Shown here in pieces: positions 1 to 59,828 of a stretch of DNA of 59,828 nucleotides (the first letter of the stretch is position 1; the number at the start of each line of letters is the position of its first letter). The stretch comes from an uncultured Thermoflexus sp. Lineage in GTDB: Bacteria; Chloroflexota; UBA11872; UBA12225. A model generated the notes under the pieces. It saw nothing but the letters and a program-made list of their open reading frames with translations. It did not search any database and was not told the DNA's origin. Both the position numbers and the translations under genes were made by a program. The DNA lies in the NCBI GenBank assembly GCA_964343985.1, contig CAYFLJ010000002.1, forward strand, positions 1 to 59,828, written 5' to 3'.

Positions 1-1148
1 CGACCACCAACCGCGAAGAGGCGCTGGCTGGTGCCGATTTTGTCATCAACACCGCAGACGTCAAAGGGCACCATCACGCGCGCCGCGTCCGCGAATTGAC
101 GGCGGCGCATGGGTATTACTACTACGGTTCCGGCATCATTGGGCACTACTACAACTTCTCGCTCATGCTCGGAATTGCCCGAGACATGGAGCGAATATGT
201 CCAAATGCGTGGCTGATCCAGAGTGGGAACCCCGTCTTCGACGGCACAACCCTGATGACTCGGCAGACCAAGGTGAAAGTCATTGGTCTTTGCCACGGGC
301 ACTACGGGTACCTTGAGATCGCGCGGCGACTTGGCCTCGATCCGGCGCGGGTGACGTGGGAGGCGCCGGGCGTCAATCACGCGATCTGGTTGACGACCTT
401 CCTGCACGACGGCGAAGACGCCTATCCCATCTTAGATCGCTGGATCGCAAACGAGGCACCAGACTTTTGGGCCTCTCACGTTGCGCAACGGACGCACGAC
501 ATCCAGATGAGCCGGGGCGTCATTGACATGTATGAACTCTATGGCTTGATGCCGATTGGCGACACCCCTCGACAAGTTGGATGGTGGTATCACACGGATG
601 CTGATACGAAGCTTCGTTGGTTCGGACCTCCGTGGGGTGGGCCTGATACCGAGACCGCGCGTCCAGTGCACGTGCAGCAGTTAAGCGACCGGCTCGCACA
701 AGTTGATGCAGTCCTACGGGATGAGTCGGCGCAAGTGACTTCGGTGTTCGGTCGGGAACGGACGCGAGAACAGCAGGTGCCGATCATTGACGCGCTTGCG
801 AACGGTGTTGCGAATTGCTTTCAGGTGAACGTGCCGAACACCGCCGGGGTCCTCAAGGGCGTCGCCGAGGACGTCGTGGTTGAAGGCCAAGCGTGGATTG
901 ACCGCGGGGGCGTCCATCCGATGAAGCCGGCACGTGCGTTGCCGTCACGGATCTTTCGAGAGGAGGTGGCACCCAAGATTGATGAAATGGAACGTGGGCT
1001 CGAGGCGTTCATGTCAGGCGACCGTCGCCTTGTCTTGCTTGACATTCTGAATGATAAGCGAACGACTTCTCGGGAACAGGCCGAATCGGTGCTCAAAGCA
1101 CTCCTCGAGATGCCCGGCCACGAAGAGGCCGCGGCGCACTTTCGGTAG
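1..1148 (+). CDS. glycoside hydrolase family 4 (alpha-glucosidase/alpha-galactosidase-like), 5' end cut by window edge
   Basis: The reading frame of ORF 96..1148 stays open to the window start (..TTNREEALAGADFVINT..). It carries a GLCHGHYG motif and a GH4-like C-terminal half. Confidence 0.75.
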   Translation, partial: TTNREEALAGADFVINTADVKGHHHARRVRELTAAHGYYYYGSGIIGHYYNFSLMLGIARDMERICPNAWLIQSGNPVFDGTTLMTRQTKVKVIGLCHGHYGYLEIARRLGLDPARVTWEAPGVNHAIWLTTFLHDGEDAYPILDRWIANEAPDFWASHVAQRTHDIQMSRGVIDMYELYGLMPIGDTPRQVGWWYHTDADTKLRWFGPPWGGPDTETARPVHVQQLSDRLAQVDAVLRDESAQVTSVFGRERTREQQVPIIDALANGVANCFQVNVPNTAGVLKGVAEDVVVEGQAWIDRGGVHPMKPARALPSRIFREEVAPKIDEMERGLEAFMSGDRRLVLLDILNDKRTTSREQAESVLKALLEMPGHEEAAAHFR

Positions 1149-1252
1149 ATTTCGTCGCCCGGCGTGAGACGTCGTGGCTCTACCCACTGGAGCAGACGTT
1201 GAGAAGCGTAATCGTTTGCAACAGAAAGAAACCGGGGCGCTTGGCGGACCAG

Positions 1253-2314
1253 TTAGTCGCCGGGCGTCACGCCGATAAGCGACAACTCAGTCGCGCGGTG
1301 GCACGACACGAGATGCCCGGGACGGACCTCGGTGAGCGGAGGCGCCGAGACTTTGCACGCTTCGACGGCGTAGCGGCATCGCGGATGGAAGTGGCATCCG
1401 GGCGGCGGGTTTGACGCGTCGGGCACCTCACCGGCAAGGAAGATACGTTGCCCGCGATGGAGCGGGTCCGGCGTCGGCACCGCCGAGAGGAGCGCTTCGG
1501 AGTACGGGTGCCGCGGGCCGAAGAAGAGGTCTGCTGTTGGGGCCAACTCGACGATTCGCCCGACGTACATCACCGCCACGCGTGTGCTGACGTGTTGCAC
1601 GACCGAAAGGTCGTGCGCGACGAACACATACGTCAGACCAAGGCGCGATTGCAGGTCTTCGAGCAGGTTTAGGGTTTGCGCCTGAATGCTGACGTCAAGC
1701 GCCGAGACTGGCTCATCACACACCACGAGTTGCGGTTCGAGGGCAATGGCGCGGGCGATGCCGACACGTTGACGTTGCCCCCCGGAAAACGCGTGGGGGT
1801 AGCGCTCCATGTACTCCGGATGCAAGCCGACCAAGCGAAGCAGTTCGGCGACGCGATCCTCTAGAGCGGACCCAGACGCGACACCGTTGACAAGCAGTGG
1901 CTCGCCGATGATGTCTCGCAAGGTCATTCGCGGGTTCAGTGACCCGTACGGGTCCTGAAAAATCATTTGAACATTGCGCCGTACGTCGCGCAACTCAGAC
2001 GACGACGCGGTTGGAATGTTGACCCAACCGAGCTTTCGATCTCGGAAGTGGATGGTGCCGCCGGTCGGGTCGTATGCGCGCATCACGAGGCGGCTGGTCG
2101 TGGTTTTGCCGCACCCCGACTCGCCGACGAGGCCAAGTGTCTCGCCTTGACGCACGGTGAACGAGACGCCATCCACCGCTTTGACATGGCCAACCACCCT
2201 CGACCAAAAGCCTTTCCGGATCGGAAACCACTTTTGTAAATCGTGGGCAACGAGAAGGTCGGAGTCGGTCGCACCGGCAGGTGCATTGGCCTGGGTCATG
2301 GTGGCGATTGCCAT
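1253..2314 (-). CDS. ABC transporter ATP-binding protein, Opp/Dpp family (OppF/DppF-like)
   Basis: Walker [10 protein letters not shown], signature LSGGQRQR, Walker B LVVCDEP and the Opp-type C-terminal Cys-rich tail. The start is set at the internal ATG (MAIATMTQ), which forms an ATGA overlap with the upstream gene's stop at 2314. Confidence 0.9.
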
Positions 2315-3372
2315 CACGCAACCTCTCCGGCGCGGCTGCAACGCACCCAATGGCGTGGCGCTACTTCGCGGTATTCGGGGGCATCACACGTGCCTTGCAC
2401 GTAGTGGCGGCAACGTGTGTGGAAGGCGCAGCCTGTGGGAACGCTGAACGGATCTGGAACCATGCCTTGAATTGCCTCGAGGCGTTCATGTGCGCGACGC
2501 CCCAAGCGGGGCATCGACCGAAGCAGTGCTTGCGTGTAGGGATGCTGCGGGGCACGAAAGAGTTCGGTTACCGGAGCGCGTTCAACTTGTCGGCCCATGT
2601 ACATCACCACGACTTCATCAGCGATTTCCGCGATGACCCCTAGGTTGTGCGTGATGAATTGGATCGCCATGCCGTTCTGTTCTTGCAGACTGCGAACGAG
2701 GTCGAGGATCACTGCCTCGGTGGTCACGTCCAACGCGGTGGTTGGCTCATCGGCGATCAAGACGCTCGGGTTGCACGCTAACGCGATTCCGATTACGGCG
2801 CGTTGACGCATTCCGCCCGAAAGCTGATGCGGGAAGCGGTCGAGTACTGCGTCCGGTCGCGGTAGGCCGACTTGGCGCATCACCGATTCGGCGCGGGTTC
2901 GCGCTACGTCTTTGGTGGCGCCGGTATGTAGCCGGATGACCTCAGTAATTTGATGGCCAATCGTATGAATTGGGCTCAGGGCCGACATCGGTTCCTGAAA
3001 AATGTAGGCAATCTCGTTCCCTCGGATTGCACGGATCTCTTTACCCCGTGGGTCGAGGCTTGTCAGTTCAAGGTTCGTGCCGTCGCGGCGCGTCAACGTC
3101 ACCGTGCCGCCCACGTTCTTGCCGGGGCGCGGGACGATGCCGAGGACTGACTGCGCAGTTACAGACTTCCCACAACCACTTTCGCCCACGATTCCGAGCG
3201 TGCGACCGCGGTGGAGGGTGTAACTGACGCCGTCGACCGCTCTCACCGTCCCGGCGGTTAACGCAAAATGCGTTTTCAGGTCACGAACGTCGAGAACAAC
3301 TGGTGTATCGAGCGGGCGCGGTGCAGTTGCTTGTCCCACGCGCGCGGGCGGTTCGATGAGGTCGGTCGCCAT
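2314..3372 (-). CDS. ABC transporter ATP-binding protein, Opp/Dpp family (OppD/DppD-like)
   Basis: Walker A GESGCGKS, signature LSGGMRQR, Walker [12 protein letters not shown]. Confidence 0.9.
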
Positions 3373-3374
3373 CG

Positions 3375-4550
3375 TTATCGTCCGTACGGGTCGGCGGCGT
3401 CGCGAAGCCCATCGCCGACGAAGCTAAACGCGAGGACGATCAGGATGACCGCCGCGCCCGGAATGAGGAGCCACGGAAAGAGCGCGACGGTTTGGATGTT
3501 CTGCGCCTCCTGCAGGAGAACTCCCCAACTGATGACCGGTGGGCGGAGTCCCAGACCGAGGAACGAGAGCGACGTCTCCGAGAGGATCATCCCTGGAACC
3601 GCGAGTGTGATGCTCGCGATGATGTGACTTGCAAAACTTGGGACCATGTGCCGGAAGATGATCCGGGCCTCTGAGCAGTTCGAAAGGCGTGCCGCCAACA
3701 CGAAGTCTTCTTCACGCAGCGCGAGAAATCTCCCGCGGACAACTCGTGCTAAGCCCGTCCAACCGAGGAGTGAAAGGATGATTGTGATGCCGAAGTACAC
3801 GTAGTCGGGTGGCCACTTCGGAGGCATCGCTGCGGCGAGGGCCATCCAAACGGGGATGGTTGGCAGCGATCGAATGAATTCGATGACGCGTTGGATTACG
3901 GCGTCAAGCCACCCACCGTAATAGCCCGAGATTCCTCCAAGTAACACTCCGAGGATCAAACTGAGCGTGACGCCGACGAGGCCGATTGACAATGAGATGC
4001 GCGCGCCGTACGCAATTCGCGACAGCATGTCGCGGCCTAAACGGTCAGTGCCTAAGAGGTAGAAGGGTGTGTTGGCCGGAACGTCCTTACCGAGGCCGAA
4101 CAGATGAATGTCCGTCTCCCACAGGCCCCACATCACGTATTTCTCGCCCCGCGCGAAGAATTGGATTGGGTACTTCTTGGTCGGGTCAGGCACGTACGTC
4201 ACACGCAACGTATCGGCATTTCGGGAACTCTTGAGTCCCAGCGCGTACGGGCGCAGCGAGAAGTTGCCATCTTTATCTGAAAACTGGATCGTCTGTGGAG
4301 GCGCATACCGATATAAGTTCGAGATTTTATTCGGATCGGTCGTTGCAATTGCTTCAGCAAATGCGGCGATAAGGTAGAAGAGAATTACGATCACCGCACA
4401 CACAAGGGCGAGCCGATGGCGGCGGAACCGCCACCACATCAGGGTCCACTGAGATGCAACTAGGGCCTTATTCGTCGTGCGCGCACGCTCGTCCGGGCGC
4501 GGTTCAAGCGGGGCGGCGGAGGCGTTGGGTGTGAGCGTCGTGGCTGTCAC
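3375..4550 (-). CDS. ABC transporter permease (OppC/DppC-like)
   Basis: Multi-TM protein with a BPD-transporter EAA-like loop (SEARIIFRHMVP) and Opp-type operon context. Confidence 0.85.
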   Translation of the reverse strand: MTATTLTPNASAAPLEPRPDERARTTNKALVASQWTLMWWRFRRHRLALVCAVIVILFYLIAAFAEAIATTDPNKISNLYRYAPPQTIQFSDKDGNFSLRPYALGLKSSRNADTLRVTYVPDPTKKYPIQFFARGEKYVMWGLWETDIHLFGLGKDVPANTPFYLLGTDRLGRDMLSRIAYGARISLSIGLVGVTLSLILGVLLGGISGYYGGWLDAVIQRVIEFIRSLPTIPVWMALAAAMPPKWPPDYVYFGITIILSLLGWTGLARVVRGRFLALREEDFVLAARLSNCSEARIIFRHMVPSFASHIIASITLAVPGMILSETSLSFLGLGLRPPVISWGVLLQEAQNIQTVALFPWLLIPGAAVILIVLAFSFVGDGLRDAADPYGR

Positions 4551-4559
4551 CGTCGTCTC

Positions 4560-5549
4560 CTAGCGGTCGAGGCGGATGCGCGGGTCAATCCACGCAAGGA
4601 GCAAGTCGGAGATCAACGTGCCGAGGATCGTCAGTGTCCCAAGCACAAGGATGAAGGCGCCTGCAAGGTACATGTCTTGCGACTGCAGGGCACGCAGCAG
4701 GAGTGGGCCGGCGGTCGGCAAACTCAGCGTGACGCTGATGATTGTGCCCCCATTGACGAGCCCAGGCAGTGCCCACCCAAGCGTCGAGATGAACGGATTG
4801 AGTGCGACCTGGACCGGATATTCGTAGGTGAGGACCGTCTCATCGAGGCCGCGAGCCCGAGCCGCCGTCACGTATGGCTTGTGCAACTCATCGAGCAAGT
4901 TGGCGCGCATAGTGCGAATGAGACCGGCGGCGCCTTCCATTCCAAGGATCAACATGGGCACCCAGAGATGCTTCACGAGGTCCCACGCCCGCCCCATCGA
5001 CCACGGCGCGTTTTTGTACTCATCCGAAAAGAGGCCGCCGACGTCGGCACCGAACCACGAAAACGCGAGCCACATGACGACGAGCGCCAACATGAAGCCC
5101 GGCACTCCAAGGCCAATAAATCCAATCGTCGTGAACAAATAATCAAAGAAACTATATTGATTTGTTGCGGAATAGATGCCAATTGGTATCGCAAGGAGCC
5201 ATGTGAAAAGCAACGTACTGAGGGTGAGTGCGATGGTCAGACCCATCCGTTCCCAAATGAGCGAGGCAACGGGTTGGCGCCACTCCAAGCTCAAGCCGAA
5301 GTCTCCACGGCTGAGAATCCCCCAAATCCATTTGTAGTACTGCACATACATTGGCTGGTCGAGACCATACGCTTCGCGCAAAAGCTGAAGCGTATCGCCG
5401 CTCATCTGTTCACCCATCGAGGCAAGGGTGGCGGCGTAGGACGACAAGAAGTCACCAGGCGGGAGTTGAATCAGCACAAAGGAAAGCACTGAAATAACGA
5501 ATATGGTTGGGATTGCAAGAAGGAGGCGCTTGAACGAGTAGGCAAGCAT
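4560..5549 (-). CDS. ABC transporter permease (OppB/DppB-like)
   Basis: The N-terminus MLAYSFKRLLLAIPTIFVISVLSFVLIQLPPGD is typical of OppB/DppB. Six TM-like segments. Confidence 0.88.
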   Translation of the reverse strand: MLAYSFKRLLLAIPTIFVISVLSFVLIQLPPGDFLSSYAATLASMGEQMSGDTLQLLREAYGLDQPMYVQYYKWIWGILSRGDFGLSLEWRQPVASLIWERMGLTIALTLSTLLFTWLLAIPIGIYSATNQYSFFDYLFTTIGFIGLGVPGFMLALVVMWLAFSWFGADVGGLFSDEYKNAPWSMGRAWDLVKHLWVPMLILGMEGAAGLIRTMRANLLDELHKPYVTAARARGLDETVLTYEYPVQVALNPFISTLGWALPGLVNGGTIISVTLSLPTAGPLLLRALQSQDMYLAGAFILVLGTLTILGTLISDLLLAWIDPRIRLDR

Positions 5550-5699
5550 CGTGGCCTCAATGGTTCCTCTGGACCGCAGCCCGCCCTCGCCCCGACGGGT
5601 TGAGAGCGAGGTCAGGAGGAGACTACGCCGTCATGACGACGTCGACACAGGGTGAGTTGCCTGCGCGCGTGCACTGACGCAGCGGTGGACGGTGACCCT

Positions 5700-5726
5700 G
5701 CGAGGGCCTAATTCGGAGGCCCTCGC
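5700..5726 (-). other. perfect 9-bp stem-loop between the binding-protein gene and the permease genes
   Basis: GCGAGGGCC-TAATTCGGA-GGCCCTCGC lies in the 221-bp gap downstream of the binding-protein stop. There is no U-tract. It could be an intra-operon stabiliser or partial terminator. Confidence 0.35.
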
Positions 5727-5770
5727 CGTAGTCAACCGCACTGGGTAGGTCGCTCGCGACCGTCTTAGGG

Positions 5771-7816
5771 TTACGCCTTCCCGATGCTGAACTGCTGAGG
5801 GTTGACGATGCCGTAGTCGCGCAGTGTGTCGTCCGAGATGTACCCATCGAGGACGTTAATGACCGCATTTGAGACGATCATCGGCGCCACGATTTCGCCG
5901 ACCACACCCACTACGTTTGGCGCAGCCTTATGGACCCCAAGCATGTCTTGGAAGAGGGCGTTACGCCGTGCTTCGTCGGGCTCAACTTGCACCTTGTCCC
6001 AGAGGTCCCAAACCTTGCGGATTGGATGATCTGCCGGCGGCTCCTCTTGTTTGAAGGGTGCCTTGGCGTACCAGTTGCCGTACGTCGGTGCCCATGGGCC
6101 GTCCGTGATCGTCCCAAGCCACCGGCCCGGGTCTGCTTTGACGACCGACGAACGGTCAAAGCCCCAGTTACCGACCTCAATCTCACCGGTACGGCAGTGC
6201 TCTTCGTAGAGCGACCGCTCGACCTGCTTCATGGTGGCGCGGATGCCGATTGCTTCCCAGTATCCCTTGACCAACTCATGCTGATCGTTCTCAGGTGAGC
6301 CGGTTGCGGAAATGTGCTCGACCACGAACTCAAGAGGCTTACCGTCTGGGCGCTTGCGGATGCCGTCGGAACCCTTGGTCAGGCCAAGTTTGTCGAGCAG
6401 GTCGTTGGCGAGTTTCGGGTCGTACTGCGCCCAAACCTTCGGGAAGTCGGCGTCAAACTCCGGTGAACCGGCGACTGGGCTCGCCTGCCGACCGACGCCG
6501 AGTCCGTTGTAGACGACCTCAGCAATCTCGTCACGATTAATGGACACATTGAGTGCTTGGCGGAACTCGGGTGTGCCAAACAATTTGGCGAGTACCGTAT
6601 CGGGGCAGTTCTGGTTCGGGAAGTACGCCTGAGTGCTTGCCGCACGCCACTTGAACACGCGGTAGTTGCCCTTCGCCGCATTCTCCTTAAAGAACACGAA
6701 CGAACCGGCGCTCATGTGGCGCATTTGCAAGTCAATCTTGCCCTGAGCTACCCAAAGGTTGACAACGTCGGCGCTTTCAAAGAATGCGTGTTCGACTTTG
6801 TCGATATACGGAAGCTGATTGCCTTCAGTATCGACCTGCCAGTAGTACGGGTTGCGTACCATGACCATCGGGTCGGCAGGGGCAGGGACCGTCACCATCC
6901 ACGGAACCAAGACTGGCAGTTCTGGGTTCTTGAACCAGAAGGCGATAGCCCCCTCGAGGTTGCCGGCATCGCCCCAAAGGGCTTGCCATGCGGGCAGGTT
7001 CTTTTCAGTAGCAACCTTGGCGATGTCCGCCTCGGGCGTGTACTTCGGATGAAACTTCTTGAGGTAGGCGGACGGTGCGAGGAATGCCGGCGGGTTCGGG
7101 AAGCCGCCAACTTTCGCGATCGAAATCGGCAGAAGAGGGTTCGGCGCCGCGTACGTCACTTTGAAGGTGATGTCGTCGACAACGGTAAGCGCCGCGACTT
7201 TGTATTCGGCACCGACTTTTTGGCGGATCAGATCGCTCGGCGCCGGACGAATGTCCTTATTCTGCTGAATATCCTCGAACCAGAACGAGACGTCCGCCGT
7301 GGAGACCGGCGAACCGTCGGACCACTTCAGGCCCTTCCGAAGGGTGAAGACGTACTCTGACGCGTCGGCGTTCTGCTCCCACTTTTCGACGAGGTTCGCG
7401 ATGAGGCCGATTTTGTCGGGCGAAGGCGCGTCCCAGTCAATCAGCATTTCTTCGACCAGTTTGGTCGGGCCGACGCGGTCGGACGGTCCTCGATACGCGC
7501 GACGCCAGGTGCCGCCGTATTTGCCAGTCGCCTCAAGCGGCTTCAGGACCCTCGGGTTCTCTGGAAGTCGCTTTTCAACTGGCGGGAGTTTTCCGGCCTT
7601 CACCTGATCGGCGAGGCTGGGGGCCTCCTTGAACGCGCCTTGAAACGTCGCCGTGGCGGCTCCGTGCGAAGCGTCGACGCTCGTGCTGGCGGCAAGGGCG
7701 CGTGCCGGTACCGCGGCGCCCGCTGTCAGGGCGGCGGCTCCGAAGGCAAAGCGCCGAAGCGCTTCGCGACGTGGGTGGCCATGTGCGTGCGACGCAGATG
7801 GCTCAGACTGGACCAT
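5771..7816 (-). CDS. ABC substrate-binding protein, family 5 (peptide/oligosaccharide type), Tat signal
   Basis: N-terminal RREALRRFAFGAAALTAGAAVPARALA resembles a twin-arginine signal. The body is family-5 SBP-like, and the gene sits first in the Opp-type operon. Confidence 0.85.
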   Translation of the reverse strand: MVQSEPSASHAHGHPRREALRRFAFGAAALTAGAAVPARALAASTSVDASHGAATATFQGAFKEAPSLADQVKAGKLPPVEKRLPENPRVLKPLEATGKYGGTWRRAYRGPSDRVGPTKLVEEMLIDWDAPSPDKIGLIANLVEKWEQNADASEYVFTLRKGLKWSDGSPVSTADVSFWFEDIQQNKDIRPAPSDLIRQKVGAEYKVAALTVVDDITFKVTYAAPNPLLPISIAKVGGFPNPPAFLAPSAYLKKFHPKYTPEADIAKVATEKNLPAWQALWGDAGNLEGAIAFWFKNPELPVLVPWMVTVPAPADPMVMVRNPYYWQVDTEGNQLPYIDKVEHAFFESADVVNLWVAQGKIDLQMRHMSAGSFVFFKENAAKGNYRVFKWRAASTQAYFPNQNCPDTVLAKLFGTPEFRQALNVSINRDEIAEVVYNGLGVGRQASPVAGSPEFDADFPKVWAQYDPKLANDLLDKLGLTKGSDGIRKRPDGKPLEFVVEHISATGSPENDQHELVKGYWEAIGIRATMKQVERSLYEEHCRTGEIEVGNWGFDRSSVVKADPGRWLGTITDGPWAPTYGNWYAKAPFKQEEPPADHPIRKVWDLWDKVQVEPDEARRNALFQDMLGVHKAAPNVVGVVGEIVAPMIVSNAVINVLDGYISDDTLRDYGIVNPQQFSIGKA

Positions 7817-8018
7817 GACTTCCTCCTGAATGTTTCGCGAGCCTCAGTGGCCTTGAGCCAGAGTGTCGCACGGCGCTTCTTGCCCCTTGGCGGCCGATTC
7901 GGCGAACCGTGCCCAACCGATGTACGCGCGCACGATACCGAACTCGTACCCGGACTGCCACGGCGAAAGCAATGGACGACCTCCGAAGAGGAAGGCGCGC
8001 CCCTCGTACACTGGTGCC

Positions 8019-8633
8019 ATGCAGCGCTTGATAGATCCCCACGGTACGTGGGCGTCCCCGCCGCCCCAGCATCGGCCGTCATTTACTGGCTTCCTGATCT
8101 GGAGGGACATTGAGCACAAGGTTTCGGTGCTCTATCCTCGGGAGTGGACGGTCCAACCGGGCGAATGGACCTTTTTGCAGTCGCCCGCCGAGGCACCGCA
8201 CTGGGCGACAGTGACCCTTCGGGCGCTGCGCTTGCCTCATCCGGTAGAACCGGGCGATCTCGAGGCGCTCCGTGACGGCACCGTCAACGGGGTGCGCTCG
8301 ATCCCGGGTGTCGATTTGGAGCGCGTTCAAGCGGACACGGTGGCGTCACTGATTGACGTCGAAGTTGAACACACCCATGATGGCCCGACGTCATCAACCG
8401 GCGAGACCGGTGAGCGTCGACGTCGATGGCTGCGCGTGATGTTCCAGAATGACGTGCAGTTCTCGATTTCGGCCGAGGCGCCGGATGGTCCATCGTTTGA
8501 GTATTGGCGCCCGGCATTTCATTCTTTGATGCGGATGGCGATCTTTGCCGACTGGACGGCGGAAGTGACAGGGCGATCTTGGGAGCCGCTCGACGCTGAT
8601 CCCGGCGAGATTGCCCCCGATCAGAAGGCCTAA
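8019..8633 (+). CDS. hypothetical protein (about 204 aa from MQRLIDPHG; start uncertain, ORF opens at 7863)
   Basis: This is the only long ORF here. It ends 10 nt before the next gene. No family was recognised. Confidence 0.5.
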   Translation: MQRLIDPHGTWASPPPQHRPSFTGFLIWRDIEHKVSVLYPREWTVQPGEWTFLQSPAEAPHWATVTLRALRLPHPVEPGDLEALRDGTVNGVRSIPGVDLERVQADTVASLIDVEVEHTHDGPTSSTGETGERRRRWLRVMFQNDVQFSISAEAPDGPSFEYWRPAFHSLMRMAIFADWTAEVTGRSWEPLDADPGEIAPDQKA

Positions 8634-8642
8634 ATCAGCCCG

Positions 8643-11600
8643 ATGGTCTCGCCCCACCGACCCGACGTGCCTCTCGATCCACTATCTGGTTCGCGGCGGG
8701 TCGTGTTGTCGTTTTCAATGTGGTGGGTTGTCACCGCCGTTGTTGCAGTGACGAGCTGGGGAGTGGTCGGTACTCGCGCTCTTTTTCAGGTGTCCGCGAC
8801 CGTGCCGGCCAACAGCCTGCAGGCGGCGTCGGTTCGGATCGTCTCTAATCGCCCTGGCGAACCCGTATTCGACGCTGCCTCGATGCTCCCAGGGGAGGTC
8901 GTTGAACGAGACATTTCGCTCAGAAATGCCGGGTCCGTTCCTGTGGACATCAGCCTGATCGCGGTGCCAGAAGCGGGAGATTCATCTCAGCTCACTGCCA
9001 CGATTGAACAATGCCTCACCGGCCCGTGGATGACGGTGACACCGTCGTCAGCGGCGGTCGGCGTGGAGCGTCCACATCGTTGTTCTGCCGCGACACCTGG
9101 CGTGGGTTCGACGGCAGTCGTTGCCCATTCGGGCGCGCTTGTCTCCCGCGGGCAGGTTGTTGCCGGCACGCCGACCACGACGCCGGTCCCGGTCGCGGTC
9201 GCGCGAGGAGTGAACCCGGGCGGCGATGCGCACGTGCGAGTACGTGTCGGCCAACCGGAGGGTGCGACGACAAGCCAACGGGCATCAGTTCGATTTGAAT
9301 GGGTAGCGCAAGGCGTGACAACGAACCTTCAGGGGACCCCGCTCGCTGCCGAACCCATCGCTGCGTTGGGAACCGTCGTGCCGCCCCCGGTGCCTTCGGT
9401 GACGATTGCATCAGGACAAACTCCGCAGCCAACGCCGTTCCCAGTGCCCACTGCGACGACAGCCTTTATCGATCCGCCCTTGAACCAATTGGCAGGGTAC
9501 GCACTGGCGCTTGAGGGTGGGTTTGATGGCGTTTCGATCCCGTGGGGAGCGGTGGCAGGACTCGCGTCGCGCGCTTCGTGGACGTTTGAGGCGTGGCTCA
9601 AGCCGGACGATCTCACCGGGACGCGGGTCGTTTACGCCGAGGCTGCGCCTGTGCCGAGTTCGATGAAGTCCGTTTTGGCGATCAGACTTGTCGATGGGGT
9701 CGTTCAGGCCGGGACTTGGCGGGGCGATCGTAGCGGCGATGGTTGGTCGTGGTCCGCCGCGCCCTCGACGAAACCACTAATAACGGGTGTGTGGCAGCAC
9801 CTTGCTGTGACTTGGGCGGGCGATGCGTCGGTATCGATCGCCATTGATGGGGTGGCCTTGGGATCCGGCGTCGGCGGTACCGTTGGTCGTCTCGACGGCA
9901 CTGACGTGCCTTCTTCCACCGGGTGGCTTGGGCGCGGACCCGGTTACGACGTCGGCGCCGGCTTCGTCGGTTCGATCGACGAAATTCGGATGTGGGATGG
10001 GATTCGTACAACCTCGGAACTCACAACGAACCGGCAGCTACGACTGCAGGGGAACGAAGTCGGACTGGTTGCCTATTTCCCAATTGGCGTGACCGAAGGA
10101 CGGGGCGTTTCGCTCGTTGACGCCTCAGGTCACGCCGTTCCGGCCACGCTTACCGGGGGCGTCCGGTGGGTTCCATCAGCGGTACCGATGACCGCGGTGG
10201 CTCCGCTCGGGTTTGGCAATCAATGGCGCGAGGTGACGATCACAAACACTGGGACCAGTCCCCTGAAAGAAGTGCCTATTCGGATTGATAACGCGTTTAC
10301 GTCTGTGGCGAGTGACCCGTCAACCATTGCCGCGTGGACATTTGACGAGACGGACGGCGACAGTGTGGAAGACCTCGCCGGGAAGCAGTCGAACGGCACC
10401 ATCATTGGCGCGTTTGCACGGACGCAAGGGGTCAGTGGAAATGGCCTCGCGCTAAATGGAGCGGGGTACGTCGACGCTGGGAACGGACCGGCAGTCGTTG
10501 GCACCGGTCCATTCACGGTTCAAGCTTGGTTCCGGACCTCTTTTGGCGCGGCGCAAGTGATTGCACAGCAACGGAGCGTCGCAGCCTACAACGGCGAATG
10601 GCAACTTGGTCTCGATTCGGGTGGACGAATCACATGGTGGTCCTATGGCGATGGCGCCTACGGAGCCAAGGTGACCTCGTCAAATACTTATGCAAATAAT
10701 GTGTGGCATCACGTTACGGCCACAAGGGAGGCAGACGGGACTGGGAAGGTTTACGTGGATGGTGGCCTCGACGGTCAGCAATCAAGCCAGGCTCGCAACC
10801 TCGTTCCAACGACCGTGTACATCGGCGCAGACGTGCGGGATGACAAACAGTTCTTTGTCGGTTCACTCGACGACGTGCGGATTATCAACAGGGCGCTAGC
10901 GGCCTCGGAAGCCGCAAGCGCGGCGATTATCGACGCGCCGGGGTTGACGGTTCGGATCACCGACGAAGGAAACCACCCAGTTCCATTCTGGAGAGAACAG
11001 GCGGGCACATACTGGGTTCGACCCTCCATCGCCGCGGGCGCATCTCAAGTCTTACGTTTCCATTGGGGCAATCCGGCAAACTCCGACGCGTCCGACGGCG
11101 CGGCGGTATTCGATGACTTCGATGGGTTTTCAGGTACCTCGCTAGATAGCAATCGATGGCAGGTCGTTAATCAGGCGAACGGGTCGATTGGCGTGGCGGG
11201 TGGGACATTGACGATTACCGCCGCCGGTGACTGGTGGGAAATGTCGGATACGGCGGCGTCGGTGGTCGCTCGCACACCGGTCGGCGTGCCATACATTGCC
11301 GAGGCGCTGATCACGACGTGGATTGGAAAAACCTCAAGAATATTTGGAGTACGCGCTTCAACATCGAACGCGAGTGCGTTCCTCGCACTGGTCAATGATT
11401 CTGACACGTCGAATGCCACGATCGTCTATCGAGATGGCACCGGTCAAACAGCCGGATGGGCGGGAGAAGAATCCGGCGTGCCGCGTATTGCGTTCCCGAG
11501 CCTTGCAAGGTTTGACGTTAGTTTGGGGTCAGTGACGGCGAGATATGGTGGTCGAATCGCCGGGAGTCGAACCGTCCCGAATTGGACCCTGACCTTGCCA

Positions 11601-11723
11601 GCGTTCACCGCAAGTCACGGTTACACCAGTGCAATTGAGTGGTATCGCGTGCGACGTCTCCCACCCGTTGCGCCGACGATAGGTCGGGGCGCAGAACGCG
11701 CGAACCCGGGTCCCGGCATCTAA
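8643..11723 (+). CDS. large secreted multidomain protein: TasA/camelysin-like N-terminus, Pro-rich linker, two LamG/ConA-like lectin modules, DUF2341-like and further beta-sandwich modules
   Basis: The N-terminus (hydrophobic segment, then GTRALFQVSATVPANSLQAASVRI...MLPGEVVERDISLRNAGSVPVDISL) aligns by eye to the TasA/SipW-type signal and beta domain. DEIRMWDGIRTTSEL and LDDVRIINRALAASEA are LamG-type endings. PVPFWREQ..YWVRPS...LRFHWGN is DUF2341-like. Confidence 0.7.
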   Translation: MVSPHRPDVPLDPLSGSRRVVLSFSMWWVVTAVVAVTSWGVVGTRALFQVSATVPANSLQAASVRIVSNRPGEPVFDAASMLPGEVVERDISLRNAGSVPVDISLIAVPEAGDSSQLTATIEQCLTGPWMTVTPSSAAVGVERPHRCSAATPGVGSTAVVAHSGALVSRGQVVAGTPTTTPVPVAVARGVNPGGDAHVRVRVGQPEGATTSQRASVRFEWVAQGVTTNLQGTPLAAEPIAALGTVVPPPVPSVTIASGQTPQPTPFPVPTATTAFIDPPLNQLAGYALALEGGFDGVSIPWGAVAGLASRASWTFEAWLKPDDLTGTRVVYAEAAPVPSSMKSVLAIRLVDGVVQAGTWRGDRSGDGWSWSAAPSTKPLITGVWQHLAVTWAGDASVSIAIDGVALGSGVGGTVGRLDGTDVPSSTGWLGRGPGYDVGAGFVGSIDEIRMWDGIRTTSELTTNRQLRLQGNEVGLVAYFPIGVTEGRGVSLVDASGHAVPATLTGGVRWVPSAVPMTAVAPLGFGNQWREVTITNTGTSPLKEVPIRIDNAFTSVASDPSTIAAWTFDETDGDSVEDLAGKQSNGTIIGAFARTQGVSGNGLALNGAGYVDAGNGPAVVGTGPFTVQAWFRTSFGAAQVIAQQRSVAAYNGEWQLGLDSGGRITWWSYGDGAYGAKVTSSNTYANNVWHHVTATREADGTGKVYVDGGLDGQQSSQARNLVPTTVYIGADVRDDKQFFVGSLDDVRIINRALAASEAASAAIIDAPGLTVRITDEGNHPVPFWREQAGTYWVRPSIAAGASQVLRFHWGNPANSDASDGAAVFDDFDGFSGTSLDSNRWQVVNQANGSIGVAGGTLTITAAGDWWEMSDTAASVVARTPVGVPYIAEALITTWIGKTSRIFGVRASTSNASAFLALVNDSDTSNATIVYRDGTGQTAGWAGEESGVPRIAFPSLARFDVSLGSVTARYGGRIAGSRTVPNWTLTLPAFTASHGYTSAIEWYRVRRLPPVAPTIGRGAERANPGPGI

Positions 11724-11955
11724 ATTGCGGCGTTCGATTTCCAGATTGCGAACGGCGCCAGACTGTCACACTGTGTGACGCAGTCGTGGCGCAAGAACAC
11801 TTTCGCGTTGACATAATCACGGTGGCCCGTGCGTTCCCTCCCCGTCGGCGACGAGCCACGCTGGCGAGGAACTGCAAACGCGCGCAGGGGTGGGCGTCGG
11901 GCGGAGCCAGTACGCGCGTCGCCCACCCGGCCTCGACAGTGGTGCATTGAATCCG

Positions 11956-14037
11956 TCAGTGCGCGTGGCGGGAGGACCGTCCGACCACGTCGCGCAACCG
12001 GTCAATCGGGCCAGGTGAATCTAGTCCGGAGAGGTCGCCTAGTTCTTCTTCACCGGAAAGCACGGCTCGGATGACGCGACGCATGACCTTGCCGCTGCGC
12101 GTCTTTGGGAGGTCTGGGACGGTCAGTACGATGGCCGGACGCAGAGCCTTCCCGATTGACAGGGCGACGGCGTCGGCGACCTCGTCTTCTAGCGTTGCGC
12201 GTTGCGTAGCGTCTTCCATGCCAACGTGTGCCTTTGGCACGACTACGACGGCGACGACTTCCCCCTTGAGCGGATCCGGGATGCCACAAGCCGCCGCCTC
12301 GGAAATTGCCGGATGCGAGAGGGCGGCGGCTTCGACTTCGGTCGGCCCAATACGCTTCCCAGCGACTTTCAATGTGTCGTCCGAACGGCCAAGTAGGTAC
12401 CAGGCGCCGTTTGTGTCAACGCGCGCCCAGTCTCCGTGTACCCACATGCCTTCGAGGCCGGGTCGCTGCCAGTAGGTCTCAAGGTACCGAGCGTCCGCGT
12501 CGCGTTGCCGTTCGGCGTCGTGTTCGGTGTACTCCTTCGCCGGGCCACCCCAGAAGGATCGCGTCATCCCGACCCACGGTGCGCGGACGACGAGTTCGCC
12601 AACCGTACCGACGATCGGGTTGCCGCTCGGATCGACGACGGCGGCGTCCATGCCAGGGACGGCGCCGGTGAACGCGCATGGATATTGCGGTTCAATCGTT
12701 GTGCAGGCGAGGATTCCGCCGGCGACTTCAGTTCCCCCGGTGTAATTGATGATTGGGCATCGCGAGCGACCGACCTCGCGAAAAAACCACCACCACGCTT
12801 CCGGAGTCCATGGTTCGCCACTCGACCCAAGGGCGCGAAGCGACGCTAAATCGGCTTCACGAGGCGGGGCGTCGCCGTGACGCATCAGGGCGCGAATGGC
12901 GGTCGGAGCGATGCCAAGAACCGTTGCCTGATGGCGATCAACGACGGACCAGAGGCGATGAGGGTCCGGCCAGTCGGGTGTGCCGTCAAAAAGGATGGCC
13001 GTAGCGCCGAGGATCAGCGACCCTTGGATGAGCCACGGCGCCATCATCCATCCGGGGTCGGAGTACCACAAGACGCGATCGCCGGGTTGGACATCGAAAC
13101 AGAGCGCCATATCCGTTGCGGCCTTGATTGGAAAGCCCGCGTGAACGTGGCGGGTCGCTTTCGGGCGGCCGGTAGTCCCGGACGTGTAGATGAGCATGTA
13201 CGGCTCGTCGGCGCCGGTGACCGCACGCGGGACCATGACGCCATTGGTGTCATTAAGTGCGTCGTGCCACCAGATGTCGCGCCCGGGAGTCCACGGCACG
13301 TCGCCGGCGCGTTCGCCAAGGCGTCGGACGACGAGGATGCGTTCGATCGTGGTTGCCAACGCCGCGGCCTCGTCGGCGATCTTTTTGAGTGGCACGGGAC
13401 GCCCACGTCGCGAGGCGGCATCGACCGTGATGAGAAGCCGGGCACCGCTATCGACCAGGCGTGAGGCGACTGAAGGCGCTGCAAAGCCTGAGAAGATCGG
13501 CGTGAAAATCGCACCAAGTCGGGCACAGGCGAGCATAGCAATCGCGCATTCGGGCACAAGTGGCATGAATATTGCGACGCGATCCCCTCGCCCGACACCC
13601 ACGTTCACCATCGCAGCGTGCGCGCGCGCCACTTCACGTCCGAGTTCGGCGTAGCTCAGACGAGTGGTGGACCCCTCATCACCTTCCCACTCGAGTGCAC
13701 AGACTTCGCCCTTTCCTGCGTCGACCCACCGGTCGATCGCAATCGCTGCGAGGTTCAGACGCCCGCCGGGGTACAGGTTTGCGAACGGTATCCCTACCAT
13801 CGAATCAATGGAACTCTGCGGCACCGAATCCCATTGGAGACCCAACTCCGCGGCCATTTCCGCCCAGAACCAACTTGGGTTGGCGGCGGCGCGGCTCCGC
13901 AAGGCATCGAGGGCGGACTGCCCGTCCAGTCCACTACTTCGTGCCGCGAGCGCGGCGAGGCGGCTCCGTTCGAGATGGAGCGGCGTGGGCAACCAAGCCG
14001 GCGCGTCAACGGCCATCAGCACATCACCTTTTGCCAA
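11956..14037 (-). CDS. AMP-forming acyl-CoA synthetase (acetyl-/acetoacetyl-CoA synthetase-like)
   Basis: AMP-binding motif YTSGTTGRPKA and C-terminal LPKTRSGKVMRRVIR. 693 aa. Confidence 0.85.
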   Translation of the reverse strand: MAKGDVLMAVDAPAWLPTPLHLERSRLAALAARSSGLDGQSALDALRSRAAANPSWFWAEMAAELGLQWDSVPQSSIDSMVGIPFANLYPGGRLNLAAIAIDRWVDAGKGEVCALEWEGDEGSTTRLSYAELGREVARAHAAMVNVGVGRGDRVAIFMPLVPECAIAMLACARLGAIFTPIFSGFAAPSVASRLVDSGARLLITVDAASRRGRPVPLKKIADEAAALATTIERILVVRRLGERAGDVPWTPGRDIWWHDALNDTNGVMVPRAVTGADEPYMLIYTSGTTGRPKATRHVHAGFPIKAATDMALCFDVQPGDRVLWYSDPGWMMAPWLIQGSLILGATAILFDGTPDWPDPHRLWSVVDRHQATVLGIAPTAIRALMRHGDAPPREADLASLRALGSSGEPWTPEAWWWFFREVGRSRCPIINYTGGTEVAGGILACTTIEPQYPCAFTGAVPGMDAAVVDPSGNPIVGTVGELVVRAPWVGMTRSFWGGPAKEYTEHDAERQRDADARYLETYWQRPGLEGMWVHGDWARVDTNGAWYLLGRSDDTLKVAGKRIGPTEVEAAALSHPAISEAAACGIPDPLKGEVVAVVVVPKAHVGMEDATQRATLEDEVADAVALSIGKALRPAIVLTVPDLPKTRSGKVMRRVIRAVLSGEEELGDLSGLDSPGPIDRLRDVVGRSSRHAH

Positions 14038-14238
14038 AGACTCAGGTTGTCAGACCCTGTAGCGTACAGGCACGTGTGCTTCCCAGTCGTGAAGCCGTGA
14101 CGGATTGTCTCGAAACGTTTCGTGGCTGCACGGCCCTTATGGAGGGATCGGATTCGTCCCAAGTCAGAAGGATGGGCTGACTGTTGCACACGACCGAAGT
14201 GCGGACGCACCCGCTTCGTCCTGATCGTTCGCGATAGT

Positions 14239-14268
14239 CTGCGGACGCCATTTTGTTGCTGTCCGCAG
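14239..14268 (+). other. perfect 8-bp stem-loop in a divergent intergenic region
   Basis: CTGCGGAC-(14 nt)-GTCCGCAG lies about 30 nt upstream of the AGGAGG/GTG start of the RraA-like gene. Confidence 0.3.
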
Positions 14269-14299
14269 GCATGCGGAACATCGTCAGGAGGTTCATGGC

Positions 14300-14986
14300 G
14301 TGGATTTAGATCAAGTACGTCGGCTCGTGGAGTTCGATACGCCGACGGTGGCGAACGGGTTAGAACGGTTGGGTGTGCGCGACCCATCGTTTGGCTACAC
14401 GGGGCCAGACGTCCGAAGCCTCATGCCGGAGTCCGGCGCGCGGGTCGGCATTGCTGTCACCGCGAGAATGGACACGACGTCCCCGGGCTTTGAGAACCCG
14501 CCGTCGATGTTCGACGCGTGGATTCGCCTCATGGTTGAGGTCGCAGAGCAACATGGCCCGGCGACGCCGATTTTCGCCGTCATGGAGTCAGTGGGGCTGC
14601 GACCGCGGTACACCGTGACAATTGGGGACGGTATGGGGACGATACTCCGGCTCGCCGGGGCGGTTGGGTTCCTCACCAATGGGTCGATTCGAGATATCGA
14701 AGGCGTCCGGGCCGTGCCATTGCCGTGTTGGGCGGCTGGCGTGTCGCCGATGCACGGGATCATGTCGTGGCTCGATGTCGGAAGCCCTGTCGTGATCGAT
14801 GGCGCGACGATCCGCACCGGCGATGTCATCCACGCTGATGAGAATGGCGCCCTCGTCATCCCTCCGAATGTCGCTGATCGGGTCCTCGAGGAGGCCGCGG
14901 CAGTTCGTGCTTCGGAAGCGGTGCTCTTCGCAAGACTTCGGGCGCCGGGCATGTCGATCGAAGCGTATTTGCAGGGGGACGGGTAG
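14300..14986 (+). CDS. RraA-family protein / 4-hydroxy-4-methyl-2-oxoglutarate aldolase-like
   Basis: FDTPTVANGLERLG and GDVIHADENGALVIP are typical of the RraA/HMG-aldolase family. AGGAGG lies 8 nt upstream of the GTG start. Confidence 0.75.
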   Translation: MDLDQVRRLVEFDTPTVANGLERLGVRDPSFGYTGPDVRSLMPESGARVGIAVTARMDTTSPGFENPPSMFDAWIRLMVEVAEQHGPATPIFAVMESVGLRPRYTVTIGDGMGTILRLAGAVGFLTNGSIRDIEGVRAVPLPCWAAGVSPMHGIMSWLDVGSPVVIDGATIRTGDVIHADENGALVIPPNVADRVLEEAAAVRASEAVLFARLRAPGMSIEAYLQGDG

Positions 14987-15066
14987 CGGTCGGCTGGTCT
15001 TGGGTCGTGCGCCGACGTTCCGCGGGTCGTCGGCGCACGTTCCCTGATCGTTGAACGTTACCTAAT

Positions 15067-15612
15067 TTAATGAAGAGGATTTGACGCTAGGAGTTCGGAA
15101 ATCGTTGGAGTTGTTGCGCCGTAAACTTGGCGAAGATACTCGAGACCTCCCGTGTGGTCGGCGTCGGTGAACGCTTCCACCCCGTCGGAAGGGACAACGA
15201 TCCCAAGCCCAAGGTTGAATGCGTCGGCAGATGTGTGTCTGACGCACATGTGCGTGTGCTGACCGACAATGATCACGGTGTCCACGGCACGCTGGCGCAA
15301 GTACCCACCGAGACCGGTCTCGTAGAAGCTCGAGTAGTACCGCTTCGGAAACTCGACATCCAATGCATGGGGCGCAAGTCGCGCAATCACCTGTGCGCCG
15401 GGCGTTCCTGCCATCGCGTGTTGCCCCCAGATCTTTTCTTCTGGGTCACCCGGCAGATGTGCGTCGTTCGCGTAGCACACGACCCATCCGCGATCACGCG
15501 CTCCGTCAAGGAGTTCACTTATCGGCGGGATGATCCGCTCGCTTCGCGGGTTGGCCAACGGGCCGGTCACGAAGTCGTCGAGCATGTCAACGACGATTAC
15601 CGCTGGTCGCAT
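15067..15612 (-). CDS. isochorismatase-family cysteine hydrolase (nicotinamidase-like)
   Basis: MRPAVIVVDMLDDFV.. and the catalytic-Cys context GQHTHMCVRHT. The start is set at the ATG preceded by GGAGGA. The longer TTG-initiated ORF (to 15750) would overlap the upstream gene. Confidence 0.85.
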   Translation of the reverse strand: MRPAVIVVDMLDDFVTGPLANPRSERIIPPISELLDGARDRGWVVCYANDAHLPGDPEEKIWGQHAMAGTPGAQVIARLAPHALDVEFPKRYYSSFYETGLGGYLRQRAVDTVIIVGQHTHMCVRHTSADAFNLGLGIVVPSDGVEAFTDADHTGGLEYLRQVYGATTPTISELLASNPLH

Positions 15613-15712
15613 GAAGTTTCCTCCCAGTGCCTTGTTGTGATTCGCGTCGAGGCGCGTCCTCAACAGGTAGCAGTTCGAACCGGTTCGTCTGCAACGCTCA
15701 CTGACGTGTCTC

Positions 15713-16519
15713 TCACACAGGCGGCACGCGACTTGCGCCACGCCTACCAAGGTCTCGATACGCGCCGTATAGGGATCGGAAGTACGCCATCACTCGCGCC
15801 GGGTCTGTCGTGGCGGGAGCGCACTCGGCAAGACACCACCCCTCGTAGCCGTCTCCGTCGAGTAATCGGAAGAGTTCAGGCCATGGGTAGTCTGCGTCGG
15901 TCAGGTCATGCAGATGGACAAGCCCGATGTGATCGGCAACCAACCGATAGTCGGTCGCGATACTGCCGTCTGCGCCCACATCGAACCGAGTGTTCGAGTT
16001 CCAACAGAGAACGACACTTGGGTGGTCGGCGATGTCGATGACCTGTCGCATGTCGATGGCGTCACCAACCGACCCATGCATTTCAAGCCGAATCACCACG
16101 CCGTTATCGGCCGCGGCCCGCCCGCACTGGTGAAGCGCGCGACCAATCTGGTGCAGCGTGTCACCCTTCGGTATTCCGGTGGATTCGTGGTCACCATTCG
16201 GACGCACTTTGACACCGGTAGCGCCGACGTCTCTTGCAAGTTGACACGCGCGGCGGGTGCCTTCAATGTTGTCCTCTACCTCCTTCGGATCAGTTGCGTG
16301 ATATTCATAGGTGGTACCGAGGCCAACGATTTCAAGCGGGCTGTCCGCAAACTGCCTCCGAACCTCCACGCGTGCCTGAGGGCTAAGCGACTCTTCGACT
16401 CCATGTGCGTGCGTGGTACGAAGCTCCACGCCGCTGTAGCCGAGTTTCGGCAGACGCGCGATGAGCGTTGGCACATCCCAGTCCCGGCCAAGCTCGTAGG
16501 TGACGAGTCCGAGTTTCAT
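15713..16519 (-). CDS. sugar phosphate isomerase/epimerase (xylose-isomerase-like TIM barrel)
   Basis: MKLGLVTYELGRDW.., GYSGVELR, and HLHD/CLAE metal-site-like motifs. The start is chosen at the internal ATG. Confidence 0.8.
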   Translation of the reverse strand: MKLGLVTYELGRDWDVPTLIARLPKLGYSGVELRTTHAHGVEESLSPQARVEVRRQFADSPLEIVGLGTTYEYHATDPKEVEDNIEGTRRACQLARDVGATGVKVRPNGDHESTGIPKGDTLHQIGRALHQCGRAAADNGVVIRLEMHGSVGDAIDMRQVIDIADHPSVVLCWNSNTRFDVGADGSIATDYRLVADHIGLVHLHDLTDADYPWPELFRLLDGDGYEGWCLAECAPATTDPARVMAYFRSLYGAYRDLGRRGASRVPPV

Positions 16520-16554
16520 TGCAGGTCTTTGCTCCCGTTGATCTGACCTGAGGG

Positions 16555-18459
16555 CTAAATCCAAGGGAACGCAAACGTCGGCGCGTTTGCGTAACGAACC
16601 ATGTCGATGGTGAGGCGGGTCCCCGCGCCCGGCGCCAGTCGAACGGCGAACGGCGCGTCGTTGGTCTTTATCGCGGCGGTTGATGTCCCACTGTCGATGT
16701 CGGCCACGGTCACTGCAGTCAGGCGGTGTTCGTTGTACGCACCTCCCTGGACGATCACCGTGCGTGATTCGATTGGGCTGATATTCACTAAAGTGACCGT
16801 CGCCGACCCCGCGTCGAAGGTTTCGACGAGAGCAGCCACGTCTTGGGGCAGGCCGGCACGCCGACGTTCTGGGTCAAAGTACCTGAGTCGGCAGTGCAAG
16901 GCATGGACGTCGCGCCCGGTTGGCAGGCCGCCGGTGGTGAGTTGGATCAGGGCACCCACTGTGGCTGGATTGGTGTGATTCATGTCGTCAGACATCGTGG
17001 TATCGGGCGACTTGGCGTCAGAACGGAAGCCTTCGACTTTCTTGCGCACCGCGTCAAGGTCTGCCGCAAGCGCGTCCTCGGCGTACGCCGGGTCATGTCC
17101 GTCGAGGAATCGAACCCAACGGGGGGTTTCGTCGAGAAGACTGAGCACCGTCCGGTCGTGAGTCCAGTACCACACCGGGAGCGCACTCGGCGCAAACGGG
17201 CGTGTTCGGAACTCGTACCAACCTTCAGGTCCGTGCGGAGGGAGACCCGAGAGGCTCTGGCCCCGTTCGATGCGTTCAAGCCGGTCAAGGCGGCCATACA
17301 TGTGTGGATACTCAGTGCGCCCATCGATTGTGCGCGCGTTTCCATTCACGATGTCAATCATGCGGCGAAACAGGTTGACGTATTGACCACCTCCACTCAG
17401 AAGTAGTCCGTTCGCGAGAGAGAACGGTGTGCGAGTGTGGTACGCACGATGTGCGACTTTTCCCTTCCAAGGGATTTGCATCACGGAAAAACCCCATCCG
17501 TAGACGCCGCCATACCAGCCATATCCTGTTTCGATGGTGCCGTCAGGCCCGACGCTTGACGGAATCAATCCGCCGTTTCGTTCGGCACGTTCGACCCACG
17601 CGTCCAGATAATCGATCACCCATTGACGCCAACGCGCTTCGCCAGTCAACGCGAAGGCGGTGAGGCCGAGCGTGGTCGCACCGAGGTTGACGTGGTTGTC
17701 GCCAACCACGTCGGTGTAGTCGCGAAAATGCTCAAGCATCTCGTCGTACGAGGTCTCACCGTGAAGTGCGCCGTCGAAGCGCCCTTCAACTTCGATTGGG
17801 TCGCCGGCCCAGTCGAGTGCGGTCGCCTGACGAAGCATCGGCCCACGACTTCCATTAAAAAAGCTACGAATTACTTTGTGCGTCTTGTCGTAGTTTGGAA
17901 CATGCGCGTTCTCGCCGGCGTACCACCCTGTCCACCGACGCATCCGTGCCGTAAGCATTCGATCATTCGGGTCAGAGAGTCCTTGCATGAACACCGGACT
18001 CCACGCTTCACCATGATGAAACCAATCGAAGCACGCATGGAAGTCTTGGTAGTACATCCCGTCACGCCCAATGGCGACATCGGTCGTCCGTGCTTCGGTG
18101 TACTGCTGAAAATGCCCTTCGAGCGCGTGCTTGTAGAGGGCAATGACCGAGTCGTCGGCGCCGAGGGCGTGGAGAACGGTCCAGTTCAGGACGTTTTCGA
18201 GCGCATCGTCTGGCCCATCGTCGCCTGACCACCGCGGAACGCACTTGAGGAAGCCCCGGTCGTCGAAATAGCGGGTGTGGAACTCGGCAATCGCTGCGCT
18301 TTGGACTTCAATCAGACGTCGTTCGAGGAGCGCCCAACGTGGAGGCGCGACGGGGGTAGTGGCGTCGATAACGAGGGTTGGTAGGTCGCGGCGCCTGGCT
18401 TGCGGTTGGGACACGCTAATTTCTCCTGATGGTTCGCACGGTTTGCGGCTGACGGTCAC
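16555..18459 (-). CDS. conserved-looking hypothetical protein, 634 aa, function unknown
   Basis: Long ORF with protein-like composition, rich in W/Y/H/D. No family motif was recognised. It is co-oriented with the isomerase gene. Confidence 0.6.
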   Translation of the reverse strand: MTVSRKPCEPSGEISVSQPQARRRDLPTLVIDATTPVAPPRWALLERRLIEVQSAAIAEFHTRYFDDRGFLKCVPRWSGDDGPDDALENVLNWTVLHALGADDSVIALYKHALEGHFQQYTEARTTDVAIGRDGMYYQDFHACFDWFHHGEAWSPVFMQGLSDPNDRMLTARMRRWTGWYAGENAHVPNYDKTHKVIRSFFNGSRGPMLRQATALDWAGDPIEVEGRFDGALHGETSYDEMLEHFRDYTDVVGDNHVNLGATTLGLTAFALTGEARWRQWVIDYLDAWVERAERNGGLIPSSVGPDGTIETGYGWYGGVYGWGFSVMQIPWKGKVAHRAYHTRTPFSLANGLLLSGGGQYVNLFRRMIDIVNGNARTIDGRTEYPHMYGRLDRLERIERGQSLSGLPPHGPEGWYEFRTRPFAPSALPVWYWTHDRTVLSLLDETPRWVRFLDGHDPAYAEDALAADLDAVRKKVEGFRSDAKSPDTTMSDDMNHTNPATVGALIQLTTGGLPTGRDVHALHCRLRYFDPERRRAGLPQDVAALVETFDAGSATVTLVNISPIESRTVIVQGGAYNEHRLTAVTVADIDSGTSTAAIKTNDAPFAVRLAPGAGTRLTIDMVRYANAPTFAFPWI

Positions 18460-18732
18460 GCACGGACCGCCGAGCTGTTGAAAGACTCACGCCTTGGACG
18501 GTTGGTACGGCACCGGGCTTCGCGGACCGCCGCGACGGCACCGTGCCACTCGGACGGAGCGCGCACCGCGGTGGTCACCCGCCGTTGGAGCTACCCCGGC
18601 ACTGCACGCGTCTGTCCGTCGACGCCGGAGGCAGTCTAGCGGAGCATCGCCGGCGTTGTTGGGTCCGAGGATATGCTGCAGGCCGTCCCCAGGACGCCAG
18701 ACCACCTCTGGATAATTCGCGTGGAGGTCGTC

Positions 18733-20106
18733 ATGACCACACCGCTTCTTAATCGAGCCGACCTCGAGGCGCTTGTCAACGCCGGCGAGATTGACACGGT
18801 CATCGTCGCGTTTCCGGACCAACAGGGGCGATTGCTCGGAAAACGGTTGACCGGCAAACACTTTGTGCACCACGTGGCGGACGAGGGCATCCACGCGTGT
18901 GACTACCTCTTTACCGTCGACATGGCGATGGAGCCGTTGCCCGGCTATCGGTCGGCGAGTTGGGACCGTGGGTACGGCGACTTTACGGTCGTACCAGATT
19001 GGCGAACCGCACGCCGTCTGCCGTGGTCGGCGGGGACCGCGTTGCTTATCGGGGATGCGCGTGGCCCAACGGGTGGAGCAATTGGGATTGCGCCACGCCA
19101 AGTGCTTCGGGAACAGGTGCATCGCGCCGCCGAGGCGGGGCTCCGGTTTGAAATCGCATCAGAGCTTGAGGGGTATCTGTTTCAGGAGACCTATCAATCC
19201 GCGGCGCAAAAGGGGTTCCGAAACCTAGGTCGAGTGAGCCGTTACCTCGAGGACTACCACCTGTTCCAAGGTGCACGCGAGGAGCCAGTGTTGCGACGTC
19301 TCCGCAATGAGATGGGTGCCGCGGGCGTCCCCATGGAAGGAACGAAAGGTGAGTGGGGCCGAGGCCAAATTGAGCTGAACCTTGAGCACACCGACCCGCT
19401 CGAAATGGCTGATCGGCACGTGCTACTCAAGCATGGTGCCCGAGAAATCGCTGAGCAGCAGGGGCTGTCGCTGACGTTCATGCCAAAGATTGCGTCCGAT
19501 GAAGCAGGGTCGAGTTGTCACGTGCACATCAGTGCTTGGGACGACGCGGGAGTGCGGAATATGTTCTGGGACGGTGGACCCGACGGGGGCGGGCCCTCCG
19601 CACTCTTCAGGCATTTCCTCGCCGGGCAACTGGCACTCGCCCATGACCTCGCGGTGCTGTTTGCGCCGACCGTCAATGCGTACAAGCGATACCAGTCTTT
19701 GTCGTGGGCGCCGACGGCCATCACGTGGGGGCACGATAATCGAACGTGCGGGTATCGCGTGGTAGGGCGGGGCCGGTCGTTCCGGATCGAAAATCGTCTA
19801 CCCGGTGCCGACGCGAACCCCTACCTCGCATTCGCGGCGATGATCGGCGCCGGCTTGTATGGAGTTGCGCACCACCTTGAGTTACCGCCCGCATATGACG
19901 GGAACGCATATGGGGCAACGGATGTGCAACGGTTGCCATTCACGCTTCGCCTCGCGGCACAAGCGTTTGACGGGAGTGCCGTGGCACGGGAAATACTCGG
20001 TCATGAGGTCGTGGATCACTATGCATTAACGGCGCGCCATGAAGCGGATGCGTTTGATCGGGCGGTGACCGACTGGGAGATGGCGCGCTACTTCGAACAA
20101 GGGTGA
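18733..20106 (+). CDS. glutamine synthetase-family ligase (GlnA3/gamma-glutamyl-amine ligase-like)
   Basis: GSSCHVHIS, NRTCGYRV and NPYLAFAAMIGAGLYG are GS-family motifs. The start ATG is preceded by GGAGG. Confidence 0.85.
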   Translation: MTTPLLNRADLEALVNAGEIDTVIVAFPDQQGRLLGKRLTGKHFVHHVADEGIHACDYLFTVDMAMEPLPGYRSASWDRGYGDFTVVPDWRTARRLPWSAGTALLIGDARGPTGGAIGIAPRQVLREQVHRAAEAGLRFEIASELEGYLFQETYQSAAQKGFRNLGRVSRYLEDYHLFQGAREEPVLRRLRNEMGAAGVPMEGTKGEWGRGQIELNLEHTDPLEMADRHVLLKHGAREIAEQQGLSLTFMPKIASDEAGSSCHVHISAWDDAGVRNMFWDGGPDGGGPSALFRHFLAGQLALAHDLAVLFAPTVNAYKRYQSLSWAPTAITWGHDNRTCGYRVVGRGRSFRIENRLPGADANPYLAFAAMIGAGLYGVAHHLELPPAYDGNAYGATDVQRLPFTLRLAAQAFDGSAVAREILGHEVVDHYALTARHEADAFDRAVTDWEMARYFEQG

Positions 20107-20119
20107 CGGGAGGTAAATC

Positions 20120-20896
20120 GTGTTCGGACCACGTCTGCAGGGCAAAGTCGCGTTCATCACAGGGGCAGGAATGGGGCAAGGGCGCGCGGCGTCGCGGCTC
20201 TTCGCGCAGCACGGGGCGCGGGTTGCAGTCGCGGACATCGACGGGTCAGCGGCGCAGGCCACCGTTGACTTGATCTCAGCCTCGGGGGGCACGGCCTTTG
20301 CCGTCGTGGGCGACGTCGGCACGGAGTCGGATGTACGCCGCATGGTCGAAGAAGCCACAGATCACTTCGGATCACTGCACATTCTGTACCCGCAAGCAGG
20401 GGTGCTTTGGAAGGATCGCGACAAGTCGGTGGTTGAGACCGAAGAGACATGGTGGGACCGCGTTATGGCGATCAACCTCAAGGGAGTGTATTTCACGTGC
20501 AAATTTGGGATCCCCCATCTGATTGAGTCGGGAGGCGGAGCCATCGTCATCGTCGGGTCGGTGTCCGCGCTACGGGGTTTCACCCTTCCTCAAGACGCCT
20601 ACACCGCATCGAAAGGTGCCCTGATCTCGCTCACAAAGTCGTTGGCAGTTCAGTACGCTCGACAAGGTATCCGTGCCAACATCATTCATCCGGGCATCGT
20701 CGAAACGCCGATGCAGGCGCCGTACCTCGTCGATCCGGCGAAGCGCGCGGCGTTTGAAGGCTCGACGCCACTCGGCCGCCTTGCGCGCGCGGACGAGATT
20801 GCCCAAGTGGCGCTCTTCTTGGCATCCGATGATGCGTCTTATGTCACCGGTGCGGAGATTGCGGTCGACGGGGGCTACACGGCAACCGGCGGGTAA
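20120..20896 (+). CDS. SDR-family oxidoreductase
   Basis: GKVAFITGAGMGQG Rossmann motif and YTASK active site. Confidence 0.9.
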   Translation: MFGPRLQGKVAFITGAGMGQGRAASRLFAQHGARVAVADIDGSAAQATVDLISASGGTAFAVVGDVGTESDVRRMVEEATDHFGSLHILYPQAGVLWKDRDKSVVETEETWWDRVMAINLKGVYFTCKFGIPHLIESGGGAIVIVGSVSALRGFTLPQDAYTASKGALISLTKSLAVQYARQGIRANIIHPGIVETPMQAPYLVDPAKRAAFEGSTPLGRLARADEIAQVALFLASDDASYVTGAEIAVDGGYTATGG

Positions 20897-21024
20897 GCGT
20901 GCGGATGCGTCGTCACCGGTCACTCGACGGCGACACACGGGGAACGGTTGAGCGTTTCGCGACGGCCGATGCCAAAGCGATTTCGCGGGAAGCCGATAAT
21001 TGAGTCGGTACCTGTCGCAGGTAC

Positions 21025-22209
21025 TCAGGCGGTTGAGGCACGTGCCTCCAGCCAAGCGACGTCGATTTCAAGCCCAAGGCCCGGCGCATCTGACGGACGG
21101 ACCTGACCCCCATTGATCGTCGGCGTGCCAGGCAAAAGGGTCATCTCCTCAAGTGGTACACCGGGCGGTGAGACGCCTTCTGAACGCTCGCCCATGACAA
21201 TTGCCGGCATTGCGAGCGAGAGGTGTTGCCCCCACGGGTAGTTCATTCCCCCGTGAACGATCATGGTCAAACCGTGCGCTTCGGCGAGGTGCGCGATTTT
21301 TTGGCCAGCCGTGATGCCACCGCACCATGCGAGATCAGGCTGCAAGATGTCAACGAGGCCTTCCGCCGCAGCCTGCGCGAATGGCTGTAGGGTGTACCAG
21401 TGCTCGCCCGACGCGAGGACGGCGCCGGGGAGGCGGTCGCGGACGCGCCGGTACCCATGAAGGTCTTCTGGGAGAAGGTAGTCCTCAAGCCACTTCGGGC
21501 GATACGGTCGAATCGCCTCGCCGATTCGCACCGCTTGTTCGACGTTTAGGCTGATCCAGGCATCGACCATGACCTCAACGTCCGGACCGACCTGCTCGCG
21601 CGTGGCGGCGACAAGGTCTTGGGCACGACGCACGCCGACTATTCCAGCCTCTGGCCCATCCCGAAGAAAGACTTTCACGGCACGAAAGCCCAATTCAAGG
21701 AACCACGCGATACTCTCCGGGGTACCCCATTGTAAGTCGGTATTGCTCGCGTAGCACTCAATGACAGCCTTCTGCGGGCCACCGAGCAATTCATACACGG
21801 GTCGCCCGAGAAGTTTGCCCTTAAGGTCCCAGAGAGCGATATCAACGGCGCTCATGGCATACGATGCAAGCCCAGCGGAACCGTACGGGGCGGAGGCGCG
21901 TCGCATTGCATCCCAATGCATTTCGGTTGCCATCGCGTCAGCGCCGATGAGTAGCGGGGCGAAATGGCCGTTCACGATTTCACGAACGGGGGCGCCGTGG
22001 TTCGTGAAGCCGAAACCGGTTGTGCCGTCTTCGGCAGTGACGACGACGGCGACGCGCGACCATGCGGCGTTCCACCGCGACCTCGGGAAGTCGGGGTAGC
22101 GAAGCATGGGGCTTGCGAAGCCGGGGGTAGCTAATCGAGGCACGCGCGGCGCCGTACGCATCGGCGGCTCAAGGCGAACGGTGGCGGCGCGAATATCGCG
22201 GATGCGCAT
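21025..22209 (-). CDS. enolase-superfamily (mandelate racemase/muconate lactonizing) dehydratase, L-rhamnonate-dehydratase-like
   Basis: MRIRDIRAATV.. start, with MVDAW, LEDYL and GEH metal-ligand-like motifs. The 119-aa upstream extension in the ORF track is Arg/Ser-rich junk. Confidence 0.8.
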   Translation of the reverse strand: MRIRDIRAATVRLEPPMRTAPRVPRLATPGFASPMLRYPDFPRSRWNAAWSRVAVVVTAEDGTTGFGFTNHGAPVREIVNGHFAPLLIGADAMATEMHWDAMRRASAPYGSAGLASYAMSAVDIALWDLKGKLLGRPVYELLGGPQKAVIECYASNTDLQWGTPESIAWFLELGFRAVKVFLRDGPEAGIVGVRRAQDLVAATREQVGPDVEVMVDAWISLNVEQAVRIGEAIRPYRPKWLEDYLLPEDLHGYRRVRDRLPGAVLASGEHWYTLQPFAQAAAEGLVDILQPDLAWCGGITAGQKIAHLAEAHGLTMIVHGGMNYPWGQHLSLAMPAIVMGERSEGVSPPGVPLEEMTLLPGTPTINGGQVRPSDAPGLGLEIDVAWLEARASTA

Positions 22210-22240
22210 GGCGACGGTCCTTGTACTGTGGGCGGTGAGA

Positions 22241-22963
22241 TCAGCCTCGGCCGACGAAGGGCTGTTTGATCGGCAGGACGGTTGCTTCAAGCATCGTGAC
22301 GTGCGGTGGAAGCAAGGCCATCCACACTGCGGTCTGGGCGAGGTCATCGACCGCCATGTTGGCCTCTTGTTGCGTCGTGGCGCTGTGGCGTTCCACGACA
22401 GTGTTCCCAGGGTTAAGGCAACTTGCAGCGATCCCAAACTCGCGCCCTTCAAGTGCGGTGACCTGGGTGAGTCCCCAAACGCCGTGCTTGCTCGATGAGT
22501 ACGCGGCCGAACGGGGGCGGACACGCTGCGACGAGATACTCGCGATATTGATGATCCGACCACCACCTTGCGGTTTCATGATGCGGAACGCTTCGCGGGT
22601 ACACAGGAACGGTGCCGTGAGGTTTGTAGCGATCACTCGGTGCCAAGCCTCGAGCGAAAGTTCGTCGATTGGGCCACCGTCGAACGCGCCCGCGTTGTTT
22701 ACAAGGACATCCAGTCGGTGATAGCGCGCAATCGTCGCGTCGAACACGTGTTTAACGTCGGCCTCAAGGGTGACGTCGGCGGGGACGGCAAGCACTTCGG
22801 CACCGATGCCTTGGAGTTCAGCGACTGCGTCAGCCAAGGTTTCGGCGTTCCGACCCGTAATTGCGAGGCGCGCGCCCTGATGCGCCATCCCGCGTGCAAT
22901 GCCACGCCCGATGCCACGTCCCCCACCGGTAATGAGTACAACTTTGCCGTCAAGGCCGCCCAT
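22241..22963 (-). CDS. SDR-family oxidoreductase
   Basis: GKVVLITGGGRGIGRG and YSSSK. The start is at the ATG preceded by AAGGGAG. Confidence 0.88.
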   Translation of the reverse strand: MGGLDGKVVLITGGGRGIGRGIARGMAHQGARLAITGRNAETLADAVAELQGIGAEVLAVPADVTLEADVKHVFDATIARYHRLDVLVNNAGAFDGGPIDELSLEAWHRVIATNLTAPFLCTREAFRIMKPQGGGRIINIASISSQRVRPRSAAYSSSKHGVWGLTQVTALEGREFGIAASCLNPGNTVVERHSATTQQEANMAVDDLAQTAVWMALLPPHVTMLEATVLPIKQPFVGRG

Positions 22964-23284
22964 GCTTACTCCCTTGCGCCGCGAACTGCGCGCGAACGCC
23001 GCATCATAGCCACGATCTGTCGTAGCGGCGGAACTGTCCGCAATCTCGTTCGTATAAACAGTTTTTGCGTGTTTGAATGAACACGCGGTGCGCGAGGTTA
23101 ATCGGCGTTCGAACCGCGCCAAAGCCGCGGCGATTTCAGATCAGTTACGGCGACTCGGATCGACAGAACGTGGTGTTTTCGCATGGGTGTGCGACGAACC
23201 CTTCAGACATTACGGCGCCCTCCGACGCTGAAAGTGTCGACACTGTGACGCCAAGGAAGGCGACCGGCCCCAGTGGCGACCGAA

Positions 23285-23323
23285 GGGCAAAGGATTGCCC
23301 TTTGCACGGATGGTTTGGAGGGA
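23285..23323 (+). promoter_or_regulatory. flagellin 5' leader with GGA motifs (candidate CsrA sites) and a Shine-Dalgarno sequence
   Basis: Hairpin GGGCAA-AGGA-TTGCCC (23285..23300) presents AGGA in its loop. GCACGGATGG follows at 23304..23313, and the SD GGAGGGA at 23317..23323. Confidence 0.4.
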
Positions 23324-23327
23324 TCCC

Positions 23328-24212
23328 ATGGCGCTTCGGATCAACTACAACTTCGAATCGGTCTCGGCGCAGCGAAGTCTCGGCACTACGCAGCAATCGT
23401 TCCAGCGGGCAATCGAACAACTTTCGAGCGGCCTTCGCATTAACCGAGCGGCTGACGACGCAGCGGGCTTGGCGGTGAGCGAGAAGTTGAAAAACCAGGT
23501 TCGGGGCCTGAATCAGGCGCAGCGTAACGCTCAAGATGCTGTGTCAATGCTTCAGGTAGCGGAAGGTGCGCTGAACGAAACGCATGCGGTGCTGGCCCGT
23601 CTCCGCGAACTTGCGGTGCAGTCAGCCAACGACACGCTTACCGACCCTGACCGGTTGCACATTCAAGCGGAGTCTAATCAGCTCCTCGCTGAAATCGACC
23701 GCATCGCGAAGTCGACACAGTTCAATGGCATCACTCTGCTCAGTGGCGCGGGAAGTGTGGCGACCGGCCTAACCTTTCACGTCGGGGCGAACACGGACAC
23801 GCCGGCGGGCTCGAACGAGATTACGTTCACCTTGAACAGTGCGTCGACCGCGGGATTGACGACTGGAAACGTGTTGATGTCCGCGCTTGGCTCAACGTCG
23901 ACGGGTCAGCTTTCCAGCTTCTCGTTCCAGACGTCGGCAAATGTGGCGATTTCGGTTCTGGACACGGCCATCGAGACGATCAGCACGCGCCGTGGGGCGA
24001 TTGGTGCGATGCAGAACCGGCTGTCGAGCGAGATCAACAGTCTCGGCGTTGCGTCGGAGAACACCGGAGCGGCCAACAGCCGGATTCGCGACGCCGACGT
24101 CGCGCAGGCGGTCTCCGAGATGGTTCGTAATCAAATCTTGCAGCAGTCCTCCATGGCTGTGCTCGCGCAGGCGAACCAAGCCCCGCAGATGGCGTTGCAA
24201 CTCCTCAAGTAA
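23328..24212 (+). CDS. fliC: flagellin
   Basis: MALRINYN..LSSGLRINRAADDAAGLAVSEKL.. N-terminus and ..RIRDADVAQAVSEMVRNQILQQSSMAVLAQANQAPQMALQLLK C-terminus. Confidence 0.93.
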   Translation: MALRINYNFESVSAQRSLGTTQQSFQRAIEQLSSGLRINRAADDAAGLAVSEKLKNQVRGLNQAQRNAQDAVSMLQVAEGALNETHAVLARLRELAVQSANDTLTDPDRLHIQAESNQLLAEIDRIAKSTQFNGITLLSGAGSVATGLTFHVGANTDTPAGSNEITFTLNSASTAGLTTGNVLMSALGSTSTGQLSSFSFQTSANVAISVLDTAIETISTRRGAIGAMQNRLSSEINSLGVASENTGAANSRIRDADVAQAVSEMVRNQILQQSSMAVLAQANQAPQMALQLLK

Positions 24213-24245
24213 GCACGACGCTGCCGGTCCCCGCGTCGGGGCGTT

Positions 24246-24276
24246 CGAGGGAGCCGTCAATTTGGCGGCTCCCTCG
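24246..24276 (+). terminator. stem-loop downstream of flagellin
   Basis: Perfect 11-bp stem CGAGGGAGCCG-(9 nt)-CGGCTCCCTCG, followed by TCGATTCT (weak U-tract). A smaller hairpin CCCCG-CGT-CGGGG lies at 24229..24241. Confidence 0.55.
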
Positions 24277-24489
24277 TCGATTCTAGGCGCTTGTCGCAAT
24301 TGAATGGATGCCGTGGCGCGAGTGTGGTCAGTTGGACCGAGACGACCCGGTCATCCGTGAAGCGTGCGCGCCTCGCTCGTTGCCCGATGCTGGTACGTCA
24401 TCGGCCCTGTCTGCCGCTCTACAGCACGAATGAACACTTGGTATAAAAGCATAGTAACGGAATCTGAAATGCACCCGCACGATTTCTGA

Positions 24490-25605
24490 TTACACGCTTA
24501 CGACACTGTTTGTGCGCGCCGCCTCATAGAAGGCGAAGCACGCGCGCAAGGTATGCACACTGTCAGTCAGCGACGCGATTGGCGTGGCGCCGGACGCAAG
24601 GCAGTCGAGTAGGTGGTCGAGGCATGATGTCGCAATCGCCGGGCGTCGAGCCTCGACCGGTAGGTCGGAACCGGACGTGCTCGGCGCGAGCGAAGCGGTG
24701 GTGGTGCCGTCAGCAACCAATGGATGCCATTTGCCGGCCTCTGGCGTGCCGCGTTGCGCCCGGATCGACAAACCGGGCGCGATCGTTCCGTCCCATGAAA
24801 GATCGCCTTCGGTACCGGTCAGTTGCCACCCCATAAAGTAGTGGCCGCGCGGGCTTGACCACGTCACTTCGACGGTGGCGATGGCACCGCGCGAGAACTC
24901 AAGGAGTGCAACACCATAGTCTTCTTTCTCGGGGTGGAGGTCATGGTGCACCAGTGTCTTTGAGAGGCCGGAGGCCCGCACGATCCGGTCAGCCAAGGCC
25001 CATTCAAGCCAATCGACCAGGTAGATTGCATGGTCAATCCACCCGCCTCCGGGCGACCGGGCGGGGTCCATCCACCACGCGTTCACGTTCGGTTGTCCGG
25101 GCCAATCGAGGCGAGCACCATCCACGGTGAACCGTCCGATGAGCATGGCAGTCAGCGGCGTGCCAATGGCCCCTTCACGTATGAGCCGCGCGAACGTACG
25201 CCCGTGAGGTTGGAAGCGGGTGTGCGCTTCGAATGGGACAGCGAGGACGCCAGACGCCTCGACGCCGTCGCGGAGGCGTTCGGCATCAGCGATGGTCATT
25301 GCGCACGGTTTCACCGTGACGAGGTGCTTGCCGTGTCGCGCGGCAGCGAGCGCGACTTCAACGTGTTCGGACGTGGCGCACGCAGTCACGACGACATCGA
25401 CGTCGGGGTGCGTCGCGACCGCCATCAGGTCGTCGGTTTGTACAGGGATTGCCCATCGTTCGGCGAGTTCATTGCGATTCGCCGCGTGGTGATGCGCGAC
25501 GGCGACAACCGTTGCGTCATCGCGACGGGCGGCGATGGCGGGCACCTCGCGTCCGATGTACCAGTGGTCAAGTCCGACGATTCCGATCCGTTTCGAGGTG
25601 GTCAT
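24490..25605 (-). CDS. Gfo/Idh/MocA-family oxidoreductase
   Basis: N-terminal Rossmann RIGIVGLDHWY, a family-typical length, and GGAG upstream of the second ATG. Confidence 0.75.
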   Translation of the reverse strand: MTTSKRIGIVGLDHWYIGREVPAIAARRDDATVVAVAHHHAANRNELAERWAIPVQTDDLMAVATHPDVDVVVTACATSEHVEVALAAARHGKHLVTVKPCAMTIADAERLRDGVEASGVLAVPFEAHTRFQPHGRTFARLIREGAIGTPLTAMLIGRFTVDGARLDWPGQPNVNAWWMDPARSPGGGWIDHAIYLVDWLEWALADRIVRASGLSKTLVHHDLHPEKEDYGVALLEFSRGAIATVEVTWSSPRGHYFMGWQLTGTEGDLSWDGTIAPGLSIRAQRGTPEAGKWHPLVADGTTTASLAPSTSGSDLPVEARRPAIATSCLDHLLDCLASGATPIASLTDSVHTLRACFAFYEAARTNSVVSV

Positions 25606-25718
25606 GGTATGCGCTCCAGTCATACGGGCAGGGTACTCTCGTCGATCACGCAGCGATAGCGCTGTGGCAAGGCAAACTATCTTCGTGGAACGTCACCCTC
25701 GGCGATGAACAGAACTCG

Positions 25719-26798
25719 ATGACCGACTATCCTGCAGGCCGGGACGATCGGCGTGTTGATGCCGTCGCGCTAGAGTCGCTTGTCACTACCATCTTTATGA
25801 AAGTCGGGATGCACGAAAGCGATGCTTACCACCTTTCAGAATCGCTGGTACTGAGCGATCTACGCGGTGTGCATTCGCACGGAACGATGCGCGTCGCCGA
25901 GTATGTTGACAAGTTGACGACCGGTGGTGTCAACCCGTGTGGTCGCCCGCGGGTCGTTCGCGACGAAGGCGCTTGCCTTGTGGTTGATGCCGACAACGCG
26001 ATGGGCCATGTCGCGATGCGTTTCGCGATGGACCGAGCGATCGCCCGAGCGTCGGTCATCGGTATCGGCGCGTGTGCGGTACGTGGAAGCAATCACGCGG
26101 GGGCGATGGCCTCGTATGCGATGCAGGCCTTGCCACACGACATGATCGGCCTCGCCACGACCAACGCGCTGCCAACGATGCCGCCGCACGGTGGGCGCAC
26201 TCGACTTCTGGGGATCAATCCGCTCGCGGTCGCGATCCCGTCGGGGACCTCGAGGCCGATCGTTCACGATGCATCGTTCAGTCATGTCGCCCACGGGAAA
26301 GTGCGGGTCTACGCCCAACGTGGCGCAAACTTACCGGAAGGATGGGCGACCGACCGCTTCGGTGTGCCGACGACCGATGCCTCCGCCGCGGTGGAAGGCC
26401 TGTTGCTTCCAATTGGCGGCTTTAAAGGCGTCGCCCTCGCGATGGTGATGGGTGTGCTTTCGAGTTTGCTCTCCGGGGCGGCGTACGGGACCGAGTTGGG
26501 TTCGTTAGCCTCCGGGCCGAAGCCTGGCGACGACGGCCACTTCGTCATGGCAATCCGGGTCGGCGCATTTGAAGACGTGGACCGGTTCAAGGCTCGTGTT
26601 GATGCGATCGTCGACGAATTGCACTGCGCGCCCCGGGCGCTCGGCGTGGAACGAATTTACGCGCCGGGAGAACGAGAGTTCGAATCTGAAGCGATCGGGA
26701 GAGCGCAGGGGGTGAACCTCGACCGTGACACCCGGACCGATTTGGCGGGCGTGGCATCGATGCTTGGGGTTTCTTTTGATCTTGGGCTCTTGGCCTAG
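25719..26798 (+). CDS. Ldh_2-family (malate/L-lactate/sulfolactate dehydrogenase type 2) oxidoreductase
   Basis: LRGVHSHGTMRVAEYV and a GFKGVALAMVMG-type motif. The start is at MTDYPAG; the longer upstream ORF part is Arg-rich. Confidence 0.8.
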   Translation: MTDYPAGRDDRRVDAVALESLVTTIFMKVGMHESDAYHLSESLVLSDLRGVHSHGTMRVAEYVDKLTTGGVNPCGRPRVVRDEGACLVVDADNAMGHVAMRFAMDRAIARASVIGIGACAVRGSNHAGAMASYAMQALPHDMIGLATTNALPTMPPHGGRTRLLGINPLAVAIPSGTSRPIVHDASFSHVAHGKVRVYAQRGANLPEGWATDRFGVPTTDASAAVEGLLLPIGGFKGVALAMVMGVLSSLLSGAAYGTELGSLASGPKPGDDGHFVMAIRVGAFEDVDRFKARVDAIVDELHCAPRALGVERIYAPGEREFESEAIGRAQGVNLDRDTRTDLAGVASMLGVSFDLGLLA

Positions 26799-26884
26799 AA
26801 ACGTTCCTCGAGAAGCCTCATTCACCCAGAGACACCTCAACGAGGCGTGCGATCCCCGCCCGTGGCAGAGACGCACCCACCATG

Positions 26885-26914
26885 GCCCCTCCCCCGCAGT
26901 GGCGGGAGAGGGGC
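26885..26914. terminator. strong GC hairpin between convergent genes (bidirectional terminator candidate)
   Basis: GCCCCTCCCCCGC-AGTG-GCGGGAGAGGGGC forms a 13-bp stem with one mismatch. Confidence 0.55.
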
Positions 26915-26922
26915 TCTTGAGG

Positions 26923-28293
26923 TCAGCCCGCCGCCACCTGAGGGAGGTGTGCCATTGCCTCTGCGATCTTTTCGGCCGGGTACTCGTAGTCTTCCAACTG
27001 ACCGGAGAGGTACTTCTCGTACGACACCATGTCGAAGTTCCCGTGGCCACAGACGCCGACGAGGATGACTTTCTTCTCGCCCGTCTCTTTCGCCTCAAGC
27101 GCAGCCCGAATCGCGCCGCGCAGTGCATGAGCAGGTTCGGGCGCCGGCACGATGCCTTCCGCACGGGCGAACTGGAGGGCCGCTTGGAAGGTTTCGAGTT
27201 GCGAGTACGCGACTGGGGTGACGTGACCGCCGTCGACCAACTGACTGAGAAGTGGCGCCGCCCCGTGATAGCGCAGGCCACCAGCGTGGATTCCGGGCGG
27301 GATAAAGTCATGCCCAAGCGTGTGCATTTTCACGATGGGGGTGATGCCGACGGTATCACCGTAGTCAAAGGTGTAGACGCCGCGTGTGAGCGACGGGCAC
27401 GCCGCCGGTTCGCATGCCACGATCTTTGTTTTGGTGTGGCCGAGGAGGTTTTCGCGAACGAACGGGAAGGCAAGGCCGCCGAAATTACTGCCGCCGCCGA
27501 CGCATCCGTAGATCTCGTCTGGATACTCGCCGGCCATCTCAAACTGGCGGAGCGTCTCTTGGCCAATCACGGTTTGGTGCATCAACACATGGTTTAGCAC
27601 GGAGCCAAGGGCGTATTTCGCATCGTCGTGAGTCGCCGCGTCTTCGACCGCTTCGGAAATGGCGATGCCCAGAGAACCAGGTGAGTTCGGGTCATCGCCA
27701 AGAACTTTGCGCCCGGAATTGGTCAACGTTGAGGGACTTGCGTACACGGTGGCGCCGAAAGACTCCATCAACGTGCGCCGATGGGGCTTCTGTTCAAAGC
27801 TCACTTTCACCATGTAGACGGTGCACTCGAGGCCGAACATCTCGCACGCAATCGACAGTGCCGTGCCCCATTGGCCGGCTCCGGTCTCGGTCGTTATCCG
27901 CTTCACGCCTTCCTGCTTGCTGTAAAAGGCCTGAGCGACGGCGGTGTTCATCTTGTGGGAGCCGGACGGGCTACCACCCTCATACTTGTAGTAGATGTGG
28001 GCAGGCGTGCCGAGCGCCTTTTCCAGTCGACGGGCACGTACGAGGGGACTCGGTCGGTACATCTTGTAGATATCGCGGACCGGTTCCGGGATTTCGATCC
28101 ACCGTTCCGACGACACCTCTTGTTTGATGATCTCCATGGGGAACAATGGCGCAAGGTCCTGCGGCCCGACGGGCGCCTTCGTGCCGGGGTGAAGCACCGG
28201 TTCTGGCGGCGAGGGCAGATCGGCAATGATGTTGTACCAGTGCTTCGGGATGTCCTCTTCACTCAAAATGAAGCGGGTACGGTCGCTGATCAC
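26923..28293 (-). CDS. TrpB-like PLP enzyme, tryptophan synthase beta chain type 2 (TrpB2)
   Basis: The N-terminus [13 protein letters not shown]...[19 protein letters not shown] is typical of the TrpB2 clade. AAGGAG lies 8 nt upstream of the GTG start. Confidence 0.88.
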
Positions 28294-28390
28294 CTATGTA
28301 ACTCCTTGGTGTAGTAGCAGGGCGTCATGATCTGGCGCCGGCGCCCTGCAGTATACGAAGGCAATGGCGTTTCCAGTTTCCAGCGTTGGC

Positions 28391-29386
28391 TCACCGTAAA
28401 ACGGCGACCGCGACGCCGATGGCGAGGATGGTGGTTGCGATGACCGCGACCGCCCACGGCATCCAACGGGATACTGGTCTCGTTGGCTGGGCACCGACCA
28501 TTGACGCAGACCCAGGCCCTTCGTCTGGCGCCTCAGCCCATATTGTGGTCGCGTCGAGCGACTCCATGGCGAGCAGGTCGGCACGGAGGGCCTGCATCGA
28601 CTGGTACCGTGCGTCCGGGTTACGGCGCATCGCCTTAAACGTGATCGCTTCAAGCGCAGCCGGTACGCCCCGGACGCGTGAACGGATTGATGTAGGCGAA
28701 GACTGCACATGCTGCGCCATGACGGCAAGGGCGGTGTCACCGCGATACGGCGGGTACCCCGTCAGCAACTCGTACAGCATCGCGCCGAGTGCGTATACGT
28801 CGCTGCGGACGTCGCCTCGTTTCCCTTGAACCTGTTCGGGTGACATGTAGTCAGGAGTGCCAAGCGCTGGCGAAATCGAACTGGTTGTGATGCGTGGTGC
28901 GCCTTCCAGAAGCGATGCCCCAAAGTCGATGAGGCGGATTTTGCCGTCGCGACCAACCATGATGTTGTCTGGTTTCAGGTCGCGATGCACGATTCCTTGA
29001 TCATGGCAGTACGACAGTGCGTCGCAAATCTGAAGTGTGTAGGTGACCGCTTCGGTGACGCTTGTCGGCGAGCCCTCGTGCAAGCTGTCGCGCAGGAGGC
29101 CGCCGTCGATCCACTCCAACGCGAGGTACGGCATTCGACCGCGCGCGACTTCACCGGTGCCGACGACACGCTGCACGTTTGGATGGTCGAGCAGTCGGGT
29201 GACTTCTAACTCGCGGTCGTATCTGGCGCGCGCGCCGGCCTCTTCAAGGAGCTGGAGGTGCGGAATCTTCAGGACGACACGAACGCCGTCGGGGCCCTTC
29301 GCCTCGAATACGACTCCCATACCGCCCTGTCCGAGGCGTCGGACGAGTTGATAGCCGCCAATCTGATCTCCGGGTGCGTACACCAT
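28391..29386 (-). CDS. Ser/Thr protein kinase with a C-terminal TM anchor
   Basis: GQGGMGVVFEA, HRDLKPDNIMV, DFG and GTPDYMSPE motifs. C-terminal hydrophobic segment WAVAVIATTILAIGVAVAV. Confidence 0.9.
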   Translation of the reverse strand: MVYAPGDQIGGYQLVRRLGQGGMGVVFEAKGPDGVRVVLKIPHLQLLEEAGARARYDRELEVTRLLDHPNVQRVVGTGEVARGRMPYLALEWIDGGLLRDSLHEGSPTSVTEAVTYTLQICDALSYCHDQGIVHRDLKPDNIMVGRDGKIRLIDFGASLLEGAPRITTSSISPALGTPDYMSPEQVQGKRGDVRSDVYALGAMLYELLTGYPPYRGDTALAVMAQHVQSSPTSIRSRVRGVPAALEAITFKAMRRNPDARYQSMQALRADLLAMESLDATTIWAEAPDEGPGSASMVGAQPTRPVSRWMPWAVAVIATTILAIGVAVAVLR

Positions 29387-29624
29387 CGACGTGCATCGTA
29401 TCTGGACTGGACCGCGACGCCAAAGAATGACGGTGTGGCCGATAGTGGAAGGTAGGGCGTCCGGGACGACTGGGAGCGGTTCGCCGTGCCGACTGTCGCC
29501 CGGTTATCCAGTTGGTCTTGCCGTGTTAGGCGACGGGAATGGCGTGCATGTGCGTTGCACTGGAGCGTGCGCGAGGTAGTAAGGCCTTGCTGTCGCGACG
29601 ATGTGGGCGGGCAGAACTCGAGCT

Positions 29625-29668
29625 GTGAAAAGGAACGTGCCCCCTGCCGACCTGGAAGTCGACAGGGG
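29625..29668 (-). terminator. intrinsic terminator downstream of amt
   Basis: On the minus strand, CCCCTGTCGAC-TTCCAG-GTCGGCAGGGG (11 bp, one G-U pair) is followed by a ..GTTCCTTTTC U-rich run. Confidence 0.6.
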
Positions 29669-29715
29669 ACAAACTGTTCGAATGATGCGATGCGACCGTG
29701 CTCGCTTGGGCGTCC

Positions 29716-31158
29716 CTACGCGACCGCGTGCTCCACTTCTGCTTCGACGCCGTGATCCGCAAGGTCAAGCCCTTCGACCTCTTCCGCAATCGAAGCCCGA
29801 ACCGGCATGAATGCTTCCGCGATCTTTACGAACCCCCAACCTGAGATGTAGCTGACCAGCGTCACAATGACCACGCCGATGAATTGCAGCAAGAACCAAG
29901 TGATCGCACCGGAGCCACCTCCATAAAAGAGTCCGGCTTGCGAGATTCCCGAGACGGCAGGGTTCGCGAAGAGCGGGACAATCGCGGTCCCGACGATGCC
30001 GTTCACGCCGTGGACGGGGAAGCCGCCCACCGGATCGTCAATGTGGTAGAGATACTTGTCCATTGCCTTGATGGCGACCATGGTGACGACGCCTGCGAGC
30101 AGACCGAGTATCGTGGCGCCGATGGGATCAACGTAGCCAGCGTTCGGCGTGATCATGACGAGGCCGCCGAGGATGCCTGAAATCGCGGCAACCGGATCCC
30201 ATTTGCCGTCGACCCAACGGGCGATGGTAAGAGCGACCATGCCCGCAAGCGCTGCGGCGGTGTTTGTCGCAACCGCCGCCATCGCACTCTGACGTGAGAT
30301 GTCAAGGCTGCTTCCCGGATTAAACCCAAACCACCCGAGCCACAGAAGCCCGGTGCCGACGACTGCCAACGGCAGGCTGTATCCGTAGCGCTCGGACGCT
30401 TCTTTGGCGCCGTCAATGCCCGCCGGAAGATTGATAGGGCGCAACGTCCCGCTTGCACTCTCCGATTGCATCCGCAGCGTCATCGTGTGACGGCGCTTGA
30501 CCGACGCTCCGAGGGCAATGGTAATCCCGAGGCCGGCGACGCCAGCTTGAATGTGGACGACCGTTCCGCCAGCGAAGTCTTTCACACCCAGCCCGGGAAG
30601 CCATCCGGTGATGGTGCCGAGCGTTGCAAGGAAACCATTCGGGCTCCAAACCCAGTGCGCAATCATCGGCCAGACTAACACTGAAACGAAGATTGAGTAC
30701 ACGCACCACGCGCCGAACTTCATTCGTTCCGGGACGCCCGCGCCAACAAGCGCAAGGGTTACGGCAGCGAACATACATTGGAACAGCATGAAGACGGTCG
30801 TCGGTACGCCGTTCAGTGCATTGCCTTTGGCATCAAAGGCAACCGGCCACGCGGTGTCAAGGCCGGCGCCAAAGCCGAAGTCAGATGGCGACCCAAGGAA
30901 CCCGCCATAGGTCGTCGGGTTGAACGCAAGGGAGAACCCGAAGAGAACGAAAACGACGCTCATGATGCCGACCGCCGAGAGGCTCTTCATGAGGGCGTGC
31001 ACGACGTTCTTCCGCCGCGTGAGGCCGGCTTCGAGAAGACCAATGCTCGGCACCATGATGAACACGAGAAACGTCGCCAACAACATCCAAATGGTCGCTG
31101 GGATGTTGACGGCGATGCTCATTGCGCCGTCGAGGGCGTTTGCCAGAGTCGCGTCCAC
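29716..31158 (-). CDS. amt: ammonium transporter
   Basis: DFAGGTVVHIQAGVAG and a multi-TM Amt/MEP layout. The start is set at the GTG preceded by GGAGGAG. The 122-aa upstream ORF extension is Arg-rich. Confidence 0.88.
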   Translation of the reverse strand: MDATLANALDGAMSIAVNIPATIWMLLATFLVFIMVPSIGLLEAGLTRRKNVVHALMKSLSAVGIMSVVFVLFGFSLAFNPTTYGGFLGSPSDFGFGAGLDTAWPVAFDAKGNALNGVPTTVFMLFQCMFAAVTLALVGAGVPERMKFGAWCVYSIFVSVLVWPMIAHWVWSPNGFLATLGTITGWLPGLGVKDFAGGTVVHIQAGVAGLGITIALGASVKRRHTMTLRMQSESASGTLRPINLPAGIDGAKEASERYGYSLPLAVVGTGLLWLGWFGFNPGSSLDISRQSAMAAVATNTAAALAGMVALTIARWVDGKWDPVAAISGILGGLVMITPNAGYVDPIGATILGLLAGVVTMVAIKAMDKYLYHIDDPVGGFPVHGVNGIVGTAIVPLFANPAVSGISQAGLFYGGGSGAITWFLLQFIGVVIVTLVSYISGWGFVKIAEAFMPVRASIAEEVEGLDLADHGVEAEVEHAVA

Positions 31159-31573
31159 GAGTCTCCTCCGATCTCGGTGTGTGACTACCTGTGCGGTCCG
31201 CACAACGCCGCGAAACCTTCCGTGCCCATCGGGCCCGTTCGGGGCGTGATGACACGGTATTGCGAAAGGCGAGCACGACTCATCAGCGAAAAGTACGAGT
31301 CCCTGTCGGGCCGTTTGTGCAGTACGCACAGCAGGCTTTGGCCTCAGTGTCAAGCCGAATGGCGCCTTGCGTGACGGGGCGCGTTGCCGTGTCTCACGTG
31401 CGTCGCGCACGTCGCGTGGCGCACAGCCCTCCCGCGAGCGCTGCCTCTGGGAGGGGTTTGACCTGTGCCAACGCGTTGCTTGTGCCGATAGGTCGAGTTG
31501 GTTTTCAGTGTCTCGGCGACTCACCGTCTAGCGCGCGGCGTTAGGCTGACACGAAGCGGAAGGGGAGTACTAC

Positions 31574-33235
31574 GTGAAGGCACTTGACTACGTCGTCCAC
31601 GCGATGCAGCGCGAGGGGGTCGAATATCTGTTCGGCTACCCAATGCACGCGCTGATTGAGGCGGCAGCCATCGGCGGCATACGCCCAATCATCGCGCGGA
31701 CCGAGAAAACGCTCGTGAACATGGCTGACGGCTACGCGATGGCATCGAACGGGGCGCGTCCGGCGGTCGTCTGCGTTCAGGGAGGACCAGGAATCGAAAA
31801 CGCGTTTGGCGGTGTCGCGCAAGCTTTCGCGGACGGCACGCCGATGCTTGTCCTGCCGGGCGGTGGCGAGGCCCGCGCGCATGGCCTTGGCGGCGAGTTC
31901 GATCCGCTGCCCGCGTTCGGTCACGTCACCAAGTGGGCAGCGAGAGTGCCGTCGGCAGATCGTCTGCCAGCGATGTTGCGACACGCGTTTGCCCAGATGA
32001 GGAATGGGCGGCCAGGTCCGGTCTTGCTTGAACTGCCCCGCGACGTGATGGGCACGGATCTCCAGACGACTCCGGAACATGTACCGTCCGCCCGAATGCG
32101 AAGCGGTGGTGATCCCGCCGACATCGATACCGTCGCGCGGGCCGTCATTGGGGCTCCGCGTCTCGTGATTCACGTCGGTCAAGGTGTGCTCTGGGCGGAC
32201 GCCACGAGTTCCCTAGTCGAACTCGCTGAACTCTTGGATGCTCCCGTTGTCACCACGCTTTCTGGGAAGGGCGCTTTCCCAGAGAACCATCGTCTCGCGG
32301 CTGGGGCCGGCGGACTTTCGATCACCCACGCAGCGGCGTACGCGCTTCGTGAGAGCGACGTCATCCTCGGGATTGGATGCAGTTTCACACAAGGTTCGTT
32401 CTCGCCACCGATTCCGTCGGGCAAGGTGATCATCCACGCGACGAATGAACCGCGCGATCTAGATAAGCATGTGCAGGCCACGCACGCGATCGTCGGCGAC
32501 GCGCGACTTGTAATCGACCAACTCGTCGTCGCGATCCGGCAACTGAGGGCATTGGGAATGCCTCTCACTGATCGCCAACCGTTCCTAGCCGGCGTCGCGC
32601 ACGCGAAGCAGGCGCAGCGCGATGCTCGGCACGCGCAACAGACGGCGACGACGACGCCGATCAACCCGTACCGGGTCATTGACGAGGTGATGCGCGCCAT
32701 CGATCCATCGACAGCGATGGTGACGCACGACTCTGGCAATCCTCGGGACCAAGTGTTGCCTAATTACGTCACGACGCGGCCCCGTGGCTACCTAGGATGG
32801 GGGAAATCGACCCAACTCGGAACCGGTCTTGGCATCGCGATGGGTGCGAAGTTGGCGCATCCGGACAAGATTTCGCTGAACTTCATGGGAGACCTTGCGT
32901 TTGGCACGGCCGGTCTTGAGTTGGAGACCGCGGTTCGTGAACGAATCGGGACGATCACCGTGCTTCTCAACAACTCCGTCATGGGAGGCTACACGGCATA
33001 TATGCCCGTCGCTTCGGAGCGATACGGGAGCAACCGCCTAAGTGGAGACTACGTGGCGGTGGCGCGCGGTCTTGGCGTTCACGCTGAGCGAGTGGAGCGG
33101 CCAGACGATCTCGCCGCGGCAATATCCAGAGCGGTTGCCGCTTCGCGGGGCGGACGGCCCGCGCTCATTGAAGCGATCACCAAAGAGGAGCCGGTCTTTC
33201 TCCGCGCACGGGATGCGGTGCTTGGCACGCACTAA
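31574..33235 (+). CDS. thiamine-diphosphate-dependent enzyme (acetolactate synthase/sulfoacetaldehyde acetyltransferase-like)
   Basis: GGPGIENAFGGVAQAFADGTPMLVL and the ThDP motif GDLAFG...NN. GGAAGGGGAG lies upstream of the GTG start. Confidence 0.85.
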   Translation: MKALDYVVHAMQREGVEYLFGYPMHALIEAAAIGGIRPIIARTEKTLVNMADGYAMASNGARPAVVCVQGGPGIENAFGGVAQAFADGTPMLVLPGGGEARAHGLGGEFDPLPAFGHVTKWAARVPSADRLPAMLRHAFAQMRNGRPGPVLLELPRDVMGTDLQTTPEHVPSARMRSGGDPADIDTVARAVIGAPRLVIHVGQGVLWADATSSLVELAELLDAPVVTTLSGKGAFPENHRLAAGAGGLSITHAAAYALRESDVILGIGCSFTQGSFSPPIPSGKVIIHATNEPRDLDKHVQATHAIVGDARLVIDQLVVAIRQLRALGMPLTDRQPFLAGVAHAKQAQRDARHAQQTATTTPINPYRVIDEVMRAIDPSTAMVTHDSGNPRDQVLPNYVTTRPRGYLGWGKSTQLGTGLGIAMGAKLAHPDKISLNFMGDLAFGTAGLELETAVRERIGTITVLLNNSVMGGYTAYMPVASERYGSNRLSGDYVAVARGLGVHAERVERPDDLAAAISRAVAASRGGRPALIEAITKEEPVFLRARDAVLGTH

Positions 33236-33341
33236 GTGAGCGGGCACCGTGATTAACCCGTGGCGGTCGTCGGCACTCCCAAGTGGCAAGGGTCGATTAC
33301 CGAAGGGTTTTCAGTCCGACGGATCACGGGGCCTCTGATCT

Positions 33342-34571
33342 TCAGTGCTTGGCTTCGGCAAGTAGGCGTCGACCCACCTCATTGCTCACGAGGAGGCCGG
33401 CGTCTGTGAGACACGCGCGCAGATCGTCGAGTTGCAGTAGTCCGTGTCTGGCCGCCTCGGTCAGCGTCTTTGGCCAACGCTCTCTCGGATCAACGCCGAA
33501 CCGGCGGCGAAAGCGGTCGAATTCAATACCCTCGTCGCGAATCCGCAACGCAAGCATCGCGGTTTCGTCGACGACGCGATCCGGCGCAAGTACTTCGTGC
33601 CCGAGTTCTGGAGACGTGTTCCTACGATGGCGGTCAAGGTAGGTAAGAAGGTTTGGCACATTCCAAGAGCGACGGCCGTTTACGTACTGATGTGCCGCAG
33701 GACCGACCCCGACGTACGCTTCGTTCCGCCAGTACGTCCGATTGTGGCGTGACGCGTAACCAGGCCTCGCCCAATTGGAAACCTCATCGTGCAGATAGCC
33801 CGCACTTGCAAGGACGGGCACGGCTGCCTCGTACATGTCCGCCACAAGGTCGTCGTCAGGAACTGCATGCTCGTCGGATGCATCCGGCTGAGACACCTGG
33901 CGGGCGAGTGGGGTCCCCGGTTCAATCGCAAGTGCGTACAGACTCACGTGATCTGGCGACAGGTCGAGAACCCGGCGAAGTTGATCGAGCCACGCGCCGA
34001 GGCGTTGTCCCGGTAGACCGTAGATAAGGTCAAGCGAGAGCGATTCAACGCCGGCATCTCGCGTAATGGCGGTCGCGCCTATCGCTTCGGCGGCGTCGTG
34101 GGTGCGCCCCAGTCGTCGTAAGGTGGGGTCGTCGAGGGTTTGCACACCCAAGCTCACTCGGGTGACGCCCGCGTGGAGCCAAGCCTCAACGTCCGAAGCG
34201 TCGAACGTTCCCGGATTCGCCTCGATCGTCACCTCGCGACCGCTGCCAAGCCCACCACGTTCAGACCGAAGCGCGTCGAGGATTCGGTGAACGCCGACGG
34301 CCGGCAATAGGGACGGAGTGCCCCCGCCAAGATACGCAGTTTCGAGCGGCGTGAGTCGGTCCGCGTCTCGTCGTGCGGATGCGCGGATTTCCCCAATAAC
34401 CGCGTCGAGAAATTCGGGGATGCGGTCCCGATGACGCGTCGTGATTGCGAATGCGCAGTAGGAACAAGCACGTAGGCAGAATGGCACGTGCACGTACGCC
34501 GCGCGAGGGGCGTCCCAACGTGGAAGTTCGACCGCCACGTCGAACGGCGCCGGACGTTCGGTCGCACCCAT
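33342..34571 (-). CDS. hemW: radical SAM heme chaperone HemW (HemN-like, oxygen-independent coproporphyrinogen oxidase family)
   Basis: YVHVPFCLRACSYCAF contains the CxxxCxxC motif. The C-terminal domain is HemN-like. Confidence 0.88.
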   Translation of the reverse strand: MGATERPAPFDVAVELPRWDAPRAAYVHVPFCLRACSYCAFAITTRHRDRIPEFLDAVIGEIRASARRDADRLTPLETAYLGGGTPSLLPAVGVHRILDALRSERGGLGSGREVTIEANPGTFDASDVEAWLHAGVTRVSLGVQTLDDPTLRRLGRTHDAAEAIGATAITRDAGVESLSLDLIYGLPGQRLGAWLDQLRRVLDLSPDHVSLYALAIEPGTPLARQVSQPDASDEHAVPDDDLVADMYEAAVPVLASAGYLHDEVSNWARPGYASRHNRTYWRNEAYVGVGPAAHQYVNGRRSWNVPNLLTYLDRHRRNTSPELGHEVLAPDRVVDETAMLALRIRDEGIEFDRFRRRFGVDPRERWPKTLTEAARHGLLQLDDLRACLTDAGLLVSNEVGRRLLAEAKH

Positions 34572-34705
34572 CTTGAAGAGAGTATCGGCGAAGGCATCTT
34601 GCCATCACCAAGTTGTCCAACCTCGAGGTGGATACGAGGTGGCGCCACCACGTCGAAAGCGGGCGAGACAACTGCCATCGCCGGCACCTTCGGTACCGTT
34701 TGTTT

Positions 34706-35548
34706 GTGCCTGACCGCGAAATCCACGATCGCCACGCTCACGTCCACGATCCAGAAGTGATCCGCTCACGCGACCAATTCGCCGACAGTGACGCGTGGTT
34801 TGCGGTTCAGAATCCGCCCGGCACCCGACGGTTGTCATCGCCGAGACGGCTGTTGCGCGCGATGGAGGTGGCCGGCGTGTCGCGTGCGGACGCACTGAGT
34901 TTCGGCTGGCGTGATCACGCGCAGTGTGTTGCGCGCAACGACGCGGTGATCGAGATGCGACGTGCACTCGCCGCAGCCGACTCTTCACGCCTTCGGTGGT
35001 TTGGGGCGGTGAACCCCGCGGCGGGGCGCCTTGCTGCCGAGGAGGTTGCGCGTCTGGCCGCGCACGGGTTCTGCGGGGTAGGCGAACTCTTTCCCGACGG
35101 CCAAGGGTTCGATGTGACGGACCGGGCGACGATGGCACCATTTCTAGAAGTCTGTGATGCCCACAACTTCGTGGTGCTGATCCATGCGAGCGACCCAGAC
35201 GGGCCGGCCTACGCTGGTCGCGACACCACCGTACCGGCAAAGGTCTCGGCCTTTCTCGAGATTGTGGGAGAAGTCGCGCCGGAGCTCCGCCTAGTGATGG
35301 CACACCTTGGTGGCGGCCTGCCGTTCTACGCCGATGATGTTGAGGTGCGGCGGAGCATTGAGCGCACACATGTGATTTTTGATACAGCAGCCTGTGCTTA
35401 CCTCTACCCGCCGACGCGCCTTCGGGAGGCCCATGTGCGGTGCCCCGGGCGAATTGTGTTCGGTTCGGACCATCCAATTTCCGCCCTTTCCAAGTCGCTG
35501 CGCTGGGTTCGAGACGCGCACATCGACCCACACGACTTACGGGCATAG
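34706..35548 (+). CDS. amidohydrolase-family (PF04909-like TIM-barrel metal hydrolase) protein; start uncertain
   Basis: IHDRHAHVHD is an HxH-type N-terminal metal motif, with LIHASDP, VMAHLGGG and GSDHPI further along. A GTG at 34706 precedes the HxH motif, but no clear SD is present. Confidence 0.6.
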   Translation: MPDREIHDRHAHVHDPEVIRSRDQFADSDAWFAVQNPPGTRRLSSPRRLLRAMEVAGVSRADALSFGWRDHAQCVARNDAVIEMRRALAAADSSRLRWFGAVNPAAGRLAAEEVARLAAHGFCGVGELFPDGQGFDVTDRATMAPFLEVCDAHNFVVLIHASDPDGPAYAGRDTTVPAKVSAFLEIVGEVAPELRLVMAHLGGGLPFYADDVEVRRSIERTHVIFDTAACAYLYPPTRLREAHVRCPGRIVFGSDHPISALSKSLRWVRDAHIDPHDLRA

Positions 35549-35579
35549 CCCTGCTCTCACTCGCTTGGACCAGCAGGGC
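35548..35579 (+). other. perfect 8-bp stem-loop abutting the amidohydrolase stop codon
   Basis: GCCCTGCT-(16 nt)-AGCAGGGC, with no U-tract. Confidence 0.3.
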
Positions 35580-35679
35580 AGTCATTGCGGAACCGGCCGT
35601 ACTCCAACCATTCTCGTGGGGAACAAGAACGAGGGTGACCTGTCTCGACGGTACGATGCACCACGGACAGCGGGTAGGA

Positions 35680-36342
35680 ATGAACAATCACGGTACGCGC
35701 CCACGCATTCTCATCGGCACTACCAACGCCCACAAGATCACCGAACTTGGGGAGTTGTTGAACGGTCTCGGCTGCGAGCTTGCGCTCCCGCGTGACGTGG
35801 GATTGGTTGGGTTGGATGTCGACGAGACCGGTGAGACGCTGATGGCCAACGCGATTCTGAAAGCGATGGCGTTCGCATCCCGCGCGGGGCTGCCTGCGAT
35901 TGCCGACGACAGCGGACTCGAGGTCGACGCACTTGGCGGCGAACCGGGCGTTCGCAGTCGCCGGTACGCGGGTGAAGACGCGTCGGACGCGGACAGGATT
36001 GCGCTAGTGCTACGGCGGCTTGATGGCGTTCCGGAAGCCAATCGGTCGGCGCGCTTTCGCTCGGTGATTGCGTTTGCAGTCCCGGATCGCTTGATTGGGA
36101 CGGGCACTGGAACGGTCGAGGGCGCAATCGCAGGTGCTCCCCACGGCACGCACGGGTTTGGCTACGACCCAATCTTTCTGGTGGATCGGCGACGTCCAAC
36201 GATGGCCGAACTGTCGCCGGCCGCGAAGAACGAGATCAGCCACCGGGCACGCGCCGTGGCCTCGGTTCGTCCAGTGATCCAAGCGTGGCTTGAGCTGTGT
36301 CAGGATGGTGGAGAGCCGCTCGCTTCGCCGACGCGCCGGTGA
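35680..36342 (+). CDS. rdgB: RdgB/HAM1-family non-canonical purine NTP pyrophosphatase
   Basis: ILIGTTNAHKITE, ADDSGLEVDALGGEPGV, FGYDPIF and SHR motifs. An alternative ATG lies at 35656. Confidence 0.88.
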   Translation: MNNHGTRPRILIGTTNAHKITELGELLNGLGCELALPRDVGLVGLDVDETGETLMANAILKAMAFASRAGLPAIADDSGLEVDALGGEPGVRSRRYAGEDASDADRIALVLRRLDGVPEANRSARFRSVIAFAVPDRLIGTGTGTVEGAIAGAPHGTHGFGYDPIFLVDRRRPTMAELSPAAKNEISHRARAVASVRPVIQAWLELCQDGGEPLASPTRR

Positions 36343-38969
36343 CGCGTCGCTTTGGTCCTCGGGCCTCGTCCTTCCAACTCGATCAGTTAGACGACGCGTG
36401 GCGAATGGCGTCGGTCGTGGTGGGCAGCAAATCTCCGACCGACCGCATCGGGTTGCGTGGGGCACTCGGACTCGACCTCTCCACAAATGCGCCCCGCGAC
36501 GCCGTGTCGCGCCAGCGTGAGGCGGAGACTATCGAAGCGGCGTGTCGGGCACGTCTTTCGCGACTCGACGGCGCACTCTTGGAACGGCTTCAGCGGATCC
36601 TTGCCAACGGTGCGACGCGGATTGGTCGAATCGTTGACGATGCCGTCGCCGAACGTGCGAGGCGCGGGCTTGGAGGTGCGGGTTCCGACAGCGCGGCCCC
36701 GACCGTTCGTTCTCCGGCCGTCGATGGGTGGGATGTGGGACCCATTGACCAGACGACTGGGCTTCAAGAGGCCAGAGAGCGGACGCCCGTCGATGAACGT
36801 GCGGTCATTCAAGCACTCGGACCGGGCGGCGTCCTTGGCGAAGCGCTCGACGGCTTTTCGGTGCGACCTGGACAAGTCAAGATGGCCCGCGCCGTCACGC
36901 GTGCCGTGAATACCGGTCTGCGCATTCTCGTCGAGGCGGGTACGGGCACTGGCAAGAGTCTGGCCTATCTCATCCCGGCCGCGATGCACGCGATACAGAA
37001 TGGGCGGCGCGTGGTCATCTCGACGCACACCATCGCGTTGCAAGACCAGCTTGTGAACAAGGATGTCCCGGTCTTGCGTCGGGCGCTGTCACTCTCTAAC
37101 GACGGGCCCTCCGGCCCGTGGGATCTCCGAGTCGCCGTCCTGAAAGGGCGCGCAAACTATCTCTGCCTGCGTCGGTGGCGCAGATTTCTGGTGACGAACC
37201 TCGTCGGCGAGACCGAGCGGGTCTTCGCGGCCCGTATCGCCATCTGGCTCACGTTAACGGTCACTGGTGATCGGAACGAACTTGCGCTCGACGATACCGA
37301 GACCGCCATCTGGAACACCCACTTGGCGGCGGACGTCCTGCACTGCACCGGTCGGCTCTGTCCAGAAAATCGATCGGGACGATGTTGGATATCTCGCGCC
37401 CGAAGGCGCGCCGCCGCTGCCCACCTGGTGATCGTGAACCATGCGCTGCTGCTGACAGACCTCGCAACCGCCTCGACCGGTGAACGCGGTGTTCTTCCGG
37501 ACTATGCTGAAGCGATTATCGACGAGGCTCATCACCTTGAGGCCGTGGCGACCGATCATCTCGGGACGGAAATCGCCACGAAGGACCTTGTCACCGCGTT
37601 AGGGGCACTAAGTACTCCGATGGGCGGAGCACGTTTTGGCGGGACCATCTCCCGAATAGCGGCGACGTACGTCGAAGTCGGCGGGCAGTTCGCTCGTGAC
37701 ACGGTAGGCGACTTCACCGCTGAGATACACGCAACCGTCGCCGCAGCTCGAGATTTAGTCGGGCCGTTCCGGGATGCGCTCGGCTCGGTGGCGTCTGGGG
37801 ATTCGAGGCTTCGGCCGGGCGGATCGGTCGGCGACGACGTCGGCGCGCGCGAGGTGCGATTGGTTCCAGAGGTACGAAACGACCCGACGTGGATGGTGGT
37901 TTGCGAAGCGTGGGAGAACCTTGCAGTTGCGCTGAAAGGCGTATCGGACTCGATAGGTCGCTTCAAAGAGGCCTTCGACCCGCATCTCGGTGTGTCCGAG
38001 ACCGTGGATGACGCGGTTATCGAACTGACCGAGGCGATTGCGCTGCTTGACGAGACACGGTCTGTGACGGCGAAGATCGTGCTCGAAGCGAGTGAAGACG
38101 AAGTCGCGTGGGTTAGCCTCGACCGTGCCCCCGCGGGCGCTCAAAGCGTTCCCCGGGAGGTGCGGCTTCACGCGGCGCCGCTACGCGTTGATCGGGAGCT
38201 GCGCGCCTTGCTCTTCGAAGGCCTTGAAGCGGTGGTGTTGACGTCAGCGACACTTCGAGTTGACGGAACATTTCAGAACGCACGGACTCGACTGGGCCTG
38301 GAATCGAACGTGCATGTGCTTGCGGTCGAGTCGCCGTTCGATTACGAGAATCAGGCGCTTCTGGTTGTGCCTCGTGACCTGCCTGACCCGAGTTCGCCCG
38401 CGTCCGCGTCGGTCGTGAACGAGATCTTGGCGGGAATCGGCGAGGCGATGGGTGGCCGCACGCTCGTTCTGTTTACCTCGCACGCTGGCCTTCGAGGGGC
38501 GCACGCCGCGCTCTGCGACGCACTGCCGAACCTTGTTGTTCTTGGGCAAGGCATCGATGGACCGCGCAACGTCTTGCTTGAGCGATTTCGGGAGACGCCG
38601 AACGCAATTCTTCTCGGAACTTCGAGCTTTTGGGAGGGCATCGACGTCACCGGCGAAGCATTGTCTTGTCTGGTCATCGTGAAAATCCCGTTCACGGTTC
38701 CTTCGGATCCGGTGTTTGCGGCGCGGAGCGAACTCCTTGCGGATCCGTTTGACGAGCTTGCGATTCCGCAGGCCGTGGTCAGGATGCGACAAGGCTTCGG
38801 CCGCCTCATTCGGACGACGACTGATCGTGGCGTTGTAGTCGTACTGGACTCGAGGTTGATTAATCGCCGGTATGGCCAGGTGTTTTTTGACTCGCTACCA
38901 CCGGCGACTCGACGCGTATGCGGCGCACGGGAGATCGTGCCGATTGTGGAGGCGTGGTGGGGTCGGTGA
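36339..38969 (+). CDS. dinG: ATP-dependent DNA helicase, DinG/XPD (Rad3) family with Fe-S cluster cysteines
   Basis: Walker A EAGTGTGKSLAY, DEAH box IIDEAHHLE, and Cys pattern YLCLRRW...HCTGRLCPENRSGRCW. A GTG at 36339 gives a GTGA overlap with the rdgB stop; the ORF opens at 36297. Confidence 0.85.
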   Translation: MTRRFGPRASSFQLDQLDDAWRMASVVVGSKSPTDRIGLRGALGLDLSTNAPRDAVSRQREAETIEAACRARLSRLDGALLERLQRILANGATRIGRIVDDAVAERARRGLGGAGSDSAAPTVRSPAVDGWDVGPIDQTTGLQEARERTPVDERAVIQALGPGGVLGEALDGFSVRPGQVKMARAVTRAVNTGLRILVEAGTGTGKSLAYLIPAAMHAIQNGRRVVISTHTIALQDQLVNKDVPVLRRALSLSNDGPSGPWDLRVAVLKGRANYLCLRRWRRFLVTNLVGETERVFAARIAIWLTLTVTGDRNELALDDTETAIWNTHLAADVLHCTGRLCPENRSGRCWISRARRRAAAAHLVIVNHALLLTDLATASTGERGVLPDYAEAIIDEAHHLEAVATDHLGTEIATKDLVTALGALSTPMGGARFGGTISRIAATYVEVGGQFARDTVGDFTAEIHATVAAARDLVGPFRDALGSVASGDSRLRPGGSVGDDVGAREVRLVPEVRNDPTWMVVCEAWENLAVALKGVSDSIGRFKEAFDPHLGVSETVDDAVIELTEAIALLDETRSVTAKIVLEASEDEVAWVSLDRAPAGAQSVPREVRLHAAPLRVDRELRALLFEGLEAVVLTSATLRVDGTFQNARTRLGLESNVHVLAVESPFDYENQALLVVPRDLPDPSSPASASVVNEILAGIGEAMGGRTLVLFTSHAGLRGAHAALCDALPNLVVLGQGIDGPRNVLLERFRETPNAILLGTSSFWEGIDVTGEALSCLVIVKIPFTVPSDPVFAARSELLADPFDELAIPQAVVRMRQGFGRLIRTTTDRGVVVVLDSRLINRRYGQVFFDSLPPATRRVCGAREIVPIVEAWWGR

Positions 38970-39320
38970 TGCGAGAGTCGCGTGGGAGGCCTCTCCCCCA
39001 ATCCATCCGTCTTGCCTGCGTGCGTTCACACTTGGATCGCCTCATTGCTCGGACGGTGTGTCGATACCAACGTGGAGCGGGCCACAATCGTGGAACATGA
39101 GAGGCGGATACGCCACCGGCGAGTTTGCGAACTGCACAAGACGCATACGGCACTTCTGCACGAATTGGGCGCGGTGGGTGGTGACGACCGGGCTCACTCG
39201 GGGCAACGCACATTAAGAAACGCACGTTAGATAGTTCAGAGGCAAGTAGCAGGGGACGCCCGCGGACAACACCGTCCTCATCCCCTCGTCGGTTGCATCG
39301 GGAGGGGCCACGGCGTCTGC

Positions 39321-39326
39321 TATAGT
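39321..39326 (+). promoter_or_regulatory. -10-like hexamer TATAGT exactly 7 nt upstream of the leader-peptide ATG (leaderless-type geometry)
   Basis: TATAGT-gcgcggc-ATG. No good -35 is seen at 17 nt; TTGCAT lies 22 nt upstream. Confidence 0.4.
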
Positions 39327-39333
39327 GCGCGGC

Positions 39334-39423
39334 ATGCAGAGGTCGCTGGTCGCAGCACATCGCTGGGGCATCGTCACGTTTGGTGGCGACAGCTTCTTTT
39401 ATGCATTTCGAAACCCGGTGTGA
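39334..39423 (+). CDS. aromatic-rich leader peptide (29 aa, MQRSLVAAHRWGIVTFGGDSFFYAFRNPV) of the shikimate operon
   Basis: Hand-translated ORF, too short for the ORF track. 6 of 29 codons are Trp/Phe/Tyr, including an FFYAF run. It is followed by an intrinsic terminator and then the DAHP synthase gene. Confidence 0.6.
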   Translation: MQRSLVAAHRWGIVTFGGDSFFYAFRNPV

Positions 39424-39458
39424 GGCACCGGCCGACCACGGCCGTGCGCGCACCGGGC

Positions 39459-39488
39459 AAAGCAGGGGTTACCCCTGCTTTTTTTGTT
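39459..39488 (+). terminator. intrinsic terminator (attenuator) between the leader ORF and DAHP synthase
   Basis: AAAGCAGGGG-TTA-CCCCTGCTTT forms a perfect stem running into a T7 tract. It lies 120 nt upstream of the DAHP synthase ATG. Confidence 0.8.
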
Positions 39489-39607
39489 GCCCTCGGGCAG
39501 CACCTCGGTGACGCGGTCGTGCGGAGATGTGACCCACTCCCAATCCCAAACCGCAAGCCTTGCCCGCTTCGGTGAAATCGGGAAGACAGGAAGGACAGAG
39601 ACGATCG

Positions 39608-40681
39608 ATGATCATCAAGATGGTGCCCGGCGCGAGCGACGCACAGGTCGACGCCGTCGAAGAGCGCATTCGCCATGAGGGCTACGAGCCCCGGACGATC
39701 CGAGGCGTCGGCATGTCGGTGATTGCCGTTGTCGGAAAGCGGCCCGAATACCTCATCGACAAGATCCTCTCGATGTCTGGGGTTGATCAATGCATTCCGA
39801 TCGAGAAGCCGTACAAGCTTGCGGCGCGCGACTTCCAGTCCGGTTGGACAGAAATCCCGATGGGAGAGGCGGTGCTTGGGAGCCAAGACATTACGATCAT
39901 GGCGGGGCCGTGCACCGTGGAGACGCGGGAGCAACTTCTGACGACGGCGCGAGGGGTGAAGGCGCACGGTGCCCACGTGCTGCGCGGTGGTGCGTTCAAG
40001 CCTCGGTCGTCGCCGTACGCGTTCCAGGGCCTTGGCGAAGACGGACTGAAACTCCTTGACGAAGCGCGCGCGCTGTCGGGACTCCCGATCATCACGGAAG
40101 TGATGGAGCCGGGGACGGTCGACGTCGTGCAACGGTACGCCGACGTTCTCCAAATTGGTGCACGAAACTGTCAGAACTACCCGCTTCTCCGGGAGGTTGG
40201 CAAGGCGCGCAAGCCGGTCATGCTGAAACGAGGGCCAAGTGTCACGATTGACGAGTGGATCATGGCGGCTGAATATGTGTTGCATGGTGGAAACATGCAG
40301 GTTATGATGTGTGAGCGTGGCATAAAAACATTTGAAAACTACACTCGCAATACTCTCGACTTATCTGCAATTCCCGCAATCAAGCGCCTGACACACCTTC
40401 CAGTGATTGTTGACCCGAGTCACGGCACAGGCAAATGGCACCTGGTTCGCTCGATGTGTCTGGCGTCGGTGGCGGCCGGTGCCGACGGCGTTCTCATCGA
40501 AGTCCACCCAACGCCGGATACGGCGCTGTGCGACGGCGCGCAATCGTTGACGATTGAGAATTTCGCTACGGCTGCATCAGACATTGCTCGCGTCGCGGTC
40601 GCAGTTGGCAGACGCGTACCGGGCTTTGAGGCCGACGGCACCTTTGTCGGCAGCGGTACGTACACGGCGGTCGCCGGCTGA
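39608..40681 (+). CDS. 3-deoxy-7-phosphoheptulonate (DAHP) synthase, type I-beta with an N-terminal ACT/ferredoxin-like regulatory domain
   Basis: MIIKMVPGASDAQVDAVEERI.. is a Thermotoga-type regulatory domain, followed by the catalytic core ..IMAGPCTVE..LRGGAFKPRSSPYAFQGLG..VDPSHG. Confidence 0.9.
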   Translation: MIIKMVPGASDAQVDAVEERIRHEGYEPRTIRGVGMSVIAVVGKRPEYLIDKILSMSGVDQCIPIEKPYKLAARDFQSGWTEIPMGEAVLGSQDITIMAGPCTVETREQLLTTARGVKAHGAHVLRGGAFKPRSSPYAFQGLGEDGLKLLDEARALSGLPIITEVMEPGTVDVVQRYADVLQIGARNCQNYPLLREVGKARKPVMLKRGPSVTIDEWIMAAEYVLHGGNMQVMMCERGIKTFENYTRNTLDLSAIPAIKRLTHLPVIVDPSHGTGKWHLVRSMCLASVAAGADGVLIEVHPTPDTALCDGAQSLTIENFATAASDIARVAVAVGRRVPGFEADGTFVGSGTYTAVAG

Positions 40682-42099
40682 TGTCATCGCCGAACAGCGC
40701 TCCCCCCACTGCGCTTTCGGCGGGGGCGCGCGCCGTGCGCGCAGTCGGGCGCGTGTCAGGCTCGGTCGAAGTTCCGGGCGATAAGAGCATTACGCATCGG
40801 GCGGTGATGTTCAACGCCCTAGCGGACGGAGTCGCAACTGTTCGGGGCGCCGGTCTCGGTGGGGACTGCCTGTCAACCGCTGACGCCATGCGCGCGTTGG
40901 GCGCGCAGGTCCAGCGATGCTGGCCCACGGGTGCACTCACCGACGATTTGCGTCGAGATCCTGAGACCGGGGCGGACGTACGGGAGGATGCAGTTCTCAT
41001 CGTTCGCGGCGCCGGTGAGTCCGGCTTGTCCGAACCCGTCGACGTGATCGACGCCGGGAACTCAGGGACGACCGCGCGCTTGCTGTCTGGAGTGTTGGCG
41101 GCGCAACCGTTCTTTTCGGTCTTGACGGGGGACGAGAGCCTCCGGTCGCGTCCGATGGGGCGGGTGATCACCCCGCTTCGTTCGATGGGGGCGCGGATTG
41201 AGGCGCGTGCGCGCGGTTCTCTCTTACCGCTCGCCGTTGCGCCTGCCGCGTTGCGAGGCATTCGGTATCAACTACCCGTCGCAAGCGCGCAACTCAAGTC
41301 GGCCCTGATCTTGGCCGGTGTATTTGCAGACGGGGAAACCGTGATCGAGTCGCCAGAGGCGTCTCGCGATCACACTGAGAGACTGCTTGCGGCACAAGGA
41401 GTGGACGTCACGACGGACGGTTCTGGCCTAGCGGTTTGTGTTCGCCCAACAGGTCGGGCATTGAAAGCGGTAGATGTCACGGTTCCGGGGGATATCTCGA
41501 GCGCGGCGTTTTGGTTAGTGGCGGCGTGCATCCATCCTAATGCGCGGGTCACAGTGCGAAACGTCGGCGTTAACCCGTCGCGTACTGGGATCATTGACGC
41601 ATTGCGGGCCATGGGTGCGACGATTGCGGTTGCGAATGAGCGGTCTATTGGTGGTGAACCGGTGGCTGATCTCACGGCCTCGTCAGCCCGTCTGCGCGGG
41701 ATTGGCATTGGCGGCGCCATCGTGCCGAGGCTCGTCGACGAACTGCCGATCCTTGCGATCGCCGCTGCGGTTGCGGAAGGGGCGACGACCGTGTCCGACG
41801 CGGCGGAGTTGCGCGTGAAGGAGAGTGACCGGATCGCGACGGTCGCGAAAGGCCTGGAGGCGTTGGGAGTTCGTGTAACAGAGCGGCCCGACGGCATGAT
41901 CATTGCTGGCAGTGGTCAAATTGGCGGTGGTGAAGTCTCAAGCCACGGCGATCATCGGATCGCCATGGCGTTCGCAATCGGTGGCCTTGTGGCCTCGACA
42001 GCGGTGACGATTGAGGGGGCCGCCGCGGTTGGGATTTCGTACCCAGCGTTCTGGCCGACCCTTGCCCAGATTGCGCCGGGGTCTTTGCGTGAACACTGA
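40681..42099 (+). CDS. aroA: 3-phosphoshikimate 1-carboxyvinyltransferase (EPSP synthase)
   Basis: VPGDKSITHRAVMFNALA.. and a TGATG overlap with the upstream stop. Confidence 0.92.
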   Translation: MSSPNSAPPTALSAGARAVRAVGRVSGSVEVPGDKSITHRAVMFNALADGVATVRGAGLGGDCLSTADAMRALGAQVQRCWPTGALTDDLRRDPETGADVREDAVLIVRGAGESGLSEPVDVIDAGNSGTTARLLSGVLAAQPFFSVLTGDESLRSRPMGRVITPLRSMGARIEARARGSLLPLAVAPAALRGIRYQLPVASAQLKSALILAGVFADGETVIESPEASRDHTERLLAAQGVDVTTDGSGLAVCVRPTGRALKAVDVTVPGDISSAAFWLVAACIHPNARVTVRNVGVNPSRTGIIDALRAMGATIAVANERSIGGEPVADLTASSARLRGIGIGGAIVPRLVDELPILAIAAAVAEGATTVSDAAELRVKESDRIATVAKGLEALGVRVTERPDGMIIAGSGQIGGGEVSSHGDHRIAMAFAIGGLVASTAVTIEGAAAVGISYPAFWPTLAQIAPGSLREH

Positions 42100-42988
42100 A
42101 GCCGTTTCGGCGCACCTCGCTCGGCGGGCTGCCGTGATTGGCTGGCCCCTCGGGCACTCCATCTCCCCAGCGTTCCAACAAGCTGCTTTCGACGCGGTGG
42201 GTCTGCCGGTGACCTATCGAGCGGTGCCGGTGGCTCCCGACGGACTTGAGGCTTTCGTCGCGAGCCTCAAGCACCCGACTGATAACGGGCCAGAATGGCT
42301 CGGTGTCAATGTCACGATTCCGCACAAACAAGCGGTCGCGAACCTAGTGGACGATGTCACCGAAGAGGCCCAGCAAATTGGCGCGGTCAACACGGTGATT
42401 TGCACCAACGGGCGGCTGATCGGGCACAACACTGATGCCATCGGCTTTCTGCGGGCGATGTTAGACCGTGACATCGACCCGGTCGGCATGAGCGCAATCG
42501 TGCTTGGTGCCGGCGGGGCAGCGCGTGCGGTTGCCGTCGGGCTACTTCGGCACGGGGTTACCGAACTTGCCATTGCAAATCGTTCGCCCGAACGGGCCGA
42601 ATCGCTGTGTTGGACCTTGCAGGACAAGTTTCCCCGAGTAGCAGTGAAGCCGCTCCCGCTCGACGCTGGAGTTCTCCGCACGAGGCTTGCGAAAGCGACG
42701 TTGTTGGTAAACACAACGAGTGTGGGGATGCGTGGTGGGCCGGACCCAGACGGTTCTCCCGTTCCCGTCGATGCGCTTTCTGAACGACACATTGTCTATG
42801 ACCTTGTGTACAACCCGCAGATTACCCCGCTGTTGGCAGGCGCATTGGCTGTACGTGCATCCGTCGTTGAAGGTCTGCCAATGCTTGTGCATCAAGGGGC
42901 CGCGAGTTTTGCGCAGTGGACGGCGGTAAATCCGCCGCTCGACGTGATGTTTGCCGCGGCGCGCCGAGCGATTGGACTTGTCTCGTGA
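42089..42988 (+). CDS. aroE: shikimate dehydrogenase
   Basis: VIGWPLGHSISPAFQQAAF and GAGGAARAV. The GTG start overlaps the aroA end by 11 nt. The longer ORF-track start at 42011 lies inside aroA. Confidence 0.88.
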   Translation: MNTEAVSAHLARRAAVIGWPLGHSISPAFQQAAFDAVGLPVTYRAVPVAPDGLEAFVASLKHPTDNGPEWLGVNVTIPHKQAVANLVDDVTEEAQQIGAVNTVICTNGRLIGHNTDAIGFLRAMLDRDIDPVGMSAIVLGAGGAARAVAVGLLRHGVTELAIANRSPERAESLCWTLQDKFPRVAVKPLPLDAGVLRTRLAKATLLVNTTSVGMRGGPDPDGSPVPVDALSERHIVYDLVYNPQITPLLAGALAVRASVVEGLPMLVHQGAASFAQWTAVNPPLDVMFAAARRAIGLVS

Positions 42989-43324
42989 CGGGTCGCGCGC
43001 AGGGGTAGCATCCTTCGAACCGTGCCTTGTGCCGACGTCAATCCGATTGCTATCGCACTCCGGTCGTCACCGCTGAAATGCCCCTCCGCCGAGTTCGACG
43101 GACCTCGACCCACCATTCAGACGGGATGGGTCGGGCGCGCGGCGGGTCGGGAAGCCTTCGGCCCAGTCTCGGAACTTCCATGGCTTTGAGAGACACGATA
43201 AGCGCCATCGAAGTGCTACCGGAGATTGCAACCGGAAAGGTCGTGATTGAACCGTGGTGGTTGGTGTTTCTCGGCCATTCGCACTGGCTACCCTTTGCGT
43301 CGTAGAGGCAAGGCGATCATAGTC

Positions 43325-44470
43325 ATGGGAAACACCACCGGCTCCATCTTTCGGGTGACGACATGGGGCGAGAGCCACGGTAGAGCGATCGGTGCAGTCA
43401 TCGACGGGTGCCCACCGCTCTTGCCCCTGACTGAGGCCGACATCCAACCAGACCTTGACCGTCGTGCGCCGGGCCAATCCGCAATCGTGACGCAACGCAA
43501 GGAGACCGACACCGTCCAGATTCTTTCCGGAACGTTTGACGGTGTCACCCTTGGAACCCCGATCAGCCTCTTGATCCCAAATGAGGACCAACGCAGCAAC
43601 GACTATCGGGACGTCGAGCGGAAGTATCGACCGTCACATGCTGACTTCACCTACGACGCCAAATACGGAACGCGTGATTATCGGGGTGGTGGGCGAACGT
43701 CGGCTCGTGAGACGGCGGCTCGGGTCGGTGCGGGTGCGATTGCTCGAAAACTCCTCGCACGTGCCTACGGCGTCGAGATCGTGGCGTGGGTGGCTGCGGT
43801 GCGCGACATCGCCGGGGACGCAGACCCCGCGACTGTCACCCGAGAGGCGGTTGATCAGACCATTGTTCGCTGCCCCGACCTTGATGCGGCGGCCCGCATG
43901 GTTGACGCAATTCAGGCGGCACGCAAGGACGGCGACTCGCTCGGTGGCGTGGTTGGGTGTGTGGTCCGAGGGTGCCCTGCCGGTTGGGGTGCGCCAGTTT
44001 TTGATCGTTTGGAGGCGGACCTTGCGGGGGCGATGTTGAGCCTGCCAGCGACCAAGGGGTTTGAGATTGGTTCAGGTTTCGCCGGATCGCAGATGACCGG
44101 GTTAGCACATAACGATCTGTTTTATATGGACGCCGGTCGCGTGCGGACGCGCACGAATCGAAGTGGAGGGGTTCAAGGGGGGATCACTAACGGCGAAGCG
44201 GTTGAGTTTCGGGTCGCATTCAAACCGGTTGCGACCGTCATGCGCGAGCAAGCGACTGTCACTCGGGATGGCGTGGATGCGACGATTGCGGGCAGAGGCC
44301 GCCACGATCCGTGCGTCCTGCCACGAGCCGTCGCTCTCGTCGAAGCGATGGCGGCGTTGGTCTTCGCCGACCATGCACTTCGTCACGCGGCCGTCGCCCC
44401 GCTCGAGGTGACGGAAACGACGTCATCTGGCTGGGGATGGGGGCGGTTCCCCGACGGCGGCGACCAATGA
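43325..44470 (+). CDS. aroC: chorismate synthase
   Basis: [19 protein letters not shown].., [14 protein letters not shown]. Confidence 0.93.
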
Positions 44471-45096
44471 ATTACCACCACGTCATTCTCGTTGGCCTGT
44501 CGGGCAGTGGTAAGTCGACGATTGGGCCGCGACTAGCTCGTCGGCTTGATCTCCTTTTTGTCGACACCGATCGGAGCGTTGTCGCGCGTGCTGGTAAGCC
44601 GATCGAGGAGATTTTTGCAACCGCGGGAGAATCAACGTTCCGGGCGTTTGAACGCGAGGCGGTGCGCGAGGCGGTAGCTGGGCCACGGGCGGTCATATCA
44701 ACGGGAGCTGGTGCGCCGATCGACCACACGAACCGAGCGTTGCTGTGGGAGGAGAATGTCGTTGTTTGGCTTGATGCCCCGCTTGAGGTGCTTGTGACGC
44801 GCCTCGGGCGGTCAGACCGTCCCGGACGCGAGCGGCGACCGCTTCTCAACGGCGATGCCGCGGCTCGTCTACCCGCGCTGCTTGATGCGCGTCGGCCGAT
44901 TTACGAGACCGCGCACGTCCGCGTAGGCACAGGGACTGCGCGTCCGGACGTCGTGGTCTCGGACATTCTGCGTCGGATTAATCCGCAGCCAACACCGACG
45001 AGGCGAAGCGCTGCGCGCGACGCCACCCTTCGCGGTGGGAATGTCCTTCCATTGACCCATCGGGTGGTGCCGGACGGAGAGGACAACGGTTCGTGA
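44467..45096 (+). CDS. aroK: shikimate kinase
   Basis: [15 protein letters not shown]-loop and an ATGA overlap with the aroC stop. Confidence 0.88.
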
Positions 45097-46199
45097 GGAT
45101 CGATTACCTGCCGCCGCCGCCGGTAGTGCATGATGCCCCGGAACATTCCACACGATTGCGCTTCGGAAACGGCATCGTCGAAGGCCTGGGGCACGAGATT
45201 CGCGCGTTGGGCCTCGCCGGGAGAGCCTTCGTCGTGGCGGATGAAGCGGTGGCCCGGTCGCACGGAGTGGCCGTGGAGGCGTCTCTCGCGACTGCCGGGC
45301 TGCGACCAGTCGTCACGACCTTCGCGTCTGGTGAGGGATCGAAATCGCTTGAGACCGCGAGTGCGCTGTACGCGTGGTTGGCATCGCATCGCGCCGAACG
45401 ACGCGATTGCATTGTGGCGGTAGGCGGCGGTGTCGCGGGGGATCTGGCAGGTTTCGTTGCGGCGACCTGGTTGCGGGGGGTGCCGCTAATTCAGGTTCCG
45501 ACGACTGTGCTTTCGATGGTTGACAGTTCGGTAGGCGGGAAGACGGCGGTCAACCTGCCTTCCGGCAAAAACCTTGTTGGCGCCTTTCACCCGCCTGTGC
45601 TGACGTTCCTCGACGTACAGATGATTCGTGACCTTCCACATCGCGAGATTCGAGCCGGTTGGGCGGAGGTGATCAAGACGGCGGCGATATTCGATCCACG
45701 ACTGTTCACTGATTTGGAGGGGCGTGACCCCACCACGATTGACAAGGACGAGTTGGCACGCATTCTCGAAATCGTTGTCCGGTGGAAGGAGCGGACTGTC
45801 GTCTCGGACCCTCGAGAGCGGGGCGTCCGCGTCGTCCTGAACTTTGGTCATACGATTGGGCACGCGTTGGAAGCAACGGCAGGGTACGGATCGTTCTTGC
45901 ACGGTGAGGCCGTTGCCGTCGGCATGATCGTGGCATCACGGTTGAGCGTTCGTGACGCCGGGCTTGACCCAGAGATTTGTACGCGACTTGAGCGCGCAAT
46001 CGAGGCATCGGGATTACCGGTGCGGCTTCGGGCGGGTTCCCCGAGCGTAGACACGATTCTCTACCAGACGGGCGTTGACAAAAAAGTTGAAGCGGGGCGT
46101 GTACGGTGGGTGCTGCTCAGCGACCTCGGTCGCGTTGTCGTGACCGATGAGATTGATCCGGGTGTCGTACGCACCGTTCTGGACGAGATTTGCCACTGA
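45093..46199 (+). CDS. aroB: 3-dehydroquinate synthase
   Basis: GGGVAGDLAGFVAATWLRGVPLIQVPTTVLSMVDSSVGGKTAVN and a GTGA overlap with the aroK stop. Confidence 0.92.
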   Translation: MRIDYLPPPPVVHDAPEHSTRLRFGNGIVEGLGHEIRALGLAGRAFVVADEAVARSHGVAVEASLATAGLRPVVTTFASGEGSKSLETASALYAWLASHRAERRDCIVAVGGGVAGDLAGFVAATWLRGVPLIQVPTTVLSMVDSSVGGKTAVNLPSGKNLVGAFHPPVLTFLDVQMIRDLPHREIRAGWAEVIKTAAIFDPRLFTDLEGRDPTTIDKDELARILEIVVRWKERTVVSDPRERGVRVVLNFGHTIGHALEATAGYGSFLHGEAVAVGMIVASRLSVRDAGLDPEICTRLERAIEASGLPVRLRAGSPSVDTILYQTGVDKKVEAGRVRWVLLSDLGRVVVTDEIDPGVVRTVLDEICH

Positions 46200-46269
46200 G
46201 CGGCTTGGGTTCAGCGCTTGACGGGTTCGCTCGCCATGGCTACCTTTTTCTGAAACATGGGGGTCGATA

Positions 46270-47019
46270 ATGGTTGCAGCGCTTCCTGGTATTCGCATCG
46301 GCGCGACGTTGTCCATGGAGGCCGATGATCCGGCCCTCGGCGCAGACTCGTACAAGTGCCGCATTGAGGACTTCAAAGATGAGCGGCTGTGGCTAACGTG
46401 GCCCGCGAAACGAGGCCAAGCCGTAAAGCTGCAACTTGACGATTCTGTGTCGTTGGCACTGGCGCAGACCGCACCAAATGGGCAACCTGAAGCAACGCTG
46501 TATCTCGACTGCATTGTGGTCGACCGCTTGGTGCCGACCCCGCAGAACCCCGTCCCGCAGGTGGTTGTGCGTGTGGTTGCGGCTGGGCGCCAAGCCCCGC
46601 GCGGGTCGTACCGTCTCCCCGTGCACATGCCGCTGACCGACGTCGCGGTGAAGGTGTCGTCGTATGGGACGACTACGTGGAAACCAGTCGCGGCGTTTAT
46701 TCACGACATCAGCGCTGGCGGTCTCGGGATCACTTCAGACGAAGAGGTTGCGCAGGGTCTAAAAATGCGTGTGCGATTCCCTGTACCAGCGGGTTCTGGT
46801 GAAATGTCCGTCACCGTTGAGGTCATGAATGTGACTGATGTGTCACCGGGTGAACGGCTTTCAAAATACAAGCTGGGTGTGAAGTTTGACGACGCTACAC
46901 AGCAGCAGCGAGAGAGAATGGCGCGTGCAATTCATAGGGCGCAACTAGAGAACCGTCGTCGCGATCAAATCGCAGGCAAGATTGACCGGAGTGACGAACC
47001 GGAGGCACCAGCGACGTAG
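46270..47019 (+). CDS. PilZ-domain c-di-GMP receptor with a YcgR-like N-terminal domain
   Basis: RQAPRGSYR (RxxxR) and DISAGGLGI (DxSxxG) are PilZ motifs in the C-terminal half. The N-terminal half resembles PilZN. Confidence 0.75.
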   Translation: MVAALPGIRIGATLSMEADDPALGADSYKCRIEDFKDERLWLTWPAKRGQAVKLQLDDSVSLALAQTAPNGQPEATLYLDCIVVDRLVPTPQNPVPQVVVRVVAAGRQAPRGSYRLPVHMPLTDVAVKVSSYGTTTWKPVAAFIHDISAGGLGITSDEEVAQGLKMRVRFPVPAGSGEMSVTVEVMNVTDVSPGERLSKYKLGVKFDDATQQQRERMARAIHRAQLENRRRDQIAGKIDRSDEPEAPAT

Positions 47020-47074
47020 GTCGCGCTATGCTTTTTTCGTAGGTTCCGCAGCGGACGTGCTTGGAGAGTGACCA

Positions 47075-47299
47075 ATGGCGAAAAAACCACAGATGGTGTC
47101 CCTCGAAGACTTCGGGAAGCCACCGCCACCCCCGGCCAAGGCGCCATTTCCAATCTTCGCGTACTCGGTGCTGACCGTAATCGTGCTTGTCATCTTCGTT
47201 GGCGGGTGGTTCGCTTACAACTGGATGGACGCTCGTGCCATGGCCTTCTGGGGCAAGTCTGCCGAAATCGCGGACGCAGGACGTTTCGCGACGAAATAG
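47075..47299 (+). CDS. small single-TM protein, paralog 1 of 3 (74 aa)
   Basis: GGAGAG SD. The layout MVSLEDFGKPPPPP, then a TM segment, then FWGKSAEIADAGRFATK is shared with the two downstream ORFs. Confidence 0.75.
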   Translation: MAKKPQMVSLEDFGKPPPPPAKAPFPIFAYSVLTVIVLVIFVGGWFAYNWMDARAMAFWGKSAEIADAGRFATK

Positions 47300-47323
47300 G
47301 CAACGTGGACTAAACGCTTGGTG

Positions 47324-47385
47324 CCCTGATGTGTGTGGCGTCTTTCGGACCAATCATGTTCTTCTCAGGACATTCCCTGATGTGT
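47324..47385 (+). repeat. 11-nt direct repeat CCCTGATGTGT (47324..47334 and 47375..47385) in the spacer between paralogs 1 and 2
   Basis: Exact repeat read from the sequence. Confidence 0.5.
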
Positions 47386-47449
47386 TGAGCTCGGATAGGG
47401 CGCATCGTTGAGGCAGGTTCCAGGCCACTTGTGGCCGGGGAGGTCTCCG

Positions 47450-47674
47450 ATGCGCACCAGACCGCACATGGTTTCGCTTGAGGATTTTGGTAGGGCCCCG
47501 AAACCCGTTCCCCCGGCCCCCATCGATTGGCGGGCATATGTAATCTTAGTGCTCGTCGTCGGCACGATTATCGGTGGTGGATGGCTTAGCTGGGACACTG
47601 TGACCAATCGCGCGCTTGCGTATTGGTCGAAGTCGGCGGAACTTGCCGACCAAGGGCGGTTTAACACGCGTTAG
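47450..47674 (+). CDS. small single-TM protein, paralog 2 of 3 (74 aa)
   Basis: GGGGAGG SD upstream of the ATG at 47450. MVSLEDFGRAPKPVPP, then a TM segment, then YWSKSAELADQGRFNTR. The ORF-track TTG start at 47408 is not supported by the paralog alignment. Confidence 0.75.
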   Translation: MRTRPHMVSLEDFGRAPKPVPPAPIDWRAYVILVLVVGTIIGGGWLSWDTVTNRALAYWSKSAELADQGRFNTR

Positions 47675-47780
47675 CAGGTTGGCATCTATGGCCTTTTGGC
47701 CTCGCGAGTGGTGCCACCTGCTTAGATTGGTGTCGCTCGTGACACATCCGTTGCACGGCCTGATTCGAGCGCAGCGCGTG

Positions 47781-47808
47781 TTGAAAATGGCCTCTCCGTT
47801 GGTAGAAT
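47781..47808 (+). promoter_or_regulatory. sigma-70-like promoter for paralog 3
   Basis: TTGAAA, a 16-nt spacer, then TAGAAT. It lies about 40 nt upstream of the AAGGAGAA SD and ATG. Confidence 0.55.
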
Positions 47809-47847
47809 TTGCATGTCACTTGACTGCAACTACTCAAGGAGAAGCCA

Positions 47848-48069
47848 ATGCGACGCCCGACAATGGTGAAGCTCGAAGATTTTGGCAAGCCCCCGCCGCC
47901 TCCCCCGCCGCGCCCCTTTGACGTGCGTTCACACGTGACGTTCGCGGCGATTGTTGTGGGCATCTTTCTCCTAGGTTCTGCCGGCTGGGATTGGGCGACA
48001 GAGCAGGCGAGCTCCTACTGGTCTCGCAGTGCGGAAATCGCTGATCAAGGGCGCTTCGGCACGCGGTAA
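47848..48069 (+). CDS. small single-TM protein, paralog 3 of 3 (73 aa)
   Basis: AAGGAGAA SD. MVKLEDFGKPPPPPPP, then a TM segment, then YWSRSAEIADQGRFGTR. Confidence 0.78.
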   Translation: MRRPTMVKLEDFGKPPPPPPPRPFDVRSHVTFAAIVVGIFLLGSAGWDWATEQASSYWSRSAEIADQGRFGTR

Positions 48070-48157
48070 GCGCCATGTCCTAGTGCTCGCACGTGCACCC
48101 GCTTGGCGTGACTTGAGGAGGACGATCGATGTAGTCGTGGCCGGTACAATCCGGGTG

Positions 48158-49021
48158 ATGACGGCATCTTTACCTTCCGAACCGGTACGCCTCGGCCAAG
48201 TTCTTGAAGACTTCAGACCGAGCGCGCCTCCAGAGGCATTTCCGCGAATTCGCCGGTTCGTGACCTTTGTTGGCGCTACTTCGGCACTCGAATCGGTGCA
48301 GGCCTTCAAAATTGAAGAATTTTTGAAGCTCCAAGTATCAACGTCGACACCTCCGCGTTTATATATGGAGGCGCTGAAAGCGTACTTTGCGTTTGCGCAG
48401 AAGGCTGGTCACATAACCGCCGACCCCATGAAGAACGTGCGGTTGCCGCGAGCAACCGGAATCGCCGCGACCGCCGCGCGCCGCACCGCCGCAGCCTCAA
48501 CAAATTCGTCTGCGACGCCGGTTACACCGGTGGCATCGCGCGCCGTTGAGGTGGAGTACGTCACGCGCGCCCGTCAACAAGAAATGGTCGCGGAGCTTGA
48601 TCGCTTAAAGGTTGATGAGCGGCAGCGGATAAGTGCGTTGCTTGAGGAAGCGATCAAGGACGGCGACCTCTCCGAAAATGCGGGCTACGACGATGCCAAA
48701 ATGCGCCAAGGGCTACTCGAAGCACGCATTCGCGAGCTGGAGGATAAGTTGCGCAGGGCGGCGTTGATTGAAGATCAAGACGTTGACGTTGCGACCGTCG
48801 GCGTTGGCAGCCGAGTGACGCTGCGGGATCTTCAGGATGACGAGGATGTGGAATACACCCTCGTTGGGCCGGAAGAGACTGACCCTGCGCGGTTCCGAAT
48901 ATCTCATCGGTCGCCCGTTGGCAAGGCTTTGCTCGGCAAACGTCAAGGCGAAGAAGCCGACGTTTCGACGCCGAGCGGGACGCATCGGTACCGAATCGTC
49001 TCCGTTGAACGCGACTCGTAG
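48158..49021 (+). CDS. GreA-family transcript cleavage/elongation factor fused to an N-terminal integrase-SAM-like (core-binding-like) domain
   Basis: The C-terminal half has a GreA coiled coil (GDLSENAGYDDAK) and a globular domain (ISHRSPVGKALLGK). In the N-terminal half, SxxTPPRLYMEALKAYFAFAQKAGHITADPMKNVRLPR resembles the phage-integrase N-terminal SAM-like fold. TACAAT lies 7 nt upstream of the ATG. Confidence 0.75.
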   Translation: MTASLPSEPVRLGQVLEDFRPSAPPEAFPRIRRFVTFVGATSALESVQAFKIEEFLKLQVSTSTPPRLYMEALKAYFAFAQKAGHITADPMKNVRLPRATGIAATAARRTAAASTNSSATPVTPVASRAVEVEYVTRARQQEMVAELDRLKVDERQRISALLEEAIKDGDLSENAGYDDAKMRQGLLEARIRELEDKLRRAALIEDQDVDVATVGVGSRVTLRDLQDDEDVEYTLVGPEETDPARFRISHRSPVGKALLGKRQGEEADVSTPSGTHRYRIVSVERDS

Positions 49022-49071
49022 ACTGGTTGCGGCGGCACGTTCGTCCGCCGTCCTCCGTTGATCTTGCGACG

Positions 49072-49614
49072 ATGCCAGCGATCAGCACAGCAGTTCAGGT
49101 GGTCGTGGCGTTTGGAGGTGCCTACCTCGTCGCTCTTTGGTTCAGCATGATTGTCTGGACCTATTACGACATTCGAGCTCGCTCACAAGACATTTACGTC
49201 CACATATTCGCGACGGCACTCGTTCTGGTCTTCAACGTTTTTGGGCTGCTTCTGTATTTCATTCTTCGTCCTCGCGAAACGTTGGCCGAGGCGTACGAGA
49301 GGTCACTTGAGGAGGAGAGCCTCCTGCAAGAGCTTGAAGATCGTCCACATTGTCCGAGCTGCAGACAGCGTGTGAGTCCGGACTTCATGGTCTGCCCGAG
49401 TTGCCACGTGATCTTGAAGAACCGATGCGTCTCGCCGTCGTGCGCGCGCTTGGTGAACCCGCGCTGGGAACTCTGCCCGTTTTGCGGGACGCTTCAAGTT
49501 GGCGACTTGGGCATCGATGACAGCGATGCGCCACACGGATCCAACGTGCCGATTGTCCCGATAAGCGTATTCGGGCCGGACACGACCAGTTCGAGCGGCA
49601 CTGGCACGGTCTAA
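49072..49614 (+). CDS. membrane protein with a PLD-N-like TM region and a double zinc ribbon
   Basis: WFSMIVWTYYDI..LLLYFILRP TM pair, then CPSC..CPSC and CVSPSC..CPFC. The ORF opens at a TTG at 49027; the ATG at 49072 is preferred. Confidence 0.65.
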   Translation: MPAISTAVQVVVAFGGAYLVALWFSMIVWTYYDIRARSQDIYVHIFATALVLVFNVFGLLLYFILRPRETLAEAYERSLEEESLLQELEDRPHCPSCRQRVSPDFMVCPSCHVILKNRCVSPSCARLVNPRWELCPFCGTLQVGDLGIDDSDAPHGSNVPIVPISVFGPDTTSSSGTGTV

Positions 49615-49619
49615 CTGGC

Positions 49620-50315
49620 GTGGCTAAGCCGTCGCCGTTGGTGCTTGCGTCGCGCTCGCCTCGACGTCAAGACGCAATGAAGGCACTTGGTTTGGCTTTT
49701 GACGTCGCGGTGTCGGACGTGGAACTCACGCTTCCTCCCGGCGAAGACCCCTGTGACCCAGTACCTGTTGCCGTCGCGAAAGTGGTCGACGTGGCACGGA
49801 CCGCCTCGAACTCTGCGCAGGTGCTAGGCGCAGACACAATCGTGGTGGACGGAACCAGACCAATTGGCAAACCGGTCGATGCCGAAGATGCGGTCACGAT
49901 GCTCATGGGATTACGAGGGCGAACCCATCGAGTCCGCACCGGTGTGGCACTCTACGAGCGCGGCCGCTTGGTCACGTTCGAGGTCGCGTCTCCCGTTCAG
50001 ATGAGGGACTACGACCGCGACGTCGTCGAGCGGTACGTCGCGACCGGCCAAGCGCTCGACTGTGCCGGTAGCTACGACGCCCGAAGCGCCGGCGAGCTGC
50101 TCATCGCTGGCATCGACGGCTGCATGTCTGCGGTTATCGGCTTTCCTGTGGGTGCGGTGGTAAGGGTCTTGCGCCATGAGACCGGACACACGGGATTGAC
50201 GGACGCCATTCCGGCGTGTGAGGTGCTCTGCGGTACGCCGTGCCGAGCACGCAACGCGGCGACGGCAAAAGCCTGCGACGCGTCGCGCTTCACGAGGCGC
50301 ACTTTTTTTGCGTAG
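49620..50315 (+). CDS. maf: Maf-family nucleoside triphosphate pyrophosphatase
   Basis: LVLASRSPRRQDAMKALGL and ..GADTIVV..GKP.. are typical Maf motifs. Confidence 0.85.
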   Translation: MAKPSPLVLASRSPRRQDAMKALGLAFDVAVSDVELTLPPGEDPCDPVPVAVAKVVDVARTASNSAQVLGADTIVVDGTRPIGKPVDAEDAVTMLMGLRGRTHRVRTGVALYERGRLVTFEVASPVQMRDYDRDVVERYVATGQALDCAGSYDARSAGELLIAGIDGCMSAVIGFPVGAVVRVLRHETGHTGLTDAIPACEVLCGTPCRARNAATAKACDASRFTRRTFFA

Positions 50316-50353
50316 GGGCCCGAAGATTGGATGGCCCGATCATCGGAGCGATG

Positions 50354-51169
50354 TCAGGTGGTCAAGGGCGACGTGCCATCCGCGGCGACGCGTAACTCCC
50401 CTGCGAACTCACGCAGCGCCGTGGCACGGTCGCCCGGGTTCACGCGGTCCATGCGATCAATGATGGCGCTGGCGATGATGGCGGCGTCGGCGACGCCACG
50501 GAGGCTGGCGACGTGCTCTGGGCGCGAGACGCCGAAGCCAACAGCCAACGGCATGTCGGTGAACGTGCGAACGCGAGCAAGGTACGCCGGCAAATCTTCG
50601 GGTAGCGACTGACGAGCTCCAGTGACACCGGTCAAGCTGACGCAGTACACAAAACCTCGCGCACGGGATGCAATCGCGCGCATTCGTGTATCTGGAGTTG
50701 TTGGCGCGACCAGAAAAATGACGTCAATTCCAACCGGATCAAGGGCAGCGATTAGGTCGTCTGACTCCTCGGCAGGCAAGTCGGGAACAATAAGGCCGTC
50801 GACGCCTGCCTCGCGCGCGTCAGTGGCGAAGCGATCCAGCCCGCGCGAAAGGATCGGGTTGTAGTAACTCATAAAAATGAGCGGAGCAGCGACACCGTCA
50901 GAGCGAAGCGTTCGCACGCAGTCGAGGGCGACTTGCAGACTCGCCCCTTGGCGAAGCGCTTCGAATGACGCACGTTGGATCGTGGCGCCGTCGGCTTGAG
51001 GATCGGAAAACGGGACGCCGAGTTCGATGAGGTCGAAGCCACCGTCGATGAGTGCCGTCACTAAGGTGCGCGACTCTTCGACCGTTGGGTAGCCAATCGT
51101 CTGCCACCCGATGAGTGCGATCGTTCCTGCTTCGCGGTGGCGCGCCAGGGTTGCGCTGATCCGAGACAT
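50354..51169 (-). CDS. trpA: tryptophan synthase alpha chain
   Basis: DLIELGVPFSDPQADGATIQ. Confidence 0.93.
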   Translation of the reverse strand: MSRISATLARHREAGTIALIGWQTIGYPTVEESRTLVTALIDGGFDLIELGVPFSDPQADGATIQRASFEALRQGASLQVALDCVRTLRSDGVAAPLIFMSYYNPILSRGLDRFATDAREAGVDGLIVPDLPAEESDDLIAALDPVGIDVIFLVAPTTPDTRMRAIASRARGFVYCVSLTGVTGARQSLPEDLPAYLARVRTFTDMPLAVGFGVSRPEHVASLRGVADAAIIASAIIDRMDRVNPGDRATALREFAGELRVAADGTSPLTT

Positions 51170-52377
51170 TACAGAGTGACCCCAAGCCGGGTCGCGACGG
51201 TATTCAGGTCCTTGTCACCACGGCCGGAGCAGTTGACGACGACGGCTTCGGTCGACGGCCGGGTCGCGGCGTACTCGGCGGCGTATGCGACAGCGTGCGC
51301 GGTCTCAAGTGCAGGAATAATCCCCTCGGACCGGCAGAGGAGCTCGAAACCGGTCATCGCCGCAGAGTCGTCGACGGCGACATACGTTGCGCGCCCGCTG
51401 TCCTTGTACCAAGCGTGTTCTGGGCCGACGCCCGGGTAGTCAAGGCCTGCAGACACGCTATGAGTCTCGACAACTTGCCCGTCTTCGTCCTGCATCAGGT
51501 ATGAAAGTGCTCCATGCAGGACGCCGGGGCGACCGGCGGACAAGGGCGCGGCGTGGCGCCCAGTTGCGACTCCGTCACCGCCGGCTTCGACGCCGATCAG
51601 ACGGACGGACAGATCATCGTGGAATGGGTGAAAGATCCCCATCGCGTTTGAACCGCCCCCAACGCACGCGATGACTGCGTCCGGACATCTCCCAATCTGT
51701 TCGATTGACTGTGCGCGCGTCTCGCGCCCAATCACACTTTGGAAGTCTCGCACCATGATTGGGTACGGGTGAGGACCGACCACGGACCCGATGATGTAGA
51801 AGGTGTCCTTGACATTCGTTACCCAGTCGCGGATGGCCTCATTAATTGCGTCCTTGAGTGTGCGCGACCCTGACCGGACGGGGCGCACCTCCGCCCCGAG
51901 CAGTTTCATCCGGAAGACGTTTGGGGCTTGTCGGTGGATGTCCTCTTCGCCCATGTAGACAATGCACTCAAGGCCAAGCATCGCGCAGGTTGTTGCCGTT
52001 GCGACGCCGTGTTGGCCGGCACCGGTCTCGGCGATGATCCTGCGTTTCCCCATACGACGCGCCAGAAGCCCTTGACCAAGAGCATTGTTGATCTTGTGCG
52101 CTCCAGTGTGCGCCAAGTCTTCGCGCTTGAAATACAACTGCGCGCCGCCAATTTGTTGGCTCAACTTCGCTGCATGATAGAGCGGAGTGGGGCGCCCGAT
52201 AAAGTCGCGTGCGAGGCTGTCGTACATCGCGGTGAACGACGGGTCGTGCCTGACTTCGTCGTACGCCGCAATGAGTTCGGCAAGCGCCGGCATGAGCGTT
52301 TCAGGTACGAACTGCCCTCCATATGGCCCGAAACGCCCCGGGCGCGTGGTACTCGTCGTCACGGTGCTAATCGCCAT
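51169..52377 (-). CDS. trpB: tryptophan synthase beta chain (canonical TrpB1)
   Basis: [16 protein letters not shown] and HTGAHKINN. The start is at the ATG (MAISTV) preceded by AAGGAA. Confidence 0.93.
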
Positions 52378-52457
52378 GTGCGTTCCTTGTCTTGACTTGA
52401 GCGGCGAATACCGCAGTGCACTCCCGTCGCGGGCCGGCGCGCGGCGCAACCCGGGGA

Positions 52458-53468
52458 TTAGCGCAAACCCATCGCCGTCGCGACCCGCTCTAGTGTGCGG
52501 TTGGCAATCGCGCTTGCACGATTCGCACCGTCTAGAAGGATGTCGTCAAGGTCGTGGCCTTCAATGAGTGATCGACACCGCGCTTGAATTGGCGCAAGGG
52601 TGTCGAGGACGGCGGTCGCGACCTCCTTCTTCAGGTCACCGTAGCCGCGTCCACCAAAATGGGCCTCAATCGCGTCACGCTCAAGACCGGTCAGTACTTG
52701 GTAGATGGTTAGGAGATTGTTGACGCCCGGTCTCGCTGGGTCGAAAACGATGGTGCGCTCGCTATCTGTCGTGGCGCGCATGAGCGCTTTGCGGATGTTC
52801 GACGGGTCGTCGAAAATGCCAATTGCTTGGCCGGGCAGGTCGTCGGACTTGCTCATCTTCTTGGTTGGGTCCACCAAACCCATGATTCGCGCACCCGTCT
52901 CGGCGATGAGCGGTTGTGGCACGACGAGGATGTCCGTGCCGTTGCCGTAGAGACGGTTCACTCTCTCTGCGATGTCCCTTGTGAGTTCCACGTGTTGCTT
53001 TTGATCATCGCCGACTGGCACGAAGTTCGCATCGTACAGAAGAATGTCTGAGGCCATGAGGACGGGGTAGTCGAAGAGACCGGTGCTTATCCGTTCGCGG
53101 TTTTCGCCCTCTTTTGCTGCCTTGTCTTTGAACTGGGTCATCCGTTCAAGCCAACCCATCGGGGTAACGCAATTCAGGATCCAACCGAGTTCCGCGTGTG
53201 CAGAGACGTGACTTTGCACGAAGACGATGGTCCGCGCCGGGTCGAGTCCCGCTGCCAAATAGAACGCGGCGACCTCACGCGTCTGTTGCCGAAGGGCGAC
53301 GGGGTCCTGAGGAACAGTGATCGCGTGGAGATCGACGATGCAAAAGACATTTTCGTAGCGATCTTGATCATCGACCCACCGTTTGATGGCGCCAAGGTAG
53401 TTGCCGAGATGAAGTCCCCCGCTTGGCTTCACGCCTGAAAACGTTTTGGGACGGGTGCCGACTGACAT
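52458..53468 (-). CDS. trpS: tryptophan--tRNA ligase
   Basis: A HIGH-like [11 protein letters not shown] motif, KMSKS, and a length typical of bacterial TrpRS. Confidence 0.93.
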
Positions 53469-53492
53469 AGTGGTCAGGTTCCTCTCACAAAC

Positions 53493-54353
53493 TTACGGCT
53501 GCGCTGCCGAGTACACAGCTGCCTCGACGCGTGGCGCACCGGAGAATGGCTGAACCTCCGAGTTGAGTGGCGCTCGTGCCGCGGAGATGAAAGCCCGAAC
53601 ACAATCGGGGTCGGTCGTTCCATCGCGCTCCACGCCGCTCGCCACGTCCGCACCCCACGCGCCCGACGAGTCGAGTGCCTGACGAACGTTTTCACGGCGC
53701 AGGCCGCCCGCGATGAGTGCGGGAACACCACGTGCCGTTGTCGCGTCGACGACGTACCGTGCCATTCGATGGTCCCACGGTAGGCCCGCGCCCCCCACGG
53801 CGCCCGGTGCATCAATCAAGATGGCAACGACGCCCCGCACCCCGGCTAACGATTGGGCAAGCGCGGCCATGGTGTCGACGGCCTCGCTGAGGCGTATCAC
53901 GGCGACAACTGGCAACTTTGAGGCCTCGTAAACCGCTTGGCATACGTTCGGCGTACATTCACCGCTCAGTTGGATGGCGTCGAGTCCGGCGTTTGATGCG
54001 ATTTCGGCAATCTGTAGGACCGACTGTTCAACGAAGATGCCTACGACCCACGGTCGCGGGTTACGGAAAATAGGCGTTTCTGGCAGGGGTACCCTCGCAA
54101 CACGAAGTACTGGCACATCGGATCCAGCGGTGGTTGCCGGTTCCACTACAGTGTGATCTGGTGATCCGTCGGACCCAATGGACACTTCACGAACGGCGCG
54201 CACAATGGATCGAGCCTGATCAGGGGAGATCCGTCGCTTGCTGATCCGCGCAAAGTTCACGCCGATAAGGTCGGCGCCCGCGTGTATGACCTCCTTCGCA
54301 ATCTCAGGAGTTCGTACACCGCAGACCTTCACGATTGGCGTCTCGAAGTTCAC
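53493..54353 (-). CDS. trpF: phosphoribosylanthranilate isomerase (unusually long, 286 aa)
   Basis: VKVCGVRTPEIAKEVIHAGADLIGVNFA.. and the trp operon position. Confidence 0.85.
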   Translation of the reverse strand: MNFETPIVKVCGVRTPEIAKEVIHAGADLIGVNFARISKRRISPDQARSIVRAVREVSIGSDGSPDHTVVEPATTAGSDVPVLRVARVPLPETPIFRNPRPWVVGIFVEQSVLQIAEIASNAGLDAIQLSGECTPNVCQAVYEASKLPVVAVIRLSEAVDTMAALAQSLAGVRGVVAILIDAPGAVGGAGLPWDHRMARYVVDATTARGVPALIAGGLRRENVRQALDSSGAWGADVASGVERDGTTDPDCVRAFISAARAPLNSEVQPFSGAPRVEAAVYSAAQP

Positions 54354-55225
54354 AGGAGGATGACTCCCGCCATCTCTCGAGCTTTTGACGAGGGGTCGCC
54401 AGAGCGAACAAGCGCTTCACCGACGAGGACGGCGTGCGCACCAGCTTGCCGGACGCGCAGAACGTCGGTCGCGTTCCGCAATCCGCTCTCACTGACCATG
54501 ATCGGTTGGTACTCAAGTGCGCTATGGATGCTGCTCATCACCGCCTCAGTGGTGTGGAGCGAGGTCTCGAAGGTGGTCAGGTTTCGGTTGTTCACGCCGA
54601 TGATCGGCGCCCTGACCGAGACGGCGACCGCCGCTTCGGATTCATCGTGGACCTCGACGAGGGTTTCCAAACCTGCCTTGCGTGCGACAGCCATCAACCG
54701 AATAAGCCGTTCGCGTGCCATCGCGAGATCGGGCGTGCCGGCCGTGTGGAGCACATCGAGGTTGTGCGGGTCGCCAAGCGGTGAGGCGAGCGCAGCGACG
54801 ATGAGCAATACAGCGTCGGCCCCTGCCGCGCGTGCTTCCCAAATCTGGTAGTCGGTGATCAAGAAATCTTTACGCAGGACAGGGACAGTCACGGCATCAT
54901 GTACCGCCTGAAGGTCGTCGAGGCTCCCGCCAAAGTTGGGGAAGTCGGTGAGCACCGAGATGGCGGCCGCGCCACTCGAGACGTACATCTGCGCGAGGTT
55001 CACCGGGTCGAAAATCTCTGCCAACGTGCCGACTGAGGGCGATTTGCGCTTGATCTCGGCGATGAGCCGGGTTGGCTCGCCGGGCCTAGCGCGTAACCGT
55101 GATGCGAACGACCGGGCAGGCGGGCGGACGAACGCGCGCGCTTTGACGGCATCGATCGGAAGCGTGCGCATGGCATCCGCAACCTCACGGCGTTTGCCGA
55201 CAAGGATTTCATCGAGGATGGTCAT
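54350..55225 (-). CDS. trpC: indole-3-glycerol phosphate synthase
   Basis: ILDEILVGKRREV, IAEIKRKSPS, and a 4-nt overlap with trpF. Confidence 0.92.
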   Translation of the reverse strand: MTILDEILVGKRREVADAMRTLPIDAVKARAFVRPPARSFASRLRARPGEPTRLIAEIKRKSPSVGTLAEIFDPVNLAQMYVSSGAAAISVLTDFPNFGGSLDDLQAVHDAVTVPVLRKDFLITDYQIWEARAAGADAVLLIVAALASPLGDPHNLDVLHTAGTPDLAMARERLIRLMAVARKAGLETLVEVHDESEAAVAVSVRAPIIGVNNRNLTTFETSLHTTEAVMSSIHSALEYQPIMVSESGLRNATDVLRVRQAGAHAVLVGEALVRSGDPSSKAREMAGVILL

Positions 55226-55451
55226 GAGTCCGTTCCTTCAACCGATCTCGCTTGAAATCGCTGTGCGGGGGATCTACCCAAACGTGCCTCCGCGCACACC
55301 GAATTGGTTGTGCCAGTGCGCTGAGGGTTGATCGGGAGCGGAGCAACTCTCAAGGCCACCGCCGGTGCCGTTGCGCGCTGGAGGGGGTGTACCTTCGACG
55401 AACGCGTTGCCTGAAACAATTGGCCGCGGTCAGTCGCGACGTGGGTACGGT

Positions 55452-56480
55452 TCACGCCACGGCCTGACTGACGCGGACCAGCGTGTCTAGACGGGCGAGA
55501 GCGGCCCCTGATCGAAGAGCTTCACGCGCATGGTGGACGCCATCGGACAAGTCGCGAGCGACACCCGACGCAACCAGGGCAGCGGCGGCGTTGACGCACG
55601 CGATGTCGCGCCGTGCGTCAGCCTCGGGGCTATCGTCGGTTTCGGCAAGGAGGGCGCGCATCATTCGCGCGTTTTCGGCCGCGGTCCCGCCTGCAATTGA
55701 CACTGCCGGGTACTGGTCGACCCCGACGTCTTGCGGGTTAACCTGATACGCAAGACGGGCGCCTGAGGAAACCTCGTGGATATCGGTCGGACCAGACAAA
55801 CTGATTTCGTCTAGGCCGCCGGCACCGTGAACAACAAGCGCGCGCTCGGCACCCAGATGACTGAATGCGCCAGCGACGATCGGCAGGAAGCGTGGTGAGG
55901 GCACACCAACAACTTGTCGCCGCGCTCCGGCGGGGTTTGTTAGCGGTCCAAGAATGTTGAAAACGGTACGAATCGCGACTTCTCGACGTAACGGGGCGGC
56001 GAACCGCATGGCTGGGTGGAAGGACGGCGCAAACATGAAACCGATGCGTGCTTCATCGATGCATCGTGATACAGCGTCGGGGGAGAGGATGATCGAGACT
56101 CCCAGTGCCTCAAGTACGTCGGCGGAGCCACTCTTGCTGGTCATGCCCCGATTACCGTGCTTCGCGACCGGGACCCCGGCCCCGGCGACGATGAAGGCGG
56201 CGGCGGTTGACACGTTGAAGCTACCACTACCGTCGCCGCCGGTGCCGCACGTGTCAACAACCGGAAGATCCGTTGGGACGCGAAGAACTTTTTCGCGCAT
56301 GGTTCGAGCCATGCCCGCAACCTCGTCAGCGGTCTCACCTTTCATGCGCAGAGCCGTGACGAAGGCGCCGAACTGCGCCGGGGTCGCCCGATCTTCCATG
56401 ATGTCTGACATGGCGTCAGCCGCTTGGTCGATCGTGAGTGTTTGGCCTTCGACGAGTGCTTGGATGGCTTCGATAATCAT
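55452..56480 (-). CDS. trpD: anthranilate phosphoribosyltransferase
   Basis: DTCGTGGDGSGSFNVSTAAAFIVAGAGVPVAKHGNR. Confidence 0.93.
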   Translation of the reverse strand: MIIEAIQALVEGQTLTIDQAADAMSDIMEDRATPAQFGAFVTALRMKGETADEVAGMARTMREKVLRVPTDLPVVDTCGTGGDGSGSFNVSTAAAFIVAGAGVPVAKHGNRGMTSKSGSADVLEALGVSIILSPDAVSRCIDEARIGFMFAPSFHPAMRFAAPLRREVAIRTVFNILGPLTNPAGARRQVVGVPSPRFLPIVAGAFSHLGAERALVVHGAGGLDEISLSGPTDIHEVSSGARLAYQVNPQDVGVDQYPAVSIAGGTAAENARMMRALLAETDDSPEADARRDIACVNAAAALVASGVARDLSDGVHHAREALRSGAALARLDTLVRVSQAVA

Positions 56481-57190
56481 CGTGGGTAATTCCGATCACC
56501 CTCTTTGTGCACAGCCTCATCCAGTCTCCCCCGTTGACGCTTGACTGGGTCGCTCGTCGTGCTGACGCTACGCGGCGGAGACGACGGCACCGTGCCCAGT
56601 GGTCGGTTGGTTGCGTTCCACTCCGAAGCGAAGCCAAGAAAGTTTTTCAAGAGGGCTTTCCCGCCATCCGTTTTGATCGACTCTGGGTGAAACTGAACGC
56701 CTTCGATCGGGTAAGTGCGGTGTCGCAACCCCATGACGAGTCCGGCGTCGGTCCATGCGGTGACCTCAAGCTCGGCGGGCATATCTTCGCGGCGAACGAT
56801 GAGCGAGTGGTAGCGAATTGCGTCGAATGGTCGAGGCATACCGACGAAAACCCCCGTACCGGTGTGGTGGATCTTCGACGTTTTGCCGTGCACGATCTCA
56901 GGCGCACGCTCAACTGTGCCTCCGAAGGCCTCCCCTAAGCACTGATGCCCGAGGCAGACTCCGAGGGTGGGGTAAAACGGTGCAAGGGTTCGGATCACTT
57001 CGACCGAGATGCCGGCTTCACGTGGCGTACACGGCCCGGGCGAAACGACAATTGCGTCGGGACCCATTTCACGCACATCGTCGATTGCGATTGCGTCGTT
57101 CCGTCGCACTTCGACGGTTGCCCCGAGTTCGCCGAGGTACTGAACAAGATTCCACGTGAAGGAATCATAATTATCGATCATGAGAATCAT
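56477..57190 (-). CDS. trpG: anthranilate synthase component II (glutamine amidotransferase) with a roughly 45-aa C-terminal tail
   Basis: MILMIDNYDSFTWNLVQYLGELG, a GVCLGHQ catalytic Cys, and 4-nt overlaps with trpE and trpD. Confidence 0.92.
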   Translation of the reverse strand: MILMIDNYDSFTWNLVQYLGELGATVEVRRNDAIAIDDVREMGPDAIVVSPGPCTPREAGISVEVIRTLAPFYPTLGVCLGHQCLGEAFGGTVERAPEIVHGKTSKIHHTGTGVFVGMPRPFDAIRYHSLIVRREDMPAELEVTAWTDAGLVMGLRHRTYPIEGVQFHPESIKTDGGKALLKNFLGFASEWNATNRPLGTVPSSPPRSVSTTSDPVKRQRGRLDEAVHKEGDRNYPR

Positions 57191-58746
57191 GATGGGCTTT
57201 CCTGGGCGACGGTGCTGAGTTGATCGGCGAGGTCGAGCGCACGCAGGAGAGCGGCAGCCTTATTCAAGGTCTCTTGGTATTCCGCAGCCGGCGAGGAGTC
57301 GTACACGACGCCTCCGCCTGACTGCACATGTGCAACGCCGTCTTTGAGAACCATCGTTCGGATGGTGATTGCGGTGTCAAGATTGCCGTCGAACGAGAAG
57401 TAGCCGACGCATCCGGCGTAGGTGCCCCGCCGACACGGTTCAAGTTCAGCGATGACCTCCATGGCACGGATTTTTGGGGCACCAGAGACGGTCCCCGCCG
57501 GAAAGCACGCGCGCAGGGCGTCATATGCGTCGCAATCCTCGCGCAACTGCCCCTCTACTTGGCTCACAATGTGCATGACGTGCGAGTAGCGTTCGATCAC
57601 CATCAAGTCGGTCACTCGGACGCTTCCAGTCGCAGATATTCGTCCGATGTCATTCCGACCAAGATCGACAAGCATGACGTGTTCAGCACACTCCTTCTCA
57701 TCGGACAAGAGGTCGGCGGCGTTGGCGTCGTCACTGAATTGGTCGGCACCACGTGGTCTGGTGCCAGCGATGGGTCGAGTGCGTACGATGCCGTCTTCTA
57801 CCTGAACGAGCATCTCTGGGGACGCACCGGCGATTTGCATGTCGCCGAGATCTAAAAAGTACATGTACGGCGACGGGTTTACGGCCCGGAGGGCTCGATA
57901 GACCGTGAGCGGAGGTGCATCGACCCGTCGGCTAAGACGCTGACTAGGCACGACTTGGATCAAGTCACCGGCGGAAACGTAGTGGCGCGCGTGTTCGACC
58001 GCCGCCTCATAGGCGGCGCGCGAGAAGGTGCTTGACACGCCATCTGGCACCGATGAGATGGCTGGTCCGCGACCACCGACGACGGCGAGTGGTGCACGGT
58101 GCGCGCGTGGTGACGCAGGGACCTCAAGCCGTGAAGCTAGCGCGTCGACCCGAGCAATCGCTTCGCGCCACGCCGCCTCGACATCGCCCCGATGAGCGCG
58201 CACATCGGCATGCGCCAAGACGCGCATGCGATGCCGTACGTGGTCGAAGACGACAAGTGAATCCGCCAACATTAGGACGGCGTCAGGCAATTGGAGGTCG
58301 TCGCGTTCTGGGACAGGAAGTCGTTCAAAGTATCGCGCGCACTCGTACGCCAAATACCCAACGACGCCTCCAACAAAGCGCGGCATATCTGGTAATGCAA
58401 CTGGTTGGAACGGTGCAAGCAAGTCTCGCACATACACAAGTGGGTCGACAAAGGACGCGGTCTCTCGCGTGCCGTCGGCGTGTGTAACGTGTGCAATTCC
58501 ATCGCGTAATGACGCGACCAGACGAGGTTCGGTACCGATGAACGAGTAGCGCGCGAGACGTTCACCGCCCTCTACGCTCTCCAGAAGAAAACTATGTGTG
58601 CCCTTGGCGACCTTTTCGTACACCGACACGGGCGTTTCCATGTCAGCGAGGTAGTCACGATAGACCGGGATCAAGTTCCCGTGCGATGCCCAAGCGCGCG
58701 CAGCGTCAAGAGTTGGTGTGACGCCCATGGGGGAAGGCGTGGTCAT
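57187..58746 (-). CDS. trpE: anthranilate synthase component I
   Basis: LESVEGGERLARYSF, GASPEMLV, and a chorismate-binding C-terminal domain. The start is set at the ATG (MTTPSP). The ORF-track TTG at 58815 abuts the leader terminator U-tract. Confidence 0.9.
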   Translation of the reverse strand: MTTPSPMGVTPTLDAARAWASHGNLIPVYRDYLADMETPVSVYEKVAKGTHSFLLESVEGGERLARYSFIGTEPRLVASLRDGIAHVTHADGTRETASFVDPLVYVRDLLAPFQPVALPDMPRFVGGVVGYLAYECARYFERLPVPERDDLQLPDAVLMLADSLVVFDHVRHRMRVLAHADVRAHRGDVEAAWREAIARVDALASRLEVPASPRAHRAPLAVVGGRGPAISSVPDGVSSTFSRAAYEAAVEHARHYVSAGDLIQVVPSQRLSRRVDAPPLTVYRALRAVNPSPYMYFLDLGDMQIAGASPEMLVQVEDGIVRTRPIAGTRPRGADQFSDDANAADLLSDEKECAEHVMLVDLGRNDIGRISATGSVRVTDLMVIERYSHVMHIVSQVEGQLREDCDAYDALRACFPAGTVSGAPKIRAMEVIAELEPCRRGTYAGCVGYFSFDGNLDTAITIRTMVLKDGVAHVQSGGGVVYDSSPAAEYQETLNKAAALLRALDLADQLSTVAQESPS

Positions 58747-58817
58747 CGCGCGACCCGGCGGGCGGGAAACGTCGGATACATCGGCGGCGGCATCCTCACT
58801 TCGGGCGTCAGTCAATT

Positions 58818-58844
58818 ACAACAAACTCGTCCGTTGGGGACGAG
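58818..58844 (-). terminator. T-box expression-platform terminator
   Basis: On the minus strand, CTCGTCC-CCAAC-GGACGAG is followed by TTTGTTGT. Confidence 0.7.
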
Positions 58845-59157
58845 CGCCGTTTCCGACGTCCCGCGGTGCCACCCCGACTTAGGGCGCCCCACTGCTATGG
58901 GAGCGACCTCACTCATTCCGAACAGTGTCAAGCACGCAACAAGACACTTCGCCCGGCAAACCGTGGTAACGGGGGTTGACCCGGATTGGCTAGTGGGCGT
59001 GGAACGCCGTTCGCCGTTCGGCTCGCGGGGCCATTCCATCGCGAGGTTCCCGCCGAGCTCTCACCTGCCTCGGCTCTCTAGGGGGAAACCGACTGCGACG
59101 TACTTGTCCCGGTCGTTGCCAAAACTTTTCGGTTTGTGGGTACCGTGGCCGGACCCA
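58818..59157 (-). promoter_or_regulatory. T-box riboswitch leader of the trp operon (tRNA-Trp type suspected)
   Basis: Reading the minus strand gives:
- an AG-box AGAGAG (59079..59074) followed by a hairpin with a GGUGAGAG loop;
- GAUGGAAUGG, carrying two UGG triplets (59039..59031);
- an F-box CCGTTA (58972..58967);
- a T-box core AAGTCGGGGTGGCACCGCGGGACG (58880..58857);
- the 3' GGGACG of that core, which can pair with CGTCCC in the terminator's 5' arm. Confidence 0.75.
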
Positions 59158-59163
59158 TAGTCG

Positions 59164-59193
59164 AGTATGTCGGCCGCTCGACTTCCGTGTCAA
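59164..59193 (-). promoter_or_regulatory. sigma-70-like promoter for the trp leader
   Basis: On the minus strand, TTGACA (59193..59188), an 18-nt spacer, then CATACT (59169..59164). Confidence 0.45.
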
Positions 59194-59220
59194 ACCGTAT
59201 GTTGGTGAATCCTGACTAGC

Positions 59221-59246
59221 GGGGCGTGATCGTTCGATTTCGCGCC
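59221..59246 (+). other. tmRNA-5'-end-like sequence opening an ORF-free structured region
   Basis: GGGGCGTGATCGTTCGATTTCGCGCC resembles the recalled tmRNA 5' consensus (GGGGxUGA..GxUUCGAC..UUCGCGC). No T-arm or ..CCACCA 3' end was found downstream within the window. Confidence 0.2.
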
Positions 59247-59828
59247 GACGGCCCATACTTCCTGACGAACCACTTCCTTGACCGCATCTGCTTCATGCGT
59301 CGGGCGCGTTGGACTCCCGAAGGAGGCGCCTAGTCATGGACTACCTCTCCGTGCGCCGAAGTGGGATCCCGGCCCGCACGCGGCGGTACGCACAACAGTG
59401 GAGATACCTACGGGCCCGATCGGGTGCGGCGCTGCCACTCCCACAGATGCGTTGCTTGCGCGTGCAGGTGGACCCCGGCCACAGCCCTCCCCTATCACGA
59501 CGGTCAACGGACTATGCAAGACAGGTGATTTGCATGGTTTGGCACCGCCCCTACACGTCGAAGCTTAGGTTTCAGACGCCCATCACTTCGCGGCACAGCT
59601 ACCGACTGGCGGGTTGTCGACGAACGGTGCGACGCACCAGTGAGCGTTCCTTCCTGTGCACTTCTGATAGACAGCAACGTTAAGCACCAGCAACACCAGA
59701 CGGGAGTACGCCGGACCCAGCGTTCAGCGCGTATCGCGTAGCCACTCGACCAGGCGGCTCGTGTTGCCATTCGGCCTTGGAACCTCCACAGCGTGCATCA
59801 TCGGGGCACGATCCGTTCCATCCACAAT

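Follow-up and report, generated by a model that had tools for sequence, protein, structure and literature searches.

The aro operon of this Chloroflexota bacterium is preceded by a short leader region which in all probability is a ribosome-mediated transcription attenuator. We regard it as a real attenuator of known type with an unusual architecture, in which a hairpin abuts the terminator and no antiterminator is recognisable. Very likely it is a switch that raises the aro genes when aromatic amino acids run short, in this bacterium as well as in many of its relatives. The preliminary description of the locus had already read it as an attenuator. The aromatic-rich leader peptide and the terminator in front of the aro operon stand and receive comparative support, while the alternative folds that were proposed as the switch do not.

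The leader family is absent from Rfam, and no description of it was found in the open literature. It offers a concrete regulator, open to experimental test, for the pathway's entry point and for six of its seven common aromatic steps in a large, mostly uncultured group of bacteria, namely several classes of Chloroflexota together with Methylomirabilota, where almost nothing is known on gene regulation. It also matters for annotation, since it comprises an unannotated small ORF and a regulated terminator which could otherwise be taken for a signal that closes a transcription unit.

Leader ORF, promoter and operon

The leader ORF consists of 29 codons followed by UGA (MQRSLVAAHRWGIVTFGGDSFFYAFRNPV*, 39334..39423, plus strand). 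It lies between an extended -10 element (39318-39326) and the DAHP synthase gene (39608). Its position and length had been given correctly before, and translation of 39334..39423 confirms the reported composition of one Trp, four Phe and one Tyr codon including the run FFYAF. The regulatory codon run is UUC UUU UAU GCA UUU (39394..39408, plus strand), which corresponds to residues F21-F22-Y23-A24-F25 of the leader peptide. The window, i.e. the whole stretch of 59.8 kb of DNA that was analysed, was scanned in six frames for five-residue segments with at least four aromatic residues. Only 7 out of 107,207 segments, belonging to four loci, are of that kind; three of these loci are located inside ORFs of at least 350 aa, and FFYAF is the only one outside a long gene.

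The final codon of the run is UUU in 16 of 16 tabulated leaders that are not of the Rokubacteria type described below. Rare-codon sensing via UUU was nevertheless ruled out, because the genes of the window show hardly any preference between TTT and TTC (55:59) and UUU is therefore not rare here. Two kinds of neighbouring ORFs, an antisense ORF of 197 aa (38860-39453) and sense ORFs within 38872-39230, have no Pfam match and were deemed spurious. Upstream of the leader no nucleotide conservation was found in syntenic relatives.

The extended -10 element was read from the sequence as TGCTATAGT (39318..39326, plus strand), with the box TATAGT at 39321-39326 preceded by TG. The gap of 7 nt between this box and the ATG, as described previously, is present. 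No Shine-Dalgarno sequence occurs in the 14 nt upstream of the leader ATG, and a good -35 element was not found for the window's own leader promoter. The spacing of the extended -10 element predicts a transcription start at about 39333-39334, and therefore the mRNA is probably leaderless. The earlier suggestion of a leaderless transcript is thus probable, as a promoter of the form TTGAC[AG]-17/18-TANNNT is located directly, 7-13 nt, before the start codon in 29 of the 41 related leaders, again without a Shine-Dalgarno sequence. In most lineages the start of the ORF coincides with the predicted start of transcription.

The operon itself (39608..46199, plus strand) contains the genes for DAHP synthase, aroA, aroE, aroC, aroK and aroB, which were assigned with Pfam E-values of 1e-24 to 1e-135. 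They encode DAHP synthase, EPSP synthase, shikimate dehydrogenase, chorismate synthase, shikimate kinase and DHQ synthase. The description as the whole common shikimate operon holds for six of the seven common steps; aroD/aroQ was not found in a query-sequence search of the whole 59.8-kb window. The DAHP synthase gene heads the aro genes as reported, and its ATG at 39608 is situated 119-120 nt past the terminator, without any promoter-like site in between. The enzyme combines a type Iβ catalytic domain with an N-terminal FXD domain. It was rightly recognized as a DAHP synthase, but the regulatory domain that had been called ACT matches Pfam DAHP_snth_FXD (ferredoxin-like) and not ACT as such.

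Structure and conservation of the leader RNA

The RNA from 39328 to 39490 folds with z = -5.7 relative to shuffled sequences, and its minimum-free-energy (MFE) fold is a stable RNA of three domains which ends in a strong terminator. In the 5' domain (39334..39406, plus strand) the region around the start codon, AUGCAGAGG, is paired with that of the aromatic codons, CUUCU..UAUGCAU, with two small hairpins in between (MFE -31.6 kcal/mol, z = -4.0). The closing helix of this domain is also present in the MFE folds of L001-L007 and L014, where it is built from different sequences.

It is followed by a hairpin referred to here as the sensor hairpin (39414..39457, plus strand; -33.9 kcal/mol). It begins 5 nt past the last Phe codon. 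Its strand A, CCCGGUGUG (39414-39422), includes the final pair of sense codons and runs into the UGA stop; it pairs with strand B, CGCACCGGG (39449-39457), around an inner hairpin at 39425-39447. The 9-bp sensor helix is kept in 11 of 11 clade members and its strands are invariant in sequence within the clade, with a variable inner hairpin. In L008 one compensatory change from G:C to A:U in the helix occurs together with a change of the stop codon from UGA to UAA.

Next comes the perfect intrinsic terminator that the preliminary description had placed after the leader stop, AAAGCAGGGG-UUA-CCCCUGCUUU (39459..39485, plus strand). Its stem of 10 bp (39459-39468 / 39472-39481) carries the loop UUA and is associated with a U7 tract at 39479-39485. 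The terminator starts 35 nt after the leader stop codon, and only 1 nt lies between it and the sensor hairpin. No other strong canonical intrinsic terminator occurs on either strand of the 59.8-kb window, and this one is kept in the relatives with two compensatory positions. Directly 3' of the U-tract a small hairpin, GUUGCC-CUCG-GGCAGC (39486..39501, plus strand), closes a highly conserved block; its version in L001 and L002 is GUUGCC-UCCA-GGCAAC, and GUUGCCC is near-invariant in the window's clade. None of the Rfam families searched (Phe_leader, Trp_leader, His_leader, Leu/phe leader, T-box and others) matched the window at the gathering score.

The same layout could be identified upstream of the type Iβ DAHP synthase gene in about 40 of 80 species-level genomes, which belong to Chloroflexota and in some cases to Methylomirabilota/Rokubacteria. 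It comprises a promoter 7-13 nt before the start codon, no Shine-Dalgarno sequence, an ORF of 11-33 codons with a Phe/Tyr/Trp run, a stable hairpin which contains the stop codon of the ORF, and a canonical terminator. An alignment of orthologous aro leaders had been suggested as a check, and in these relatives both the aromatic run and the terminator are indeed conserved. The ORFs end in the aromatic run, and their N-terminal part diverges freely. The runs read FFYAF, VYFGF, SFYFF, YFHFF, WYYYF, WYYWF, YWYWF, YYF, YFYF and FFYFYFY; their aromatic character is preserved through non-synonymous exchanges among F, Y and W and through synonymous codon changes, while the other residues of the peptide drift. 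The comparison of the window with L001 illustrates this pattern. The block 39392-39501 is 88% identical, whereas the promoter and the 5' part of the ORF reach 46-59% and the remaining spacer 21%. Codons 1-20 show 59% nucleotide identity, compared with 96% identity between the DAHP synthases.

In every type but that of the Rokubacteria the order is aromatic run, 1-8 nt, hairpin with the stop codon, 0-4 nt, terminator, so that the distance between hairpin and terminator is 0-4 nt in all hairpin-adjacent types. The leaders of the Limnocylindria have 11 codons and lack any 5' domain. There only about 45 nt, which include a ribosome-binding site, lie between the terminator and the gene, and expression must therefore pass the terminator. 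A scan of metagenomes with the pattern CCGGTGTGAN{20,50}GCACCGGG gave chance matches only among the matches listed (at least 120).

The search for an antiterminator and alternative explanations

A canonical antiterminator could not be found in the window's clade by ribosome-masked folding, a thermodynamic approach covering nested structures only. When the ribosome was masked codon by codon, the 5' terminator arm stayed essentially unpaired, with ddG values of 0 to -2.5 kcal/mol at the aromatic codons. With E. coli trpL and L039 the same procedure does recover the antiterminator. Exactly two conserved helices, the sensor hairpin and the terminator, exist from the aromatic run to the U-tract, and no other conserved helix of at least 5 bp involves the terminator arms in the window clade. 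The MFE fold holds both hairpins simultaneously; because of that, thermodynamics alone predicts termination in both states.

Several candidate switches were rejected. All three short repeats on which the proposed switch was based occur in the sequence: CCCGGTG (39414-39420), CACCGG (39426-39431) and CACCGGG (39451-39457). Pairings of CCCGGUG with either of the two others are not antiterminators, because neither terminator arm is involved, and mutually exclusive folds of this kind would leave the terminator untouched. Moreover CACCGG at 39426-39431 is not conserved: as a partner of CCGGUG (39415-20) it is absent in L001, L003-L008, L013 and L014. When the aromatic run was paired with the purine-rich 5' arm of the terminator, the duplex energies were no better than those of composition-preserving shuffles (fraction at least as good 0.11-0.99). 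This pairing is seen in the MFE folds of L002, L004, L034 and L047, where it extends the sensor hairpin outward. A stalled ribosome would cover the aromatic-run strand, which speaks against a role of that strand as antiterminator.

The 5' end AUGCAGAGG was considered for capture of the 3' terminator arm and dismissed, as it could form 7 of 9 pairs across a distance of 140 nt in competition with a perfect local hairpin, and no such segment exists in the Limnocylindria. AUGCAGAGG resembles the 5' terminator arm, and capture of the 3' arm when the ribosome stalls would have the right logic. The Limnocylindria joint GGGGCACRGGUC, which is single-stranded with the sensor hairpin formed, is unable to outcompete the adjacent 5' arm for the 3' terminator arm and has no equivalent in the window. 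The other conserved pairings which touch a terminator arm in the Limnocylindria alignment are short and G:U-rich and join purine-rich to pyrimidine-rich strands only. Finally, starvation-induced frameshifting past the in-frame stop, by which the ribosome would go on translating across the terminator, does not qualify as a general mechanism, since the +1 frame is open in 22 of 40 leaders and the -1 frame in 10 of 40, and L013 and L077 have an immediate +1 stop. The window's own +1 frame is open through the terminator (ORF 39380-39511).

An ordinary antiterminator of a classical attenuator may have escaped detection if it is a pseudoknot, a long-range contact with the 5' domain peculiar to individual species, or a structure that exists co-transcriptionally only. 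We consider this unlikely, even though the folding used here was thermodynamic and nested and leaders of the Rokubacteria type possess an explicit antiterminator. The masked folds of L004 and L040 do pair the 5' terminator arm with the 5' domain at -5 to -8 kcal/mol, but pairings of this type vary by species and belong to the wrong state, with the ribosome on the stop codon or close to it. The lack of a conserved helix of at least 5 bp on either terminator arm in the window clade argues in the same direction, as do the short, G:U-rich arm-touching pairings of the Limnocylindria, whose leaders lack the 5' domain.

Much less probable is that the leader forms a separate small gene or small RNA, complete with promoter and terminator, next to an aro operon that is expressed constitutively via terminator leakage or its own promoter and does not sense aromatic amino acids. 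The stable three-domain fold with its strong terminator and the failure to find an antiterminator would agree with such an arrangement. It leaves unexplained why conservation of the peptide is confined to its aromatic run, why the unit keeps its constant place before DAHP synthase across several classes and two phyla, and why the hairpin invariably contains the stop codon. A separate promoter for the operon is also hard to accommodate: no promoter-like site follows the terminator, and in the Limnocylindria type there is no room for one. A non-translated cis-regulatory RNA (riboswitch, T-box or protein-binding leader) with an incidental ORF is hardly credible: the RNA is highly structured and its sensor strands are invariant within the clade beyond what pairing requires, but in the region 38900-39700 Rfam returned, even at E-values up to 10, chance matches to the terminator only, the conserved feature 5' of the hairpin is an amino-acid class and not a nucleotide sequence, the ORF starts where transcription is predicted to start in most lineages, and the inner hairpin, the expected site of a ligand pocket, is the most variable part.

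Proposed mechanism and comparison with known attenuators

For the attenuator we propose the following sequence of events. Transcription would start at the AUG at 39334 or 1 nt before it, from the extended -10 promoter, and a 70S ribosome would translate the 29-codon leader from its 5' end. Judged from the sequence, read-through should be set by the supply of charged tRNA. If charged tRNA-Phe and tRNA-Tyr (perhaps also tRNA-Trp) are plentiful, the ribosome would reach the UGA at 39421 and, because this codon is part of the 5' strand of the GC-rich sensor hairpin, would melt that hairpin, so that RNA polymerase terminates at 39459-39485. If they are scarce, the ribosome would stall in F21-F22-Y23-A24-F25. 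As it would then sit just upstream of the sensor hairpin, the latter should stay folded, and more polymerases would enter the DAHP synthase gene. Ribosome positions on the run spare the hairpin: when the last UUU occupies the A site, the first hairpin pair is 11 nt away from the first P-site nucleotide. The ribosomal helicase reportedly acts at that distance (Takyar et al. 2005).

The predicted direction of regulation, more read-through upon scarcity of aromatic amino acids, can be read in the Rokubacteria/Methylomirabilota-type relatives because these contain an explicit third segment. L039, L042 and L074 resemble the window in gene context, in the aromatic run and in a first hairpin which holds the stop codon, and their promoter is located 12-13 nt before the start codon without a Shine-Dalgarno sequence. 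They differ by an extra segment, CCCGCGGCC, which pairs with the 5' terminator arm and is missing in the window. CCCGCGGCC is released only with the first hairpin intact, which corresponds to a classical five-segment logic. In ribosome-masked folding of this type, the first hairpin survives and the antiterminator forms as long as the ribosome has not moved beyond the aromatic codons; with the ribosome at the stop, the hairpin is melted and an anti-antiterminator arises. E. coli trpL, used as a control, gave the expected result.

The most conjectural link of the model for the window is the step from an intact sensor hairpin to read-through. Our best guess is adjacency, i.e. that a very stable helix flush with the terminator base would hinder the closing of the lowest terminator pairs. 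This might be achieved by a few competing pairs, in a possible 3-bp contact of the last UUU of the aromatic run with the AAA at the beginning of the terminator, and/or by steric crowding where the RNA leaves the polymerase through the exit channel. With the hairpin melted, the terminator would have a free single-stranded 5' flank. We know of no precedent for coupling of this kind. Only tentatively do we go further and suggest an attenuator that manages without any RNA antiterminator, in which a hairpin that starts at the mRNA entrance of the ribosome (with the last Phe codon in the A site) and is flush with the terminator relays the position of the ribosome. The stalled ribosome might then be tethered so close that polymerase and ribosome clash. 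If true, this would be a new way to couple translation to termination; the recurrent two-hairpin layout, if confirmed by experiments, could show that stalled ribosomes have another means of suppressing termination.

The leader shares with E. coli pheL-pheA and trpL-trpEDCBA a leader ORF with codons for the product, an intrinsic terminator before the first gene and the read-out of ribosome position. In contrast to the window leader, pheL and trpL have a Shine-Dalgarno sequence and a 5' UTR. The regulatory codons of the E. coli leaders lie inside segment 1 of the 1:2 / 2:3 / 3:4 scheme, which the stalled ribosome masks, whereas those of the window lie 5' of the hairpin, which a ribosome stalled on them would leave intact. 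In E. coli the 1:2 hairpin and the terminator are about 20 nt apart; in the window the hairpin abuts the terminator, and no equivalent of 2:3 was found.

All attenuators analysed by Neshat et al. 2014 (J Biotechnol 190:55) are said to be leaderless. The novelty claimed for a mixed aromatic leader in front of DAHP synthase does not hold. Corynebacterium glutamicum aroR encodes an F-Y-F leader peptide before the DAHP synthase gene aroF, and the accounts of it describe a response to Phe limitation, under which read-through increases (PMC4046766, PMC11802643); the latter, a review, gives Tyr supply as without effect. It is a switch of the same kind at the same metabolic step. The layout matches by description, with the leaderlessness of the window's transcript predicted from promoter spacing. 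C. glutamicum belongs to the Actinomycetota, whereas the window is from Chloroflexota and has a different class of DAHP synthase, type Iβ with FXD, heading a six-gene operon. Corynebacterium is thus not alone in having, before DAHP synthase, leader peptides with mixed F/Y/W codons and a short or absent 5' UTR.

Leaderless leader peptides as such are likewise published. For Deinococcus deserti, de Groot et al. 2014 (PMC4007540) describe 14 leader peptides whose transcripts start at or within 1 nt of the start codon. The main text of that paper mentions no aromatic or shikimate case, and the likeness is one of leader placement: as proposed here, translation begins at the 5' end of the transcript, upstream of genes for amino-acid biosynthesis or tRNA synthetases.

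The leader and the operon behind it

The leader ORF (39334-39423) encodes the peptide MQRSLVAAHRWGIVTFGGDSFFYAFRNPV and is followed by a terminator with a 10-bp stem without mismatch (39459-39468 / 39472-39481), the loop UUA and a U-run to 39485. The window promoter, TGCTATAGT, contains an extended -10 element, TATAGT with a preceding TG, at a 7-nt gap from the start codon; a good -35 element is not seen in it. On reading the sequence, the ORF, the terminator and the TATAGT box 7 nt before the ATG are all as the preliminary description had given them.

The gene upstream is by Pfam a DinG-like helicase ending at 38969. The DAHP synthase gene (ATG at 39608) encodes an FXD regulatory domain and a type Iβ catalytic domain, and the genes after it are assigned by Pfam to EPSP synthase, shikimate dehydrogenase, chorismate synthase, shikimate kinase and DHQ synthase. 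Control of the whole common shikimate operon had been proposed; six steps are indeed recognized, but a dehydroquinase gene was not detected anywhere in the window, and the operon therefore covers six of the seven common steps. A gene for a PilZ-domain protein (c-di-GMP receptor-like; 46270-47019) lies on the same strand, 70 nt 3' of aroB. Some 350 nt lie between the helicase stop and the leader promoter (38970-39317). None of the ORFs on the two strands of this stretch, a 197-aa antisense one (38860-39453) among them, matches Pfam, and no nucleotide conservation was found here among the syntenic relatives.

Both strands of the 59,828 bases were scanned for stems of 7 bp or more that have no more than one mismatch and are followed by a T-rich tail. 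The terminator of the aro leader is the only strong canonical one, and such a signal is evidently not what this organism uses at ordinary gene ends. At least four aromatics in five residues occur at only four loci in all six frames of the window, the other three of which sit within ORFs that are 350, 693 and more residues long. The fold of the 163-nt leader RNA is 5.7 standard deviations more stable than those of shuffled sequences, and the leader region has no Rfam match.

Conservation among relatives

With the DAHP synthase protein 80 species-level genome loci were recovered, labelled nearly all as Chloroflexota and a few as Rokubacteria/Methylomirabilota. The closest relative is an uncultured Chloroflexi MAG (DAHP synthase identity 96%). 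At about 40 of the 80 loci, the 450 nt ahead of the DAHP synthase gene hold a small ORF that includes an aromatic run, and then a terminator, which bears out the conservation that the preliminary description had left to an alignment of relatives. The element is absent at the Anaerolineae and Ardenticatenaceae loci of this set. Directly before the stop codon, leaders of the window clade read FFYAFRNPV, VYFGFSIPV, SFYFFSTPV, YFHFFSTPV, WYYYFSRPV, WYYWFMTPV or YWYWFSEPV. The Limnocylindria type has 11 codons (MSRYFYFRCPA), the Rokubacteria type ends in GFFYFYFYAEVRPPALT, and further types read AYYFSRFGVTPG and AYSYWFTSRVTGLRRER or begin with MTYGFYYFSGG.

The amino-acid class is kept rather than the nucleotides: F, Y and W interchange, UUU alternates with UUC and UAU with UAC, and the N-terminal part of the peptide varies freely. 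Such a pattern is typical of a translated regulatory leader and not of a structured non-coding RNA. Between the window and the relative L001 (DAHP synthase identity 96%), 46% of the nucleotides are identical in the promoter region, 59% in codons 1-20, 88% from the aromatic run through hairpin and terminator to a small hairpin behind it (39392-39501), and 21% in the remaining spacer. The order of helicase, leader and aro operon is kept.

Among 41 leaders, 29 have a TTGAC[AG]-17/18-TANNNT promoter ending 7-13 nt 5' of the start codon, and none of these shows a visible Shine-Dalgarno sequence. From both features it is reasonable to infer that the leader ORF is probably translated from a leaderless or near-leaderless transcript.

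The last codon of the aromatic run is UUU in 16 of 16 tabulated non-Rokubacteria leaders (39406 in the window), even though the genes of the window show roughly equal use of TTT and TTC. Window clade and Limnocylindria type share F-x-x-P-V/A-stop, with exactly two codons between the last Phe and the conserved Pro. Four relatives (L003, L004, L005 and L007; e.g. L004:2810-2830) contain within the aromatic run the slippery heptamer U UUU UUU A with a stable hairpin 5 nt 3', an arrangement like that at -1 frameshift sites; here a -1 shift would lead to an immediate UAG. The window lacks this heptamer.

RNA architecture and ribosome position

When only the RNA 3' of the last aromatic codon was folded, type by type, all types but Rokubacteria gave just two top-level hairpins, a highly stable sensor hairpin (39414-39457 in the window; -33.9 kcal/mol) and the terminator. 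The sensor hairpin starts 1-8 nt after the last aromatic codon (mostly 4-5, window 5), carries the stop codon within or just 3' of its 5' strand, and is separated from the terminator by 0-4 nt (window 1). In an 11-member alignment of the window clade its stem CCCGGUGUG:CGCACCGGG is near-invariant, while its inner hairpin varies freely and the terminator has two compensatory positions. In the relative L008 one compensatory stem change goes with a UGA to UAA change of the stop. The alternative partners of CCCGGUG, earlier put forward as allowing mutually exclusive folds, do not account for the switch: the terminator takes part in neither pairing, and in this alignment one partner lacks conservation.

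The start-codon region of the window (39334-39342) pairs with the aromatic codons (39393-39406), closing a 73-nt 5' domain. Eight relatives (L001-L007 and L014) have an equivalent closing helix of other sequence, e.g. AUGGAC:GUCUAU or GAAGG:CCUUC. This helix might limit ribosome loading to a co-transcriptional window.

Nascent RNA ending at the terminator loop was also folded, with a 28-nt mask placed on one codon after another. As expected, the antiterminator of the E. coli trpL control appeared with the ribosome at the Trp codons. Three MAGs labelled Rokubacteria/Methylomirabilota (L039, L042 and L074) possess an explicit extra segment, giving a classical five-segment attenuator, and are the readable relatives of the window's element. 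In L039 a ribosome at or before the aromatic codons lets the first hairpin form and the third segment CCCGCGGCC pair with the 5' terminator arm, whereas with the ribosome at the stop codon an anti-antiterminator captures that segment. Even when the full terminator is included, the minimum-free-energy fold of L039 and of L074 is the one with the antiterminator. Following the L039 folds, the predicted logic of this leader family is that a stalled ribosome spares the first hairpin and an intact hairpin means read-through.

The leader in the window shares this geometry. When F25 (UUU, 39406) occupies the A site, 11 nt lie between the first P-site nucleotide and the first hairpin pair (39414), the distance at which the ribosomal helicase reportedly acts (Takyar, Hickerson and Noller 2005). 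Stalls at F21-Y23 would lie further upstream of the hairpin, and a ribosome at the UGA (39421) would necessarily melt its 5' strand.

Proposed coupling to the terminator, and known systems

The third segment is absent from the window clade. With aromatic codons masked the 5' terminator arm stays unpaired (ddG 0 to -2.5 kcal/mol), and an exhaustive alignment search for conserved helices of at least 5 bp returned the sensor stem and the terminator and no alternative. No antiterminator was found in this clade by which an intact sensor hairpin would suppress termination. In all types but Rokubacteria adjacency, a hairpin flush with the terminator base, stands in place of the third segment. A GC-rich helix without linker would hinder closing of the lowest terminator pairs, possibly assisted by a UUU:AAA contact, and a melted hairpin would leave the terminator with a 5' flank that is flexible. 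In the Limnocylindria leaders a small conserved hairpin, GGCAC-RGGUC-GUGCC, competes with the sensor stem for the 3' strand of that stem and would slow re-formation of the sensor hairpin after the ribosome departs, which fits the adjacency idea. We regard coupling by adjacency as a tentative and rather unlikely explanation, with a hidden antiterminator, kinetic or pseudoknotted, as a serious rival. Some MFE folds pair the aromatic run, rich in pyrimidines, with the purine-rich 5' arm of the terminator; as antiterminator strand the run does no better than composition-matched shuffles, and it would lie under a stalled ribosome. A frameshift past the stop codon is unsupported, since just 22 of 40 leaders have a +1 frame that stays open through the terminator.

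The element is real and conserved, is almost certainly regulatory, and is probably a ribosome-mediated attenuator sensing aromatic aminoacyl-tRNA supply. Since four sequence-level features of the leader-peptide attenuator class are present and the antiterminator was tested and not found in the window clade, we file it as an element which would work like an attenuator and belong to that kind, with a peculiar architecture that could, but need not, stand for another way of coupling. Such a switch is unsurprising in kind and undescribed for the large phylum Chloroflexota, and it carries a mechanistic puzzle. No Chloroflexi aro leader was found in the open literature, and an earlier prediction is possible, e.g. 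in Lopatovskaya et al. 2010, reportedly a Russian-language comparative study of attenuators.

The closest known system is aroR-aroF of C. glutamicum. The attenuators analysed by Neshat et al. 2014 are reportedly all leaderless. The aroR leader peptide contains F-Y-F and lies upstream of a DAHP synthase gene (PMC4046766), and according to a review Phe limitation raises read-through (PMC11802643, citing Neshat et al. 2014). For Deinococcus deserti the original study lists fourteen leader peptides with transcripts starting at or at most 1 nt from the start codon (PMC4007540). With these two systems each of the three features first thought unprecedented has a precedent.

Some further pairings concern the RNA 3' of the terminator. 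Immediately 3' of the U-tract the window has a small hairpin, GUUGCC-CUCG-GGCAGC (39486-39501). Within it UUGCCC (39487-39492) is complementary to GGGCAA (39455-39460) at the junction of sensor hairpin and terminator, a pairing possible in read-through transcripts only, which is kept with G:U changes in five relatives (L001, L002, L008, L013 and L014) and weaker in L003-L007. CUCGGUG (39505-39511) is a near copy of the sensor hairpin's 5' strand and could pair with its 3' strand (CACCGGG) in read-through transcripts. In the L034-type of Limnocylindria, U-tract and 3' terminator arm (CCUCUGCUUUUUUGUU) show G:U/A:U complementarity to GACGAGGAG, the ribosome-binding site of the DAHP synthase gene, which lies about 25 nt 3' of the terminator, and this pairing could add translational control in read-through transcripts.

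Follow-up and report, generated by a model that had tools for sequence, protein, structure and literature searches.

Three small genes lying in tandem, here called A, B and C, very probably encode genuine bitopic membrane proteins, which form a new family tied to a PilZ/GreA gene block. They were found in a stretch of 59,828 nucleotides from an uncultured Thermoflexus sp., which is called the window below. As judged by sequence comparison, the family is undescribed and narrowly distributed, has a conserved gene neighbourhood, and was triplicated in a lineage-specific manner. The informative feature is the invariant neighbourhood rather than the triplication.

The first-pass annotation had described three consecutive ORFs of 74, 74 and 73 residues, each preceded by a Shine-Dalgarno (SD) sequence, and these are present as claimed:

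Positions 47075 to 47299, forward strand: paralogue A, 74 residues, SD GGAGAG at 47063 to 47068; the universal, ancestral-type copy.
Positions 47450 to 47674, forward strand: paralogue B, 74 residues counted from the ATG at 47450, SD GGGGAGG at 47437 to 47443.
Positions 47848 to 48069, forward strand: paralogue C, 73 residues, SD AAGGAG at 47836 to 47841.

The distance from SD to ATG is 6 nt in A, B and C alike, and the spacers measure 150 nt between A and B and 173 nt between B and C. The ORF listing for B reaches back to a TTG at 47408. Paralogue A is laid out as MAKKPQMVSLEDFGKPPPPP, a transmembrane (TM) segment, and FWGKSAEIADAGRFATK. All three proteins start with a common (K/R)PxMV(S/K)LEDFG(K/R) motif followed by a proline run, which comprises seven prolines in C, and end in a common tail, (F/Y)W(G/S)(K/R)SAE(I/L)AD(A/Q)GRFxT(K/R). 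The shared architecture that had been proposed (LEDFG-polyproline head, one TM helix, tail) is borne out by a three-way alignment with 26 invariant columns, in which B and C are 48-49% identical to A at the protein level. The synonymous codon differences across the LEDFG block are exactly those quoted earlier. Nucleotide likeness among the copies is restricted to the two motif blocks (61-78% identity), which argues for an old duplication rather than a DNA repeat.

The G+C content of the window is 61.6%, at which long spurious ORFs are common, so that separate evidence of coding was required. Comparison of each gene with its orthologue at locus L001 by the Nei-Gojobori method (NG86) gave pN 0.11 and pS 0.79 for A, 0.15 and 0.72 for B, and 0.14 and 0.80 for C, where the pS values correspond to synonymous saturation. 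Less diverged, unsaturated orthologue pairs yielded dN/dS (omega) values of 0.05-0.14. These codon counts fit purifying selection and uphold the earlier suggestion that selection acts on the protein in all three paralogues. Counted by region, constraint is strongest in the N-terminal motif, weaker in the tail and weakest in the TM helix. The N-terminal 24 residues of A-type orthologues show pN of 0.00-0.11 at pS of 0.62-0.83. In the TM segment pN rises to 0.72 and hydrophobicity alone is retained. Codon-level purifying selection, together with intact orthologues in other species, argues that A, B and C are genuine protein-coding genes under strong purifying selection.

AlphaFold2, run on a 19-sequence alignment, predicts an extended N-terminus followed by a single continuous helix spanning residues 27-72, with a pLDDT of 82.7. 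The hydropathy scan is concordant with the one TM helix that had been proposed, finding one TM segment per copy, with best 19-residue Kyte-Doolittle windows of 1.8-3.1. At fewer than 100 residues and with one predicted TM helix, the proteins are of the size of small bitopic membrane proteins. The net charge flanking the TM segment is +1 to +2 on the N-terminal side and 0 to -2 on the C-terminal side. Distant family members carry Arg-rich N-terminal extensions, and the zinc ribbons fused to some of them are N-terminal and of cytoplasmic type. From the charge bias, the extensions and the fusions we infer an N-in/C-out topology.

We performed searches of Pfam-A, NCBIfam, PHROGs, PADLOC and PDB sequences, none of which returned a match at cut-off level, in line with the first-pass annotation, which could place the proteins in no known family. 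The best sub-threshold profile match was to EccD (E=0.0018, 17.7 bits where the cut-off is 30) and covered the TM segment only. The PDB profile search gave TM-biased matches alone, with E values of at least 0.068. A profile search of 5.8 billion proteins retrieved 17 clusters, all of 68-74 residues and all labelled 'hypothetical'; the sole organism name supplied by the source among them is a Chloroflexota metagenome-assembled genome (MAG). An HMM search run exhaustively over 1.84 billion representatives brought in about 12 further, distant members of 64-174 residues. The family is thus wider than the three copies first noted and totals about 30 relatives or clusters, all from Chloroflexota MAGs or metagenomes, with some members as low as 20-35% identical. 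The distant members share the pattern RPxMVPL(S/E)(D/E)FGKPPPPPP(R)..NW, a TM segment, and ..IW.....LDxR. Two of them, P0026 and P0030, have a zinc ribbon of the Zn_Ribbon_1/DZR type fused to the N-terminus. The genome matches are freshwater Chloroflexi MAGs (La Plata, Baikal-deep, and the TH and CH sample series) and include 'Chloroflexi bacterium UBA2235', the namesake of the proposed class UBA2235 (PMC10608941). No relatives were found on viral contigs. The searches point to an unannotated family confined to one Chloroflexota lineage.

Copy numbers were obtained from a six-frame HMM search over all retrieved loci:

Three intact copies: the window, and loci L001 to L005 and L010 (one species).
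Two intact copies: L025.
Intact A and B with a pseudogene in third place: L029 and L030.
One copy: the remaining core-family loci, and each distant member with a readable contig.

Orthologues of A are intact in all related loci, and B is intact in each of the listed loci in which it is found (L001 to L005, L010, L025, L029 and L030). To this extent the expectation that the frames would be undisrupted in relatives holds; for C, which is intact in L001 to L005 and L010, it fails in L029 and L030. The two pseudogenes carry different disruptions. In L029 a -2 deletion leads to a TGA within the LEDFG region and a +2 insertion lies further downstream. The L030 copy starts with GTG and has lost its SD; LEDFG reads L*DFG (the asterisk marking a stop) and additional stops occur. 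In a neighbour-joining tree the single-copy group is basal, and one clade of A sequences and one of B plus C are then resolved. Bootstrap support for the C clade is 98%; the deeper nodes are weak, as expected from 74 residues. At the single-copy locus L007, no remnant of a lost B copy was found in the 340-nt gap. A single copy is both the ancestral and the commonest state, and two or three copies are an expansion limited to one sub-lineage. The loss of C in two relatives points to birth-and-death evolution, with A universal, B younger, and C youngest and, in some species, already dispensable.

The genes around A, B and C in the window are as follows:

Positions 46270 to 47019, forward strand: YcgR-like gene with PilZN and PilZ domains (Pfam PilZ 2.8e-12, PilZNR 7e-6).
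Positions 48158 to 49021, forward strand: long GreA of 287 residues, with Pfam and NCBIfam GreA matches.
Positions 49027 to 49614, forward strand: membrane protein whose C-terminal part is a double zinc ribbon (DZR; Pfam DZR 1.9e-6); its real start is probably the ATG at 49072.
Positions 49620 to 50315, forward strand: Maf-like nucleotide pyrophosphatase (Pfam Maf 2.2e-43), the last gene of the conserved block.

The c-di-GMP-binding motifs of the PilZ protein are intact, RxxxR as RQAPR and DxSxxG as DISAGG. The long GreA begins with an integrase-SAM-like domain of about 100 residues, continues with an Ala-rich linker and ends with the GreA domains; at the orthologous loci it measures about 285 residues. 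Its N-terminal domain matches PDB 5vfz (E=0.0018) and, weakly, the Pfam phage-integrase SAM-like family, and a protein search with this domain gave one match only. The PilZ gene lies upstream of the small gene or genes and the long greA downstream of them in all loci that cover both sides, and wherever the contig runs on, the DZR gene and then Maf follow greA. This order is retained from loci with 97% PilZ identity to those with 31%, and also for the members with a fused zinc ribbon, where 18 nt separate the PilZ gene from the small gene. Between the window and L001 the PilZ protein is 97% identical, AroB 70% and Maf 60%, so that PilZ stands out by its conservation among close relatives. At long range the DZR protein is the best conserved of the block, with 67-73% identity where PilZ has 31-40%. 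In the window the block sits between convergent aro (39560-46199) and trp/trpS (50354-58815) operons, the trp operon being on the strand opposite to A, B and C, and the aro and trp flanks recur in all loci that reach that far.

A promoter scan of positions 46200-48400 returned one sigma-70-like match, the promoter that had been assigned to the third copy, and no promoter-like site on the minus strand:

Positions 47781 to 47808, forward strand: sigma-70-like promoter of C, TTGAAA-16-TAGAAT, with a TG-extended -10 box.
Positions 47809 to 47831, forward strand: 5' UTR of C, TTTGCATGTCACTYGACTGCAAC, conserved in L001 and L003.

Both the -10 box and the 5' UTR are kept at these two loci, unlike the remainder of the spacer, which has diverged; the -35 box is not kept in L001. 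A TACAAT at 48145-48150, 7 nt before the greA ATG, is conserved together with the start codon, which suggests that the greA mRNA is leaderless. The predicted conserved promoters of C and greA argue that the block comprises more than one operon. The gap between the PilZ gene and the small gene measures 55 nt in the window and 18 nt in L027 and holds no conserved promoter, which suggests co-transcription of the two genes. Two other features of this region were set aside: the spacers gave no Rfam match at the gathering threshold or at E<=1, and structured RNA was rejected on this ground, while an inverted repeat around the SD and start of A (47026-47039 and 47079-47092) is not conserved in L001.

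The explanation that we favour overall, tentatively and at somewhat less than an even chance, is that the proteins are membrane adaptors. The first 25 or so residues would be cytoplasmic, with a rigid polyproline stalk holding the (K/R)PxMVxLEDFG peptide off the membrane. Constraint is highest in this peptide, which is probably a short docking motif. It would dock a soluble product of the block, recruiting or sequestering it at the membrane. The TM helix, which tolerates up to 72% non-synonymous difference, would be mainly an anchor. The short outer helix (W..SAEIADxGRF) may provide a second, less constrained contact, and the paralogues may supply further anchor variants, either as alternatives or in addition. 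The first-choice partner would be the PilZ receptor encoded directly upstream, since the gaps are short and hold no conserved promoter, with the DZR protein and the GreA N-terminal domain as alternatives. Our confidence in the adaptor mechanism and in the partner is low. Block order could last for reasons other than a physical complex, and the zinc-ribbon fusions indicate the DZR protein as much as PilZ. A fuller scheme, which we regard as a long shot, would make the block a c-di-GMP-responsive membrane tether. The LEDFG-polyproline peptide would hold the PilZ protein and/or the SAM-like domain of GreA (with DZR), c-di-GMP-controlled release would gate the availability of the transcript-cleavage factor, and in one freshwater lineage the extra paralogues would serve to tune the system.

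The strongest competitor, although an unlikely one in our estimate, is a small envelope or membrane protein that works independently of the block, perhaps regulating a larger membrane complex encoded elsewhere in the manner of MgrB, SafA and AcrZ. Its place beside PilZ and GreA would then be a historical accident. Conservation extends to both ends of the protein, the outer tail included, and copy C has a predicted promoter for independent transcription. The partners of many small bitopic regulators are unlinked. However, the synteny outlasts both the divergence of PilZ to 31% and domain fusion, and we found no copy outside the block, be it in the window or at any of the 30 loci.

Slightly less likely again, in our view, is the same adaptor architecture with the DZR protein or the SAM-like domain of GreA, rather than PilZ, as partner, so that the transcript-cleavage factor would be tethered to or released from the membrane. 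For DZR, the distant members with a fused DZR-type ribbon occupy the same position in the block, a Rosetta-stone hint, and the protein tops the block in long-range conservation; yet zinc ribbons are promiscuous and fusion to one is weak evidence. For GreA, the N-terminus holds a similar L(E/D)D(F/Y) string. The resemblance is insignificant (hhalign probability 0.24%, BLASTP E=0.049), the string becomes RDEF in distant orthologues, and greA has its own predicted promoter. Homology between the small proteins and the GreA N-terminus (LEDF..PP..FP..VTF) was rejected on the same scores and the distant loss of the string, and the likeness appears to be a short shared motif at most.

The polyproline run might itself be the functional element. 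Synthesis of polyproline depends on EF-P, and the proteins of this family are likely to be EF-P clients. The genes would then be an EF-P-dependent sensor or throttle, or a regulatory uORF for greA, with the protein product secondary. Of about 47 ORFs in the window, A and C alone have runs of five to seven prolines, the run is conserved throughout the family, and a study in Acinetobacter reportedly links c-di-GMP to the control of polyproline proteins by EF-P (PMC9564936). Nevertheless we give this reading a very low probability. Selection spans the tail, TM hydrophobicity is kept over its full length, greA has a conserved -10 box of its own and is apparently leaderless, and B in the window is conserved despite an interrupted proline run (RAPKPVPP). 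Since the rest of the protein is selected and the run of B is interrupted, a role connected with EF-P would not be the main function. Leader and arrest peptides of the trp and SecM/MifM types were rejected, as selection is full-length including the tail, the polyproline lies N-terminal to the TM segment, and greA has the -10 box of its own noted above; Trp-rich trp/aro leader peptides are excluded by strand, length and whole-length selection.

Least probable of all are tandem type I toxin-like or membrane-active peptides as in ldr/ibs/hok, which A, B and C resemble as small hydrophobic ORFs in tandem with spacers of about 150 nt and a predicted promoter for at least one copy, but from which they differ in vertical inheritance, usually as a single copy, at one fixed locus amid housekeeping genes, in conserved polar ends of 25 residues, and in having no minus-strand promoter, Rfam match, or relatives on viral contigs or in PHROGs or PADLOC. 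The type I toxin class proper was rejected, since it is recognised by an antisense or overlapping sRNA gene together with a patchy, multi-locus or mobile distribution, and the family keeps to the same fixed site throughout the 30 loci. Other identities were rejected as well. RiPP or bacteriocin precursors are contradicted by the neighbours (PilZ, GreA, DZR, Maf and aro/trp genes) and by the conservation of both ends with a variable TM segment. Membrane anti-sigma factors (zf-HC2/RskA) would be expected to give an anti-sigma Pfam match and to lie near a sigma gene, and neither was found, the latter in any locus block. A phage or defence origin was discarded after PHROGs, PADLOC and the viral contigs all proved to be without relatives.

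MgrB, SafA and AcrZ are small bitopic membrane regulators that make up a functional class rather than a homologous family. A, B and C resemble them in having fewer than 100 residues, one TM helix, short conserved soluble ends (presumed partner contacts) and a lineage-restricted distribution, and have no sequence relation to them. Specific to A, B and C are the 25-residue cytoplasmic LEDFG-polyproline head as the most constrained part and the linkage to the PilZ/long-GreA/DZR block. The likeness to YcgR/MotI-type receptors lies in the upstream neighbour, with its PilZN and PilZ domains and intact RxxxR and DxSxxG motifs, and not in the small protein. Such receptors act by binding membrane-associated partners, of which the known ones, MotA and FliG, are large flagellar proteins. 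Our literature search found no small bitopic partner of any PilZ protein, and nothing relevant on PilZ with GreA in Chloroflexi, on PilZ and polyproline, or on ypfA/ypfB. Actinobacterial and Chloroflexota proteins with a zinc ribbon, a Pro-rich linker and a TM segment (PF13240/PF12773) have the same architecture as P0026 and P0030, and a DZR membrane protein is encoded in the block two genes downstream. A, B and C differ from them in having no zinc ribbon and a LEDFG-polyproline-TM-tail module without Pfam match. The ldr/ibs/hok genes likewise combine tandem small hydrophobic ORFs with individual promoters, whereas the present family is fixed in position, vertically inherited, equipped with long conserved polar ends, and free of antisense signals or association with mobile elements.

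In kind, the family holds little surprise. It illustrates gene birth and death on a small scale, with one, two and three copies and then a pseudogene. If the association with the block is not functional, it remains a clean and well-supported case of small-protein genes that are annotated as 'hypothetical' or missed by pipelines. The family is a good lead for work on c-di-GMP or GreA in Chloroflexota that are uncultured. Should the association prove functional, no small membrane partner would have been linked before to a PilZ receptor and a factor of the GreA family, and these proteins would provide a handle on c-di-GMP signalling in abundant uncultured freshwater Chloroflexota.

The block running from the PilZN-PilZ gene, which encodes a YcgR-like c-di-GMP receptor, through the paralogues A, B and C, the long greA and the double zinc ribbon (DZR) membrane-protein gene to Maf sits between two convergent operons in the window. 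This aro, PilZ-to-Maf block and trp layout is kept in relatives, as far as their contigs reach. The features considered here are as follows.

39560-46199, + strand: complete shikimate-pathway operon (DAHP synthase, aroA, aroE, aroC, aroK, aroB)
47011-47039 region: terminator-like hairpin with a T-run, directly 3' of the PilZ stop codon
47026-47039 and 47079-47092: arms of a 14-nt inverted repeat around the start of A
47404-47421: island CGCATCGTTRAGGCAGGT, 5' of B
47809-47831: island TTTGCATGTCACTYGACTGCAAC, within the 5'UTR of C
48115-48134: in the C-greA spacer, a strong Shine-Dalgarno sequence (GAGGAGG) and after it a mini-ORF made up of a start and a stop codon alone (ATG TAG)
48145-48160 region: TACAAT box 5' of greA
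48158-48480, + strand: N-terminal domain (about 100 residues) of the GreA-family protein
50354-58815, - strand: trp operon (trpE, G, D, C, F, then trpS, trpB, trpA)

The spacers 5' of B and C are diverged except for the two short conserved islands, neither of which has a match in Rfam. With its two arms, the inverted repeat could bracket the Shine-Dalgarno sequence and start codon of A; neither it nor the terminator-like hairpin is kept in L001, the orthologous locus of a related species. The GAGGAGG and mini-ORF pair also lacks conservation in L001 and is probably a chance occurrence. In two related metagenomic species (L029 and L030, 3390-3615 in each), frameshifts and stop codons have reduced paralogue C to a pseudogene; both species keep A and B intact.

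The long greA begins at ATG 48158, giving a protein with the N-terminus MTASLPSEPV, and not at the GTG 48029 of the ORF listing. The TACAAT box is kept across species, including L001 and the related loci L012-L014, even where an apparent upstream reading frame runs through it. This conserved box lies 7 nt 5' of the ATG, which suggests that the greA mRNA is leaderless. For the N-terminal domain, similarity to the phage-integrase SAM-like/core-binding domain is weak (Pfam Phage_int_SAM_5, E=0.28; PDB 5vfz, E=0.0018). This N-terminal domain is followed by an Ala-rich linker, and its fusion to GreA is kept in all related loci.

The membrane DZR protein (49027-49614), whose gene likely has its true start at ATG 49072, retains 67-73% identity in loci where PilZ shows 31-40% and GreA 44-52%. 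The PilZN-PilZ protein (46270-47019) is 97% identical to its L001 orthologue, versus 60-87% for the flanking housekeeping proteins. Among close relatives, no other gene in the neighbourhood comes near the PilZN-PilZ gene in constraint.

Follow-up and report, generated by a model that had tools for sequence, protein, structure and literature searches.

Gre factors are textbook single-purpose proteins that pair a coiled coil with a globular domain, and the few catalogued long Gre forms have N-terminal parts of unknown nature. In a 59,828-nucleotide stretch of DNA from an uncultured Thermoflexus sp. (assembly GCA_964343985.1, contig CAYFLJ010000002.1; the whole stretch is referred to here as the window), a GreA-like reading frame is extended at its N terminus by about 133 residues that precede the GreA part. 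The locus raises two questions, namely, what the additional residues are and what they might contribute to a transcript cleavage factor.

A canonical Gre module at the C terminus

The long GreA is encoded on the forward strand at positions 48158 to 49021, with an ATG at 48158, 287 amino acid codons, and a stop codon at 49019 to 49021. The start coordinate given in a preliminary description of the sequence, 48145, is the first base of a TACAAT box and not the ATG. Some relatives have a stop codon 3 to 4 codons ahead of the same ATG.

Pfam and PDB matches assigned positions 48548 to 49018 (forward strand) to a GreA module with a coiled coil and a C-terminal globular domain, as had been proposed. 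Pfam domain GreA_GreB_N (PF03449) matched residues 134 to 201 (E = 8.6e-21; 74.4 bits against a cutoff of 24.5), and the RNA polymerase-binding globular domain GreA_GreB (PF01272) matched residues 213 to 284 (E = 1.8e-25; 89.2 bits against 26.9). The NCBIfam greA cutoffs were also passed, both for TIGR01462 (160.2 bits against 139) and for NF001263 (159.6 bits against 145). The module matched PDB entries 4wqt (E = 2.6e-24) and 1grj, the GreA of Escherichia coli (E = 1.4e-21), such that the two domains of GreA from E. coli and Thermus are both present in the C-terminal 155 residues. In the predicted model, the coiled coil is formed by helices 137 to 167 and 175 to 200, and its tip, GDLSENAGYDDAK, follows the motif GDL-x-ENA-x-Y. 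Tip residues D170 and E173 align with D41 and E44 of 1grj, the two acidic residues whose functional role in E. coli GreA is stated in PMC4598747, and D170, L171, E173, and N174 were invariant in 21 orthologs. We conclude that the C-terminal 155 residues constitute, as judged from sequence, a canonical Gre factor with both catalytic acidic residues.

Unlike classical GreA, which starts at the coiled coil, the protein carries approximately 130 extra N-terminal residues that comprise a folded basic domain and a disordered linker. The extension could be spurious if translation started downstream, in which case the protein would be an ordinary 155-residue GreA behind an untranslated frame. ATG 48158 indeed lacks a Shine-Dalgarno sequence, but nothing else favors a downstream start. 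The protein sequence of the N-terminal domain is conserved, with 66 to 94% identity within the genus and conservation extending to other classes; its predicted fold is confident; the fused open reading frame runs without a break in at least 63 genomes; and an internal start or ribosome-binding site was conserved in none of the orthologs. A downstream start, which the preliminary description had considered, was rejected on the conservation, the fold, and the unbroken frame, and its probability is negligible.

Identity of the N-terminal domain

A segment of the extension, residues 50 to 98, had been likened to the SAM-like core-binding domains of phage integrases, with no recombinase catalytic domain attached. 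A Pfam search returned a SAM-like hint, but one below threshold: the sole match was Phage_int_SAM_5 over residues 51 to 94 (E = 0.2; 12.5 bits against a gathering threshold of 22.3). None of the Pfam SAM-like models reached the gathering threshold with the domain alone (best single-sequence E values, 0.002 to 0.2), and Pfam annotated the N-terminal domain in 0 of the proteins scanned. The domain was instead named by a family profile, which matched the Brujita integrase (5vfz_A; E = 1.8e-8) and 2kj5 (E = 0.002) among PDB sequences. Moreover, a search of 1.84 billion proteins matched two true integrases over their SAM-like domains (P0021, E = 3e-4; P0022, E = 6e-4), and a profile search of Chloroflexota genomes matched a Chloroflexota recombinase (L052; E = 2.5e-11).

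Structure prediction, which had been suggested as a check, gave a folded helical domain whose closest folds are recombinase core-binding domains. The helices span residues 12 to 22, 27 to 38, 49 to 60, 66 to 82, and 90 to 93, and the AF2 pLDDT was 77 for the isolated domain and about 90 for the domain within the full-length model. The best 27 Foldseek matches were all recombinase core-binding domains (TM, 0.50 to 0.73), as were the top 23 PDB chains of an exhaustive VIA fold search (Z, 6.9 to 12.1), with the next chain at a Z of 5.3. The same helical fold is found in lambda Int (1z1b/2oxo), XerD (1a0p), and Brujita Int (5vfz), at Z values of 9.3 to 12.1, and Atlas features agree with the core-binding identity. 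The domain ends in DPMKNVRLPR, the start of a recombinase-type linker, and tyrosine recombinases likewise have a D/NP-x-x-x-[VL]-R-x-P-[RK] stretch leading into their interdomain linker.

Unlike tyrosine recombinases, the long GreA has no active-site Arg-His-Arg-Tyr, and the recombinase catalytic domain PF00589 had no Pfam match within it, residues 131 to 287 being GreA. Thus, the long GreA cannot be a recombinase; its relation to these enzymes is limited to one homologous domain. We conclude that the N-terminal domain (residues 1 to 98, with homology from about 10 to 98; positions 48158 to 48451, forward strand) is almost certainly a tyrosine recombinase core-binding domain, the part with which these enzymes clamp duplex DNA.

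The two domains are separated by about 30 residues (residues 99 to 130; positions 48452 to 48547, forward strand) that form a basic, Ala/Thr/Pro-rich linker, disordered in the predicted full-length model (linker pLDDT, 34 to 40; pTM, 0.46). The linker has a net charge of +3 and varies in both length and sequence between orthologs. We conclude that the long GreA is a two-module protein in which a core-binding domain is joined by a disordered linker to a presumably cleavage-competent GreA, the latter in the place of the recombinase catalytic part.

Distribution of the fusion and a divergent short paralog

The fusion is not peculiar to the window. Profile searches, in answer to the question of whether it occurs in relatives, found it throughout the phylum, with at least 63 carriers among the 301 Chloroflexota genomes sampled. 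A word-indexed search and a narrow profile had indicated a very small family (8 to 14 proteins); this was an artefact of query sensitivity, and whole-genome profile searches enlarged the family. Eight related loci retrieved by an alignment-based search belonged to freshwater Chloroflexota metagenome-assembled genomes (MAGs). The long-form Gre modules formed one clade with support of 100/99, in a tree that had no outgroup and in which short forms were taken from the same class only. We conclude that the fusion is ancient, as one clade spans many Chloroflexota families, and that, on this unrooted sampling, it arose once and was inherited across much of the phylum.

The genome also encodes a short paralog (G000:C254:215-706). 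Its tip is degenerate, with Ser at the position of D41 and Asp at that of E44, and it falls below both NCBIfam cutoffs (TIGR01462, 113.7 against 139; NF001263, 132.1 against 145). The preliminary description had treated the long GreA as the extra, unusual form; the long GreA is in fact the canonical-tip GreA of the lineage, and the divergent one is the short paralog. Consistent with a central role, the fused form was the only Gre match at E ≤ 1e-30 in several small complete genomes (0.9 to 1.9 Mb). We conclude that the long form is probably the main cleavage factor of the lineage. In Dehalococcoides, a GreA that may be the long form (cbdbA743) is reported from the proteome to be expressed and acetylated at K17 (PMC7918482). 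The short paralog may be a Gfh1-like regulator. Like the inhibitory Gre paralogs Gfh1 and Rv3788 (PMC4598747), it combines a Gre fold with an altered tip and occurs beside a canonical factor, but Gfh1 has retained acidic residues at its tip, and in the short paralog the D41 position is occupied by Ser.

A −10-like element abutting the start codon

The −10-like hexamer TACAAT at positions 48145 to 48150 (forward strand) lies exactly 7 nt before the ATG, as originally noted. A TAnAAT box before the ATG is kept across the genera of the family to which the locus belongs (f1), with the 7-nt spacing at 10 of 12 loci and spacings of 6 nt and 9 nt at one locus each. Within the genome, TAnAAT ending 6 to 8 nt before an ATG was found at 10 of 54,668 ATGs and at 2 of the 2,219 first ATGs of long open reading frames. 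We conclude that the promoter geometry at the long GreA exceeds chance expectation. A conserved GTGGCCGG precedes the TACAAT box and adjoins it, such that the gene has this sequence beside its own −10 element.

No Shine-Dalgarno or GGAGG-like element was found in the 7 nt between TACAAT and ATG 48158, and the −10-like element is placed so as to put the transcription start on the first base (A) of the start codon, the arrangement by which leaderless mRNAs are recognized. Relatives in genus g9 have GGAGG and a GTG start in place of the box-ATG geometry. No −35 element was matched upstream of TACAAT in a promoter consensus scan, and the scan did not call the TACAAT site because the −35 element is missing; a promoter-like site was reported by promoter scan at 47781 to 47808. 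Moreover, no terminator was found between the third of three upstream small genes (see below) and ATG 48158. As both a −35 element and an upstream terminator are missing, read-through leadered transcripts are possible. The suggestion that the transcript is leaderless thus fits the conserved box geometry and stands as a prediction from sequence. We conclude that the long GreA mRNA is likely leaderless, starting at ATG 48158. In the family as a whole, a promoter with its −10 box abutting the ATG would yield leaderless mRNA, and the long GreA is probably cotranscribed with a downstream zinc-ribbon gene and maf.

The LEDF tetrapeptide and the upstream small proteins

Three tandem genes for small single-pass membrane proteins lie upstream on the forward strand (47075 to 48069), each with its own Shine-Dalgarno sequence; they are given as context, and no functional link is implied. 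Their 73- to 74-amino-acid open reading frames (47075 to 47299, 47450 to 47674, and 47848 to 48069) each contain LEDF once, and LEDF recurs at residues 16 to 19 of the long GreA (48203 to 48214, forward strand). The preliminary description had proposed that an LEDF-Pro signature gives the four proteins a common binding partner or makes them compete for one. The sharing itself was present as described.

A short linear motif of this kind would account for a tetrapeptide that is present in all four adjacent proteins and was counted only 3 times in the 1.24 million residues that the genome's long open reading frames encode. The most restrictive shuffle test, N terminus against N terminus, gave 1.3%, and most genera of the family have a peptide gene ahead of the long GreA. 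That test was post hoc, however, and 55% of shuffled long GreA sequences shared some 4-mer with the peptides, 11% with the first 20 residues of the peptides. Moreover, LEDF in the long GreA forms part of the first helix of the folded domain (residues 12 to 19/22 in models), where the pattern is of the recombinase type and only the aromatic position is conserved. Orthologs have LDEY (in the same genus, without Pro-Pro), LDDY, RDEF, WQEF, or FTQY at this position and THF, TKF, or STY in other classes, and the prolines that follow are lost, while (S/K)LEDFG is retained by the peptides of the two nearest genera (SLDDFG at one locus), with a looser form in two more distant genera. Finally, fusion loci elsewhere in the phylum have neither the peptides nor the zinc-ribbon neighbor. 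As LEDF is not conserved even within the genus, the shared motif is very probably a coincidence. LEDF as a conserved functional motif was rejected, and a common or contested partner bound through it is highly improbable.

Possible functions of the core-binding domain

The N-terminal domain is basic (median pI, 9.9, compared with a pI of 4.8 for the GreA module), and 8 basic columns are conserved in it, which makes nucleic acid binding plausible. Some orthologs have a low net positive charge (+1 to +2 in family f4). The structural neighbors of the domain include DNA-bound recombinase-derived regulators and a DNA-bound ALOG domain. In recombinases, the core-binding domain binds DNA jointly with the catalytic part and is a weak binder in isolation, such that a lone domain might be reused for protein contacts. 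On balance, the chances that the N-terminal domain binds nucleic acid appear even.

If the domain serves protein contacts, it could be an adaptor that docks GreA on a surface of the Chloroflexota RNA polymerase that is specific to the lineage, or on another partner. The weak DNA binding of lone core-binding domains is compatible with such a role, and in this class a candidate partner is encoded next door. The gene immediately downstream, at 49072 to 49614 (forward strand), encodes a PLDc_N-like membrane protein that has two passes and a double zinc ribbon (Pfam DZR match) and could hold GreA at the membrane or release it. The full-length zinc-ribbon gene is directly downstream and co-oriented in every genome of families f1, f2, and f4 that carries the long GreA; only the membrane part of the protein is matched in class relatives without the long GreA; and in the family the gene order is fixed (PilZ, peptide, long GreA, zinc-ribbon gene, and maf). 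However, f1, f2, and f4 may be one clade, and the co-occurrence could thus reflect a single event. Moreover, the zinc-ribbon gene is syntenic with the long GreA in this class only, and in many other classes the fusion occurs without a zinc-ribbon, PilZ, or peptide neighbor, which argues that these neighbors cannot be the general partner of the domain. The conserved basic surface is also better suited to nucleic acid, and an adaptor role is accordingly rather unlikely.

A domain that binds DNA could alternatively read specific sequences or structures and make the long GreA a locus-specific factor, acting in promoter escape or against arrest at defined genes. In recombinases, site recognition depends in part on the core-binding domain, and among the structural neighbors are two recombinase-like repressors, MrpR and SroF, as well as an ALOG domain on specific DNA. 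That the fused form is the sole strong Gre homolog in several genomes of 0.9 to 1.9 Mb argues instead for a general housekeeping role, and we consider locus specificity improbable.

We favor a general DNA tether. The GreA module would enter RNA polymerase's secondary channel and stimulate cleavage of backtracked transcripts as in E. coli, while the recombinase-derived domain, on its flexible tether, would bind DNA near the transcription complex. Tethering would raise the local concentration or the residence time of GreA at polymerases on DNA. Taken together, the two-module architecture and this inferred mechanism seem to us somewhat better supported than not.

DISCUSSION

Long Gre proteins have been catalogued before. 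NCBIfam lists two long fusions, NF004969 (718 amino acids; "transcript cleavage factor/unknown domain fusion protein") and NF011309 (a GreA of 906 amino acids), in which the Gre module is C-terminal as it is here. The long GreA matches only the C-terminal Gre parts of these families and its N-terminal region does not match; unlike their far larger N-terminal parts, its extension is a single recombinase-type domain of 100 residues. In the part of the literature that was searched, no paper was found in which a SAM-like or core-binding domain is connected with GreA. The extra domain on a Gre factor can thus be named, as a recombinase core-binding domain on what appears to be the working GreA of the lineage, and an annotation gap is exposed, as about 100 residues were left blank by Pfam and NCBIfam in the proteins scanned.

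Precedents for recombinase parts in transcription control are SPbeta MrpR (8a0a) and phi3T SroF (9rd5), at Z values of 7.4 to 7.5, and plant ALOG (8p5q; Z, 4.8). These are DNA-binding regulators on their own and, unlike the long GreA, none is fused to a secondary-channel factor. The long GreA adds a bacterial case in which a recombinase domain is reused in transcription. A functional analogue of the proposed logic is CarD of Myxococcus, in which an RNA polymerase-interacting domain is fused to an HMGA-type DNA-binding domain, such that one module touches the polymerase and the other DNA (PMC2919716). CarD differs in having unrelated folds, another polymerase site, and no catalytic assistance.

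The architecture offers a testable hypothesis, the recruitment of a secondary-channel factor through DNA. In its broadest form, the main cleavage factor of the whole phylum, also in genomes of Dehalococcoidia size that have no other strong Gre homolog, would be DNA tethered by a domesticated recombinase domain and, in this class, also wired to a membrane module consisting of a PilZ cyclic di-GMP receptor, the peptides, and the zinc-ribbon protein; this extension is tentative and on present evidence unlikely. If it were true, backtracked polymerases in these bacteria would be rescued by a DNA-bound factor that travels or waits on the template and not by a freely diffusing one.

The long GreA carries a recombinase-type core-binding domain

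The long GreA protein (P0001) is a 287-residue translation product of a forward-strand ORF that runs from the ATG at 48158 to the stop codon ending at 49021, and the region of interest opens with a TACAAT box at 48145-48150 on the same strand. The preliminary description of this region was correct in all its literal statements, namely, those on the ORF, its GreA part, the LEDF copies, and the spacing of the TACAAT box. The alternative that the true start lies downstream, which would make the protein an ordinary GreA, failed: it was excluded by protein-level conservation of residues 10 to 100, and the N-terminal domain folds confidently (pLDDT of about 90 in the full-length model). Residues 1 to 135 were 65 to 99% identical in close relatives from the protein collection, several of which had the same Met-Thr start, and the N-terminal region was alignable throughout in a codon-level alignment of 19 loci. 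At two related loci (L011 and L012), an earlier start was ruled out because a stop codon lies just 3 to 4 codons upstream of the equivalent ATG.

The only Pfam signal ahead of the Gre part of P0001 was Phage_int_SAM_5 at residues 51 to 94, with an E value of 0.2 and a score below the gathering threshold, and the domain was instead named by structure prediction and fold searches together with profile searches. A narrow profile (A2), built from five close relatives, retrieved 14 of 1.84 billion representative proteins, comprising 11 Gre fusions or fragments, one TPR repeat protein, and two bona fide tyrosine recombinases that were matched over their Pfam SAM-like domains (P0021, E = 3e-4; P0022, E = 6e-4). 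A broader profile of 24 sequences (A3), when run against all PDB sequences, matched the N-terminal domains of the mycobacteriophage Brujita integrase (5vfz; E = 1.8e-8) and of another phage integrase (2kj5; E = 0.002), with XerD and other integrase N-terminal domains ranking lower. Within Chloroflexota genomes, A3 matched a 326-residue recombinase (L052; E = 2.5e-11) that has both PF00589 and SAM_1/SAM_4. An AlphaFold model of the N-terminal domain had five helices (pLDDT 77), and the first 27 Foldseek matches were tyrosine recombinase core-binding domains, including those of lambda Int, Tn1549 Int, and XerD (TM scores of 0.50 to 0.73). Likewise, exhaustive structure alignment against 48,161 PDB representatives ranked recombinase core-binding domains in the top 23 places (Z scores of 6.9 to 12.1; 12.1 for lambda Int 1z1b and 10.5 for XerD), and the next chain was unrelated (Z = 5.3). 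Weaker signals came from protein-language-model neighbors, which were integrase SAM-like clusters, and from an NCBIfam XerD match at residues 31 to 99.

The domain ends in the stretch DPMKNVRLPR, the counterpart of the D/NP...P(K/R) stretch entering the interdomain linker of recombinases such as L052. A disordered Ala/Thr/Pro-rich stretch of 30 residues follows (pLDDT 34 to 40) and leads into the GreA coiled coil, and no recombinase catalytic domain was found in P0001. Because four independent lines of evidence agree, the catalytic domain is absent, and a linker and GreA follow, the reading of the N terminus as an integrase SAM-like domain without its catalytic partner is supported. We conclude that the N-terminal domain is of the tyrosine recombinase core-binding type. 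Separately, A3 weakly matched (E = 0.046; residues 73 to 109) chain 14 of PDB entry 9i5v. The 401-residue protein was deposited as RaiA, a ribosome-associated inhibitor, but its length exceeds the usual for a RaiA, and it might contain a helical domain of a related type.

The long GreA is most likely the cleavage-competent Gre factor

The remainder of P0001 is a canonical GreA. Pfam assigned residues 134 to 201 to GreA_GreB_N (E = 8.6e-21) and residues 213 to 284 to the GreA/GreB C-terminal domain (E = 1.8e-25). Among PDB sequences, the Gre part matched a Thermus GreA/Gfh1 chimera (E = 2.6e-24) as well as E. coli GreA (1grj; E = 1.4e-21). The functionally important feature of Gre factors is a pair of acidic tip residues (PMC4598747). 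D170 and E173 are the equivalents of E. coli D41 and E44, and both, together with L171 and N174, were invariant among 21 orthologs. The source genome also encodes a short Gre paralog of 164 residues on another contig (G000:C254:215-706; locus L002), the tip of which is degenerate, reading VGSFGDASEP versus HGDLKENAEY in E. coli such that D41 is replaced by S and E44 by D. Equally degenerate tips were found in the short paralogs of two families, f1 and f2. Whereas P0001 clears the curated NCBIfam GreA cutoffs (160.2 versus 139 for TIGR01462; 159.6 versus 145 for NF001263), the short paralog falls below all of them. Since the tip is canonical and the cutoffs are passed in one protein and the other is degenerate, the fused protein is most likely the cleavage-competent GreA, and the short protein is a divergent paralog, perhaps a Gfh1-like modulator.

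The fusion is distributed across the Chloroflexota

Whole-genome searches found the long form in the family of the source genome (f1), in a second family of the same order (f2), and in a third of the same class (f4), and the close relatives of the locus are freshwater Chloroflexota metagenome-assembled genomes. Initial searches implied a very small family, a sensitivity artifact of the narrow query. When a sample of 301 genomes from across the phylum was searched with a full-length profile (A5), a single ORF spanning both modules (profile positions of about 4 to 279) turned up in at least 63 of them, which represent more than 25 families; this is a lower bound drawn from the 150 of 447 matches listed. 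One of the 63 (G252) is flagged as unpublished, and the distribution does not depend on it. Among the matches listed, many genomes of 0.9 to 1.9 Mb, several of them complete, had only that one match at an E value of ≤1e-30. Thirteen of the distant sequences were read, and all had a helix 1 pattern of the type L-x-x-A-x-x-x-[FY]-L, the W/Y-x-G motif, a basic linker, and the tip DKDF(R/H/K)ENAP or a close variant; in all six that were scanned, Pfam annotation was confined to the Gre part, with its two domains. A maximum-likelihood tree was built from the Gre modules of 23 long and 13 short forms (the latter only from this class, without an outgroup), and all long forms lay on one side of a branch with support of 100/99. 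That grouping fits a single ancient fusion.

Conserved promoter geometry supports a leaderless transcript in family f1

A TAnAAT hexamer precedes the ATG at all 12 f1 loci compared, which represent at least six genera; the spacing is 7 nt at 10 loci, and the other two have 6 and 9 nt. The geometry is rare in this genome, where it was present at 10 of 54,668 ATGs and, when only the first ATG of each ORF of at least 150 residues was counted, at 2 of 2,219. Because the rare geometry is conserved and the 7 nt before the ATG leave no room for a Shine-Dalgarno sequence, the leaderless transcript suggested in the preliminary description has good comparative support in f1. Several observations weaken the case: no −35 element was found, the consensus promoter scan did not call the TACAAT site, and there is no terminator between the third peptide gene and the ATG. 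Immediately before the hexamer, GTGGCCGG (48137-48144, forward strand) was conserved at seven of eight loci of two genera, g1 and g5 (the window and L003 to L009), with GTCGGCCGG at the eighth. Kept between genera in which the proteins are only about 62% identical, GTGGCCGG could act either as an operator or as an extended element of the promoter. In g9, a genus of the same order (L014 to L016, L020, and L021), the long GreA gene instead begins with GTG behind a GGAGG Shine-Dalgarno sequence, and a TAGAAT box lies about 45 nt further upstream. Thus, the predicted leaderless-type expression is a family-level trait, and a switch in how translation is initiated seems to have occurred within the order.

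The only full sigma-70-type match within 46900-50400 was at 47781-47808 on the forward strand, upstream of the third peptide gene (TTGAAA, a 16-nt spacer, and TAGAAT with a TG extension). Downstream of the long GreA, the only convincing terminator-like site was a GC-rich hairpin (50285-50300) and T run, spanning 50285-50310 on the forward strand, directly at the end of maf. The position of that site suggests an operon of the long GreA, the zinc-ribbon gene, and maf.

The LEDF motif is very probably not a signature shared with the upstream peptides

Three small membrane peptides are encoded upstream on the forward strand (47075-47299, 47450-47674, and 47848-48069), each with (S/K)LEDFG followed by a proline run, and the long GreA reads VLEDFRPSAPP at residues 15 to 25. 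LEDF is rare in this genome, where long ORFs totaling 1.24 million residues contain it 3 times, and four copies within 1.1 kb seem striking at first. In a post hoc comparison, 55% of shuffles of the long GreA shared some 4-mer with the three peptides, 11% shared one with the peptides' first 20 residues, and the proportion was 1.3% when the shuffled protein was restricted to its first 30 residues. The evolutionary evidence carries more weight. In the models of GreA, LEDF falls within the first helix of the folded domain (H12-19/22). The homologous position reads LDEY in the same genus, LDDF, LDDY, RDEF, HLAF, WQEF, or FTQY in other orthologs, and THF, TKF, STY, or GDY in other classes. The prolines that follow are not kept, and the sole conserved feature is an aromatic residue, which is also the case in helix 1 of recombinases. 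In g1 and g5, by contrast, the peptides retain (S/K)LEDFG and the proline run (SLDDFG at one g5 locus), so the two motifs do not covary. Moreover, the fusion is present in classes whose loci lack such peptides. The proposed common signature was therefore not supported, and a binding partner shared by GreA and the peptides is very improbable.

In two more distant genera of the family, g7 and g8, a small membrane-peptide gene still lies 5′ of the long GreA (L010, 2444-2611, reverse strand; L011, 1104-1298, forward strand), with the looser N-terminal motifs LSEFG and SLDRF (PLSEFGKEPPPPP; SLDRFLEGEPPPP).

Genomic neighbors and a proposed mechanism

At most f1 loci read, the gene order was aroB, PilZ, one to three peptide genes, the long GreA, the zinc-ribbon membrane protein gene, and maf; a peptide gene was not found at two loci, nor was PilZ at two. 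The very conserved zinc-ribbon protein (49072-49614, forward strand) crosses the membrane with two helices, contains a conserved LRPRETLAEAYERSLEEE segment and a double zinc ribbon with eight cysteines, and had no NCBIfam match. Wherever an f1, f2, or f4 genome has the long GreA, this gene follows directly downstream, and in class relatives without the long GreA, only the membrane part matched, within different proteins. We conclude that the association is real at the class level. One alternative role for the N-terminal domain is protein contact, either with RNA polymerase or, in this class, with the zinc-ribbon protein. Distant fusions have other neighbors, however, and thus the association cannot explain the domain in general.

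The data establish the domain identities, the disorder of the linker, and the conservation, and they also show that the N-terminal domain is basic (median pI of 9.9 and median net charge of +4). Lys or Arg accounts for at least 70% of residues at eight of its alignment columns (R32, R33, K51, R67, K74, K92, R95, and R98), whereas the Gre module is acidic (pI of 4.8 and net charge of −11). By analogy with known Gre factors, the Gre module would bind the rim of the secondary channel and insert its coiled coil, thereby promoting the cleavage of backtracked RNA. In recombinases, the core-binding domain contacts duplex DNA. It may bind DNA here as well, and the flexible linker of roughly 30 residues, leaving the outer end of the coiled coil, could let it reach DNA flanking the polymerase. 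Such contact would raise the effective concentration of the factor on template-engaged polymerases, and sequence-specific targeting is an alternative to it. Analogues of the proposed logic are CarD of Myxococcus, a polymerase-binding domain fused to a DNA-binding domain (PMC2919716), and the recombinase-derived DNA binders MrpR, SroF, and ALOG, which were among the structural neighbors.

Long Gre fusions with "unknown domain" N termini exist in NCBIfam (NF004969, 718 residues; NF011309, 906 residues), and the match of P0001 to them is confined to the Gre region. In the portion of the literature searched, no paper was found that connects GreA with a SAM-like or core-binding domain. A Dehalococcoides proteome study detected the GreA cbdbA743, acetylated at K17 (PMC7918482), and if cbdbA743 is the long form, K17 falls in the new domain. 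The mechanism is inferred and the hypothesis is testable, and the identity is solid. We conclude that the long GreA is a Gre factor bearing an accessory domain that is newly recognized and occurs phylum-wide.
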